This document shows, one piece after another, positions 1 to 64,000 of a stretch of DNA of 64,000 nucleotides (positions within the stretch are counted from its first letter, which is position 1; every line of letters begins with the position of its first letter). The notes under the pieces were generated by a model that ran no database searches, had not been told where the DNA came from, and worked only from the letters and a program-made list of their open reading frames with translations. Made by a program: the position numbers and the translations under genes. The stretch is from the NCBI GenBank assembly GCA_001643675.2, contig LSRY02000001.1, positions 2,542,001-2,606,000 of the forward strand, in the 5' to 3' direction. The DNA comes from Monocercomonoides exilis PA203 (Eukaryota; Protista; Preaxostyla).

Positions 1-1387
1 TTTTATTGAATTTTTATTGTATAATTTTAAATGCAATTCAAAAAGCGAGGGATTTAATGACTTTGAAGAAGAAGAAAAGAGGCGAAGGAGAAGGCAAAGA
101 AGAAGAAAGACAAAAATTCAAGATATGATGAAGATGCATTCCATTGGGCTTTGGAAATGAGTTATCTTTGGTAGAAAGACAATTTTTCGAGAAAGAAGTG
201 AAGAAAACGAGGAAGATTTTGAATGAAAAGAATGATCTCCAAATATTTCATGATTTTTAAAGGTGAAAAGGAAAAATCAAGTTGAATGCGTGAAAGATTG
301 AGAAGACAGTGCTTTAAAGAACACACAAAAATGGAAGAAGAAAAAGAGCAACGTTTGATTTTGCTGAATTTCAATCTGTTTATTTGTTGCTGTTTCTGAT
401 CGGAATTCCTCCGAGCTTTTCATCTCATTTTGTTAGCTTCAATCGTTTATTTATTAATTCAGCTTCTTCTTCTTCTTCCTCTTCCTCTTCCTCTTCCTCT
501 TCTTTAACATCTTCACTGATTCAAAGAAATGTTGTTTCATTCATTCTTTTCAACTCTCCGTGAATTCTTCTTCAAGTTTTGTCTTTTATTTCTATTCACA
601 AACACAAAGGCAATTTTCTCATCTGTCAAGAAGAAGCAGCTTAAGCACCGAGGCAATGGAATGGATGTGATATTGACATCCAATCAAAAAAAAAGGAGGA
701 TGATTCTTTCATTTAATCATTTGACTGTTGAATGAAGCGCAGATGAAATAAAGAAGATATATTGGAATAATTTCACTTTTGGAATGGACGATTGAAGTGA
801 AGGAATGCGACAGATTTCATAACGTGTCATCTCATTTGTGAGTGACAGAAGAGTCAAAAGGAAATGAGAGAAAGACAAAGAATTTGAAATGGAGAAGGAA
901 ACTGTCACAAAAGAAATATTTGAAATGACAAATGGAGATAGGATTATTGAGAGCAGATATTTATTTTTTTTTGTTATTTATGATAATTTGGTGATGATAC
1001 AATTGGTGAACAATCAGTTTTTCTGAAAGGGAAGTTTTTGATTTGAAAATGTTGGCTTCTGGAAATGTGTGAATGAAAATCATTCGAATGAACAAAATAC
1101 TCTGTTTTCTCAGTTATTCATGCACATTCTCCAAAAGATTCTTTCTTCTTTTTTTTCATTTGAATTCCCAGTTTCCATGTTTCAGTATTCTTTTTTGAAC
1201 ATTCTTTTTTCAAATTCAAATCATTAAAAATTGAAAAATTAAAAAAAAAAAGAAAACATTTTCTTCAGATATATTTTTCTATTTGCATTGTTGGAATTAC
1301 AGATCTGAAATGAAGCAAAACCTCAGTCAACCCCATTAAAAAATCTTCCTCTTCAAAAAAAACAAGGATAAGAAAAACGCTCAAAGT

Positions 1388-1417
1388 TCATATATTTATC
1401 AAATAATCTCCGTAATA
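1388..1417 (-). pseudogene. Displaced 3' end (YYGDYLINI*) of family gene copy A
   Basis: The minus strand reads TAT TAC GGA GAT TAT TTG ATA AAT ATA TGA, matching the paralog C-termini IFDYFVNV*, ISEYFVNI* and YYADYF. Confidence 0.88.
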
Positions 1418-1789
1418 GGTGAGTATTTTTATTGGCACCAGTTTTTTTATTGGCACTAAAAATTATTTTCATAATCTTCATTTCATTAAAGCTCATAAAT
1501 CTGTTTCATAACTTAAGAACAATAAACAAATAAAAATTAAGCTGTACGTCAAATATTTTTTCAAAAAACTTTCTCAGAAAAATGATCTAATAATTTTTAA
1601 CTTTTATATTTCGATCAATGTTTTGCTCGTATTTTCTTGACTGATTGCAGTTGCGAGTTTTTATCACGGAATTCACAAAAACAACTGTATTTTCCGTATT
1701 TGTTACTTATTTGTTATATTTTGAACCATTTATTTAAGTGTATTTTTGCATTTCACCATTTTTGTTAAAACATGCAAAATCAAATGAAT
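1418..1789 (+). repeat. Left terminal inverted repeat (372 bp)
   Basis: Reverse complement of 6826-7197, with no mismatch found by eye. Contains the motif TTTTTATTGGCAC twice (1426-1438 and 1444-1456). Confidence 0.95.
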
Positions 1790-2499
1790 GTGTATGTCTT
1801 GTTAAAAAATGTCATAAGAAATTGATAAAATAATCTTTATTGTATATTGTTCATGTTTTGAAAACGAATTTATATGGGTGATTTTTTTTGACACCAAAAA
1901 AAAAGATCAAAAGTCTTAAAAAAAATCAATTGTGGCATTTTTTGATCAAAGAGTTAAATCAATTTTTATACAAGCATTTAGCTTTTATTTCTGTCGTATA
2001 TATTTGTTTTATTTCCTTGGGACAATATTTTTTGCTTTATGAATTTTGTTCCATTCTTCTCTAACAAATATTTTTCTCAATTTTTGAATTTTTCTAAAAT
2101 TAATAACATAATTTCGGTTGATTTATAATGAAAAGATTGAAGAAAAAGTTTGGAACAAATCTCAATTTTTTTCTAAGTTGCAAAAATTTTTCCACCCTTA
2201 TGCAAAAAACATACCTCTTTTATGTTTTTTAATGAAAGAGAATTTTTTGATTAAGTTTTTTAAAAATTAACAATAAATAAACGAATAAAACTTCAGGAAA
2301 AAAGTAGAAGATTCAGGACTAACTTTACAATACTGATAATAGGAAAATAAAAACAAAATACATTGGAAAAGTTTGATATTAGAAAAAAATATTATTTTTT
2401 TGATTTTCAAAAAAGAGAACTGTTCGATATCTTTAATTTCTTATGATTTAACATCACAAAATCATCATTCCAGCTTTGTAGCTCAGCTTCAACAGTAAA

Positions 2500-5400
2500 A
2501 CAAAATTGAAAACTGTGGAAAAAGAAATGTTTCTAAGAATAACAATTGATTTAAATTCGTTATCTCTTTCTATTCACCTGATTATTTGGCGTTCAAACTT
2601 TCTTCTCCATCTCCTTTGTTCTTCATCCATAAATTTCCATTATTGCTTCTTTGACATTCTCATTCTGCAACGCACTCTAACGCTCCTTAATCGCCAAAGG
2701 AATTCATTCAGCTCATCCTGCACTTCCTCTTCTTTCTGCTTTTATTTCTTCATTAATTGCCACCTCCCCTGCCCTCTCCCTCTCCCTCGCCAACTGCACC
2801 ATCACAAACATCAACTCAGAACAGTTGAGCCAACAAACTGCCACCAATGGCGGGTGCATCTCATTCGCCTCATCTGCCTCTGCCAACTCGTTTTCAGTGA
2901 GCAACACAGCCTTCTCCACCTGCTCTGTGAGCGAGGATACAAGTTCTGGAGGAAGAGGCGGTGCTCTCATGATCGAGTGCAAGGATGATTCACAAGTGTC
3001 ATCCACAACCTTTTCCATCACCAATATCGTGTTTTCAACCAACAAGGCCAGTATCGGAAGTAATATGTATTTTGTTTGAGAATCCCTTGTTGTTTCTGTG
3101 AACGAGTCTTCCTTCGCCTTCATGAGAAGCATCACTCAATAATAAAATACGATTGTTGGACACGATAGAACGCAAATGTTTAACGATTGAGATGTTGACT
3201 TATTTATATTTCTCAGTTGACAATATGCAAACACAGTAGATATTAGTAGAGTGTCTGGTGTCAAGGAAGTGAATCGTGGTTTGGAGAAATGATCATGTTT
3301 GAATGAGAACGACGGGATTGGACTCCTGAAAAATGCGCAGAAAAATGTAGCAAAGACGAAGATAAAGGAGAAGATAAAATAAGCAGAAGATGAAGATGAA
3401 GACGCTGTTGTAGCAACAGAATTGCCTGTCTGTTTGTTTGTGTGTGCGTTTCTTGAAAAGTGAAAAGTCTAAAAAGGAAGTTAAAAATTTTTAATTCTAT
3501 TCATTCTTTTTCTCTCACTTTCTCTCTCCATCTCCTTCTCTTCCTCTCCCCTGGTTTTATTTTTTTTCTCTCTATCCCCATCTTCAGCCTCCATTCCCTT
3601 TGCTGCTTCTTTTCTATCTTAAGATTCCCTCCTTTCTTCTACTCTTTCACTTTCGTATTCTCACTGAAAATGTCGTGAGAAGGCGCAAAAGAAAAAATTG
3701 GTACGCAGATTCGGCTGGCGGTGTGTTTTTATACGGCCGAATGAAAATGTGGTGGAGTTGAAGAGGAGGTTAATGCAAGAATGAAGAGAGGATTTCTGTT
3801 TCTGGTGATGTGAGCTTGGCTGACTAGAATAGCTAAGCTTCAAAGCGGTCGGTGGAGGTATATCTGAGAAGGAAGAAGTATACGAGAAGGAAGATGTGAA
3901 GGAGAAGCAGTTACAAAAGAAGGAGATACTGATAATAAAAAAGCTCTTTTGTTGATTTTGCAGAAATGAAGAATAAGAATAAGAAGAAGAAGAAGAAGAG
4001 GGATTACAGATGGTATTGAGAAGAACAACGCTGTCAGCTGCAACGGCGAGATCATTGGCGTTGAGATGCTCGATGGAGGAGCTTGAGCCATAGCCGAACA
4101 CGAGCAGTGAAGAGGAAACACTGAGAGCGGAGAGGTTGGCGTGGGAGATAAAGAATGAAGAAATGTGAAGAGAACGAAGAGTGGGGCAGGAGAGATGGAA
4201 GATATTTTAAAAGAAGATTGATAGAAGAAGTTTTCTCATGAAAACACAAAAAAGTGCGGAGTTGAGGTGGACATACTTGTCGGCTGCAGAAAAGAGGGAA
4301 GAGGATGCAGTGAGGGATCTGTCGAGAGGAGAAGAGGGAAGAGTGTGCAGATGCGAAGGAAGAGTGGAAAGAAATATTGCAGAAGGTGAGGATGCAGTTA
4401 TTGAGAAAAGCGACAATAGCAATGAGAAAGTTGTTGCGAAGAAAACAAGTACAAGATTATCCGAGGTTCAATCGACTCGGATGAAAGCAAGGGAGATCGG
4501 TGTATCGAAGAAGGAGGAGGCGAAGATTCAGAAGGCGTTGCAGATGGCGCGGGAGATATGGAGTGCAAATGTGGAGAGTAAAGCGCAGGGGGCAAGCGGG
4601 GAGCAGTACTGGCAGGAATAGGAGTCAGTATATTATTCGACGAATATCTGGTGGGTGTGGAAGAAGGTGATGAAGGGGAGGAGGAGAGATCAAGGACGGG
4701 GATGGTGTTGGTGTGGGAGGAGTCGGAGCAGCTGATGGAGGTGTTTGTGGCGAGGGAAGGCTGGGTGAAATCGAGGGAAAAGAGGTGCTCGTTGATTTGG
4801 TAGCTGATGCTGGAGCACTGGAGAAAGGCGTCCTCATCCACGAAGGCGTCGTTCAATGCACGGCAGTGGTTGAAGATAGGGAAATGGATAGAGTATTTTC
4901 GAACTCGGTGCAGTCGACAAAAATCTCGCTGCCTCTGACTGTTAAGCCGGAGCAGATGCATTATGTGAGGATTTATGATAATATGCCCAACAGCTACTCC
5001 AGTTAAAATGGAATGAAGTATCTCCTAATATTGTTCAGCCGAATGCCCACTTGCGAGCAAATCGAAGCCCGTGTCCTCTTTCACAAATGCCTTGTTGACC
5101 ATGATTGCCCAGAAATACTCACAAGAGAGATCGAGCGAGATGAATCGGCTGTGTCCAACTCAAATCCGTTAAGCTTATTGAGAAAGCTCAAGTTTGTGCA
5201 GAACTTGATCCTGTTTAATTGGCTTATATCCACAACAGCCTGAAGCATGCTTTTAATTGTCAACTTCTATTTGTCCTTCCTCGTATCGCATCCAGTTAAC
5301 ATCACATGCACAAGGGCAAACAACCTGATGGCATCAGCTGCATCCAAGAACATTTCGCCACCCAAGCCATGGCTCTGTTCCTCACTTATCATAGATAAGG

Positions 5401-6000
5401 CGGTACACTCTCAAAGGATGAGCCGTTTATCAGCAGTACAGCCCCTGTCGCCAGCTCAGCTGTAACATTACCTCCTCTGGCTTTTGTTTGGTTCCTCATT
5501 TCCTGCACTGCCTCGCCTCTTCAAACCCCTGCCATATTTACCTGCCTGCCATCTCAACTCCACTTCGGCACACGCTCAGAAATCAATTTTCTTCATTGAA
5601 CAGCATTGCTGCCTTCATGCTGTATTTATAAAAACAAACTGCATGTCATATTTTATTGCATTTCGAAGTCGCTCAGGATCGGCCTTTCAGAGCTTAATTA
5701 TACCTGCCTGATAAATTGTCTTTCCACATCTCAAAGTTTTCAGGTGCAACATGAGTTACGCTGTTGGTATGGCCAGTTGAATTGGAAGCTGCGCAAGCGG
5801 TAGAATGCACCAAAAGCTATCAAACTTCTGACTCAAACGATAAGTCAGAAAGATTTTTATTATCAATTGATGCAGAGTTATCAGTGAATTTGGAAGTTTT
5901 GCAAACAGGCAGATCAGCTATCGCAGCAAAGCATTGAACGATGTTGAGGTCCAGATAACAGAAGGAAGCTTAAAAAAAGAGGAAGCGGAAGAAGGATTGT
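2500..6000 (-). pseudogene. Decayed protein-coding-like cargo inside the TIR element (unknown helical protein fragments)
   Basis: GC is higher than in the flanks. Minus-strand ORF pieces (2713-3135, 4398-4961, 5081-5263) continue through scattered stops, e.g. ...EMFLDAADAIRLFALVHVMLTGCDTRKDK*KLTIKSMLQAVVDISQL... Confidence 0.5.
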
Positions 6001-6825
6001 CAGAGAGGAAGATGAGGGAAAAGAAGTGTGGATGTCTGAAAGGAAGTTGCAAAAACGCTTAGGGAGCTTTTGATTTGTCTAAAGAAAAACTTCCTGAATT
6101 GTATAGATTCTTATCTTAACATTTTTTCATTAATAATTTTTCTATAACTTTTTTAAATCAAATTTTTAAATCAATATCTTATTGAGTAACATTTGTATAT
6201 ATAAAAAAAAGAAACTTTCTATTGCTAATATGATAATGTATTTGTTGTTTAATCATTTTAAATGAAAACTGCCTTTTACATAGAGAGTTTATAATAAATA
6301 ATTACTGCTTAAAAAAAACCAATCAGATTATAATACCTCAATAACCAACAACATCGCATTTCTTTTTAAAAAAATAGTTTTATTTGTCATGAAAATTATA
6401 CCAGATATGTTTTATAATCTATTGAACGCGTGTTAAGTTCTCTTTATTAAAGTTTTGCAATTTAAATGAAAATTTTAAAAATTTTCTTTGAAAACTGAAA
6501 AAAACAAATATTAAATAATTAATATCTATAAATGAATAATAATAATAATAATATTTTTAGCAGTATTTTCGCATAATTTTTCTTCATTTTTTCTTATCAG
6601 CCCAACCCTTAATGAAATATATATTTGATCAAACGTCGGAATTTTTTATGATATCAAAAAAAATCACACATATTCAAAATAATAAAGAAATCAAAGGATC
6701 ACGCTTTTTAAAGAATTGCATTTTTTTAAGCAATGACAAATAGGCAATTATCAAATATCAAGAATTAATTTCTAAATACACCTTTTATATATTTTCAACT
6801 TCATGTGAATCAATAAAATAAAAAT

Positions 6826-7197
6826 ATTCATTTGATTTTGCATGTTTTAACAAAAATGGTGAAATGCAAAAATACACTTAAATAAATGGTTCAAAATATA
6901 ACAAATAAGTAACAAATACGGAAAATACAGTTGTTTTTGTGAATTCCGTGATAAAAACTCGCAACTGCAATCAGTCAAGAAAATACGAGCAAAACATTGA
7001 TCGAAATATAAAAGTTAAAAATTATTAGATCATTTTTCTGAGAAAGTTTTTTGAAAAAATATTTGACGTACAGCTTAATTTTTATTTGTTTATTGTTCTT
7101 AAGTTATGAAACAGATTTATGAGCTTTAATGAAATGAAGATTATGAAAATAATTTTTAGTGCCAATAAAAAAACTGGTGCCAATAAAAATACTCACC
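6826..7197 (-). repeat. Right terminal inverted repeat (372 bp)
   Basis: Reverse complement of 1418-1789. Identity ends at ATTCATTTG (6826-6834) versus CAAATGAAT (1781-1789). Confidence 0.95.
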
Positions 7198-8604
7198 TAT
7201 TTCGGAAGAAGATAAAAATTATCGAATTCCGAAAATCGAATAACAACATGAAAACTTGTGATTGCATCTTCATATCCTTCTTCTTCCATCTTTTCAAATA
7301 TCTTTCTTTTCATTTCTTCTCTGTCTTTTCCCCTCATTCTTTCCAATTTTTCTGAAATCTCCAAAAAGAAATCCAAATAACACCTTGTAAAATCGTCTTT
7401 TAATGTTTGTTGCTGAATCTCCGCCAGAAAAACATCAATGGATCCCCCTTTCAATAAGTCTTCAATCATCATAGCTCTTCTATGTACTGCGTCTCTTAAT
7501 GAAAAAATGCAATGATCGCAAAAATCTCTGCAATTATCTTTTGCGGCATAAAATAACAGTACAATTCCTTCAACAAGCAGAACAGATTCTTCATTCCATA
7601 ATTTGGACCGGAATAAGTAATGATAAACTGTATTGATCCATCTCCTGATAATTATCAATTCTTTCGCTTCTTTCGTTTCTTTTTCTTTTTTATCATCTTT
7701 TCTCTTCCGATCCACACACTTTGAAAGATCTTCCACCTCTCTTGTAGCCTCTCTTGCGAAATGAAGTTCTTTCGCAATCATTCCTTCCATGTTGATGTCC
7801 AAGGAAAACATTCTAAACAAAATCTTCCAAACTGACCAATATGCAAGTCTTGTCAGATTGCTATGTTTCTGATTAAATTTGATGATTTCCTTCAGTTCAT
7901 TCAAATGCAAAATTTTTCCTTTTCCCTAATGAAAAACAGGGGAAAAAAAATATCATAATATCAAAAATGAAAAAATAATATTCATACTCGGTATATAACA
8001 GTACTCAATGCAAGCAATGCGGTTTCTGCTTCTTTTTGTGTTTCTTTGCTTTCATCCTTGTTTGCTGCCTCTTTCAGAAGGCAGGACACACAAACTTTTG
8101 TCATGGTTTTATTAATGGACTAAAATTCGTTATGCAACAAAAGGAAGCATTCACAGAGATCAGTCAGAAACTTCTCGTTTTCCCTTCTTTCTTCTTCTCT
8201 TCTTCAACAATAAGATTTTTAATCCTTTTTCCCAATGAAGATCTTTCAAAGAAACTTGGAACAAATCCTTTCAACGAATAGAAACACCCCATGTGCTTCG
8301 GAAAAAGCAATATATTTCTTAAAGGAGTTTTCTTTCCCTTTGTGATTTTTGTTATTTTGTTGAACAATTCAATTGTGCAAGTTGTTTCGAATTCATGCTT
8401 GCTCATCTCATCAATCATCCATTCATTTCTTCAATTTTGACTTTCTGTTCATCCTCGTTGCAACCTTCAAGTTCGTCAAACAGTTCTTCATATAACACGA
8501 AAAGGGTGAAAAACTGTTTGTTTTTCATAACATTCAGGAATGAACAAACTCAAAAACTTGTCCACAATGTTCATTTCTTGAATTCCATCATCTCCAGCGT
8601 CCAT
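7198..8604 (-). pseudogene. Expanded three-exon hypothetical gene family, copy A (disrupted)
   Basis: Exon 1 MDAGDDGIQEMNIVDKF from 8604; introns 8486-8549 and 7926-7987. Family motifs LFDELE, NLTRLAY and KMEEEGYED are present. Frameshifts lie near 8419 (shared with copy B) and near 8175, and the C-terminus is cut by the TIR element. Confidence 0.85.
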
Positions 8605-10567
8605 TCTATTTGTGATTCATTCAGGATGCAATGAGCACAACAGTACTTCAAACAATGAAATTATCAGCAAAAACAAACTTCTTTTGTTATCTGACTGTTT
8701 GGAAATGCTTTTGATAAAATTCAAATTGAAATGTTTTTTTCAACAAACAAATGTGCAATATGTCACACAGCAAAACAAATGATTGTTTTGTATTTGAGAA
8801 GACACGCACACCCTTTTCTTTATTTTGATCAAACCAATAGCTAATATATAGAAAAATTATTCACTTTTCAGAAATTGAAGAAATAATTAAAAAAAATTTT
8901 CCTTTCAATTAATTCAACTTCGTTTGTTTTTCAAAAGAAATAGATGATGATTGGAAAAAAAATTTTTTTGTAGTTCCACAAAATAAAATGAACCTAATTG
9001 TGATGAAAACAAAATTAAGAAAATAAAATTTTTTTATAAAAAACGCCATCTCACTTTTTTTCATTTGTTTTTCTTTCAAATTTTGCCTGAAACATCACTC
9101 TATAAAAGGAAATTTCAGATGGTGTTCATTGAATATGCAAAGAATTATTTGTTTCGGACTATTACAAATGAGTTGAATGAAAAAGCGATCTTACAATGTG
9201 TTTTTCACATTTCTTGAATTTCAAGATGGGTGATAATTTTTGATTTTTGATTTTTCCAATCTTAATTTTTAAAATTAATTATTTGTCGCAAAAACTTTGA
9301 AATCAATCTTTTTTTAAAAAAAAATTATCAATGAACTTCTTCATTATTGGAGTCAACATGCATTTGAAAGACAATAATTTGAAAGAATGTGAAGCATTTT
9401 ATACAATTCTTTTGAAAATAACTGTCAATAAGAATATTTCTTATCCCACGAATAAATATATGATTTCAAAAATAATCACCCGGTTCCTAAATAATTACAA
9501 AATGTTTGAAATGAAATTGTCCTATGATAAGTTTTTTCATTCGATCAAAAAACATTGATAAATATGAATGATAATTTTTAATATCTTTCATTTCTTCAGT
9601 TTTCAGTTAGAAACATGGTTTTTTTTATTGGTATATTTAATCATGGTGATATATCCTGTTCATTATATTTATCACGAACATTAATGTTTGAGACAAACGA
9701 TAGATGATGAACTCTTTTCTCGGTATTATTCAGTTTTTTGTGACATTTCAAACAATTTCCAACAAATTCCAAATTATAGAAATAATAACATGAAAGCGGG
9801 ATTATTAAGATTTTTACATGGAAAGACTAAAGTGAGTAGTGAAAGGATCACAAAAATTTTTTAATATGAACATGAAGATTTCAAATTTATTTATTCCTTT
9901 TTCAAATTAAAAGGATTTTATCAAATTATGTTTAATAATAATTTTCAATATCATTCATATGAATTCAACTTTTATAAACTAAAAAACTTCATTTTTCAAT
10001 AACATATGAACAAGTTTTTCAAGTCACAAATACTGAAACAACGAAACTGGAATTTGAAATTGGAATTTAAAAAATGGAAAATGATAGTTCATTTCGATAA
10101 AAAATGTGATCATCATCTGTTTATATTGTTTTGTTTAATAACCATGTGGATGCAAATATTTTTGAAAATTATTTTTTGAATTTGTTCCTTTATATCCAAC
10201 AACAATAACAGGAACAAAAAATACATTTTTTTTTATCTTCAATTTCATTTGAATAAATTACTCTTTCAAACACTGAGACTCGATTATTTTTCACACATTT
10301 TTTATTGAAGAGATTGACATTATTATTATCCTTCATTTTCTCAATGAATAATTTTACTTATTTCCAATTATTGGTTCAACATGTTCGTTTTCTTAGAATT
10401 ATAAATCATTTTCTCAAATTTGCTAATTTTAATTTATTGAAATGATAAACTTTGATGATTCCAATGAATAATTGAACGTTTTTTAAATTGATGAATGATT
10501 TTTTAGATGATAACCCATATGCGAATAATTTGAGTACTTACTTTTTTGTTTGCGGCTCAAGTTGTGC

Positions 10568-13500
10568 ATGAGCCAGAATGATCGTTTGCTAATCGGGCGC
10601 ATACCGGATTATCAAGAGTTGAAACGTATTGTTCAAGTGGAGGACAAGTTCATTGTGCAGGAAAATGAAAAGAGAAAACAAAGCAAAATTGGCAGATGCT
10701 TTCAAAGAAACTGCTCATATTTTGTTTTGCATCTTTCATTGATTTTGGTGTGCTTTAATTCATATGATGTCTGAGCTGAGTATTTGACAAAATTTTGTAT
10801 GAAAAAATTTGTTATTTTAGATAATTGCTTTGGCTGCAGCAGTTGTCCTTTTATTTTGGGAAAGCGACTTTTCATTCCGTCATTGCTTTTATACGGTGAT
10901 GTCAGCTGTCTGTGGCGTGGGGCTGGCTGGATTCAACATCTCCAACTCGAAGTTTGGAACCCAATTGGTTCTGATGATAACGATACACCTCGGAAGCTCG
11001 TGTCTCTTGTCTCTTTTGCCGTTGGTATTGAAAAGAAGGTATATCCGGAAGCATTTCAACCATCCGGTTGTGAGGCAAACAATCGAACTTGAGGATGCAT
11101 CTCCGACTTCGAAGAAGGAGAATGAACTCAAGCAAGAGTTATTCGTTCAGTTCTCAAAGGAGCAAATAAAAAGAATTCCTCCATCGCCTATTTTCACAAT
11201 CCAGCTGCCAACGCAACGCGAGGGGGCTGTTTCCAAAAGGCGTCCAAACGAGCACATTACCTCTGCTCACACAATTCATATGCATCCTTCGCCACTTTCT
11301 GCGTCGTCTTCGCTGGCTTCGCTTCCGCCGAGGCCACAGAAAGCGAAAAGGGCGGAAGGCAAGCTGCCGAAAGCATCAGCCATTTCTTCTTTCAATGGGC
11401 ATCCTGTTCGGCCACCTTCAGTTGCTTATGCACCACACACGCCTCACTCAGCTGCCTATTTCGGAACTCAACAATTCATTCCAACTAACTCGCCATCATC
11501 GTCATCATCATCGTCATCGCCCTCTTCCTCTCCTCCTCTTCTTCCTTCTTCCTCTTCTTTTTCAACTTCTTCTTCTCCTTCTCCCTCGACTCCTCCAATC
11601 AGCGTAAGCACACATCCAATCACAGCTGCCCTCTTTCAGCCTCCGACTCCTCCGCGTGTATCGCTGAACTCCCCACATCCAATCATTTCTTCCTCTTCTT
11701 CTCTTTCTTCTTCTAATTCTTCTCTTTCTCCTTCTGCTTCTTCTTCTTCTCTTCCTCTGTCTCTTCCTCGTTCGTTTGCCAATCTTCCTCCTGCTTTCAC
11801 TTACAGCCCATCTTTCTGCGCTGCTTTTCCAGCAAAGCAAAAGTCTTCTCTTTCTTCATCATCATCAGCATCTTCAAATAGAAATGCCAATCAAAGGAAT
11901 TCTCGAAGGTTCCCTCGTCCCATTACTCTCAATCCTCCACACAAAATCAATTCGAAGTTGCTTTATACATCTTCTCCTCTCCCACCCCCTCTTTTTCCTT
12001 CATCTTCATCTTCCTCCTCAATTCATTTTCCAACATCTTCTTTTCATTCTTCCTCCTCCTCCTCATTTTCTCCCCCGCTGCTCAGCAACAGCAGCTCAGC
12101 CACAGCCACTCTGGCGCCACACGCAGCCCAAGTTCTGATTCAGCTGCTGGACGAAGCAAGAAAGGAGAGCAAGAAGCAGAGGGAAGAAGACATTGCGCGG
12201 AAAGGAAGAGGGAAAGAAGGAAAAGAGAAAGGAAAAGAGAAAAGAAAAGAAAGAGAGGGAGAAGGAGAAGGAGGAAAAGCATACTCGATTTGTGATGATG
12301 ATAAGACATCGAGTGTGATTGCGACCATCAAGAACGAAGGATATGTGGCACCAGCCACAGCGCTTAAGCGGAGGCACAGTGTGAGGTTTTTGCAGAAGAT
12401 GAGGGAGAAAAGAGCCAAGCAGAGAAAAGATGAAGAAATGGAAAAAGAAAGAGAGGAGTCAAATCGGAAGAGCAAAGCAGATGATAACAACGATGCAGAA
12501 AGAGGAATTGCGGGTGTGGAGGAGATGAAAGTGAAAGTGAAAAAGGAAAACGATATGGGAGAAGAAGAAGAAGAAGAAGGGATGGAAGTGATGGAGGAAG
12601 AGGAAGAGCAAGAGAAAACGACGCTGCCGTTGTATCTCTTCTCTTTGGAGTATCTTGGCATGGGCGAGATTATCCGCTCGATGATTGCGTATGTGCTGAC
12701 GTGGTATGTTTCAGGCACCCTGTTGCTTGCTGTCCCTTCCTTTTGCACTCCTTCCATCCGCCTCAACATTCAGTCGTGTCTGCAGCAGACTTTCCATCTT
12801 TCTGCTGCCACAGTGGCTGCAAACGAGGCGGATGCCCCCTGTTTTTTCCGGGTGTTGTGGTGGGGCCTGTTCACAGCAGTATCTGCATTCAACGGGGCGG
12901 GGCTGAGCATCACGCCTGCATTCTTTTGGGAGTCGATCAGAGGAGGAAACCATCTTGGAGCGATTGTTGGGGTGGTGCTGATGATTTTGGGGGGGCCAGC
13001 GATATTTATGCTTCCGTTTTCTGTGTGGATGAGGGGGAAGAGGAGGTATTTGAGGTGGAGAGAGAAGAAACAGAGGGAAGAGATGGAGATGGTGATGAGG
13101 ATGGAGGAGGAGGAGGAGGAGGCAAGGAAAAGAAGGAGAAGAAGAAACAAAGGAAACGAGGCGAAGAAAATAGAGAACACAGGGCAGGAGGAAAAAGAAG
13201 AAAAAGAAAAAGAAAAAGAAGAAGGAGAAGGAGAAGGAGGAGAAGAAAACAACTTTGATGATGAATCCAAATCAAAAAACCTGCAAAGCATTCATCCCTC
13301 CTCCTCCTCCTCCTCAAACATATCCTCGCAGCGTGTTCTGCAGCTGGAGCAAGAAGAGCTGGGAGGAGAAGAGGCGAACGGATCTGCTGGGTCGTGCCAG
13401 GCGATCGACTATGTGCTGGCGCATCCCCGTGAGATATACTCTTCTCTCTTCGACTCTGCAGAGCTGATCGTGCTTTCTGTCTGCTTCTTCTCTCTCTGTC

Positions 13501-16500
13501 TTCTCGAGGTGGTGTTCATTCTCGCTTTTGGGGCGCAGACAGCCCCGCTTTCAGAAGTGCACCCAGTTTTGCGTGTGTTCATGGCGGTTGCGCACAGCGT
13601 GAGCGACAGAGGATGTGGGATGGGAGTGATTGACTTGTCGAGGATGGAGCCTGGGGTGATCCTTCTGATCTGCTTCACAATGGTGCTTTCGGCGTATCCG
13701 TTCATTCTGACGCTGCATGCAACAGCGATTTCGGTGGAGAAGGCGGCGGCGGAGGAGGAGACTGAGGAGACTGAGGAGAAAGAGGAGGTGGCTGTGATGG
13801 AAGGAGGAGAAAGAGGAGAAAGAGGAGAAAGAGGAGAAGAAGAAGTGGAAGAGGAGAAAAGAAGTTCATTTGATGCATCTTCAGAGACAGAAAAAGGATT
13901 GAGAAGAAAGCGAAGTGAAAACACAGAAAGCGATCAGATTGACAGTTCGATTGAGGTTGGGGTGAAAGCAGAGGCGAGAAAAAGGTGGGAAGAGGAGCAG
14001 AAGGAGAGGAAGAGGAGAAGGAGAAGGATGATGGTGAAGAAGCTGTTGAAGAAGGAGAAGAGGAAAAGGAAGAGGAGGAAAATGGAAAGAAGAAGGGGAA
14101 AAGGAAGAGGAGGAAGAGAATCGGCAGAGGTGATCCAGAAGAAAGAGAGCGAAGAGCGTTTTGAGGACTATTTTCCGAGTCGCCATTCGCTGCACAATTC
14201 AGCAGAAGAAGATTCAGATGAAGGCAAAAGCAATTCTGAAACATCATCAACTTATTCTTCTTCTTTTTCTTCTTCCTTGTCATCTCTTTCATCTTCATAT
14301 TCATCACTATTTTCTTCCTCGTCATCATCATCATCTTCCTCTTCCTCTTCCATTTCGTCTCCTTCCAAGCCATCCATCTTTCAGTCCAATCAATCCACAC
14401 CACATCTTTCTCCTCCCTTTTCAATTTACACAGCAAAATCCACATTCACCACTCGCCCATTCAGAGACGAGCCATTTTCTTCTTCTTCTTCCTCCTCTTC
14501 CTCTTCTTTTCCTTCTCCTCTTCCTTCTTCTTCGAAGGTCTCAACTCCTCTTTCTCCACTGAATGAAAGGATGGAAGGCTCAGATGAAATGATTGCTCCG
14601 ATTTCTTCTCCTTCCTCTTCATCTGAATCACCTGAATTTCAAGCATCAAATCTGCTATGTCCTCCTTCTCATCCTCCACTTCCTTCTCCCTCATCATCAT
14701 CATCATCTTCTTCTTCTAATTCTTCTTCGCCTTCTTCATCTCAACAAGATTCTAATCAACAAGCAATCACAGCCCCTTCTTCATTGCCTCTTCCTCTTCT
14801 TCCTCCATCAGCATCATCATTATCCTCTTCTTCCTCTTCTTCTTCCTCTTCCTTTTCCTCTTCTTCTTCTTCATCTTCTCAAATATCTCCTTCTTATTCA
14901 CTTCCTCTTGATGTCAGCCACATAACACAATCGCATCCTTCCTCTTCTCTTTCTTCTTCCTCCTCCTCTTCTCTTTCTCCTTATCCTCTATCCCTTTCTT
15001 CTTCTCAACCGCATTTGCGTCGTCATCCAATCAAGCAAAACAGAAGTGAAGAATTAAACACGAAAAGTCGAACTGTCTTGCCAAAGAAACATCATTTGAA
15101 TAGCAAAGGGGAAGAAGAAGAAGATGATGATGAAGAAAATTTGAAGAAAGAAGAAGGAGAGGGAAAAGAAGGAAATGATGAAAATGAACATATTCATCGC
15201 CATCATCATGAAAATGATAACAAACATAAACATAAACATCATCATCATCATCACACTCATCACAGCAATCATTCAATTCATCAATTAAGCTGTTTGAATG
15301 AGGAAAATGAGGAGATGAAAAGAAAGAAAGGAAATGAAAGGAAAAGAGAAAAGGAAAGAGAAAGAGAAGAAGAAGAAAGAAAGAATAATCAAATTAGTTC
15401 AACGTATACTCATCTTCCTCTTCCTATTTCAAATTTCCCTTCTTCTTCTTCCTCTTCAATTTACATTCCTTCATCTTCCTCTTCCTCTTCCTCTTCCTCT
15501 TCTCTTCTTCTCCCTCATCGCCCTCTTTCCATTCTTCAGCCATTCAAAAACACAATTTCGTTGTATCGAAAAAGAGTGAGCGACAGAACAAGCAAAGACT
15601 TGCACCAGAGAGGAAGATTTATTCAGCCTGTGTTTGTGGCAAAGGGGGGAAGAGAAGAAGAAGAAGAAGATGATGATGATGATGATATGAAAGGAATAAG
15701 AGAGGAGGAGGAAGAAGAAAATGAAAGAGAAGGAGAAAAAGAAAAAGAAGAAAAAGAACCATGTGATGTAGATTCAGGATTGCTTAACAGTCAAAGCCTT
15801 TCTCAATCATCACCATCATCTTCTATTTCTTCTTCTTCTTCTTCTTCAAATAATAATCCACCTCCTATTCTGCTTCCTCTTCCAATATCTTCCTCTTCCT
15901 CTTCTTCTTCCTCTTCTTCCTCTTCTTCCTCTTCTTCCTCCCCCTCCTCAACTTTTTCTAATTCCTCCACTCTTTCTAATTCCTCCTCTTCTTCTTCCTC
16001 TTCTTCTCTTCCCTCTCATCATCAACCAAACAAATCTCGTTCATTCTTTTCTCTTCTTTTTCGCCGTCCTTTCGACAGAAAATACGAAGTTGATGTTGAA
16101 AAAGGTGGAATTTCGAATGCTTCTTCTTCTTCTTCTTCTTCTTCCCATCTTTCTTCTCCTTCTATTTCTTCTCCTCAATCTTTTTCTTTTCTTCCTCCTC
16201 TTCCAACAAACAATGAACAAGTACAAACAAACAAACAAACAAAACAAGAAGAACTGAATTTGGATAATTCTTTTTATTCACAAAATTTAAGAGAAAATAA
16301 AGAAAATAAAGAAAATAAAGAAAATAAAGAAGAAAAGAAAAAAGAAGAAGAAACGAAGGAAACATCAAAAGATTCGTCGAATTTGAAAGGAATTGCAAAA
16401 GTGTTCAGTTCTCTTTCTTTGATGGAACAAGAAGAGAAGAGAAGAAGAGAAAGAAGAAGAGAAGAAGGAAAAGATAAAAAGGAGGAAATAAAAGAGAATA

Positions 16501-18686
16501 ACAACAAAGAAGAAGAAAGCAATGAAGAAGAAGAAGACGATGATGATGATGAGAAAAGCAAAGAAACAATTGAACCTGATCTTCTCTCAGGAACATATTT
16601 AACATCCAATTCTTCTTCTTCTTTTCCTTCTTCTCTTTTATCTTCTTCTTCTTCTTTATCTTCTTCTTCTCCTTTATCTTCTTCCTTTCCATTGTCTTCT
16701 TCTTCACCAAAATATCAAACAGAAACAAACATTTTTCTTTTGTCTCCTTCTCCAAACGAAACACCCAAAAAAGATTATTTGGAAGGAAAAAGAAGAGAAA
16801 AAGAAAAAGAAAAAGAAGAAGAAGAAGAAATGAAAAATGAAGGAAAAGAAGAAATTGGAATGAAAAGAGCAATTGTTGATGTTTCAGATGAGATGAAAGA
16901 AGAAGAAAGAGAAAAACACAAAGAAGATGAAGAAGGAAAAGAAAGGAAAGAAAACGGCAGCAAAACCAAAGAAAAGCAAATAAACTCCTCAAAATATGGA
17001 TTATTTTCTAAATTTCCAGACATTTCTTCTTCATCTTCTTCCTCTTCTTCTTCAACAGATTCGTTCTCATGCAACGAAGAACAAGAAATTCCTTCTTTTT
17101 CAACAACATCATCATCAGAAAATTTGAGAAAAGAGGAAGAAGATGATGAAACAGAAATGAAAGCGATTAAAACAGCAAATGCATCACAAATGATGGATTT
17201 GAATGAAGAGAAAAGAAATTTCGATGTTTACAAAAGGAAATCTTCAATTCTTCCTTCATCATCATCTTCTTCTTCTTCGTTGACCCCTTCTCAAATATCT
17301 TCACCTTCCCAAACAGACAAATCAACAAAATCAAACAAATTCCCAGATAAATCTGTTGGTTCCCCAAATAAATCAAATAAAACGAACAAAACGAATAAAA
17401 CAAACAAAAAAGCAAAATTAACCTTTTTTGAGCGCTATCCGTCAATCCACTTGCTTTCCCGCCTTTTCATTGATTTTGCCTCCATCCAGCGCGAACATCC
17501 ACTTTTGAGAGATTTGATTTGGCTTTCTGTTGGGTGGCTGATTGTTGTGTGTGTTGAGTTGCCGTTGGTTGAAGGAGAGAAAGGAAGTTGTGAGAGAATG
17601 AAGGAAATAAATGGAATAAATGGAATAAATGGAGTGAATGGAGTGAATGGAGTGAATCAGATTAAAGGAATACAAAAAATGAATGAAAGTGTGGAGAATA
17701 ACAAAAAACATAATTTTTCTTCTTCTTCCTCTGATTCTTCCTCCAATTCTTCTCCCTCTCACCCACCTTATCTCTCTTCACTCTCTCTTCTGCACGAGCT
17801 GGCCTCTGATTATTCCGGGACAGGAATGAGTTTTGGCTGGTTTGGCTCAGAAACAGCACTTTCTGTTCATCTTTCGGGTGTCACGCAGTGGATAGTGATT
17901 GTGTTGATGGCGATGGGGAAGCAGAGGGGTTTGCCTTCAGAAGTGGACAGATCGATTGCGAAGGGCTCGTTTGATGGAGCACCAGAGGAGGTGTTTCGGC
18001 TGCTGGGGTGGGAGGAGGTGAGGGAGATGGGGCTGACGAGGGAGAGAGGGAAGGGGAAGACCAAAGGGAAGAAGGAGAAGGAGAAGGAGATGAAGGAGAA
18101 AGGGAAGAAGAAGGATAAAGGAGAAGATAATGAGAAAAAGAATGAGAATGATGACATTTCAAAGCAATCAACAGAAACAACAAAAACGAAACTTTTCAGC
18201 AAAACACCTTTGAGACATATTGTTTTTCCTTCTTCATCCTCATCTTCTTCTTCTTCTTCTTCTTCTTCTTCTCTGCAAAGCAAAGACTTTCCAAATATCT
18301 CTTCCACACTCACCACAATTGCACACACTCCTCTTTTTCTGACTTCTTTGCCTGACTCAAGCTACACTTTCTCTTCTGCCCTTCCTTCTTTCAAATCTTT
18401 ATCATCATCTTCATTATCATCTTCTTCTTCCAATCCATCAAACTTGAAAGGAAGTGTTTTGGAACAAAATGATTTGTCAAAATCGAATCATTTGCCTCGC
18501 TCATCTTTCATGGACATTTTTGTTCCTCCTCCTGTTTCATCGTCTTCGTCGTCATCGTCATCTTCTTCTCCTCCTCCTTCTTCTTCATCTCCTGTTCGCC
18601 CTTCTTTTCATCCTCCAAATCATTCTTCTTATTTGTCTTCTTCTTCTTCATCTTCTCCTTCCCCATTAAATCAACCTGATTTATGA
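10568..18686 (+). CDS. TRK: Trk/Ktr/HKT-family cation (K+/Na+) transporter, ~2681 aa, with very large Ser-, Glu/Lys- and His-rich insertions; exons 10568-10747 and 10821-18686
   Basis: Four membrane-pore-membrane units with pore motifs SAVCGVGLAG, FTAVSAFNGAGLSIT, HSVSDRGCGMGVIDLS...MVLSAYP and LHELASDYSGTGMSFG. The C-terminal GKQRGLPSEVDRSI matches the fungal Trk motif GRHRGLP..LDRAI. A phase-0 GT..AG intron (10748-10820) joins the ORFs at 10550-10774 and 10830-18686. Confidence 0.88.
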
Positions 18687-19532
18687 AAAATTGAATATCC
18701 TTTTTGTGATTTCATTTTTTCTTTCAAATGAATTTTGTTATGGATTGAAGCAAGTGAGAATTTTTGATTTTTGATTTTTAATTATTTTAATTTAATTATT
18801 AAAAATTTGTTATTCTTGTTCATATTATTATTCTGATGTTTTCATGTAAAGACTGTTCAAAGAGCATATTGCGTTGTATGTAGAATGGAAATCAATTGCT
18901 TATATATGTCATATTCAAAGCCAACAGATTTTTATTTTGTTTGTTGGCAAATCTTTTTTGTTTAGAATTTTTGATTGTTGAATATTTTTACAGCTTTTAA
19001 ATTGTTGTGTTTTATTCACACTTTATGCATGCTTTTTGCACTTTGATTGTTTTGCTTTGTTATTTTTTCTAATTTGATTATTTTTCATTTTTGTTTGTTG
19101 CACAAAATGTTTAAAGTTGTTTCGCTGATTTCAATGATTCACTGACAAGTGCAAGAAAGTGATTGCATTAAAGTTGTATTCTTATATATTCTGCATTGCT
19201 TATTGTTTGGTATTCACAATTTCGACAATTTCATTTCTTTATTGAGAAAGGAAACAAAAAATCGATATGTTTTGTAACTCAATTTGAGTTCCGAAATTGA
19301 TTGCTGCCTTTTTTTTGTCCAAAAGGAAACAAGAAACAAATCATTCAAACGACTTTCATTCTGAAAAACATTCGTTTCAATTTGCTTTGTTGTTTATTTC
19401 AATTTTTCTCTTTTTGTCAATCGAAATACATGCAACTTTGAATCATTTAACATCTCAAAACTTTTTTAAGAATAAAAAGGATGTTAAAAAAGGAGAAGAA
19501 AAAAGAAAATACAAAAGGATAGAAAAGTGCTC

Positions 19533-20995
19533 TTAATACAAATGTTCAAAAAAATAATCTGCATAATAGTCAGAAAGAGAATAATCATAACGAAATTTCA
19601 AAATTCGTGAAACAACATGAAAGCTTGTGATGATGTCTTCATATCCTTCTTCTTCCAGTTTATCAAAAACTTTCTTTTTTGTTGACTTTCTTTTCGTTTC
19701 TTCATTTTCATTTCTCTCTTTTTCTTTCATTCTATTTGAAATTACCAAAAAGAATTTCAAACATTTCATCAAATGGCGATTTAATGTTTGACTTTGAATC
19801 TCCTCCAAGACAGCATCAAATGACCAACCTTTCAAAATCCCTTCAATCTTCATCGTTCTGTTCATCACTGTTCCATATAATATATTCACGCAACATTCGC
19901 TCATATTCATGTTAATATCCCTTGCAGCTCTGAGTAATCGCACAATGCTGTAGACAAGCAGAACAGATTCTTCGTTCCACAATTTGCACATGGTCAAATA
20001 ACGGCCAATCACAAAGAGCCATTTCATCATCATGTGCTCTTCTTCTGGTTCTTTTCCAATTCCTTTTTCTTTTTTCGCTTCTTTTTGCTTCTTCTTCCAA
20101 TCTTCATGTTTCATCAACTTTTCGAGTCCTTTTGAAGCTTCTCTCACAAAATGTAGCTCATTCACAATCACTCCCTCCAAACTTTCGTCGAACACGAATC
20201 TTTTTATCAAAAACTGCCAATCAGACTGATAAGCAATTTGAGTGAGATGGCGATGTTCCTGGTGATACAGGATGATTTCTTTGATTTCATTCAAATGCAC
20301 AATTTTTCCTTTTCCCTAATGAAAAACAGGAAAAGAAAAATATCATAATATCAAAAATGAAAAAATAATATTCATACTCGGTATCTAACAGTACTCAATG
20401 CAAACAATGCCATTTCCACTTCTTTTTGTTTTTTTTCGCTTTCATCCTTGTTTGCTGCCTCTTTCAGAAGGCAGGACACACAAACTTTTGTCATGGTTTT
20501 ATTAATGGACTTAAATTCGTTATGCAATAAAAGGTAACACTCACAGAGATCAGTCAAAAGCCTTTCATTTTCACCTTCTTTCTTCTTCTCTTCTTCAACA
20601 ATAAGATTTTTAATCCTTTTTCCCAATGAAGATCTTTCAAAGAAACTTGAAGCAAATCCTTTCAACGAATAGAAACACCCCATGTGCTTCGGAAAAAGCA
20701 ATATATTTCTTAAAGGAGTTTTCTTTCCCTTTGTGATTTTTGTTATTTTGTTGAACAATTCAATTGTGCAAGTTGTTTCGAATTCATGCTTGCTCATCTC
20801 ATCAATCATCCATTCATTTCTTCAATTTTGACTTTCTGTTCATCCTCGTTGCAACCTTCAAGTTCGTCAAACAGTTCTTCATATAACACGAAAAGGGTGA
20901 AAAACTGTTTGTTTTTTAAAACATTTAGGAATGAACAAACTCTAAAACTTGTCCACAATGTTCATTTCTTGAATTCCATCATCTCCAGCGTCCAT
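19533..20995 (-). pseudogene. Hypothetical gene family, copy B (5' end disrupted; possibly translatable from the ATG at 20809)
   Basis: Introns 20877-20940 and 20317-20378. Exon 1 has a TAG (20942-20944) where copy A has TTG, and it shares the frameshift near 20810 with copy A. The ORFs at 20372-20809 and 19533-20300 are open. Confidence 0.75.
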
Positions 20996-21230
20996 TCTAT
21001 TTGTGATTCATTCAGGATGCAATGAGCACAACAGTACTTCAAACAATGAAATTATCAGCAAAAACAAACTTCTTTTTTTTATTTGACTGTTTGGAAATGT
21101 TTTTGATTAAATTCAATTTGATAGGTTTTTTTCTACAAACAAATGTGCAATATGTTACAGCAACAAAACCAATGATTGTTTTTGTATTTGAGAAGAAAAG
21201 CACACCTTTTTCTTTATTTTGATCAAACCA
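20286..21230 (-). repeat. ~940-bp near-identical direct duplicate of 7895-8836
   Basis: ORFs 8395-8634 and 20786-21025 are nearly identical, as are 8164-8418 and the 5' part of 20372-20809. Similarity covers the upstream region through intron 2, then drops in exon 3. Confidence 0.9.
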
Positions 21231-21639
21231 TCATCACATATATTTTTCTTGAAAAAAATGAACCATTTGTATATTGTTTTCATTTTTTCCCTTTATCAAT
21301 GGACTTAAGTTTATTTTATTAATATGAATAATGACAGAAGAGAAAATGAAAACAAAATTAGGTGATGAGAAAAATCTGTGATTCAAATTTGTGGTGTATT
21401 TCAGAAATAAAAATGGAAATGAAAATGATTTTTGAATAAAAGATTTAAAGTTTTTTCATTTGTTACTATTTCATTCTTGTTTGTTTCATTCGATAAATCT
21501 CAGGAATTGTTTGAGGGTTTTGTTATGAAAACAGACAGTCAAAATGGAATAACAGAACAAAAGCATCGGAGAGTTCATGTGAAAGAAGAAATGAAAAATA
21601 TTCATAGGCATATGGAAGACCAAGGCTGCTCCCATTAAT

Positions 21640-22700
21640 CAGGATAATAGTAAGTATTTTTTAAAAAAAAGGTTTATGCAAAAGAAATCTTTTAGAGTTC
21701 GACTTCAACAGCGAAAAAATAATTTTCAGTCTTTCACAAGGTCATTCAAAAAGAGATGTTCACGCATTAGCATGCAATTTTGTTGAACATCATTGACACC
21801 AATGGCCACTTGACTTCATCTGAAAGGAAACAGCTAGCCGAAGACGGAGAAGATGAATATTTGTGATATGATCTTTCTTCTATTGCATCTTCCCGCCCAA
21901 TCTTCAAACGCTCTCCTTTCAGACTTGAAAATTTTCTTCAATAAAATTACAACATCTTTTCACTTCTGCTCCTTCTTCACTTGGCGCTACATGCTCAGCT
22001 GCAAAGACATCGATGCCTGGACAGCAGCTGCAGAATAAGCTGAAAGGCATACATTACTATTGCAGGTTCAGAGGAGGGAAAAATACAAAAAAGCAAAATG
22101 AAGAATAATTGTTCTGAACACAGGAGTTCGTGCTGAAGCCAAAAAGGAAAGCAAAAGAAGTCACCAAAATGAATTTGAAGCTTAGATGATATCAAAGATA
22201 CTGGTTGTGTCATGGGAAGCACAAGCCAGTTTCAACTGCTTCAAACACAAACATTGCATCCTTTAGCATCTTGTACATCTCTTCATACGGCATTGTCAAT
22301 ATTATCATCCTCAAATGACAGAGTCCAAGTGTAAAATCATGCGCATGGTTCCAGAGTCCTGCACCTCTCTTGAGATCAACACTTTCATCAGCCAATACGC
22401 AATCTTCTTCTTCTTCATCAATTTCAGATAATTTTCTTCTCTTTCTTTCAGATCATCTTCACTTTTATCTCAACATATCAATATATCGTCTTCCTTTCCC
22501 AAACAATCATTGTTGCCTTCTTCTTTTGCTTATGTCTCTTCCTATCTTCACATATTTATTTCTATATAATTTCTTCAAATATTTGTTCATCGTTTTCTTC
22601 TTCATTTCACTCATTATTTCTGGCACAGAAGCTGATGAGAATAACTCTGATTACACAATATGGATAATGTTAATAATGGAATTGTGATGTGATTTGAAGT
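21640..22700 (-). pseudogene. Possible decayed coding fragments (unknown product)
   Basis: Protein-like ORF piece at 22210-22395 (LWNHAHDFTLGLCHLRMIILTMPYEEMYKMLKDAMFVFEAVE), flanked by interrupted coiled-coil-like sequence. Confidence 0.3.
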
Positions 22701-23239
22701 AGACTTGCATGTGGAAGAAGATGACGAATGAAAGAGAAATGAATGTTATCACAATAAATTGGCTGTTCTTCAACAACGTTGAGGAGGAAAGATGAAAAAT
22801 GTTGACGTTCATTCAGCGATTCTCATGTTGAGGATGATGATACAATTTAAATGAAATCTTCATGATCAAGGCACAATGCTCACTTGATCAAGAACAAAAA
22901 TTGAAATGGGGCACAAGAATCACTTTTCTGAAAAACAAGGAAGAAAACAAAAACCATCGAATTCTCTTTCATTTGCTGTGGCATCGAAGAAAGCAAACGA
23001 TGTGTGATAATCACCTTGCTTTCTCAAAATGGCTGTCCCTTCGAAGAATGAAATCCAAATGTGGCTGGCCTGAATGTTGTTCGACTGTCAATAAATACTC
23101 GACAACTGGATGTCTCATAGTTGGCGTTTCTCCACTCTCTTGAAGCAAAAGCGGAATCAGAAATAGAATTTATTTGCTTTCCATGCCTGCCTGGCACAAT
23201 CCAAGAAACAGGAAAGTCTTTTAAATATAATTGACATTT

Positions 23240-24070
23240 TGGTAGTCTCCTTTTTTTCATTGAATTGTTTCCATTTTTTGTGATTAATATCCTTCCCTTG
23301 ATATTTCCAGTTGCTTTCCTTGTACAAAAAACCGCTTCCCCTGCCTAACATTCCAAAATGTTATATAATATTGTGCAGATTTTGTCTTCACAGAATTCCT
23401 TCTTGTTATCTTCATTCAATGAAACATCAGTCGAATTTGATTTCATCTCTTGTTCAAACAAAAATCATGTATCTTCCGTAACTTCCTTTATTTCCCAATG
23501 GCTGTATAATACTCAGCTCCATTCCCATCGTATTGCTCCACAAAGCGGAGATTGGCCATTTCAACAATAACTCACATTCCTTGACTTTGGAAAGGTCACA
23601 GATAGAAATATCCTCACAACATACAGAACAATACAAAATACATACATTATGTCTTTTTGTGTTATTGATGAAATTGGTGTATTTCCCTTGGCCATACAAT
23701 TTTCAAAAATCAACAGAAAGAATTTCATAACCAGCGCAAAGATAAAGATGTATTGTCCTCTGCAAATGTCAATTATCTTTTTCTATTGAAAATGTTCATT
23801 CTCAGTTCTCTCATTTGGAAATTCAATTTTCAACTCAAAGAAACAACTACGATCTTTGATTCCATTACAAAAATTCAAGAAATATTCATCGTTGTTTCTC
23901 TTCCTAACTATTTGTCAAAAATGCAAATGCTAAGAAGTATGGTGTGAACGCAAATATTTTATGACTTTTTTTGAGTATAAATTTTCATCGATGCTGTCTT
24001 TCCATACAAATACGAATTCAATGTGAATGATAAAAATTTTACTGATTTGTGAATAAAATGTTCTTATAAA
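23240..24070 (+). repeat. Conserved upstream module of family genes (copy upstream of C)
   Basis: Homologous to 31510-32350, to the reverse complement of 43150-43980, and more distantly to 27150-27900 and 61990-62450. Shared core GATTGGCCATTTCAACAATAACTCA. Confidence 0.8.
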
Positions 24071-24071
24071 A

Positions 24072-25475
24072 ATGCAGAAGATGTGCAATACAAAAAAGTT
24101 CAATGGTGTGCATTCGTTGTTTCATTTGAATTCCTGATGATTGTGGTTCTTTCTGTCTCAGAAATGTTTTCTGAATTAGAAGATTGCGATGAGGATGAAC
24201 GGAAACAGAAAATCGAAGAAATGAATGAACTTATTAGCGATATGAGCAAAGAAGAATTTTATGGTATTTTCAACTTGGAAATGTTCGACCTATTCGACAA
24301 AATGATTGATGAAATGAAAATACCATTTGAAAATGCAATTATTCTATTGAAACACGCAGGATATTGGAGATTATTGAAAGATATGTTTATTAATGGATTT
24401 GAAGAATCTTCATTGAAAAGAAGAATTGAGAAGATGATAGTTGACAAAGAATACAAGAAAAAGATAATCGAAGAGAAAAAAGCAATGCATTTGGTTAATG
24501 CTTGTGAATCCTGCGTTTTTCTGAGTAGACACTTCTTTCCACCTGAATTGTTTACAATTTGTGTTTCTTGTCTGTTGAAATATGTGTCGAACAAAGAAGA
24601 AACTGAGGAAGTTCAAAAGGAAGTGGAAATGGCGTTGCTTGCATTGAGCAAATGTTACTATTTAGGAGTGTGTTTCTTTTTTAATTTTGATAATATTGAA
24701 AATTTTCATTTTTTTTTTTTTTTTTTTTGAGAATTTGGATCAAAAAGTGTTTTTGAATGAAATCAAAGAGATTATCCACTTTCACCAGGAACATCACAAC
24801 CTTACACGACTTGCGTATCAATCGGCTTGGGAGCTTTTGATTTACACATTAATTGGAGAAAAATTTTATGAACAAGTGATTGTGATAGAGCTGCATTTTG
24901 TGAGAGAAACAAGAAGAGAACTGGAAGAGCTTTCAAAGTGTGTGGATTGGAAGAGAAAAAAAGTGGAAAGAGAAAAAGAAACGAAAGAAGTGATTGTTTT
25001 GATGAGATGGCTAAATTCATTGGAGTTTTTCTTTCGTTTCTGCTCATTTTGGAATGAAGAATTTGTTGGGCTTTTCGGCAATGTTGTTCAGTTATTTCGA
25101 GCATCAAGTGGCAATCACAGAGAAATAAGAGGGGAATGCATTGATTTTTTTCGAGAAGCAGCCGGAAATAAAATTATGAAAGTTGAAGGTTTGTTGAAAG
25201 GAGGAGCTATTGATGCTGTCTTGGAAGAGATCTCGCAGCAATCATTGAATGAAGATAATAAAATTTGTTGTTTCTCATTTTTCTTGGAGCTTTCAGAAAG
25301 ATTGCAAGAAGAAAAGGAAGATGAAAAGGAAGAGGCGAAAAGGAAAGTGTTTGATAAGATGGAGGAAGAAGGATTGGATGATTGCATCATCATGTTTCAT
25401 CATTTCTTGCTTGAAGAAGAACTCCCTTTCAGTTATCCTGACGAAAATCTGGAGTGTTATTTCATGCCTTTGTGA
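24072..25475 (+). CDS. Hypothetical gene family, copy C (apparently intact; exons 24072-24105, 24162-24667, 24732-25475)
   Basis: MQKMCNTKKFNE-MFSELEDCDEDERKQKIEEMNE...HNLTRLAYQSAW...KMEEEG...YFMPL*. The GT..AG introns keep the frame and sit at the same positions as in the other copies. Confidence 0.85.
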
Positions 25476-25658
25476 AGAAGGTATTTTATTTTTATTTTTA
25501 TTTTTGTTTTTGTTTTTGTTTTTGTTTAATTTCGAAGTTGTGAATGAAAGTAGTTTTTTTAACAAAATAACTCAATTATATGTTAAATCGCGAAATGAAC
25601 AAAAAAGAAACAGAAAAATTGAAATTCTTGAACACAAAACCCTAACCATTTCATTTCC

Positions 25659-27066
25659 TCAAGCATTTAAAAAATAATTAGAAACATTTGATGAATATGT
25701 TTAAAAGTATTTTTGTCTCAGAAAATCAAATATTTCTAAAAAGCTAACAACGACATCTTCGAATCCTTCTTTTTCCATCTTTTCAACCACTTTCCTTTTC
25801 AGCCCTTTTCGCTTCGCTTCATCAGTCTCATCATCTTTCGATTTCAATCGACCAGAAACATTCATGAAGAACCTCAAGCAGTCATATGCCATTTCATAAT
25901 CCATTGTTGGCTGCCGAATTCCCTCCAAAACAGCATCATCTGCTCCACCTTTCAACAACCCACCAATCTTCACTGCCCTCTTTTCAGATGCTGCTTTCAG
26001 CAAATCAATGCATTTCATGCTGTATTTCCTGTTATTGTACTTCGCTGACCGAAACATCCGAACAATGCAGCAGACAAGCTCGGAATATTCGTCATTCCAC
26101 AAGTGGCAGGAAAAAAAGAAAAACTCCATAATTCGCAGCCATCTCAATTTAACAATTTTTTCTTTCTTTTCTTTTTCTCTATCCTCTTCTTTCTCTCTCT
26201 TCCAATCCACACATTTCATCAGTTCTTCCAATTCTCTCACTGCCTCTCCGACAAAATGCAGTTCATTCGCAATCACTAAAACCAAGCTTCTTTCGTGAAA
26301 TGTTCGGTAAAACAAAAACTCCCAAGCATAATGATATGCAAGCTGGGTTAAGTTGCGATGCTCCTGATGATGAAGGATAATCTCTTTGATTTCATTCAAA
26401 TACAGCTCTTCATCAATTTTCTAATAAAAATTTGAAAAATATCAATAATATCAAAAACAAAACAGCAATGCTCAAACGTGAAACGTGTCAATGCGTCTCA
26501 AAGCCAATAAAGCCATTTCCACTTCTTCCTTTGTTTCTTCGTTTTTATCTTTGTTTGAAGCAACTTTCAGAAGACAAGACACACATATTAATGTCAATTC
26601 CGAATCGAACTGGTTGCTAAGCAAAAGATAGCATTCGTAAAGATCAGTCAGAAGCTTCATGCTTTTCCCTTCTTTCTTCTTCTCTTCTTCAGCAATCATA
26701 TTTTCAAATTTGCATTTCACCAATGAACAACAAAAATTATTTTTTCAGATATTTTTCTCCAATAAGCAACATCCAAGATTCTTCAACAACAAAATCGAAT
26801 TGTCAAAAGATAATTTCTGTTTGTAAATCATGCAGTGTATTTTAAAGAAAAATTCTTTTTCAACAATAAATTCAAGCATTTCTTTATTCATTCCATCAAT
26901 TATTTCATTCATTTCTCCAATTTTTCGCTTCTGCTCTTCCTCATTGCAATCTTCAAGCTCAGAAAACAATTCTGAAATAAAAAATTAAGAAGTCCATTCA
27001 ACAAGAATTCAAATGCAATAATGAGCGCAAACCATTAAACATTTTGATTCTACTCGTTGACTTCAT
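25659..27066 (-). pseudogene. Hypothetical gene family, copy D (two in-frame stops)
   Basis: Introns 26972-27032 and 26421-26477. TGA at 26745-26747 sits where copy E has Trp (KNIW). TAA at 25701-25703 is followed in frame by TYSSNVSNYFLNA-TGA, the family C-terminal motif. Confidence 0.8.
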
Positions 27067-28146
27067 TTTTGAAAATGTGTTGCAGCCAGAAAAAAACGAA
27101 AATTCGTCATTTGTATTGAATAAGGGTATCATTGGAAAGAAGAAATTGGGGCAAAATATAAACTTTTAGCAACCATGAATATATAAGTTGTAATACCATT
27201 CTGCGTTGTTAGTGTTATTTGACAAGGTGTTACAAAAAAATAAAGAAAAAACGATTAATCTTTTTTCGTGGTTTCAGTAATGGATATTCAGATCATCAGA
27301 TTTGAAAGAATAAAAATATTCCTTGCTTAAATGAGAGATAGTGAACAAATATTTTCTGCGGAATGAGCGATATTATTTTGAGAGGTTGCACGAGGCAGCA
27401 ACGGAGAGGTATCGATGATGGAATTGTGCGAGATGATTTTTATGAAAAGCATCTTTGAAGGGAATTCAACTATTTTTAAAAAATCAAATTATTTGCATGT
27501 ATGCATTTTTTATTTTTCTTGTTTATTTCAAGGATGTTTCCATCTGTGGCCTTCTCAGAGTGCAAGAATCTGATGAATTATTAAAATGGCCATTCCTTTG
27601 CTTTTCTGAGGAGATCATAAGAAGAGAGCTATGCCGAGAGAAAATCAGCAGATGTGAATTGCAAATTTTTAGTATTCATTTGGGAGAGGGGATGAAAATA
27701 AATTCAATTTCAAAGCATTTTGATGAGAGCGAAATGGAACGACAACAATTGGACAGTTATTGGAAAGAATAAAATGCCGAGATATTTTTTTCAGGAAAAA
27801 AATGGATGAAAACATAGAAAGAAGGATATTTATGCGAGAATTGAGAATGATGGAGAAAGGAGCACAGGGAAATAATGGAAAAGGAGAATGGCAGCATCAG
27901 TGATTGGACAATCTTCAACTTTTACAATAGGGAGGGTGTTTGCGTTCTTTTGAGGAATTTTTCTAATCAATGCAAAATTAATTATTTTTTAAATTTTTTC
28001 AATTTTTTTTTCCATTCCAGCAAACAGCATTTTTTATGTTGAGCGTCATTCCTGGTGACAGTTCATTTAAAGTAACATTTTTGTGGATTGTATAGTTTCT
28101 TCTCTTTCTCTTTCTCTTTCTCCTTCTCCTTCTTCTGTTTCTTAAA

Positions 28147-30200
28147 TTGGAGCAGCACGCCGATCAACTTCGCCATTCCGGAGGCGGAAAAGCGAAGAGA
28201 AGAAGGCAGCAGGAGATGATCAGCCATCATCTTCATCTTCGTCATCAGCACCTGCGATTGACCCTTCGGATGCGTCGGTGGTGGCAGCGCATACACTTCG
28301 GTAGGAGCGATAAACGACAACGAGAGGCGGCTGCGGATTGTGGTGCCAGAGGTGGCTGGGGTGTATGGGCGGCACATGCCGCTGTCGCTGCAGCTGCTGC
28401 TGTCGCCGCGGGCGCTGCAGACGCTGCGGGGATATGTTGTGGCGCTTTTGGCGATGCTTTCAGTTCCGCTGGTTGCGCTGCTTCCTTCCTTAACAGCGTT
28501 CGAGGGAAAGAAGTGGTGGAGCAAGCGGATCTTTGCAGCGCCAAACGTGAATGCGTTCCCGTCAATCTACGATCTGTTTGACCTGTCGCTGCAGATATGG
28601 CAATCGCAACAGTCGAGACGTGTGGTGATGAAGCTGGACGAGGAAGTGATGGGGCGAGGGGTTGCAGTGTGTGAAGTGGGGGAGATTGTGGAAAAGGCGC
28701 TGGAGACAGAGGGGATGAAGATGGAGGATGTGGTTCTGTCAACTGCAGCAATTCCGCTTAATGTGCTGGTGGAAGGAGAAAAGATATTCGGAATTTTTCA
28801 TGCTGCTGCAAAAGATCCGATGCAACGAGAGGATATCGAAGCAGAGGAGCGGGTTGGTCGAGCAGCTGCATAAGAAGGACGAAATAACCCGGATGAAGAA
28901 GAGGAATATTTTGAAGCTAAGATTGAAGTGCAACGCAGAGGTGAAGGAGCTGAATGAGTAGCTGTCAACGATGAAGGAGAAGGCGGAGCCAATTGATACA
29001 CGGATAGAGATGGTGAATAAGCGCTGAATACAGCAGGGAGAGCAGGTGAGTGGCGAAAGCGAGATAGAGCTGGCGAACTTGTGGGTTCCGCTTTCCATGC
29101 CATCTTTACTGGCTTTTGTATGTCGCGGGGAGGTTCTATATTATGTTTCAGTAATTCTGCTGTAAGGTCTGTGTGAAAAGTGCCAGGAGATGTTTGCAGC
29201 GAACATCGGGGATGGTAGTACTTTTTTGCTTGGGATGTACATCAACTGAAATGAGTTCCTTGTGATAGTTGGAAACAAGGAAAGTGCTGTGGGAGGAGCA
29301 AACAGCTGTTGGGAAGAGAGTTCCAGTGGTGCATGAGGAGGAGACATAACATGAGGCAGAAGAGAAACAAGATATAGAAGGAAACGAAGATGCTGACAGC
29401 GCTATAATAATGCAGCATCAGAAGAAAATGAAGGTGTCGTATGAAGAGACAATGAAGCGTCTGATAAGCGAAGTGTCTTCGTTGCTGGAGCAGTTGGCGT
29501 TCGAAACTGTGCACGTGCTTAGGATGCCACCCACACTGCGGTTGTCAGTGTCGATGGAGCGGCTGAAGACGGGGCTGCAGCCATCGTTGGTGTGGACGCT
29601 TTCGACGATCCGGGGGATATACGGAGACAAGACAGAGGCAGACCTGGGTAAAGGCAGAGACAGGTGAACAGGGATTGGTGAACTTTGTGTTCAAGTACCC
29701 AGAAGAGAATGATGTGGTGCAGAAGAAGAGCGAGGCTGAGCGGTGGGCTATGATCAACGGGGCGGAGCTGTTCTAGAAGGATTTTGCGGAGGTGTGCCTG
29801 TTTGTAAAGTTTATGTGGAAGGTGTTCACGAGAGACGAGCTGTCGATCTTCCTGAACTGCCACACAGTGCTGTTTGAAGGGATGACACCGCAGCAGCTGA
29901 TGAAAGAGAAAGAGATAGAGAACTTTCTGGTTATGACGATCTGGATGTTTCGGATGTGTATCAACATTGTGGTTGAAGTGGCGTTGGAGAAGAAGATACA
30001 GATGCTTTATGGTGAAGTTTGAGAAGATACAGTCAAAGACGGGAGTGGTAAACGCGTCTGTGTTTCTGGGTCTTCTGCTGAATAACAACTGGGCAGAAGA
30101 AAAAATGATGAAAGATGCGATAAAGACGTTGAATGATTCTATATGTTCTGGCGAGGCATTGACTTCTTCGTCTTCTTCTTCGTCAAAATTATCAGGTGCA
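28147..30200 (+). pseudogene. GC-rich decayed gene of unknown function
   Basis: Successive protein-like ORF pieces (28340-28873, 29410-29667, 29792-30022, 29967 onward) are separated by stops and frameshifts, e.g. CLFVKFMWKVFTRDELSIFLNCHTVLFEG. Confidence 0.6.
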
Positions 30201-30979
30201 TCACAAATTCAGAACTGGAATCTCTTTTGTGTGTGTGTGTGTGTTATCCGCATAAACCACAGGCATTGTCGCTTCAGATCTTCTGAGATGAGTTCCGACA
30301 GTCTGGTTGCTGTCTTCCGTCGTTCACATCTGCACTGGAGGTGCACCAGTTCAATCGCTTCTTCATGCGCTGCCTGCGGCTGCCGGATGTGTGCGATGCT
30401 ACCAAATGCAGATCTCCTCTTTTCCTGTCACAGAACAGCTCAGTTGTAAAGATGGTTTGCCGGAGCTGGATGATCAGGTGCAGGTGCTTTCGGTGGTGTC
30501 AGCGGAGACAGGGCTGAATCGAAGTGTTGATGCTGGTGCAGCTCGTGGGGCGGCAGCTGAAGAGCGAACGAGGTGGGACGGCCAATCTGCTTTGGGGTGC
30601 TGCTGGGGAACATGCAGAGTGAGGAGCTGCTTCACAAGCGGATGGCACGACAGAGCAAGTGAGGGGGAGAGGAGTCAATGTCTTGCCATGCATCATCAGC
30701 ATCTGCTTCTTCGGCACAGCACAAACATGCTCTGAACTGCAAATGATATGCAATCATCAACTTGCAGCTGTCCTCTGCGTGTGCATTGGGTGTGATCCAT
30801 CCTTCCATTTCTCCTCCTTATCATTTTCAACCAATTTTCTCTTTCAGAAATTTTTTCAAATAAATATCTCCTTTTTCTTATCTCATTCGATTTCATTCAA
30901 ATAGCTTTTTGAATGAAATTAACATTTCACGAATCTTGAGAATGAATCTTCTTTTTCAAAAAATTAACCAACGATAAAA

Positions 30980-31200
30980 TGAAAAGAAGAAGAAGAAGAA
31001 GAAGAAGAAGAGAAGTGGAGAAGAAGAAAGAAGAGAAGAAGAAAGAAGAGAAGATGAAGGTGAAGAAGAAGAAGAAGAAGAAGAAGAGGTGTTGAAGAGG
31101 GAGAGGGGGAGGAAGAAGAGGAAGAGGAAGAGGAAGAGGAAGAGGAAGAGGAAGAGGAAGAGGAAGCAGAAGAAGGAAAAGAAGAAGAAGAAGATGATGA
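30980..31200 (+). repeat. Purine-rich microsatellite (GAA)n/(GAAGAG)n
   Basis: Directly visible tandem repeats. The corresponding site in the inverted duplicate (44230-44285) is much shorter. Confidence 0.95.
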
Positions 31201-32352
31201 TTATGAACGCACAGAAGAATATTTCCATTTCAATTCATCAAAAGCGAGCTGTGATGCTGAAGTTCCAAGACTTCTGTCTGTTCTTTCTGAAAACATCGCA
31301 AATGTGTAAAATAAGAAACAAGTGAAGCATGTTTGACTTGTTTTGGAAATCTTTCAAAAGCAGAGACTGAAACAGAGTTGGTGATATTCATTTCACGTTT
31401 CTCAACTTCATGAGAAGGCGCAACAATGCTAAGCTGTTAAAAACTCTGCAAAACACAAGTTCGCATTTCAATAAAAAAACCCAAATGTCCATCAAGAAAT
31501 GTTGTTCTCCAGCTCCATTGCTAATCGTTGAATTCTTGCCTTTTTTCGTTACAAATATCCTTCCTTTGATATTGCCAGCCACTTTCCTTTCCAAAAAAAT
31601 ATCCCAAACTGCTCCACTGCCTTATGCTCCAAAATGCTACATAGTTTTGTGCAGATTTTGTCCTTCACGGAATTCCATCCATAAATCTTCATTTTATAAT
31701 ATAACAGTTGAATTTGATTTCACCTCTTGTTCCAAATAAAAATCGTATATCCTGCGTAACTTCATTTATTTCCTAATTGCTATACAATAATCTGCTCCGT
31801 TCTCATCGAATTGCCGCATAAAGCGGGGATTGGCCATTTCAACAATAACTCATATTCCTGAACTTTGGAGAGGATACAGACGGAAATATCTTCATAATCA
31901 ATACAATAATAAAAATTGCATACATCACATCTTTTTGTGTTATTGATGAAACTGTTGTATTCCCCGTGGCTATCCAATTTGCAAAATTCATCAGAAAGTC
32001 TTTCTAAATCATTGCATCACCATCATTGTCCGTTTTTTCCACGGGAGATTATGTTTGTAATTCTGCAGGATAAACCCATTCATTAACACTCATTTTGCTG
32101 ATTGATGTTCCAGTTCAAACATAACCATTTGATCATTGAATCCATAACAACAAACCGAATTAATTTGAACATTTTTTTTCTTAATAATCACTTTCCAAAA
32201 GTACCAAGACGATAAAGAATGGTGTGAACGTGACATTATTAATGACTATTTTTGAGATTTTGTTATCGTGTATTTTCAACTATCCAAACAAATTATTGTT
32301 CAATGTGAATGATAAAATTTTACTGATTTGTGAATAAAATGTTCTTATTAAA

Positions 32353-33782
32353 ATGCAGAAGATGTGCAATACAAAAAAGTTCAATGGTGTGCATTCGTTG
32401 TTTCATTTGAATTCCTGATGATTGTGGTTCTTTCTGTCTCAGAAATGTTTTCTGAATTAGAAGATTGCGATGAGGATGAACAGAAACAGAAAATCCATAT
32501 AATGAATGAAGTTATCGATAAAATGGATAAAAGGCAATTTGAATCAGTTTTCAACACAGAATTGTATGATAAAATATTCAAAATGATTGAAGAGAAGAAA
32601 ATGACAATGGAAAATGCAATTTTGCTGTTGAAGCATGTTGGATGTTGGAAAGCGCTGAAAAACATTTGGAGTAATGGTTTTTATAATTCTGAATTGAAAA
32701 GAAGATTTGAGAGAATGATTATTGATGAAAATAAGAAAAAAAAGGATGAAAAGAACGAAAAGCTCATGATTGATCTTTGCGAATGCTATCTTTTATTGAA
32801 CATGTGGATTTCTTCGGAATTGCTTTCAATTTGTGTGCCTTGCATTCTGAAAGTGGCATCAAACAAGGATGAAAACAAAGAAACACAAAAAGAAGTGGAA
32901 ATAGCATTTCTTGCATTGAATAATGTTAAATTCTACGTATGAGCATTTCTATTTTATTTATGATATTATTGTTTTTTTTATTCATTGATTTTTTTAAAAT
33001 ATAATTCTTATAAGGAAATCAAAAAAGAGCTGTATTTGAATAAGATTACAGAAATCATAGAATATCATCAAGAATATCACAATCTCACTCGCCTTGCCTA
33101 TCAGTCTGCTTGGCAATATTTAATGAACAGATTCTTCAATGATAATAGCTTGGAAGAAGTGATTGTGATTGAGCAACATTTTGCAAGGGAGGCAGCAAGA
33201 GAATTGGAAGAGCTGTCAAAAAGTGTGGATTGGAAGAAGAACGAAGAGGAAATGAGAAAAGAAAAGGAAGAAATGATTACCATATTGAGATGGATGCAAA
33301 CACTCTCATTTTTCTTTGGGAACTGTTATTTGTGGAACGAAGAATATGTTGGGCTTTTCAGCAGCATTGTTGGGGTGCTTCGTGCATCGAGGGATAATTA
33401 CAGAGAAATAAGCGAGAAATGCATTTGTCCATTTGAAGAAGCATCAGGCCGCAGAGTTGTGAAAATTGGCAGCTTGTTGAAAAGCGGAGCTGTTGATGTT
33501 GCTTTGGAGGAGATTCATAAATCAGCAAAGGACGACGAGATTGCAGCCAAAATCTTGAAATTTTTTATGAATGTTTCAAGAAGATCGAAAGAAAAGAAGA
33601 AAGATGAAATCGAAGAAGCGAGTCGAAAATCAATAAAAATGGAGATATTTGAAAAGATGGAAGAAGAAGGATATGAAGATTTCATCACTAGCTTTCATAA
33701 AACATTTGACTTTCTAAGTAATAAGTATTATTTTGATGATGAATTATCGTTGGATATTTTTGATTATTTTGTGAATGTTTGA
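32353..33782 (+). CDS. Hypothetical gene family, copy E (apparently intact; exons 32353-32386, 32443-32936, 33015-33782)
   Basis: Same exon structure as copy C. Family motifs LLLKHVG, QKEVEIAFLAL, HNLTRLAYQSAW, KMEEEGYED and DYFVNV* are present. Confidence 0.87.
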
Positions 33783-34914
33783 GAAAATGTGATTCTTTTA
33801 ATTTTATTGCTCAAAAATTATTTTTTTCTTTTCTTTTAATTTTTATTCCAATGTGTGAAATCGAAAATTAATGAGCTTTTTCAAATGATGTTTTTGCTTT
33901 CTTTTAGAAAAAAGGAAAAAAGAAAATTCTTATTAACAAAGATTGAACACAAAATAGAATAAATGAGATGAGTTACACAGAAGGATAATAACGGAAGCCA
34001 TTCAACGAAAAAAGAACATGCTAATAAAAAAAATAGTGATTTCAATCAAATTGAGACAAAAGAAATTTCTCAAATTTCAAAAAATAAAATCGTCTTTGAA
34101 CAAATCAGAAAAAATAAAGGTGAAAAAAATGAAATGAATAAGAAAAAGAATAAGAAATGAAAGTGATATTAACAAAAAATAAGCTTCATTGCAATAACAA
34201 TGAAGAGCTTCTCAAAGAAAATCTGTTGATATTTCAATGAGAAAATCAAAAATAAAATTTTTCTTGTGAAGTCAAGATTTTCTTAAAGAAATGAGAAATT
34301 AATAAAAGAAGATTAGCATCACGATTTCTCAAAAAGAAAATGAGTAAAAAAAAAAAGAAGAAGATTAGAAAATTTTGATTTTAAGAGCTTAGCTAATAAC
34401 AATGTTAAATTATTCACAGTCAGTATTTCGTGTTTTAGATGAAATTTCATTTGCTTCGTGTCTTTTTCGATATAAATTCATTTCTTTCTTCATTTTCTTT
34501 CCTTTTCTTCTTTTCTTCTTATGAAGTCTTTCAATTTCTGTCTATTTCTTCTCTCATGCTCTGAAAATAGTCTTTTCTTCACATCTTTCATCAGTTTTCT
34601 TTCTTTCTTCCTTCCTTCCTTCCTTTCAATGCGAAATTAATTTTTCTCTTCCTCAATGTATTTTGTCATCTTTGCTCTTTCTTGTTCATCCAAATCTTTT
34701 TCTTTCTTTCTTTTTCTTTTCAGTGCAAATAATCGTCTTTCATTGAAATTTCGCAAATATCATCCAGAATTCAAGAAAATTTGGGGGAAAAATAAATTAG
34801 TCATTCGAAACAAGTAATCTTCAAATTGCCTTCTAATTCTTTCTTATTCAACACATTTTTTTTTTATCTAAATTCGTTTTTTTTTTTTTTTTAGCTGTTT
34901 AATATTCTTGCTCA

Positions 34915-37900
34915 TCATATTTCTTCTTCTTCATTTCTTTCGAGTTTCTTTGTTTTCTTCTTCTTCTTCTTCTTCCTTTTCTTTTGTTCCTGTTTAACAT
35001 CTTCACTCTCTTCTTGTTCTTCCTCCATTGCTTCTTCATTAACCAATTCGATATTCGCTATTAAATCTTCTGATTTTTTCTCTTTCTTTCCTTTCGCTTT
35101 CTTTCCTTTTTTTCTTTTCTTAATCTCTTTTTCCTCTGAGCTATTTTCATAGATTTCTTCATCTGTCATTCTTGTTTCTTCATTTTGTTTGTTTGATTGC
35201 GGCGAAAAAGTGTTTGTTTCTGTCACAAATTCTTTTAAATTCACGTTCATTTGGTTTGCTTGCGATCCTTCTTTATTCATCAAAGAAGAAGAACAAGAAA
35301 GAGAAGGAGATAAAACCTGTTTTATTGTTTCTTCAATAAATTCACCACTAATTCCTTCCTTTCTTTCAGCTTTCTGCATTTGTTCTTCAGATTTGTTGAT
35401 GTTGTTTCTTGTGCTGCTCAAATTTCGTTTGGCTAATTCATTTCCATTTCTATTTGAATTTGCTTCTTTCACAGGATTATTTGTTGTTCTGTCTTTTCCT
35501 TTCCTTTCTTTTTCTCTTTGCATTCTGCGTTTTGTCTTCTTTTCATCATCATCATCTTCTTCTTCTCCTTCCTCTTCCTCCTCCTCATCATTTTCATTCA
35601 CCCACATCTTCTTTGAGTTCTTCTTCTTCTCAACAAAAAGAAGAACAGAAAATACAACCACAATAACAACAATCATACAAGCTAAAATCACAATAATTAT
35701 CCACGAAGCAAATGGCTTTGATTCGTTGCTTCCCTCAAATCCCTGTTTTTCTTTTCCATCTTCCTTCCCCTCTTCCTCTTTCTTTCCTTCATCTTTCTCT
35801 TCCTTCAGATATTTCTCATACACATCAATGGGCTTTGCATCCACATCAGCTGCTCCAACAATCCACCCAGCTGCTGATTCATCGCTGTAATCCTTCGCAA
35901 ACTCAAAGGCATCTTCTTGTTGGCTGAACTCCTCAAAGTCGGGGGAAACAATGCACAACGAAGCACCTGACGAATCTTTCCCTGTGTTTGTCTCGTCAAT
36001 CTCCAGATTGCCCTCGGCTGGAAGCTCCAAGTTCGATATCGCCTTCTCCATTTCAATATACATTGCTCCTGCTTTCCCTTCTTGTGCTGAGCAAGATTTG
36101 AATGTGCACTTGCTTTCCCTTCCAATCGACACTGAAGATTCTTCTGAACTGAGAATGATACTCAACCCTGCTGTTTCTGAATTCTTCGATTCAATACATT
36201 CCATGTTCAGCCCGTCAATCACCACACTCGATGCCTCTTCTCTTCCATCTGCTATGCTGATCGCTGCTCCATCTTTCACTTTCACGTTGCTGATTTTCAC
36301 AGACTCAATCACAATATCGCTTGCTCCTTCAATTTCAAACAACGGACTTTGGAATGTTGCTTTGTTGCTCTCATCAACACATTCCACGTTGCTCATATTT
36401 AAAGCGCCTCCATTCACTTTCACAAGATGAAAATCAACAACATTCTCTTTTTCGCTTTCACTTTCATGTGGCCGAATAAATCTGCAATTGATTATTGCAA
36501 GCTTTGCATCCACACCTTCTGAGATGATCAAAGCAAATGAATCTGTCACTTTAACAAACTGACTTTTCCCCTTTGAACTTAAAGACAATGGGAAAACAAA
36601 TGAAAGGTATTTGAAAGTGACACTTTTTTTGCACGTAAACAAATTGCTTTCTGGGCCAACATCACAATCAATATTCGCATATTGATTCATTCCTTCGGCA
36701 TTCTCAATTCCTTCAATTGTCAATTGATCACTTCTATCAAAAATCATTGCTTCCGCTTTGATCATATCATAGTCAGCAATTATACTCATCGAATACATCT
36801 TCAAACTTGATGAGAAAGAGAACAAATAGTAAGCGCTTGAAAATCTACCAATTGGTTCATTGAATGATAACCCAGTACTGTTGGCATCGCATTTCAAATA
36901 AACAACGGAGATTGGAGTGGGCGGTGTTGGTGGTAGATATGGATCAAAATACTCCGCTGTGAAATCAACATCACCAGCACTTCCATCAGATTTTTTGGCT
37001 GCAACAATCCAGTCATGGGTTCCTCTTATATAGCTTGAAGCAAAACCACACTTCATTGCGACTGCTATTTCTTCATGAAGATTTACCGGCACATCAAGAT
37101 ACAATCCTGTACTCTTTGACCCAGTTGCCGTGCACCCATCAAATTCCAATTTTACTTCAGTTCCCCAGCTCAAATGATTCGCTTCTGTAATTCCTGTCAT
37201 TTTCAGATATATCCCACCAGACTTCCCATTGGTACAAGTGCATGTAGTAAATGTTGTTGGATTCGTATTTCCAATCTCAAATGTGCTTTCTGTTCCGCTG
37301 CTTTCAACATACAATGCTCCACATGCATCAGTATCCATTTCTTTGCTCGATGTGCATTCTGTAAATGTGCAGACATCCACAATCACTGAAATTGCCTCAT
37401 CGCATTTTCCAATAATTTTCACCACAGCACTTGAGCTTGATGTAATCTTCTTCAGATTCAAGGAGGCCAATGAAACTTCATTCGCTCCATCAACCAAAAA
37501 CGGTGTTACTGAACATTTAACTTCGCTCACCGAAATGGACTCAACTCCTGTCATCGTCAATGAACCTGCACTCACTTTCACAAGATGAATTCCAACTGAG
37601 CTTCCTCCTGCCTCAGGTCGAATAAATTCGCAAATGGCAATTGTTAGAGAACGTGATTCTGCATCAGCATGAATAAGAGCAAATGTTCCTGCATTGGCTT
37701 TTAATGCATATGAATCTTGTTCCAGTGTTGTTGGGAAGTCGAATGTCAAATAACTGAATATTACAGTTTGTTTGCATGTAAACAGATCTGTTCCAGGAGT
37801 AACACCGCAGTCGATCTCCACTTTCGCGCTCATTTCTTCATTATCAATTCCTTTTATCGTAATTCCTGATGTTTTGTCAAATATTATTGATTCAGCTTTC

Positions 37901-40467
37901 AGGGCATTTTGAGCTGTGATAATTTTGACATCAAATCCTTGACCGCTTGTTTCTGCAAGCAAATCATAAGCTCCTAGAATTGTTCCATATGGTTTTTCTT
38001 TTGTTCCATCTCCTGATGAAGCTCCTGCTCCACTTTGAACATATGCTGTTGTTACAGGAGGTTTTGGTGGTTCATCTGGATCAAAATACATAACTGTAAA
38101 ATCGATATCGCCAATATCTGCACCTCCAAATGCTGCAACAACCCAGTTATCATTTTGTTGCATGTATCCGCTTGCAAACTTACCGTGCATATCAGCTGCG
38201 ATAGCTTCAAATACTGAAGTCTTAACTTCAAGATATAAGCCCGTTTGTTTCTGTGTATTGCCTGTCCCTGCTGTGCATCCAGTGAATATTATTTTTCCGC
38301 TTGAAGGCCAAGTAAATTTCGTGGCATCTTCAACTCCATCCATTTTCAAATAAATGCCTCCAGACTTCCCATAGGCGCAGGTGCATGAAGCAAATGTTGT
38401 AGTGGATGTATCGAGGATTGCAAATGTACTTTCTGAATTGTCGCTTTCAACATACAACGTTCCACTTTTTGCCGTATCTGCTGATGCTTCTTCTGATTTA
38501 CACAGAGAAAATTCGCAGCCGTCCAACGTCACTGCAATGCTCTTCCCATTTCCTCCAACAATTTTCATCACAGGACCTGTTTTTGATGTAATCTCTGACA
38601 ATTGCAAATCTTTCAAAGAAACCTTTGTCACTCCAGTAATCAAAAACGGTGATGCTGAAAACAAAATTGGATTCTCGGTGGCTGTGCATGTAATTGTCTC
38701 CATATTCAATGTGCCTGCTTCCACTTTCACAAGAGTGGTTCCCAGTGCTTGTGGTTCGTCTCCTTCAGTATTTCTTCCAGATTTCAGTGGGGTCGGTCGC
38801 ACAAAATCGCAGCTAATTAATCTCAGCGAAGTTGAAGCAGTTGTTGCATGAATCAATGAATTAGTTCCCGTAAGTGTTCCAAACTTAAAAGAGATCTCCC
38901 TGAATTCCACTGTGTGTGTGCAAGTGAAAAGATCAACACCATCTATCATAGAGCAAACAATTGTTGCCTTTGCTTCGATTTCTGTTTGGTCTTCACCTTC
39001 ATTTCCCTGTTTATCGACTCCCACAACGGTGATTCCCTTTTCTTTGTCAAATGCTACAGCTTCACTTGCGAAAAGTTCTCCAGTTGCAATAACTTTAATG
39101 TGATATCCCCCTTCCACTGGATCGCCTGTAAGTAAAGTGATTGCCTTTTCTAGAGTATTCACTGGTATTTCAAATGTTTCCCCATTTGCATCTGAGGTGC
39201 CACTTTGTCCCACATAAATAGTAGTAGGCTCCATTGTTGGTGGTTGTTCTGGATCAAAATACTCCGCTGTGAAATCAACATCACCAGCACTTCCATCAGA
39301 TTTTTTGGCTGCAACAATCCAGTCATGGGTTCCTCTTATATAGCTTGAAGCAAAACCACACTTCATTGCGACTGCTATTTCTTCATGAAGATTTACCGGC
39401 ACATCAAGATACAATCCTGTACTCTTTGACCCAGTTGCCGTGCACCCATCAAATTCCAATTTTACTTCAGTTCCCCAGCTCAAATGATTCGCTTCTGTAA
39501 TTCCTGTCATTTTCAGATATATCCCACCAGACTTCCCATTGGTACAAGTGCATGTAGTAAATGTTGTTGGATTCGTATTTCCAATCTCAAATGTGCTTTC
39601 TGTTCCGCTGCTTTCAACATACAATGCTCCACATGCATCAGTATCCATTTCTTTGCTCGATGTGCATTCTGTAAATGTGCAGACATCCACAATCACTGAA
39701 ATTGCCTCATCGCATTTTCCAATAATTTTCACCACAGCACTTGAGCTTGATGTAATCTTCTTCAGATTCAAGGAGGCCAATGAAACTTCATTCGCTCCAT
39801 CAACCAAAAACGGTGTTACTGAACATTTAACTTCGCTCACCGAAATGGACTCAACTCCTGTCATCGTCAATGAACCTGCACTCACTTTCACAAGATGAAT
39901 TCCAACTGAGCTTCCTCCTGCCTCAGGTCGAATAAATTCGCAAATGGCAATTGTTAGAGAACGTGATTCTGCATCAGCATGAATAAGAGCAAATGTTCCT
40001 GCATTGGCTTTTAATGCATATGAATCTTGTTCCAGTGTTGTTGGGAAGTCGAATGTCAAATAACTGAATATTACAGTTTGTTTGCATGTAAACAGATCTG
40101 TTCCAGGAGTAACGCCGCAGTCGATCTCCACTTTGGTCTTAGTTTCAGCTCCTGTACCCTCTGCCATTTCCACACCAGCTATCGTAATTCCTGAGTCTAT
40201 CGAGAATGCAATAGCTTCCGCTGAAAGCACTTCTTGTCCAGTTCCTTCTTTTATTATTTTGATTGTCAAAGATGAATCGCTTGTTGATCCTGCTAATGAA
40301 TCATAAGCTTTTGTAATTGTTTCAAATGGATTTTCTTTTGTTCCTTTTTCTGTTGAAGCTTCTGCTCCACTTTGAACGTAAACAGTAGTAGCAATTATTC
40401 GTGCTTCTTTTGTTTGAAACAATACGCAAAAAATAACTAAAACAATATACACTCTCGATTTTTGCAT
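34915..40467 (-). CDS. 1850-aa type-I membrane surface protein with four tandem pectin-lyase-like (parallel beta-helix) modules and a charged cytoplasmic tail
   Basis: Single long ORF with an N-terminal signal peptide (VYIVLVIFCVLF). Four ~385-aa modules each start with a YV...G....P..T/I...A-like motif and contain GALYV/GGIYL motifs; the first three end in D[VI]DFT..YFDP. The TM segment WIIIVILACMIVVIVVVFSVLLFV is followed by an E/K-rich tail. Confidence 0.88.
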   Translation of the reverse strand: MQKSRVYIVLVIFCVLFQTKEARIIATTVYVQSGAEASTEKGTKENPFETITKAYDSLAGSTSDSSLTIKIIKEGTGQEVLSAEAIAFSIDSGITIAGVEMAEGTGAETKTKVEIDCGVTPGTDLFTCKQTVIFSYLTFDFPTTLEQDSYALKANAGTFALIHADAESRSLTIAICEFIRPEAGGSSVGIHLVKVSAGSLTMTGVESISVSEVKCSVTPFLVDGANEVSLASLNLKKITSSSSAVVKIIGKCDEAISVIVDVCTFTECTSSKEMDTDACGALYVESSGTESTFEIGNTNPTTFTTCTCTNGKSGGIYLKMTGITEANHLSWGTEVKLEFDGCTATGSKSTGLYLDVPVNLHEEIAVAMKCGFASSYIRGTHDWIVAAKKSDGSAGDVDFTAEYFDPEQPPTMEPTTIYVGQSGTSDANGETFEIPVNTLEKAITLLTGDPVEGGYHIKVIATGELFASEAVAFDKEKGITVVGVDKQGNEGEDQTEIEAKATIVCSMIDGVDLFTCTHTVEFREISFKFGTLTGTNSLIHATTASTSLRLISCDFVRPTPLKSGRNTEGDEPQALGTTLVKVEAGTLNMETITCTATENPILFSASPFLITGVTKVSLKDLQLSEITSKTGPVMKIVGGNGKSIAVTLDGCEFSLCKSEEASADTAKSGTLYVESDNSESTFAILDTSTTTFASCTCAYGKSGGIYLKMDGVEDATKFTWPSSGKIIFTGCTAGTGNTQKQTGLYLEVKTSVFEAIAADMHGKFASGYMQQNDNWVVAAFGGADIGDIDFTVMYFDPDEPPKPPVTTAYVQSGAGASSGDGTKEKPYGTILGAYDLLAETSGQGFDVKIITAQNALKAESIIFDKTSGITIKGIDNEEMSAKVEIDCGVTPGTDLFTCKQTVIFSYLTFDFPTTLEQDSYALKANAGTFALIHADAESRSLTIAICEFIRPEAGGSSVGIHLVKVSAGSLTMTGVESISVSEVKCSVTPFLVDGANEVSLASLNLKKITSSSSAVVKIIGKCDEAISVIVDVCTFTECTSSKEMDTDACGALYVESSGTESTFEIGNTNPTTFTTCTCTNGKSGGIYLKMTGITEANHLSWGTEVKLEFDGCTATGSKSTGLYLDVPVNLHEEIAVAMKCGFASSYIRGTHDWIVAAKKSDGSAGDVDFTAEYFDPYLPPTPPTPISVVYLKCDANSTGLSFNEPIGRFSSAYYLFSFSSSLKMYSMSIIADYDMIKAEAMIFDRSDQLTIEGIENAEGMNQYANIDCDVGPESNLFTCKKSVTFKYLSFVFPLSLSSKGKSQFVKVTDSFALIISEGVDAKLAIINCRFIRPHESESEKENVVDFHLVKVNGGALNMSNVECVDESNKATFQSPLFEIEGASDIVIESVKISNVKVKDGAAISIADGREEASSVVIDGLNMECIESKNSETAGLSIILSSEESSVSIGRESKCTFKSCSAQEGKAGAMYIEMEKAISNLELPAEGNLEIDETNTGKDSSGASLCIVSPDFEEFSQQEDAFEFAKDYSDESAAGWIVGAADVDAKPIDVYEKYLKEEKDEGKKEEEGKEDGKEKQGFEGSNESKPFASWIIIVILACMIVVIVVVFSVLLFVEKKKNSKKMWVNENDEEEEEEGEEEDDDDEKKTKRRMQREKERKGKDRTTNNPVKEANSNRNGNELAKRNLSSTRNNINKSEEQMQKAERKEGISGEFIEETIKQVLSPSLSCSSSLMNKEGSQANQMNVNLKEFVTETNTFSPQSNKQNEETRMTDEEIYENSSEEKEIKKRKKGKKAKGKKEKKSEDLIANIELVNEEAMEEEQEESEDVKQEQKKRKKKKKKKTKKLERNEEEEI
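36940..37824 (-). repeat. 885-bp intragenic direct repeat, copy in module 3
   Basis: Matches 39250-40134 (offset 2310), with one difference seen (37804 a versus 40114 g, synonymous Gly). Confidence 0.93.
39250..40134 (-). repeat. 885-bp intragenic direct repeat, copy in module 1
   Basis: Matches 36940-37824. The shadow ORFs 37174-37389 and 39484-39699 are identical, as are 37229-37588 and 39539-39898. Confidence 0.93.
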
Positions 40468-41652
40468 GAAATTTCAACCTCTTCAATTATTTAGTGACAA
40501 TATTATGGTGATGGATCAAATTTCATTATTTAACATGTGAATATTTTAACATATTTCTACTTCACAAGCATTATGTTTGCAATTAACATCATATTTTTTG
40601 TTGTTATAGCCATAATAAATAATTTGTGATAATGATTAAATATTAATTTATTTTGTAAAATACAATGTTTTCAAGGCTGGAATTTATTGCAAATTTCTAT
40701 TTGCCCTGCGTTTTTTGTATTTTATAAAACAACATTGCGTTTTCAAAGGTTGCCACTTTAATCATTTTGTGAATGTAACATGATTCGTTTTCTATTCAAA
40801 TTCAAACAAATGATTCCTGAAAAATATGTTTGAAAATCAACATTTCACCCATCTTCCATCAGTTGTTATCAATTTTTCTCGGCCTCTGAAAAGTCATATT
40901 TATTTGATTTAGTCATTTTGCTTAAAGAGGTGATTTTGCATCCACTAGAAGCCATTTTTTCAAATAAAATAATTTGCTTTATTCAAAAGAATTTAGCAGT
41001 TCAGCTGGGCTATTGAAGCCAATTTGTAATTTTGAACTTTTTATCCTCAGTGTAAGCATTGGAAATTCTTATATGCGTCTGTGAAGTCTGAATCGATTTA
41101 TATTCAAGTCTCTGAGCAAAGATGAAAGCCATTGGATTTTCTGTGCTGTAGTTCGGAGGGAAAGGACAAACGCATCAAACAATTCAATGAATCAGATAAA
41201 TAGATAAGCTATATTATCAATCAGAGAGCAAAATGCAGTTCAGTTCTTAAGATGCCAAATAAAGATGAACATTTCAACAGGAAAATAAAATATGACTGTT
41301 TTTGATGTTTGTGCCAGCTTGCAGATTCAGCAGATGGACAACAGAGAAGCTTTGCTGCAAAGCTGCCATTTTCACTTTAAATAGCTCTATCAAATACATG
41401 CTTTATTTGACTTTTGACCTTTCTTTCTTTCTTATTTTCTTTTCTCTCTTTCTCTTTCTCTTTCTCTTTTCTTTCGTTTTTTCTTTTCTTTTCATCATTT
41501 TCATTAAATTGCTTTATTCCATTTCGAAGAAGGAAAATATGAAAAAACAACTCTGAAAAGATCTCCAAATAATTACTTGTTTTCGATTTTGTGAAACGAT
41601 TTTTAAAAAAAAGATTGAAAATTTTTGAGCGACAAAATGATATTTCATTTCT

Positions 41653-43148
41653 TCAAATATTCACAAAATATTCAGAAATATTCAAAGGTAAACAATTTCT
41701 ATATCCTTCGTTAATTAAAGAAAATTCTCCATAAAGGCTTGCAAGGGTATCTTCGTATCCTTTTTCTTCCATCTTTTCAAATATCTTTCTTTTCAACTCC
41801 ATTCTTTTCGCTTCATTGGCTTTGTTATCTGTCTTTTCTTTCAGTCTTTCTGAAATTTCCAAAAAGAAATACAAGCAATTCCTCATCGCATTATTATAAG
41901 TTGTTGGCTGCTGAATCTCCTCCAAAATAACATCCACAGATTCTCCTTTCAGTAAGTCACCAATTTTCACGATTTTTTCTTCCGCTGCTCTTCGAATCAT
42001 ATATAGGCATTTAACGTGAATTTCTCCATAATTGCACCTTGATGCTCGAAGTATCTGAACAGTTCGTCTGATAAGTCCAGCAAAGTCTTCATTCCATGAT
42101 CTGCATGAGTGAAAGAAACCATTAATTGTATCAAGCCATTTCATCAAAATAATCATTTCTTTCTTTTCTTTGACTTTTTTATCATCTTTTCTCTTCCAAT
42201 CCACACACTTTGAAAGCTCCTCCATTTCTCTTTTTGCCTCCTTCACAAAATGCAGCTCAATCACAATCACTTCTTCCAAACTTTCATCTCTTGCTTGATG
42301 CTGCTTATTGAGAACAATTTTTTTATAGAATTTATCATCATAAAATTTGTTTATCAAAAAGTCCCAAGCAGATTGATAGGCAAGATGTGTCATATTGTGA
42401 TGTTCCTGGTGATGTTGGATAATCTCTTTGATCTCGCTCAAATACAGTTCTTGTTCAATTTTCTATAAAAATCGAAAAATATTCAAAAATATCAAAAAGA
42501 AAAAAGAAGTGTTCAAACTATAAATCTTGTGTTCCACAAAGCCAATAAAGCCATTTCCACTTCTTTTTGAACTTCTTCTCTTTCCTCTTTATTCAAAGCG
42601 ACTTTCAGAAGACAAGGCACACAAATTGAAAGTGATTCCGAAAAAATTCCTTCGTTTAGCAAAAGATAGCTTTCACAAAGATCAATCATGAGCTTTTCGT
42701 TCTTTTCATCCTTTTTTTTCTCATTTTCATCAATAATCATCTCTTTAAATTTTTGACTCAATGAAGATGTATCAATGTTATAAATCGAAATGCCTTTCAA
42801 TGATTTGAAATGTCCAATATGCTTCAGCAACAGAATTGCATTTTCCACTGAAAGAATCTTTTTTTCAATCATTGTGGATATTTCATTGAACAGTTTTTCT
42901 GAAAAAACGGATACATATTCAACTAACACCATTCTATCAATTATTTCATTCATTTCTACAATTTTCTGTTTCTGTCCATCTTCATCGCAAGCTTCAAGCT
43001 CTGAAAATAATTCTTCAATAAAAAATTAAATAAAGAACCACAATCACCAGAAATTCAAATGCAACAACGGATGCACACTGTTGTATCTTTCGGTGATGCT
43101 CATGGCCTGCATTTTTGAAAATGCATTGCATTCAGAATACAACACCAT
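41653..43148 (-). CDS. Hypothetical gene family, copy F (apparently intact; exons 43148-43079, 43012-42519, 42462-41653)
   Basis: MVLYSECNAFSKMQAMSITERYNKLFSELEACDEDGQKQKI...HNMTHLAYQSAW...KMEEKGYED...SEYFVNI*. Introns 43013-43078 and 42463-42518 keep the frame. Confidence 0.87.
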
Positions 43149-44699
43149 TTTGATTATTCACATTGAATTCGCATATGTTTGGAAAAACAACATCGATGAT
43201 ATTTATTCTCAAAAATAGTCATTAAAAATGTCGTGCTCACACCATTCTTTATCGTCTTGGCACTTTTGGAAAGTGATTGTTAAGAAAAATAATCTTCAAA
43301 TTAATTAAGTTTGTTGTTATGGTACAAATGATCAAATTGTTATCTTTGAACTGGAATGTCATCGGCAAAATGAGTGTCGATGAATGAATTAATCTTGCAG
43401 AATTACAAACATAATTTCCTGATATGAAAGCTGGCAATGATGGAATTGCAACCTTTTTGAAATTCAACGTGATGATTTTTGAAAATTGGATGGCTATGGG
43501 GAATACAACGATTTTATAAATAACACAAAAAGATATAATGTATGTAATTTTCATTGCACTATATGTTGTGAAGATATTTTCATCTGTATCCTCTCCAAAG
43601 TGCAGGAATATGAGTTATTGTTGAAATGGCCAATCTCCGCTTTGTAGAGCAATACGATGAGAACGGAGCAGATCATTATATAGCAATTAGGATATAAAGG
43701 AAGTTACGTAAAATATATGATATTTGGTTCAAGATGTGAAAACAAATTCAACTGTTATTTTATTGAATGAAGACAGAAGGATGGAATTCTGTGAAGGACA
43801 AAATCTGCACAATGTTATATAGAATTTAGGAGCATAAGACAAAGGAGAAGCTTTTTGTACAAGGAAAGCAACTGGAAATATCAAGGGAAAGATATTTATC
43901 ACGAAAAAAGGCAAGGAAACAATGATTAGCAATGGAGCTGGAGAACAGCATTTCTCGATGGACATTTTGGTTATTTAATTGAAATGCGAACTTGTGTTTT
44001 GCAGAGTTTTTAACAGCTAAGCATTGTTGCGCCTTCTCATGAAGTTGAGAAACGTGAAGTGAATATCACCAACTCTGTTTCAGTCTCTGCTTTTGAAAGA
44101 TTTCCAAAACAAATCAAACATGCTTCGCTTGTTTCTTATTTTACACATTTGCGATGTTTTCAGAAAGAACAGACAGAAGCCTTGGAACTTCAGCATCACA
44201 GCTCGCTTTTGATGAATTGAAATGGAAATATTCTTCTTCTTCTTCTTCTTCTTCTTCACCTTCTTCGCCTTCTTCTGTTTTTCATTTTTTCGTTGGTTAA
44301 TTTTTTGAAAAAGAAGATTCATTCTCAAGATTCGTGAAATGTTAATTTCGTTCGAAAAATTATTTGAATGAAATCGAATGAGATAAGAAAAAGGAGATAT
44401 TTATTTGAAAAAATTACTGAAAGAGAAAATTGGTTGAAAAGGATGAAGAAGAGAAATTTGAAGATAGAAATTTGAGAGATGTTTGAAGATGAGCAAATTG
44501 AAACGAAGAAAGAGAGAAAGAAAGAGGAAGACTAAGGAAAAGAAGAAGGCAAAGAAGAAGATGACAATGCCGATGAAAATGAAGGAGGAGAAATGGAAGG
44601 ATGGATCATACCCGATTCACACGCAGTGGACAGCCGAAGTTGATGATTGTCAATTCTTTGCAATTCAGAAGATGTTTGTGCTGTGCCAAAGAAGCAGAT

Positions 44700-45760
44700 A
44701 CTGATGATGCATGACAAGACATTGGCTCCTCCTCCATCCGTCTGCCACACCACCGTCTCATTTGACTTCATCACTTGCCGACAGTCGCACAACAGCTCCA
44801 CCACGTAGACAAACGCCTTCTTCACCGCTTAGCTCTTCTTCTGTTCTGCTTTCTTCTCCTTCAGCTGCGTGTGCACAAAATTCCCAAATCCTTTCCTCAA
44901 CACCTCAGTCCCCTTCCAACTCCAGACTGCTTCTCTCCCAGTTCTGTACTGATCGAATCTCTTTTTTTCACCCAGGATCGTCAACATCTTCCACATTCAC
45001 ACAATAGATTTTTCCCTGTCTTCAACAGCATCATCAGCAGCTTCAATCTGAACAGACAACTGCCATGAATAAGAACGGCATCCGAAGAACAAACTCCATT
45101 AACCTCTCTCCTGACCGCAATCCTTGGCAACTCAGAGATCATTCTTATTTACTGCTCCATCACAACAAACACTCTCTCCATGGACTCTATTTGCTTATCC
45201 CACAACACTCACTTCGTTCCTCACTTTCACAAAAACCCTTTTCGCATTCATGTCTGTCAAAAGAATTGCAGTGCTGTTATATTCGAAGCTCGCTGCGAAT
45301 TTTCTCGGTTATCTTCAAACAGCTCCGATGGCAGAATCAACGAAACCGAAGATGGAACCTACCAGCCACCTCACAGAGTTCAACTGAAATCCGTCGCAAA
45401 TAGCACCCCCTACACACTCTTCGAAACATTGCTGCCCCCACTCTCCCCTCCGCACTTCTTTATCTTGATTTTTTTATCTCCTTCTCAGTCAAAAAATCAA
45501 TAAGCTCCGTCTTCTTCTTCATCGCCACGATCTGCTCCTGCAGCTCCTTTGTCTCTGCATTGTTCTTCTCGCTCATCTCCAGAATCTTTCTCTTTCACAT
45601 CCGGATGATCGATTCCTTCTCCTTCAACCGCTCCTCCAGCTCGTTTTGTCTGTTTCAAAATCCGCTCGTCTTCCATGATCTCTTGCAGCTTCAAGTGAGA
45701 CTCCAAACACTTCTTCTCCATCTCCTGATTCACCTTTTCATGCTTTTCATTTTTTTCATC
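44700..45760 (-). pseudogene. Decayed coding sequence (coiled-coil followed by possible beta-propeller-like fragments)
   Basis: ORF piece 45497-45733 plus interrupted frames containing ITALQFF, VLWDKQIESMERVF and TGKIYCVNVE. The product call is weak. Confidence 0.35.
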
Positions 45761-47065
45761 ACCATCATCATCATCTTCTTCTTCTTCTTCTTTTGCTTCC
45801 TCTTTCTCTTTTCGCTGTTCCTCTTCTGCTCTCCAAGCAAATGGAATATGTTCAAGTTAGATAGAAGAATCAACCCTCAAAATCCAGAAGTTTCAAACCC
45901 ATGCACTTTTAACATCCACGTTTCTAAAAATACACACATCCCCCACTTCCTAGTGTATCTGTTGCATTACAAATGGAGAAGAGCGCTGCGAGTGAGGTTG
46001 CTTATGGATTTCTTTCAAACTTTTGTTCATTCATCATTAACTTTCAAAAATAATTCATTAATCTAACTTTAAAATGTATTGAAATCGCTACTATTATTAT
46101 TTGAATTGCTTTTAAAAAATGCTTTGAAACGTTTGCCTTTGGAATTCGTAACTCATTGAATGTCGAGCCGAAATGATTTTTTTGAAAAAAAACATTTTTA
46201 GCTAATTTTTCCATTTTTGAAATACATGAAGAAAAGAATCATATTATTCGCATTTTACCAGTAAAATCTTATTAATTGTGATGAAATGAGTGATGATTTT
46301 TAAAATTATATTGATTCAATTTACAATTTCTGTTCGAGACTTTGCTTTGATTACTGATGAATGAAAATTAAAAAGAAACAATTGCTATCATAGACAATTT
46401 CTTCATTGATTCACTCAAACACTGACTTGGAAAAAAATAATTATGCCTTTTTCTTTTGAAAGTTAATATTCTTTCCGTTGAAAAAAAAAAACTTTATGAA
46501 TAATTAACACTCTTTTAAAAAAAAAAAAAAGTTCTGCTGTCAATAATTATCACCCAAATAAACATTAATTCCAAAATGCTTGGTGTTTCAATTTTAAAGA
46601 ACACTTTCGAAAAAGCACATAAGAATACAAAAGGCAAAATAGTCAATGACTGATTTCATTTTTTTCATTCCATGAAATGTTCTGAAAATAATAAAACATC
46701 CATTTTCTTTTTTCAACATTTCTTCATGAACGAAAAGACTGATAAAGTCATTGAAGTGACCAATTGAAAATGCGTATAAATGAAATGCAATAAAGAAGTG
46801 TAATGATGCATTCGCATGCTATTTGAAAACGTTCTAAGATCCAAAAATTGAAAAATCTGAATAAAGAAAAGAAACAAAATGATAGATTTTCGTTGTTATC
46901 CGTGAAAAGAAAGATTTCATATTTTGTCACTTGATTCATTCACAATGCGTTGTGTAAGCGATGATGAGATGCTGTCCGGTTTTTGCATTTATTTGTTTTG
47001 TGTTTTTACTTTTTCATCACCCATTTTGTGAAATTTGTTGTATTGGAAATGAAATATGAATAAAA

Positions 47066-47331
47066 AAAGATATATGTGGGTAATTCTTTATGAAAAGTCG
47101 CAAATGTTTAATTCTCAAAAAAATCAAAAATATCAAATTTGGCTCAAATTTTCGTTGGCATATGCCAAACATCACTTTAATGGAATCTATTTAAGGATAA
47201 TGCTATTTCATTTATTCTTAAGAAGATTCGAAAGTGGAAACGAAAATTTGAGCCAAATATAAAGTTTGAGATTAATAAGAAAATTAAACATTCGTGACTT
47301 TTCAAAAAGAATCACCCAATTATATGTCTTT
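47066..47331. mobile_element. MITE-like imperfect palindrome (~265 bp)
   Basis: Perfect 20-bp arms ATTTGGCTCAAATTTTCGTT (47137-47156) and AACGAAAATTTGAGCCAAAT (47239-47258). Outer arms TGGGTAATTCTTTATGAAAAGTCGCAAATGTTTAATT and AATTAAACATTCGTGACTTTTCAAAAAGAATCACCCA. Confidence 0.6.
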
Positions 47332-48208
47332 CTAGTTTTATTTCTTCCGAGTTGCTTTTTTTCTTTGATTTTTTTTTTTGATCAACCCATTTTTTTTTTC
47401 ATTTTATTTATTAGAAATAAATTGTGAAAACAATAAAATCTCATTCACTTTTCAGATAAATCAAAGATTGAATGATTTGTGATTTCTGAAATTTGAAATT
47501 TGAATTCAACGAACAATTAAAACTCCCAATCTCCCCACATTGGATATTTTGTTTTTCGAAAAACAATTGGATTCATTTTATTTTGATAAAAAAAAATAAA
47601 ACAGCTTGATCATCTTTCCATTCAATAATCAAAGTATTATTTATTGATCAAACAAAAAAAATTTTTTTTTTACAGTTGTATGTCGATAAAAGATGAAATT
47701 TTCCCAATTTTTAAATTTGAAACATTCAAGAAAATTTCAAATATAATTTAGCAATAAATGGTATTATTTGTGATAAGAGATTTTCTTTTTGAGTGATGCA
47801 GTGTCCACATTATTTTGATTTTTTCATTAAAAGTGGTGTCAAAATGAACAAATCAATAAAAAAATGTCTCTTATTTCAAATATTGAGACAAAAAAAGTCG
47901 AAATAAAAGAGTGACTAAATTGAATGAGATGCGTTTCCAGCAGAAAAAAAAGTGCTTCGATTAATAATGTGAGATATGTTAATAGAAAGTCAAACAAAAA
48001 TATTTTTGGAAAAGATTATCAGGATTGAATGAATTGTCACATTATTCTAGCCTTCTCATTTACCAATCAACTGAATCATTTTTCTAAGAAAAATTCAGAC
48101 ACATAATTTTGATTTGCATTGCAGAAATAAGAGAATTGAAAAAGAAAACTGAAAAGCAAGAAAAAAAACGAATTTTTTTTTATCATGTTCATTTTGTGCA
48201 ATGAAATA

Positions 48209-48532
48209 CCGGACAAGATCGATTTCTCAATAACAGCAAGAGGAATAATTCTGACAATTTTCCTCAAAACACATTTTATTTTATGCAAACTTACGTGAAA
48301 TACAAGACTTTCATTATTTCCTCGTTTGTGCTCTGAAAAAAATATAATCAAAATCTCGGAGAAACTCAAAATCCTATTTCTCTGAATTTTCAAATAATAA
48401 TTTTTACAATATTCAGTCTTCATAAAAATGGTAGTTTGATATGCCAAATGAGTTTGTATTGATAAGATATATTTTGATAAAAATTGTCGGAATTATTCCT
48501 CTTGCGGTTATTGAGAAATCGATCTTGTCCGG
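48209..48532. mobile_element. MITE-like element (324 bp) with TA flanks and ~60-100-bp TIRs
   Basis: TA|CCGGACAAGATCGATTTCTCAATAACAGCAAGAGGAATAATTCTGACAATTTT ... AAAATTGTCGGAATTATTCCTCTTGCGGTTATTGAGAAATCGATCTTGTCCGG|TA. Confidence 0.75.
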
Positions 48533-50346
48533 TATTTTTTGCGCAAATTGTAACTCAAAAAATGAATAACAAAAAATATTTTCTCCAAAAATGAAAAAAA
48601 AAATATTTTCCATTTCACCGTTTTTTTTTTGATTAAAATGGTTTACATCTTCGTTTTTTATTTTTTGAATAAATAATCAGATTTCAATTGATGAAAAATC
48701 ATTTGAACAACTTTTTGACTGAAATTCCGACATCTGAAGACAAAAGTTTGATTGTTTGTGAATTTGTGGTTTCGAATGGCTGATCATTCCAATATAATTT
48801 CATCTCAATTGTCACAAGTATTTATCATTAAACAACATGAAAAGATAAATTGTTTTGACTTTTTTGTCTCTATAATTTTTGATCTTATTAACATATTAAT
48901 CAATCAAAAAATCAACTTTTTTATCCAATAATAATATTTCATGAATGATTCTCTATCCTTCCATTTGCTGGCACTTAATTTCAAATTTTCAATTCACTAA
49001 AACCAATTTCAACAATCAATGATTTGGCTTATTTCCATCATCTTTATCATCACAAGTTTTTTTTGCCTTCTTTTTTTCTTCTATCATGGTTTCTTCATCA
49101 ACTTTTATGATTTTTCATTCTCTTTGTGCTTCATAATGAAAATCTTTGCTGAATATTCAATTTTCACATGACAAGAAAAAGATGAGCAGTTGGATAATTC
49201 AACAAGTTTGTTCAATAAAAAAAGCTGAAAAACCTGAGGAAAGCCAAAGCAATTCTCACAAATCGAAGGATATCAGTTCAGAATGAAATCGAGTCAAATC
49301 AACACAGAGAATGAATTCAAAGGAGATTTTTCATCAGATTTAGAAATAGAACAGCTTATTCTTCAATAAATAAAAATGAAACCAATTTTATTTGAATTCC
49401 TTGTTTTGAAACATCACATTTTTTCTTTCGGTTTCCACATAAAGGGAAAAAAAAACATTTCTTTGTTCATGGAATTAAGTATGACAACAAAGAGATTGCA
49501 ACAATTCAGTCCCTCCTTTCATGAAGCCGAATTCACATTGTTCTTTTCTTCAACAAAGGAAACAGAAAGTTGAGAGAGGAAATTACAAAAGAGGTTCTTT
49601 CACATGAACAATACCTGAATCTCTGAGTCAAGAAACAACAAAGCCAACAGATTGAATGAGTTTCTCTTGTTCTGTTTAATTCTCTTCACAAATCATATGT
49701 TTTACAGAACAATGCTATTCATAGATGAAGGAATTGATTCTTCTGATGCAATCGCTGCAAAAGAACAAACAACTATATTTTTGCTTTCTGAGACAAAAAA
49801 AGAGATATATCTTTTATCGTTTGTTGTGAATGTTGTGATTGTCACAAATAAAGAAAAAGTCGCTTGGAAAATTGAAAAAAACAAATGGAATTGATAATAC
49901 AAACTGGAGTTACACAAAATAGGAAATGAAATAATGACTGTTGATGTTTGCAATGAAAAAAAAAAAGAGAAAAGAAAAGAATCAACTGAAAAGCCAAATT
50001 AGAGATTAATGAAAAATTTCATTTGACAAGATTCACTCAAAATAATTGTGTGGTGGTGATTCAGCGAACACAAAAACATGAATATATAAAAACACAACAA
50101 ACACTGCTCATCCAAAATCTGCATTCGGAATGGGTGAAAGAAAAAACTAAGTGAAACACAACAACCAATGAAAACAATGAAACCTAAAAAAAAAGGTTGA
50201 TATCAAAAACAAGAAGAAATGTGCTGATGAACAAAAACGAAATGGGAAGAGAGATCCTCTCTCAGACTGATAAAAGATAATATTGAGACGGCTTTGGAAA
50301 CAAATGCATTTTTCCAGCAAAAACACAATTATCACCAACTCTTCAT

Positions 50347-53300
50347 TCACTTCTCAGTCTGCAAAGTTCCTGTGATATCTGAAGAATTCACACTCGTCAT
50401 GTGTTCCCCATCTTCTGTTGTCTCCTCCAGGTCAATCGCATCCGACATCGTCAGAATTGTTGCTCCTGCAGGAAACTGCTGGATGAACTCTCGCTTCAGC
50501 CCTGCCAAGCTCAGTCTGTCTTCTGGCTGAGCAGACAGGCAAGCTCGGATGATTTCAAAGAAATTCGACTCCTTCACAGCAGACATGTTCGGTCGTTCGT
50601 GATTCACTATCTTCTGCCCTGCCACCTCACCCTCATACTCATCAAATGGGATCTCCAGTGTCAGACACTCCCACAGCATCATCCCAATCGAGAATGCCAC
50701 TGACTCCTTTGTTGCCCCCATCTTCTTGTTCATCATCAGTTCAGGTGCTTTCCACCTCAGACACTCTTTTCTTTCTTCATCTTCATCATCCTCAAACGCT
50801 GATGATGGAGGTGGCGACTTGGTGAATCTCTCGCTCATCACTGAAACATCAGAGGAAGATGTGACCATGGTGGAGCTTGAAGAGACAGATGAACTGTCAG
50901 AGTCTGATGAGAAGTCCGAGTGCAAAACAATGCAGATCACCATGTGTTCCGAGAACAGCACAATGTGCGGAGTGAGATTGGCAAGCGATGACAGAGGATT
51001 CTCCATTTCATTGAACGAGTGGAGCGCCAGATTCGCCACCCAGAACAGGATCTGTGCAGCTGTCACCTCCCTCTCCTGCAGAGTGCCTATCGCCATCTCT
51101 TTTGTCTTGTTCCTTCCATGCAACAGCATGAACAGCGAATCCCTCAGATCCACAATCAGTTTCTCATGGGGAGACGAACACGCCATCACATCCACCAGAT
51201 TCGACATCGACGACGTGGTGGGGCACAGTTCTTCTCCCCGAACAAATGTCGAATCTGAATCAGTCGTTGAAGTGGTGGAAGTGGATGAGATGGAAGGTGA
51301 TGGTGATCTCTTTCGAATTTCTTCTTCTTCAACCTTCTCCAGTGCCCATTCAGGAATCTTGTCTGAGTCTCTCCCCAAAATATATTCTGTTGAGCCACAT
51401 TCACTCAGCAAATGCTCTGACGATTCTGAGTGTCCCAAGCTTTTCTCATACACCCTCTTCTTGATTCTTTCTTCGTTCTTCTTCTCTGCCTCTCTCTCTG
51501 CTCTCCTCCACTGCTCCTCGGGTGATGGCTCCATCGTCACCATCTCAATCAGCTTCGGATCCTTCCTCACTGTATCATTCACAATCTCTCTCAGATCTTT
51601 GTTCTCATTCTTCGCCTTTCTCCATCGAACAGCAAACAAAATAAATCCAATCAGAACAATCAAAAACAAAACAACAAATATGATAGCAATTATCACAGCC
51701 CATGATGATTTCCCTTCTTTTCCTCCTTCAACCACTTTGTCATTTCCAGTCTTTGGTTCTGTTTTGTTCTTCAGAATCTTTGGAGAAGTTGCAGCCAATT
51801 GCTTCCCAAACAAAATCATCACTGACACCTCTGTTTCATCTGCAATCGTTGAAATATTTTCTGAAGGGATTCTTCCAATCACTTCTGTTTCTGAAACAAA
51901 ACTGTCTTCCTCAAAAGGATATGTCTCAACCAACTCCACATCCCCTGTTTTGAATATCAACCTGAATGACAAGTCACAAGGCACAAAAAGAGATCCCTTG
52001 AATTTCACAACAACATTGCTGTCATTCTCATTCACTGAAACATCTTCCAGTCTGGGAATGAAAAATGGAGATGACCTTTCTCCTGCTATCCCTCTCAAAT
52101 CACATCCATCATTCAAAATCCAAAGAGAAGAATTGTCTTTCACTCCATCTCCACCTTTCAAGCTGGAAATGGTCAATGATGCAGAATCTGAACAAATGAT
52201 GTTTCGACGAAGAGAGGGATACTTTTCAATGAATGGATTGTTGTTCATAAACTCTCCTTTCTCAATCGTCACATCACCTGTAGAAACTGACAATCCACCT
52301 GATGAAGCATTCATTATTGTCACATATTTCATCATCAATGAAGAATTCGCTGAGTGAACAAGCGATCCATTCCATTTGCATATCTCTTCAAAATCGCTGT
52401 TTCTCTTATTTTCACTTTCTTTTGTTTGCACTCCAATAAATTGACACAAATCCATCGAAACATCCTTTGCATTGTTCATCTCCATAATGCTTCCTTTGTC
52501 AGATAAAGAATAACAATTTGAACAGGAACAGTTTGAAAGAACGATTTGAGCAGATGATGAAGAAGCTGAAAGAACAGAAGCTCCTTTTGAATTCCTCGAA
52601 CTGTTGTTGAATGAGGAGATTCCAATAGAAACTGTTCCTGATGACGAATCGTTTATCGCAATAACGCAACCTTCAGATAATTTCACTCCATCTGCTGATA
52701 CTCCATTAAATACAACACTTCCACATTGTCCAATCTCAAATACAGTTGTTGTTAATTCAATTTGTTCCAGTTTCACATTTGTGATTGATACCTCATCTCC
52801 ATTAAACAGAAATGAAGGCTTCTTGAATGAAAGGAACGATACTGAACAGTTGTCAACATGAAGAATTCCATTTTCGATATTCAACAATGTTGAATTCAGA
52901 ACAACAGATTCAAAGCTTTCTGATTGGCCAACAGATGAAAAATCAACAAATGAAAGAGAAAGCTGACCATTTGTTTCATGAATAATTGAACTGCCTGAAT
53001 ATGAAAATAACTGACCAAAGTTGAATTTCAATCTCTCAATCCGAACATTCTCTGAGGTTGTGATAATACTGCCCTCATTGGTTATTGTTGAGTTCAGATG
53101 CACCAAAGCAGCTGAGGGAGATTGCAATGAGCGGATGGTCACATCAAGAACATCACACTTCCCAACAATTTCTGTTTGCTCCAAGATCAACAGCTGTGAA
53201 TACAGAGATGGAATGATGTGCTGCACTCCAAAGCTCAATGAGTGGCATGGTGTGTCCAATTCTCCACATTGCTTGCTGTCTGCGCGATTGTCTGCAACTG

Positions 53301-56300
53301 ATGACACAAATATCGTCTCGCTCTGGTATCTCATAACCCTCAGCAGAAGATCTTCTTCTCCTTCAAACGAGTCTGTCGTGCATCCCCATACTGCCTTGTC
53401 CTTCACAAACGGTGCTCTGAAATCCAGCAAGAACTGCTCATCAACAACTTGTGTCTCGATTGAGTGGCATCGAATATACACGTCTCTTCCTCTCAATGCA
53501 GAGTTGTCTCGGAATGTGATATTTGACAGAACAAAATTCAGAGGCTGCTCAGCTGTCGATGAACATTCCAGAAACATCCACCCACCTCTTCCTGCAGTCG
53601 AGCAGAAACACTCTGAAATCTTGCAAAATGAGCACTCAAAACTTCCTCCCTCATTCAACTCACAAAACATCCCTCCTCCCTTTCCACACTTCAACCCTCC
53701 ACATCTCTTCATCGTTGTGTTCCGAATCACCATTTTCAATGGTGAATCATTTTCATTTCGAATGATCGAGATGTTTTCTGTTGTGTCTTGGGTGACTTCT
53801 TCAAACAAACTCCACTCAATTACAATGTTTTGTTCTCCTTCATTGCTCCCTCTCTTCTCTCCAGCTGATCCCTTTGATATCCTCAATCCACTTGCTCCCT
53901 CCACCTCAATATTCTTCATCGTCAGATTTTTCGCATTCAGCACTGTTGTTGACAACACAGAAATAACATCCTGCGAAAAGCTCAACAATTGCATCGTCAC
54001 CAATTCCAGCACAACTGTCCCTCCTTCTGCCTTGATCAGCCCATAATCTGTCAATTCTTCTCTCTCATCTCCTTTTTTGCTGAATGAGCAGTCTTTCACA
54101 GTCAGCAACCCTTCGCTTGAGCCAACATGCATCAAAACATTCACTCCACTTGCGAATGAAGATGGAATCACAAACTTCACCAGCTCGAAATTGGTGATGC
54201 CACAAATCTTCATTGCTGCTCCTTCTGCTCCTTCAAGCGATGAGACACATTCCAATGAGCACATGCTGCTCTCATCCGATTTCACTGATATTCCACTCAC
54301 TTCAACACTCTTCTGCAGATACCCTTTTCCTTTGATGCTGACATTCCTTTCATTCCCTTCTGCCAGTCTTGTCAACGAATGATCCATCGACAGACACGGA
54401 TAATCTGAGAATCCACACACACACACATCACAACCTTCGCTCCCAATAAATATCTCTGACCCAATCCCTCGCCAGAATAAAACCAGTGGAATGGCATTCG
54501 TTGTGTCACTCCCATCAAAGCCTCTCATAGAATCCAACGAAATATCAGAAAGATGCTCAGATACAAATGGAAGAGAGGTGTTTGTGATGCTCTTTGTCAA
54601 ATTTAGCGATTCAACAAACAGGTCATTTCCATGTTTTGCAATATTTGGCTCTTCTGAATCAAAAACAGGGGATGAGATCACAAATGAAGAATCATCATCA
54701 ATCAGCTTCAGTGCCATCCCTCCACCAAACCCAATCTTCCGTTCTTCTGCTGGTGCTGTGCATCCTGCGAATATGCACGAAATAACATTCATTTGAATGC
54801 TCCCTTTCATCTGCACATTGAGAGCTCCTCCTCTGCTTTCATCATCCACCACAGAACATCCATCAAATTCACACTCTTCAATATTTATTTCTGTGTTTGT
54901 ATTTTCATCATCGCTGTTGTCAATGCTCACACACCCTCCACTTCCAGCTGCTCTTTCTATTTTTGTGAAATTGCTGTTCGTCATGTTCAACCACAGTGTG
55001 CTCATCAACTCGGTATTTGTTCCACTTCCAGACAATGAGATCAGAGGATTTCTACTCAATACAATTGATGAAGCTGAGAATGTGTCGATGGCTAAGATCC
55101 CTGACTCAACAGACAAGAACAGAAATGTCAATTCTGATGATGGATCTTGAAGAGAAAGCGAACATTGAGACAGAGTCATTGACGATGAAGAAGACGAAAT
55201 GAAAGTGGAGTGAAGAGGAAGGGAAGATGGAAGAGAGAAGATGAGTTTTGATAATTCTGTTTCAACATTTGCTGTTATCATCGATGAATTGGATGTTTCA
55301 CTTGAATCAGAGACTGTCCAGCCACTTTCATCATCATTTCCTCGGATTTCATGTTTCTTTTCTTTCAAGGCCAATTCATCGCTCATCGCAACCATTCCAT
55401 TCACAACAACTTTCTTTGTTTCTGTTTGCCTTGTGAGGGAGTGCTTCATTGTCAAGCAAGGGAATTGGACAATTCCACAGTGTGAGTGATTGGATGCCTC
55501 AGAATTGCTCACAAAGATTTCTTCTGGGGTGGAAAGAAGATAGATGCACAGAGGAATGGCCACACTGGTGTTTCCATTGTCATATCCTCTCACTTTCTCA
55601 AGAGAATCCAAAGAGGCTTCCACACATGTGATGTTTTCTGATTTTGCTGTTTCTTCCAGATTTGGTGAAATGACAAAGATATCATTCCCCCATTTGGCTG
55701 TGTTTGAGCCAAAGGAGGAAGAAATCTGGAAATTGGTGTTTTCATTCAACAATCGAAGAAAGATTCCTCCCCCAAATCCATATGTTGCAGAGCAATAGCA
55801 CCCATCAAAAGATCCACCTTTCACTTTCACTTCATTTCCATTCCCAACACACAGCATCATCGATCCCCCATCAGCCGATGTTCTGCTTCCACATCCTTCA
55901 AAAGTGCAACAATTCACATCAATGTTGGCCTTGTCATTCGAAAACGATATCACTGCTGCTCCGCTCGTTGTTCTCTCAATCCCATCAAATGCACACTCTG
56001 AAAGTGTCAATGAAATCTCATTTGTCGAAGAAAGCGAAAACAGTGAATTTGTTGAAATCGTCTTTGCCCAGTTCACATGTTCCATCTGAAACATCCCATT
56101 CTGCACATTTATCAGTTCTGTCGAAAATACTGTTTCTGTTGATTGTCCGCTCCCAAATGATATGTTCAGTCTGCTGACGCTCATTCCTCCTGCTCCACTT
56201 ATCTCAAACAGCCTTGACCCACGATTATTCGGATGAGCCGAGTCATGCACAAGAACAAAGTCTCTGGCAGTCAATGTGCCTGTCGAGACTGAAAATAGAG

Positions 56301-58137
56301 ACAACCCAGATGCTTCAAATTCTGTATGGATTGCTGTGCTCATATTGCTTTGACCATAAACAGTAAAAGTGTTGACCCCACAATCAAAACTAATTGTTTC
56401 GATAATCGTTCCCGAAGATACTTCGACATTGGGAACCAAGTCTGGAATGAGTTGTGTGAGGCAACGGCTGATCGTGCTGCATGGATAAGATTCATGAATT
56501 CCACAAGCATATGTGTCGTTGCCTTTTGGTTGTGGATCAGTTGATGAGACAAATCTCACATTTCCAAAATCATTGTGAAGCCATTCACTGTGATCAACGT
56601 TTGAATAAAAATTTGTACAAACTCTGTTTGTTGTTTGGACGGTTGAATAGCAGGTTGGATCAATATTATTTGACGTTGAGCCTTGCAGTGATAAATCATT
56701 TCCTAATTTTCCACAAGTGTTGTTGTGGAAAAAGCAATAGGAAAACAAAATACCCATGTTATTTGATTTAACATCAATGCATACAGCTCCTCCCCAACAC
56801 ATTGCAAAGCAATGACAAAATAAACAATTTGAAATAGCAACTTTATCTGAAGGGGTCCAATGAATAATTGCCCCTCCTGCACCATTTATTGAAGAATTGC
56901 ATCGACAGTTATCATAAAAGGAATTCACAACGCACACTTTCTGTGTTTCTGTTTTTGTTTGATAAAAATATATAGCTCCTCCATCATCTCCAGAAGAACC
57001 ATTTTGAAAAATACAATCATCGACAAATGGTTGTGTATAAACATTATCGAACATTATTCCTCCACCTCCATATCCATTGGTTGCTGCGGCTGAACATTGA
57101 TCAAATGTCGTATGCTGCACGATACATTCAGCAATTTTTTGAGCATATATTCCTCCACCATTTGTCGAGGAAGCATTGCATCTTGTGAATGAAGAATTCT
57201 CAACTGTGAGAATGGCAATTGCATTGTTATAAACATAAATAGCGCCTCCATGGAGGGATGTGCAATCAGTCCATTCACACAACGAAAAGGATTGGCTTTC
57301 TGTTGTGTTCAGTTTTTCTTTTTTCTCAAGGGCAATCATTTCTCTTTTACCGAAGTTTATTGTTGTGTTTTTGCAGATGAATTCCTGTGAAGAATATGAC
57401 CCTCCTGAGATCCCTCCTTCCAAGGCATTCACACACGAATAAATGAGGCAGTTCTCCATTGAACTCAGAAAACATGAATGTTCCACAAAATGATCGCTAT
57501 TCGAGGCATATTTCACAGACATGTTCCTGAAGGCACAATTAATGATCTGTTCGCTTTTGCACTTTCCTGATAATAGGAAATAGTCTGAAGATGAGACAGC
57601 CAGGTCTGCAATGACAGAATTGCTCAAAACAGCAAAATTTGAATCATCAGATGAAAATATGAGACTGGAAGGGTTAAGACTCTTTCGGGGGATCAATGTC
57701 ATGTTTGTGAGGCTGATTGACCCGATATTCAAATGAAACGGAGATTCCGACTTTTGGGGGGAAATGCATGAATCCAACACCAAATTCGATTTATCTGTAA
57801 TTAGAATAAATTGCGAGGAAGAATATTCGACTGATACATTTTTCAGTCCAACTGAAGCATTGGAAAAGCGTAAAAATGAATAAATCGCTGTGCATGTTCC
57901 TGCCTTCCATCTTTCCATTCCTGATGCATTTCTCTGTTCTGACAAATAATCGTTATTGCGATTTGTGAAAAATTGTGCATCAGTTGAGTTGCCTTGACCG
58001 AAATATATGCAGTTATATTTAAAAGTTATATTTGAAAAAATACCTTGGTTTTCCAAAGTGGTCGTTTCAAAGATAACTTGACATTTAAATGTCTCTGCCA
58101 AAATCAGACATGCTAAAAGGAACAAATGCACCCTCAT
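50347..58137 (-). CDS. ~2596-aa receptor-like protein: signal peptide, Cys-rich GGAI beta-helix ectodomain, single TM, degenerate TKL/tyrosine-kinase-like C-lobe (probable pseudokinase)
   Basis: ORF 50347-58191, with the likely start MRVHLFLLACLILAE at 58137. Repeated GGAI/GGGI motifs and CG....PC.[ST] module heads. TM WAVIIAIIFVVLFLIVLIGFILFAV. Kinase subdomain VIII-XI motifs CLRWKAPEL, ESVAFSIGMMLWECLTLEIPF and CLSAQPEDRLS. Confidence 0.88.
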   Translation of the reverse strand: MRVHLFLLACLILAETFKCQVIFETTTLENQGIFSNITFKYNCIYFGQGNSTDAQFFTNRNNDYLSEQRNASGMERWKAGTCTAIYSFLRFSNASVGLKNVSVEYSSSQFILITDKSNLVLDSCISPQKSESPFHLNIGSISLTNMTLIPRKSLNPSSLIFSSDDSNFAVLSNSVIADLAVSSSDYFLLSGKCKSEQIINCAFRNMSVKYASNSDHFVEHSCFLSSMENCLIYSCVNALEGGISGGSYSSQEFICKNTTINFGKREMIALEKKEKLNTTESQSFSLCEWTDCTSLHGGAIYVYNNAIAILTVENSSFTRCNASSTNGGGIYAQKIAECIVQHTTFDQCSAAATNGYGGGGIMFDNVYTQPFVDDCIFQNGSSGDDGGAIYFYQTKTETQKVCVVNSFYDNCRCNSSINGAGGAIIHWTPSDKVAISNCLFCHCFAMCWGGAVCIDVKSNNMGILFSYCFFHNNTCGKLGNDLSLQGSTSNNIDPTCYSTVQTTNRVCTNFYSNVDHSEWLHNDFGNVRFVSSTDPQPKGNDTYACGIHESYPCSTISRCLTQLIPDLVPNVEVSSGTIIETISFDCGVNTFTVYGQSNMSTAIHTEFEASGLSLFSVSTGTLTARDFVLVHDSAHPNNRGSRLFEISGAGGMSVSRLNISFGSGQSTETVFSTELINVQNGMFQMEHVNWAKTISTNSLFSLSSTNEISLTLSECAFDGIERTTSGAAVISFSNDKANIDVNCCTFEGCGSRTSADGGSMMLCVGNGNEVKVKGGSFDGCYCSATYGFGGGIFLRLLNENTNFQISSSFGSNTAKWGNDIFVISPNLEETAKSENITCVEASLDSLEKVRGYDNGNTSVAIPLCIYLLSTPEEIFVSNSEASNHSHCGIVQFPCLTMKHSLTRQTETKKVVVNGMVAMSDELALKEKKHEIRGNDDESGWTVSDSSETSNSSMITANVETELSKLIFSLPSSLPLHSTFISSSSSSMTLSQCSLSLQDPSSELTFLFLSVESGILAIDTFSASSIVLSRNPLISLSGSGTNTELMSTLWLNMTNSNFTKIERAAGSGGCVSIDNSDDENTNTEINIEECEFDGCSVVDDESRGGALNVQMKGSIQMNVISCIFAGCTAPAEERKIGFGGGMALKLIDDDSSFVISSPVFDSEEPNIAKHGNDLFVESLNLTKSITNTSLPFVSEHLSDISLDSMRGFDGSDTTNAIPLVLFWRGIGSEIFIGSEGCDVCVCGFSDYPCLSMDHSLTRLAEGNERNVSIKGKGYLQKSVEVSGISVKSDESSMCSLECVSSLEGAEGAAMKICGITNFELVKFVIPSSFASGVNVLMHVGSSEGLLTVKDCSFSKKGDEREELTDYGLIKAEGGTVVLELVTMQLLSFSQDVISVLSTTVLNAKNLTMKNIEVEGASGLRISKGSAGEKRGSNEGEQNIVIEWSLFEEVTQDTTENISIIRNENDSPLKMVIRNTTMKRCGGLKCGKGGGMFCELNEGGSFECSFCKISECFCSTAGRGGWMFLECSSTAEQPLNFVLSNITFRDNSALRGRDVYIRCHSIETQVVDEQFLLDFRAPFVKDKAVWGCTTDSFEGEEDLLLRVMRYQSETIFVSSVADNRADSKQCGELDTPCHSLSFGVQHIIPSLYSQLLILEQTEIVGKCDVLDVTIRSLQSPSAALVHLNSTITNEGSIITTSENVRIERLKFNFGQLFSYSGSSIIHETNGQLSLSFVDFSSVGQSESFESVVLNSTLLNIENGILHVDNCSVSFLSFKKPSFLFNGDEVSITNVKLEQIELTTTVFEIGQCGSVVFNGVSADGVKLSEGCVIAINDSSSGTVSIGISSFNNSSRNSKGASVLSASSSSAQIVLSNCSCSNCYSLSDKGSIMEMNNAKDVSMDLCQFIGVQTKESENKRNSDFEEICKWNGSLVHSANSSLMMKYVTIMNASSGGLSVSTGDVTIEKGEFMNNNPFIEKYPSLRRNIICSDSASLTISSLKGGDGVKDNSSLWILNDGCDLRGIAGERSSPFFIPRLEDVSVNENDSNVVVKFKGSLFVPCDLSFRLIFKTGDVELVETYPFEEDSFVSETEVIGRIPSENISTIADETEVSVMILFGKQLAATSPKILKNKTEPKTGNDKVVEGGKEGKSSWAVIIAIIFVVLFLIVLIGFILFAVRWRKAKNENKDLREIVNDTVRKDPKLIEMVTMEPSPEEQWRRAEREAEKKNEERIKKRVYEKSLGHSESSEHLLSECGSTEYILGRDSDKIPEWALEKVEEEEIRKRSPSPSISSTSTTSTTDSDSTFVRGEELCPTTSSMSNLVDVMACSSPHEKLIVDLRDSLFMLLHGRNKTKEMAIGTLQEREVTAAQILFWVANLALHSFNEMENPLSSLANLTPHIVLFSEHMVICIVLHSDFSSDSDSSSVSSSSTMVTSSSDVSVMSERFTKSPPPSSAFEDDEDEERKECLRWKAPELMMNKKMGATKESVAFSIGMMLWECLTLEIPFDEYEGEVAGQKIVNHERPNMSAVKESNFFEIIRACLSAQPEDRLSLAGLKREFIQQFPAGATILTMSDAIDLEETTEDGEHMTSVNSSDITGTLQTEK

Positions 58138-60840
58138 ACGGAAATAAATTCTGTTTTGATTTGAAAAATTAAATATAATACGAATGATCATTTTATATTT
58201 TTTTTTTCACATGATTGAAAAGTGAATATATGCAATTGAAATACTTATTATAATATTTGAAATAAATTAGAGATGATATTAAATTAAAATTATCCTATTT
58301 AACAGCTGTCCAGTGTAAAACTGTTTTTCACAAAAAAATGTGAAGTGCCAATACAAAGTCAAAAATTGATTATAGAATTGAAGAATTATTTAAAATACTA
58401 AAATATCTATTTTCAAATTGTTGTTTTATTCCAAGTCATTATTCGAAAAATATGACTTTTTTATTTATGACAATTTATTTACAATATGTTCGACTTTTCA
58501 AATGTCAAAGCTTTTGAAAGTGTGCATCCTTTCCAATTTATAAAAAAAACAAGTCCTTCCACAAAATTCACCTTTCTCTCTCTCTCTCTCTCTCACTTTC
58601 TCTCCTCAATTGTCTTTTTTTGTTCTGAAGATGTTCTCTTTATCATTCGGCAATTCACATTCCCACCTGTTTTGTCTGTTGCACAACTTCTCCAAATTCT
58701 TCATCACAAAAAACTAAGCAAGCCCTTCTGCTCTATTCGTTTCCTGGTTTCTTGCTCCTTCTCAATTCTGCATATTTATCTGTTTGAGTGAAATATCAAT
58801 ATTATTTTTGTTTTTTAATAAAATTAAACACTCATCTGCTTTCCTTTTGTAAATTGTTTCTTTTTTGAAATGTCCTTTGTGCAGACAGAGAAAAACATGT
58901 TATGTTGCATTCAACGAACATGTTCTTTCAAAAATACAAAAAGAAAACAAAAAACAGGAATCAAACAAATATTGGCGTTTGGTGTGTATTGTTTAAATAT
59001 CTCAAAAGCCCATTTTGCAAAATGAAATAATTTTAATAAAAATTCAAATAAATTCAATCGTTTTCCTTGTTTTTCTGTTGCAAAACTTTCTTCAGTCAAA
59101 GAAAATTAAAAAAAAAATCCATTTTTCCAACAAACATTTATGAAATAATCTTCCTTCTTTGCAAGCCAAGCTTTCTCATTTCCACACACAAATAACCCCA
59201 TCTGCCTCTTCTCCCTTCCTCAACTCTTGTTCCTCTCTTTCCTTCTCGCATTGTTCCTGCTTCCCTCTCTTTTCTTCTTCTTCTTCTTCTTCGCCCTCTT
59301 CCATGTGTTGCATAAATGTCGTTTTTTTCTCTCATGAAAAGCCTTCCAATGCAAAATCGTTCAAAGTCAGTGCTTTTCAGACAATTTGAGAATCTGTGCA
59401 TTTAAAAGATGGATTGCCTTCAAAATGCTCTCGCGCAAATATGTCTTCAAACTAAAAAAAGGGAAATGCGAAAACAAATGGAACAGAATAAATGAAAAAA
59501 TGATTCACACTCCGCAACAAATGCTAAGCGGTTGACTTTACTGCTGTTCAAAGCATTGCGTTCGTCAATTCAAGGCTGCCAATGTGTTTCGGCAAGTCCA
59601 ATAAAATTGCAATGAAAATGGGAGTATGTTCGAAGAAGAATGATAATCGGAATGTGACTAAATACCGATAAAAATAAATGTCAAAATCATGGAAATCGTT
59701 TTGGCTTCGCTTGTCAACACAAAAAAAGATGAATCAACAATTAATGCCAATGCTGGACAAATAAATCGCAGAGCCTTCAAGTGCATGGTCGCTTGCCATC
59801 TGATTATTGCTGTGTTTTGTTGAAGAAATCGATATCTTCTCCGCTGCTGACAACAATTTTGTTCAGGCTGGTGAAAATGAGCGTGCTATAATACTCTGTG
59901 TTTGATGCCTTGCCTTTCTTCCTGACTTTGTTTGTTCCGGTTGCTGAAAAGAGCAGTCTGAATAAAGATTTGATGAAGAGGCTTCCTCGGGGAAATGTCC
60001 CGTTTCGAATCCTTTTGCTACTGCAAATCCATAGTCTAAAGCTGGATGATGGCTTTTGCCCCGTCTTTTTCCTTGCTGTTGAAAATTCAAGTTTTCATTT
60101 GGTGAAACAGTTATCAAAGCATCTATTATGGTTATAATAATGTTTTTTTCAACAATAATAGATGAATTGCACAATTTTAGTGTAATTGTGAATTTTTTGT
60201 AAAATTTTGAAATTCGTATATGTTATTTTGAAATAATCGAGTAATTTTGAAATTTTTCGGAAGAATTGAAAATAAGGCAGTTATTTTAAGTTCCACAAAC
60301 AAATTTCAAGTTCAAAATTAATTGTGGGAAAATCTGAATTGTTCTCCTTAAAATTGCAACAATCAAAGATAGCTGTTAATTTATCACTAATATTATTAAA
60401 TATGTTTTATACAATTTTCAGAACATTTAATAACAAATAATGCGAAATTTATCATTTTTCGTATTTTTGTGATAATCGTATAGAAAAAATAAAATTATTT
60501 TACGTTTAATACGATTATTGAAATGTTTCCATGAACAAAAAATGATTGTCATTATTCAAAACAGTTCAAAATTTCCATAAAATGGTTATAAATTACTGAT
60601 TTGCAAAAATCAAGAGAATACATCAAATATCAAAGAAGAGTGCAAAAAAGAAATCAAAAACATTTCAAATATTGATGTTTTGTATTGTTATGAATATTTC
60701 ATGGAGAAAAAAAATGACACCTGGTAGAAAACATGTCAAAAAAGAAAAGAAAAAATAAAATTTCAATTTTGTTATATTTCCTCATTATGTTTTGCTGATG
60801 GAATTGACAAAATCATCAAAAGATAAAAGCAAATATCGTT

Positions 60841-60897
60841 GCTTCTTCTTCTTCTTCTTCTTCTTCTTCTTCTTCTTCTTCTCCTTCTCCTTCTTCT
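60841..60897 (+). repeat. (CTT)n microsatellite
   Basis: Directly visible tandem CTT repeats. Confidence 0.95.
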
Positions 60898-60959
60898 CTA
60901 AATGTTATTCCTTAAGGAAACAAAACTCTTTTGAGCCATCTCTGCTTTCAATTTCACTG

Positions 60960-61950
60960 TCAATTTCCATCCTTCACTTCTTCCTCCCCAAAAAAATTTC
61001 TGAAGCCCTATTCTCTATTCTTTTTCCACTCGAATGCCTGGACAAACTCCATTCTATAAAAAACTGAAAAATAAGAAGATTCCATCCAAAGAATCCCTTC
61101 CCATCCCTTGCCATAACCTTCTTCTTTTTCTCTCCATTTCCTCCAAAATAACAACTCCCCTCTTCCACACATCCTCCATCTCTTCCACAAACAATTGCAA
61201 ATTTTCTTTCTTTTTCACTCCTTGTAACGCCTTTTCCCATCATCCTTCTCCTAATCAAAAAATTAATACTTCATTTCTTTGTTAGTCTCTGGTGCAAGAC
61301 ACCCTCTCATGGAAAACCCCTCATATCGCTCCATCCCTGTTACGCCTCTGTCTCCACACCTCCAATGCAAAGCGCCAGCGCTGATGTTCCTTCTTCCTGT
61401 CTTCCTCCACATCAGCCTCCATCCCTTGCCCCGAAAATGAGAGGCGCGTCCAAACAGTTCACAAAATAAATTATACAAAAAAAATGAAGAATATTTTTCT
61501 TCACTTTTTTCTTCAACCCCACTTCTCTTTCTTATCAAACATACATCCACAAATACTCTTCTCTTTGTTCCGCCTCATATAAACACTCCTCTCTCTCCCT
61601 GCATTTGAAAAAAAATAACATCTCCTCCACATATCTCTTCATCTCTTGTCCTCTCCCCCAATGAATATATTCCATTCACTCCACTCATCTTCCTCCCTTC
61701 TTATTTCCCCTCTCATCCCACCTCCTCAACAACAAATTCCTTTTCCCCAACAAATAACACGACCTCTGCACCTTCCAACTCACAAAAATCGAAAAAACAA
61801 CCCCTTAAAATCTCATCCCAATCCATCTCCATTGCATCCATTTTGCCTCTTATACCTCCCCAAAATACCTCTGTCTTCACAAAAAATATCATTTTATCGT
61901 TCCTTTCCCCCTCCAAAACCCTACCTCCTCCAAATATTCAACTTAATCTC
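60960..61950 (-). pseudogene. Heavily decayed Gly-rich coding-like fragment, possibly from a surface/receptor beta-helix gene
   Basis: Purine-rich minus strand with short ORF pieces. R*NDIFCEDRGIL resembles RRNIICSDSASL of the 50347-58137 protein. Confidence 0.25.
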
Positions 61951-61989
61951 TCTACACATTTGATCCATCCTTTTAAACACCTGTAAACT

Positions 61990-62450
61990 CTTAATGCACA
62001 TTCAACCACAATACAGAGCTTAGCATTCTTTTCTATTTTTGCAGAAAATTTGTTATGGAAAATGATCAATTTCAAATGCTCACAAACTGTCAACTGAGTG
62101 AGATTCCGAAGCCAAAACAAGACAGGTTGATGAAATGAATTAATTACAGTGAAAAGGTTGGGCATAACAAAAACGATACCTGGTTGATAAAAGATGAATT
62201 TGTAAATTATGAAAGCTGGAATGCTTTGGGGCTATGACATTTTCGATGGAAATGAAGTATTTTGAGGTATGTAGTTATTATTGTTCTATTGATTGCAAAG
62301 ATGTTTCCATCTATATCCTCCCCAAAGTTGTGATTCAAGCAAATTATACAAATTGGAAAATCTATTCTTTGCAGAGCAGAACAGCTAGGAAGGGAGCCAA
62401 ATGTTTCCTTACAAATATATTAGAACCTGAATATATTTTGTTACAAATAT
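61990..62450 (-). repeat. Diverged orphan copy of the family-gene upstream module
   Basis: AAGATGTTTCCATCTATATCCTCCCCAAAGT (~62298-62328) matches AAGATATTTTCATCTGTATCCTCTCCAAAGT (~43571-43601). No family gene is adjacent. Confidence 0.55.
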
Positions 62451-64000
62451 TTATGGCAGTTATTTTGAACTTAACATGCGCGATGGATAGAAATACGATG
62501 AATATGAATTAATACGGAATAGACAGCCTCTGAATGTGGAAAACGTGTGTACATAAGAAATTATATTTTAACTTACGATGACGATGAATAACTCTGTCCA
62601 AAGAAAAATATGAAATGGATATTTTGTGAGAAATAAATAATGAGAAAAAAATAAAGAAAAACGAGGGAAAAAGGCAGAACAGGAAGTTCGAAGACAAATG
62701 AAGGGAAACATCTGTATTATTGCTGCAAAAACTTACAGGAATTGTTGAAAAGATGCTGAGCTGTTGAAATACATCACTGAAACCTTTTTTTTGTAACTTG
62801 CATTCTTTCAATCTTTTTTTTTGAAGAAATTCTGCAAAAAAAAAAAAAATATTTGAAATTGTAATGAATATCGTTTATTGTGATTTTTTCCCAATTGTTT
62901 ATCAAAAAATATAGTGCAATAAAGTTTTATTTGAATCAAAATTAATCACCAAAAAATATCTTTTGAATATCTTTTCAACTATTTTCAATTTTTTAAACAG
63001 CAGCGCATTTTTCGTTAAAATGCTTTGAAAAACTTCATGAATATGCATTATATATTTTTTCACAGAAAAAATTTGTCCACCTGAGTTATTGCAAAATTCC
63101 CCAAAAATTTCGAGATTTCCATAGACAATTTCAAAATTATTGGGTTATTTCAAAATCACCAAATAATATAGAAATTTTTTTTTATTTCACAATTCATCTA
63201 ATATATAATTCAAAAATTAATTAACTTGGTAAAGTGTGACTTATTGGTGTTCATGGGTTTCTCTTTTTTTCATTCAATATATGAAAAGACAGTTTGAAAT
63301 TGTGAAGTTGATTCATCAGGTGCAAAGCATGTTATTTCATTCTGATAAAAGCTCCAAATGATATAATTGAATGAAATTTTCATCAAAACCAGAAATTGAC
63401 ATTATTTAATATTATTCAACTTTTCATTAATTGCTGAACAAATCGTTTAGGCCTCTGCGACACAATATTTTGTATGTGATTTGTCGGTCGAGCCGGCAGT
63501 CATCTGTCGTTTAATTATTTCTCATTAAAATTTTCTATTTTTCGATTAAAATGGTTTTCTGTGTTTGATTTTAATTTATTCCGTTATCATGTTTAATATC
63601 AAGCTCAACAAATTTAAATAGCAAGATTATTTAAAAAATTTTGTGTTAATTGAAAATTTATTGAAAAACAAAAAATATTATTCCTGTTGATCAATTTGAA
63701 AATTCATTTCCTCTACGTGTTTTGATTTGTTTTGATAATCATACTTTATCAAGGGAAAGACACTTAATGTTCAATTCACCTCTATGATTTGAATATTGAT
63801 TAACAAGTTTATTTGTTCTTTGTTTTCATCATATTTCAAACTGAATGCATTTTGGACAAGGTTGCACAATTCATGTTTTTGTCTTTTCATCAGGTTTAGA
63901 GAATTGAATAACGTTATAAATGGAGCAAATGATCACCAAATTTAGCTTATTGTTTGAATTCAGCGATTTGTTTGAAAATATAAACCCCAAGGAGGTGCTC

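Follow-up and report, generated by a model that had tools for sequence, protein, structure and literature searches.

A hairpin MITE with pogo-like tips and two further levels of insertion in a gene of the oxymonad Monocercomonoides exilis

A 5.8-kb insertion near the end of a gene in Monocercomonoides exilis PA203 is bounded by inverted repeats of 372 bp that match perfectly. Is this one young transposon that recently moved as a unit, or an older structure built in several steps? The window analysed is a stretch of 64,000 nucleotides (positions 2,542,001–2,606,000 of contig LSRY02000001.1), and its numbering is used throughout (Table 1). The account that fits the evidence best, with a probability of about 0.85, is that of a 982-bp hairpin MITE moved in trans by a pogo-type transposase, followed by nested insertions, with the arms kept identical by recopying.

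Table 1. Features at the insertion site, in window coordinates
Feature	Position	Strand	Basis
Severed tail of host gene last exon (YYGDYLINI + TGA)	1388–1417	-	Paralog alignment, L071 reading
TA target duplication, left copy	1416–1417		
Left 372-bp arm (TIR) of hairpin MITE	1418–1789	+	Self-complementarity, family comparison
Left part of 238-bp MITE loop	1790–1874	+	Alignment to sister copy C5
Nested non-autonomous repeat, 4,796 bp	1875–6670	+	Own short TIRs, own TA duplication
Third-level 177-bp insert within nested element	2019–2195	.	Comparison with other nested-family copies
Right part of MITE loop, second TA (6671–6672) at start	6671–6825	+	Alignment to sister copy
Right 372-bp arm, exact reverse complement of 1418–1789	6826–7197	-	
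TA target-site duplication, right copy	7198–7199	.	Empty-paralog alignment
Host gene last exon, 237 aa, open, cut short by TAG	7197–7910	-	ORF; 84% identity to paralog exon
Host gene penultimate exon (approximate limits)	7956–8550	-	Homologous peptides spread over three frames

The two arms are complementary at 372 of 372 positions, and each matches the same query at 100%. The termini are GGTGAGTA...TACTCACC, with TA adjoining both ends, just as a first-pass annotation of the window had described. The tip of the arm holds 1.9 tandem 18-bp units (1422–1456, found with TRF) with a TTTTTATTGGCACC motif; these units are presumed to be transposase-binding sites. Directly outside the arms, 8 of 9 bases are also complementary (1409–1417 / 7198–7206), but a TIR longer by 9 bp (1409–7206) was rejected: the empty site in a paralog has the same near-palindrome, so the complementarity belongs to the target site. 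ORF and Pfam scans turned up no transposase in the window copy, and an Rfam search over 1300–8000 gave no match.

The paralog lies on this contig at a distance of 335 kb, is 84–86% identical, and has an uninterrupted target site in the alignment. Window segments 65–1417 and 7198–8462 align to it contiguously, overlapping on a single TA. Its empty site (C1:2208496–2208514) differs by one base from the junction that the first-pass annotation had predicted, and its ORF ends in ...FLPKYYGDYLINI*, identical to the C-terminus reconstructed there, so that the proposed boundaries and 2-bp duplication hold to the base. This paralog, L071, reads ...LPKYYGDYLINI* across its uninterrupted site. On the minus strand, 1417–1388 translates to YYGDYLINI*, in agreement with the tails of paralogs within the window, DYFVNV* and EYFVNI*. 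The premature TAG of the last exon (7199–7197) is made up of the TA and the base complementary to the end of the arm, which is the origin already assigned to it, and TTTTTCATTAG, an acceptor-like site at about 7911–7921, stands before this exon.

The insertion thus costs the host protein only nine C-terminal codons. The counterpart of the penultimate exon in L071 (1590–2219) is a single 210-aa ORF, and in the window it is split over three frames. Exact excision, which had been proposed to repair the gene, would return the nine codons but not an intact gene: the reading frame of the penultimate exon is already broken. The gene belongs to a very large, lineage-specific family of M. exilis. A Pfam search for a family name gave no match; an ARM/helical-repeat identity, suggested by look-alikes in the protein atlas that were weak and of low recognition, was not relied on.

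The long-TIR element is itself a family, with about 125 arm matches in the genome, at least 18 paired loci and a canonical length of 981–986 bp. TA is found on both sides in 10 of the 11 other copies examined, in line with the expectation that the TIR would recur at other TA-flanked loci. The canonical element of 982 bp consists of a 372-bp arm, a 238-bp loop and a second 372-bp arm, and the window copy aligns to a canonical copy at 1–447 and 457–982. The rest of the 5,780-bp insertion lies within the loop. The 4,796-bp element found there has short TIRs, TGGGTGATTTTTTTTGACACC / TGTGTGATTTTTTTTGATATC, and its insertion duplicated the TA at 1873–1874 at the end of the left loop part. In the closest sister copy, C5 (98%), the loop is uninterrupted, and GAATTTATATTCAAAAT is the exact empty site of the nested element. 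Other copies of the nested element are full-length (C74, 94%) or interrupted (C8, 97%, and C13, 91%); none of these three lies inside a long-TIR element, and the two elements are combined only at the window locus. Pfam searches found no known domain or transposase in six window-copy ORFs or in three longer ones from sister copies of the nested element. Inside the nested element lies a further insert of 177 bp, bordered on each side by CCTT (2015–2018 / 2196–2199), and all other nested-family copies have TTTCCTTATGC at this site. Over 3,968 alignment columns, 45 substitutions (1.1%) are private to the nested copy, and some of them may predate its insertion.

The MITE family provides internal controls for what perfect arms mean. 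Arm-to-arm identity within each copy is 98.7–100%, and 6 of 13 copies have mismatch-free arms, while copies differ from one another by 3–6%. There are 68 copy-private substitutions that are found on both arms, and these mirrored changes indicate that arms have been recopied from each other within elements. Independent decay at the rate of the nested copy predicts about 8 arm mismatches in the window copy; none is seen, and the nearest relative of this copy is about 2% different. Transposition does not reset the TIRs of DNA transposons. The flawless arms of the window element are no sign of youth, and perfect arms are no clock. The earlier step from perfect TIRs to recent mobilisation does not survive this comparison, nor does it fit the two further levels of insertion that the element already contains.

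Loop orientation was also compared among the MITE copies. An apparent 'flip-flop' of the loop was set aside, since with symmetric arms the orientation of the loop relative to the genome merely mirrors the orientation of the insertion; only the C91 pair is informative. Perfect palindromes extend into the flanks at C36 and C6, and C36 is a rearranged composite. The recopying may be an active and frequent fold-back templated repair that replaces the centre of the element, flips the loop, sometimes runs into host DNA and builds perfect host palindromes such as that at C36, though this is offered tentatively, as one possibility among others. In that case the MITE family would be driving the formation of palindromes in the genome of M. 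exilis, and such structures would not be nanopore artefacts. Multi-mapped short reads could inflate arm identity during polishing.

A candidate source of transposase is a 2.0-kb pogo-like DD35D transposon family with two exons and at least 15 copies in the genome. About 40 of the outer 43 bp are common to the MITE and the 2.0-kb element, including the tandem TTTTTATTGGCACC motif, and identity over the outer 40–43 nt is 90–95%; the tips differ at positions 4 and 8 and by one indel. All seven copies of the 2.0-kb element whose ends were read have TA flanks. The element matches Pfam DDE_1 (PF03184) at 47.1 bits, where the cut-off is 22 (E-value 2.6e-12), and has a DDD catalytic triad in NVDETS, FVDSHS and PLDRGV with spacings of 115 and 35 (D-115-D-35-D). 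The transposase is of the plain pogo/DDE_1 type. The 405-aa catalytic exon is open in four copies, and both exons are open in C7 and C59. A 44-nt GT..AG interval links the two frames and is probably an intron of the transposase. The two exons were searched separately rather than as a joined spliced protein: the 132-aa first exon, where an N-terminal DNA-binding domain (HTH, CENP-B/psq-type) was sought, matched nothing in Pfam at a threshold as loose as E<=5, and a sequence search of the PDB with the catalytic exon found no match.

No transposase-bearing element was found with the exact tips of the MITE, the single exception being the rearranged composite at C36, and the MITE is linked to a transposase only through the ~43 bp at the outer end of each arm. 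Two other types of partner were rejected: mariner-type transposases (PF01359) gave four weak matches only, none with MITE ends, and none of the 108 matches to DDE_3 (Tc1/IS630-type) was close to matching termini. With its TA duplication, shared TIRs, dispersed copies and lack of a transposase of its own, the MITE is best classified, by sequence features, as a non-autonomous element of the Tc1/mariner-pogo group. This agrees with the initial placement among TA-duplicating elements of the IS630/Tc1/mariner group, and the autonomous partner that had been anticipated elsewhere in the genome has a good candidate in the 2.0-kb family.

The closest parallel is Tc7 of Caenorhabditis elegans, an element of 921 bp with 345-bp inverted repeats, outer ~38 bp that are Tc1-like and a TA target, which is moved by the Tc1 transposase. 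Both are non-coding elements of about 1 kb with very long inverted arms and a short unique loop, and in both the match to the ends of an autonomous TA-duplicating element is confined to the outermost ~40 bp. Tc7 was reportedly described as a 'Tc1-hitch-hiking' element (Rezsohazy et al. 1997, Nucleic Acids Res 25:4048). In M. exilis the putative partner of the MITE is a DD35D transposase of pogo type, with the DDE_1 domain of Pfam, whereas that of Tc7 is a DD34E Tc1 transposase; the MITE resides in an oxymonad protist and has two further nested insertions, and its mobilisation is predicted only.

The Emigrant/Lemi1 pair of Arabidopsis is an example of a transposon and MITE in the pogo superfamily. 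The M. exilis family resembles this superfamily in its TA duplication, DDE_1 catalytic domain, DD35D spacing and the short TIRs (<=40–60 bp) of its autonomous form, but the N-terminal DNA-binding domain of its transposase is not recognised by Pfam. A DD35D spacing is reported for Passer and Fot/Fot-like elements (Gao et al. 2020, PMC7386202). Very long TIRs (392–856 bp) are reported there only for some insect pogo elements (PMC7386202), whereas the long arms in M. exilis sit on a non-autonomous derivative.

Two other kinds of element share parts of this structure. Foldback (FB-type) elements and Galileo of Drosophila have long inverted arms, a short loop and concerted arm evolution, and in the MITE, too, the arms within a copy are closer than arms between copies. 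The M. exilis arms lack the tandem subrepeat build of FB, with just the 1.9 units at the tip, and the MITE duplicates TA rather than 7–9 bp. Like Pack-MULEs, the window insertion is non-coding and has several kb of gene-like sequence between its TIRs, but this interior has its own TIRs and duplication and occurs independently, which makes it a nested transposon and not captured cargo.

We infer the following history. The 982-bp MITE would have entered the host gene nine codons ahead of its stop, at a TA that the cut-and-paste insertion duplicated. The pogo-like transposase would bind the 43-bp tips and mobilise the MITE in trans, much as the Tc1 transposase moves Tc7. At a later time, and in the simplest case at this very locus, the MITE loop would have received a non-autonomous, TA-duplicating element of 4.6 kb, and the nested element would in its turn have received the 177-bp element, giving the present length. 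Arm identity would have been kept by repeated recopying of one arm from the other, through intra-element conversion or fold-back templated repair, with a possible contribution from the polishing of the nanopore assembly with short reads.

An alternative to this history is a single young transposon of 5.8 kb with long TIRs, or a Pack-type element that has captured host cargo. Exact arms, an intact duplication and an interior with gene-like open frames but no transposase would all suit one unit moved recently, with perfect TIRs as the trace of recent activity, and such a unit with intact tips could in principle move. Against this, the interior is a separate repeat that has its own termini and duplication, independent copies outside any long-TIR element, an exact empty site in the sister copy C5 and no second locus shared with the MITE. 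Perfect arms are also normal among copies 3–6% apart with mirrored private changes, and the nearest relative is only ~98% identical. The single unit is improbable, and the 5.8-kb transposon of the first-pass annotation is better read as a 982-bp hairpin MITE plus a nested 4,796-bp element. The sequence does not fix the order of events, and the tips that the composite would have needed to transpose are intact, so the nested insertions may have happened first at a donor locus, with the finished composite then moving into the host gene. This is a lesser possibility, since the two elements occur together at one locus only, sequential insertion in place needs fewer assumptions, and the composite is longer; the cut-and-paste efficiency of Tc1/mariner elements usually drops as length grows.

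An introner-like element would use the tip TA/GGTGAGTA as a 5' splice site (TAG/GTGAGT, the slash marking the junction), and the insert would be spliced out and tolerated in genes. The MITE tip does fit the GTRAGT donor consensus better than the GGTTAGTG of the autonomous element, and with a TAG target, splicing of G/GTGAGT to ...CACCTAG/ would be predicted to restore the message exactly. Here, however, an in-frame TAG upstream of the donor ends the protein regardless, a T follows the second TA, hence there is no AG acceptor at the far end, and a G follows the TA in none of the 10 right-hand flanks examined; this reading is scarcely credible. Nanopore assembly and short-read polishing might instead have produced the insertion, or made its arms perfect. 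The assembly was built from ONT reads with Canu and polished with Nanopolish and then, in ten rounds, with Pilon (PMC8767320). Where two inverted arms are nearly identical, their reads multi-map, and the palindromes that reach into the flanks at C36 and C6 could have the same origin. An artefact would not create a canonical TA and exact family termini at both junctions, though, and arm differences of 1–5 bases persist in other MITE copies. Nor can polishing alone yield mirrored private substitutions, because a single-arm variant would mostly be averaged, not fixed on both arms. An artefact is thus very unlikely, and the hairpin MITE with later nested insertions remains the preferred reading.

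In other respects the locus is unremarkable, a decaying gene from a huge family that has taken up nested insertions. It does offer an oxymonad case, resolved to the single base, of a Tc7-like hitch-hiker that descends from a pogo-type transposon. 'Unclassified repeat' makes up 35% of the M. exilis genome (PMC8767320), and a description of the hairpin MITE helps to annotate part of it. The internal controls within the MITE family also show that perfect long TIRs are unusable for dating the insertions of DNA transposons.

The hairpin element in the window, hereafter the MITE, ends in two 372-bp terminal inverted repeats (TIRs), or arms. A direct arm-to-arm count gave 372 matches and 0 mismatches between the reverse complements, and both arms were recovered at 100% in a whole-genome search with one arm as query; the repeat finder reported them as a single joined 395-nt pair. 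The TAG stop of the minus-strand ORF at 7197–7910, the last exon of the interrupted host gene, consists of the flanking TA and the complement of base 7197, as the first-pass annotation had read it. At the other end, the minus-strand translation of 1417–1388 is YYGDYLINI-stop, which resembles the ends of two paralogs within the window. The 19-mer predicted for the empty site has one further genomic occurrence, with one mismatch (G000:C1:2208496–2208514; G000 is the M. exilis PA203 assembly and C1 one of its contigs). A natural uninterrupted paralog is found at this locus, in L071, a stretch taken from G000, to which the sequences on both sides of the MITE align such that the two window TAs map onto one single TA. 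Because these TAs coincide and the paralog ORF (L071:2286–3035, ending ...FLPKYYGDYLINI-stop) is uninterrupted, both element ends and the 2-bp duplication are fixed to the base, as had been claimed. Complementarity directly outside the arms (8/9) belongs to the target site, because the empty site shows it too.

Features of the window and their positions
Feature	Position	Strand	Size	Details
MITE, window copy	1418–7197		5,780 bp	termini GGTGAGTA...TACTCACC
MITE arms	1418–1789, 6826–7197		372 bp each	
TA flanking the MITE	1416–1417, 7198–7199			
Nested element	1875–6670		4,796 bp	TA duplication 1873–1874 and 6671–6672; own short TIRs
Third-level insert	2019–2195		177 bp	4-bp duplication CCTT
Alignment to L071	65–1417			L071 4326–3006; 83–86% identity
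Alignment to L071	7198–8462			L071 3007–1740; 83–86% identity
Terminal exon	7200–7910	−		cut by the MITE
Terminal exon	19533–20300	−		
Terminal exon	24687–25475	+		
Terminal exon	25701–26399	−		
Terminal exon	32985–33782	+		ends ...DYFVNV-stop
Terminal exon	41653–42441	−		ends ...EYFVNI-stop
Penultimate exon of host gene	~7956–8550	−		
Giant open frame	10830–18686	+	2,618 aa	
Giant open frame	34915–40467	−	1,850 aa	
Giant open frame	50347–58191	−	2,614 aa	

The published nanopore assembly of M. exilis PA203 has 82.3 Mbp in 101 contigs (PMC8767320), and G000 has 82,301,135 bases in 101 contigs. DNA transposons make up 4.5% of the genome and unclassified repeats 35%, with no individual families described (PMC8767320); a literature search on transposable elements of M. 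exilis gave no match. The family suspected from the window copy does occur elsewhere in this genome. Arm matches were scored at 43 places, from 125 first-look candidates, and these resolve into no fewer than 18 paired loci. Searching with a 24-mer from the tip gave 50 matches (control, 0). The canonical MITE is 981–986 bp long – a 372-bp arm, a loop of ~238 bp and a second 372-bp arm – and TA was present on both flanks in 10 of the 11 copies read.

The window copy had been described as a single 5.8-kb unit, which it is not. A canonical copy aligns with it solely at 1–447 and 457–982, so its loop holds an insertion of about 4.8 kb. In the closest sister copy (C5:954450–955431, 98%), the loop is uninterrupted and reads GAATTTATATTCAAAAT at the insertion point, where the window reads GAATTTATA/TGGGTG...CACACA/TATTCAAAAT; this comparison sets the limits of the insert and its TA duplication. 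The lengths sum to that observed (982 + 4,796 + 2 = 5,780). The 4.6-kb nested repeat is found full-length on C74 (94%), interrupted on C8 (97%) and C13 (91%), and as fragments at dozens more loci; none of the other copies lies within a long-TIR element. ORF and Pfam searches of the nested element found no recognisable transposase or domain; it is a non-autonomous transposon. Captured cargo was rejected as its identity, given its own TIRs, its own TA duplication and the independent copies elsewhere. The third-level insert is missing from every other copy of the nested family; its ends (GGGACAATATTTTTTGC...) look like sequence beside the hairpin copy on C6.

The interrupted exon belongs to a lineage-specific family with at least 150 members, nearly all open at ~254 aa (1,858 first-look candidates; 150 scored, all E<1e-53), and six copies lie in the window. 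The ~254-aa exon has no Pfam domain. Three giant open frames, GC-richer than their surroundings, are interspersed among these small family genes. Exact excision had been expected to repair the host gene. This holds for the last exon, which lost only nine residues through the MITE insertion itself and is preceded by an acceptor-like TTTTTCATTAG and a recognisable upstream exon, but not for that upstream, penultimate exon. In the closest paralog it is one 210-aa ORF (L071:1590–2219); in the window its counterpart is spread over three different reading frames and contains single-base indels and a stop. This points either to a pseudogene or to residual nanopore indel errors; unless the indels are such errors, the host gene was broken before the insertion, or later.

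The TIRs of DNA transposons, unlike LTRs, are not regenerated at each transposition. The perfect arms had been taken as a sign of recent movement, a reading that the family does not bear out: 6 of 13 MITE copies have mismatch-free arms and no copy has more than five arm mismatches, though arms of different copies differ at 8–23 of 372 positions. When all arms were aligned, 68 substitutions proved private to one copy yet present on both its arms; had the two arms decayed independently once inserted, almost no such mirrored changes would be expected. Two copies on C91, L027 (G000:C91:1374289–1375274) and L029 (G000:C91:1147030–1148015), are one insertion in a ~99% segmental duplicate. Their outer arms are identical, and all differences are confined to a central tract (239–748), with five exactly mirrored arm differences and loops in opposite orientation, ~17% diverged; the pattern fits replacement of the tract by conversion from another family member. 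In the window, 45 substitutions across 3,968 columns are private to the nested copy, and equal, independent arm decay at that rate would give ~8 arm mismatches, where 0 are observed.

Because arms are near-identical despite diverged copies, changes are mirrored, the C91 pair differs as it does and the expected arm decay is missing, the arms are held alike by arm-to-arm copying, probably through intra-element conversion or fold-back templated repair. Polishing of the assembly involved ten Pilon rounds (PMC8767320), which could have erased a few residual arm differences. The window element shows no sign of special youth: its nearest relative is only ~98% identical, and the three nesting levels point, if anything, to some age. 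In L064 (G000:C6:240399–242090 plus flanks), the hairpin copy forms a perfect palindrome of 900 nt around a 14-nt spacer. Within it are a 267-bp insert, found in both arms, and 56 mirrored flank bases, perhaps the ends of a further small MITE. L057 (G000:C36:539690–541952 plus flanks) contains a degenerate pogo-like element; on either side of it, mirrored at 100% identity, stand the outer 127 bp of the MITE arm and no less than 1,000 bp of host flank with a kinase-like ORF. The structure could be a true palindrome or an artefact of nanopore fold-back.

The assignment to a TA-duplicating superfamily was right, and the postulated autonomous partner exists. Tip matches with three mismatches led to a further group of loci, whose ends read GGTTAGTGTTTTTATTGGCACC. 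These are elements of 2,012–2,035 bp whose outer 40–43 nt are 90–95% identical to the MITE tips and contain TTTTTATTGGCACC two or three times in tandem; TA flanks every copy read, and copies are 90–98% alike at the DNA level. They encode a first frame of 132–137 aa and a second of 405–408 aa, which a putative 44-nt GT...AG intron would join; each exon was searched on its own. The second frame matches Pfam DDE_1 (PF03184; 2.6e-12, 47.1 bits, cut-off 22), and the spacings between its catalytic motifs NVDETS, FVDSHS and PLDRGV are 115 and 35 residues (DD35D). Pogo elements typically have a TA duplication and TIRs of at most 40 bp, and DD35D is characteristic of Passer and Fot/Fot-like elements (PMC7386202). 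The catalytic exon has at least 15 copies at 90% identity or more and is open in four (C7, C59, C11 and C10); both frames are open in C7 and C59. Genome-wide, the DDE_1 exon gave 1,190 first-look candidates, a very large pogo population. Many diverged pogo-like subfamilies (44–53% identity) with open ~405-aa frames are present in G000, as are 108 DDE_3 (Tc1/IS630-type) matches. In C. elegans, Tc7 has long arms of which the outer ~40 bp alone match the autonomous Tc1. The MITE likewise has long arms and shares just the outer ~40 bp with its autonomous element, and it was probably moved in trans by the pogo-like transposase.
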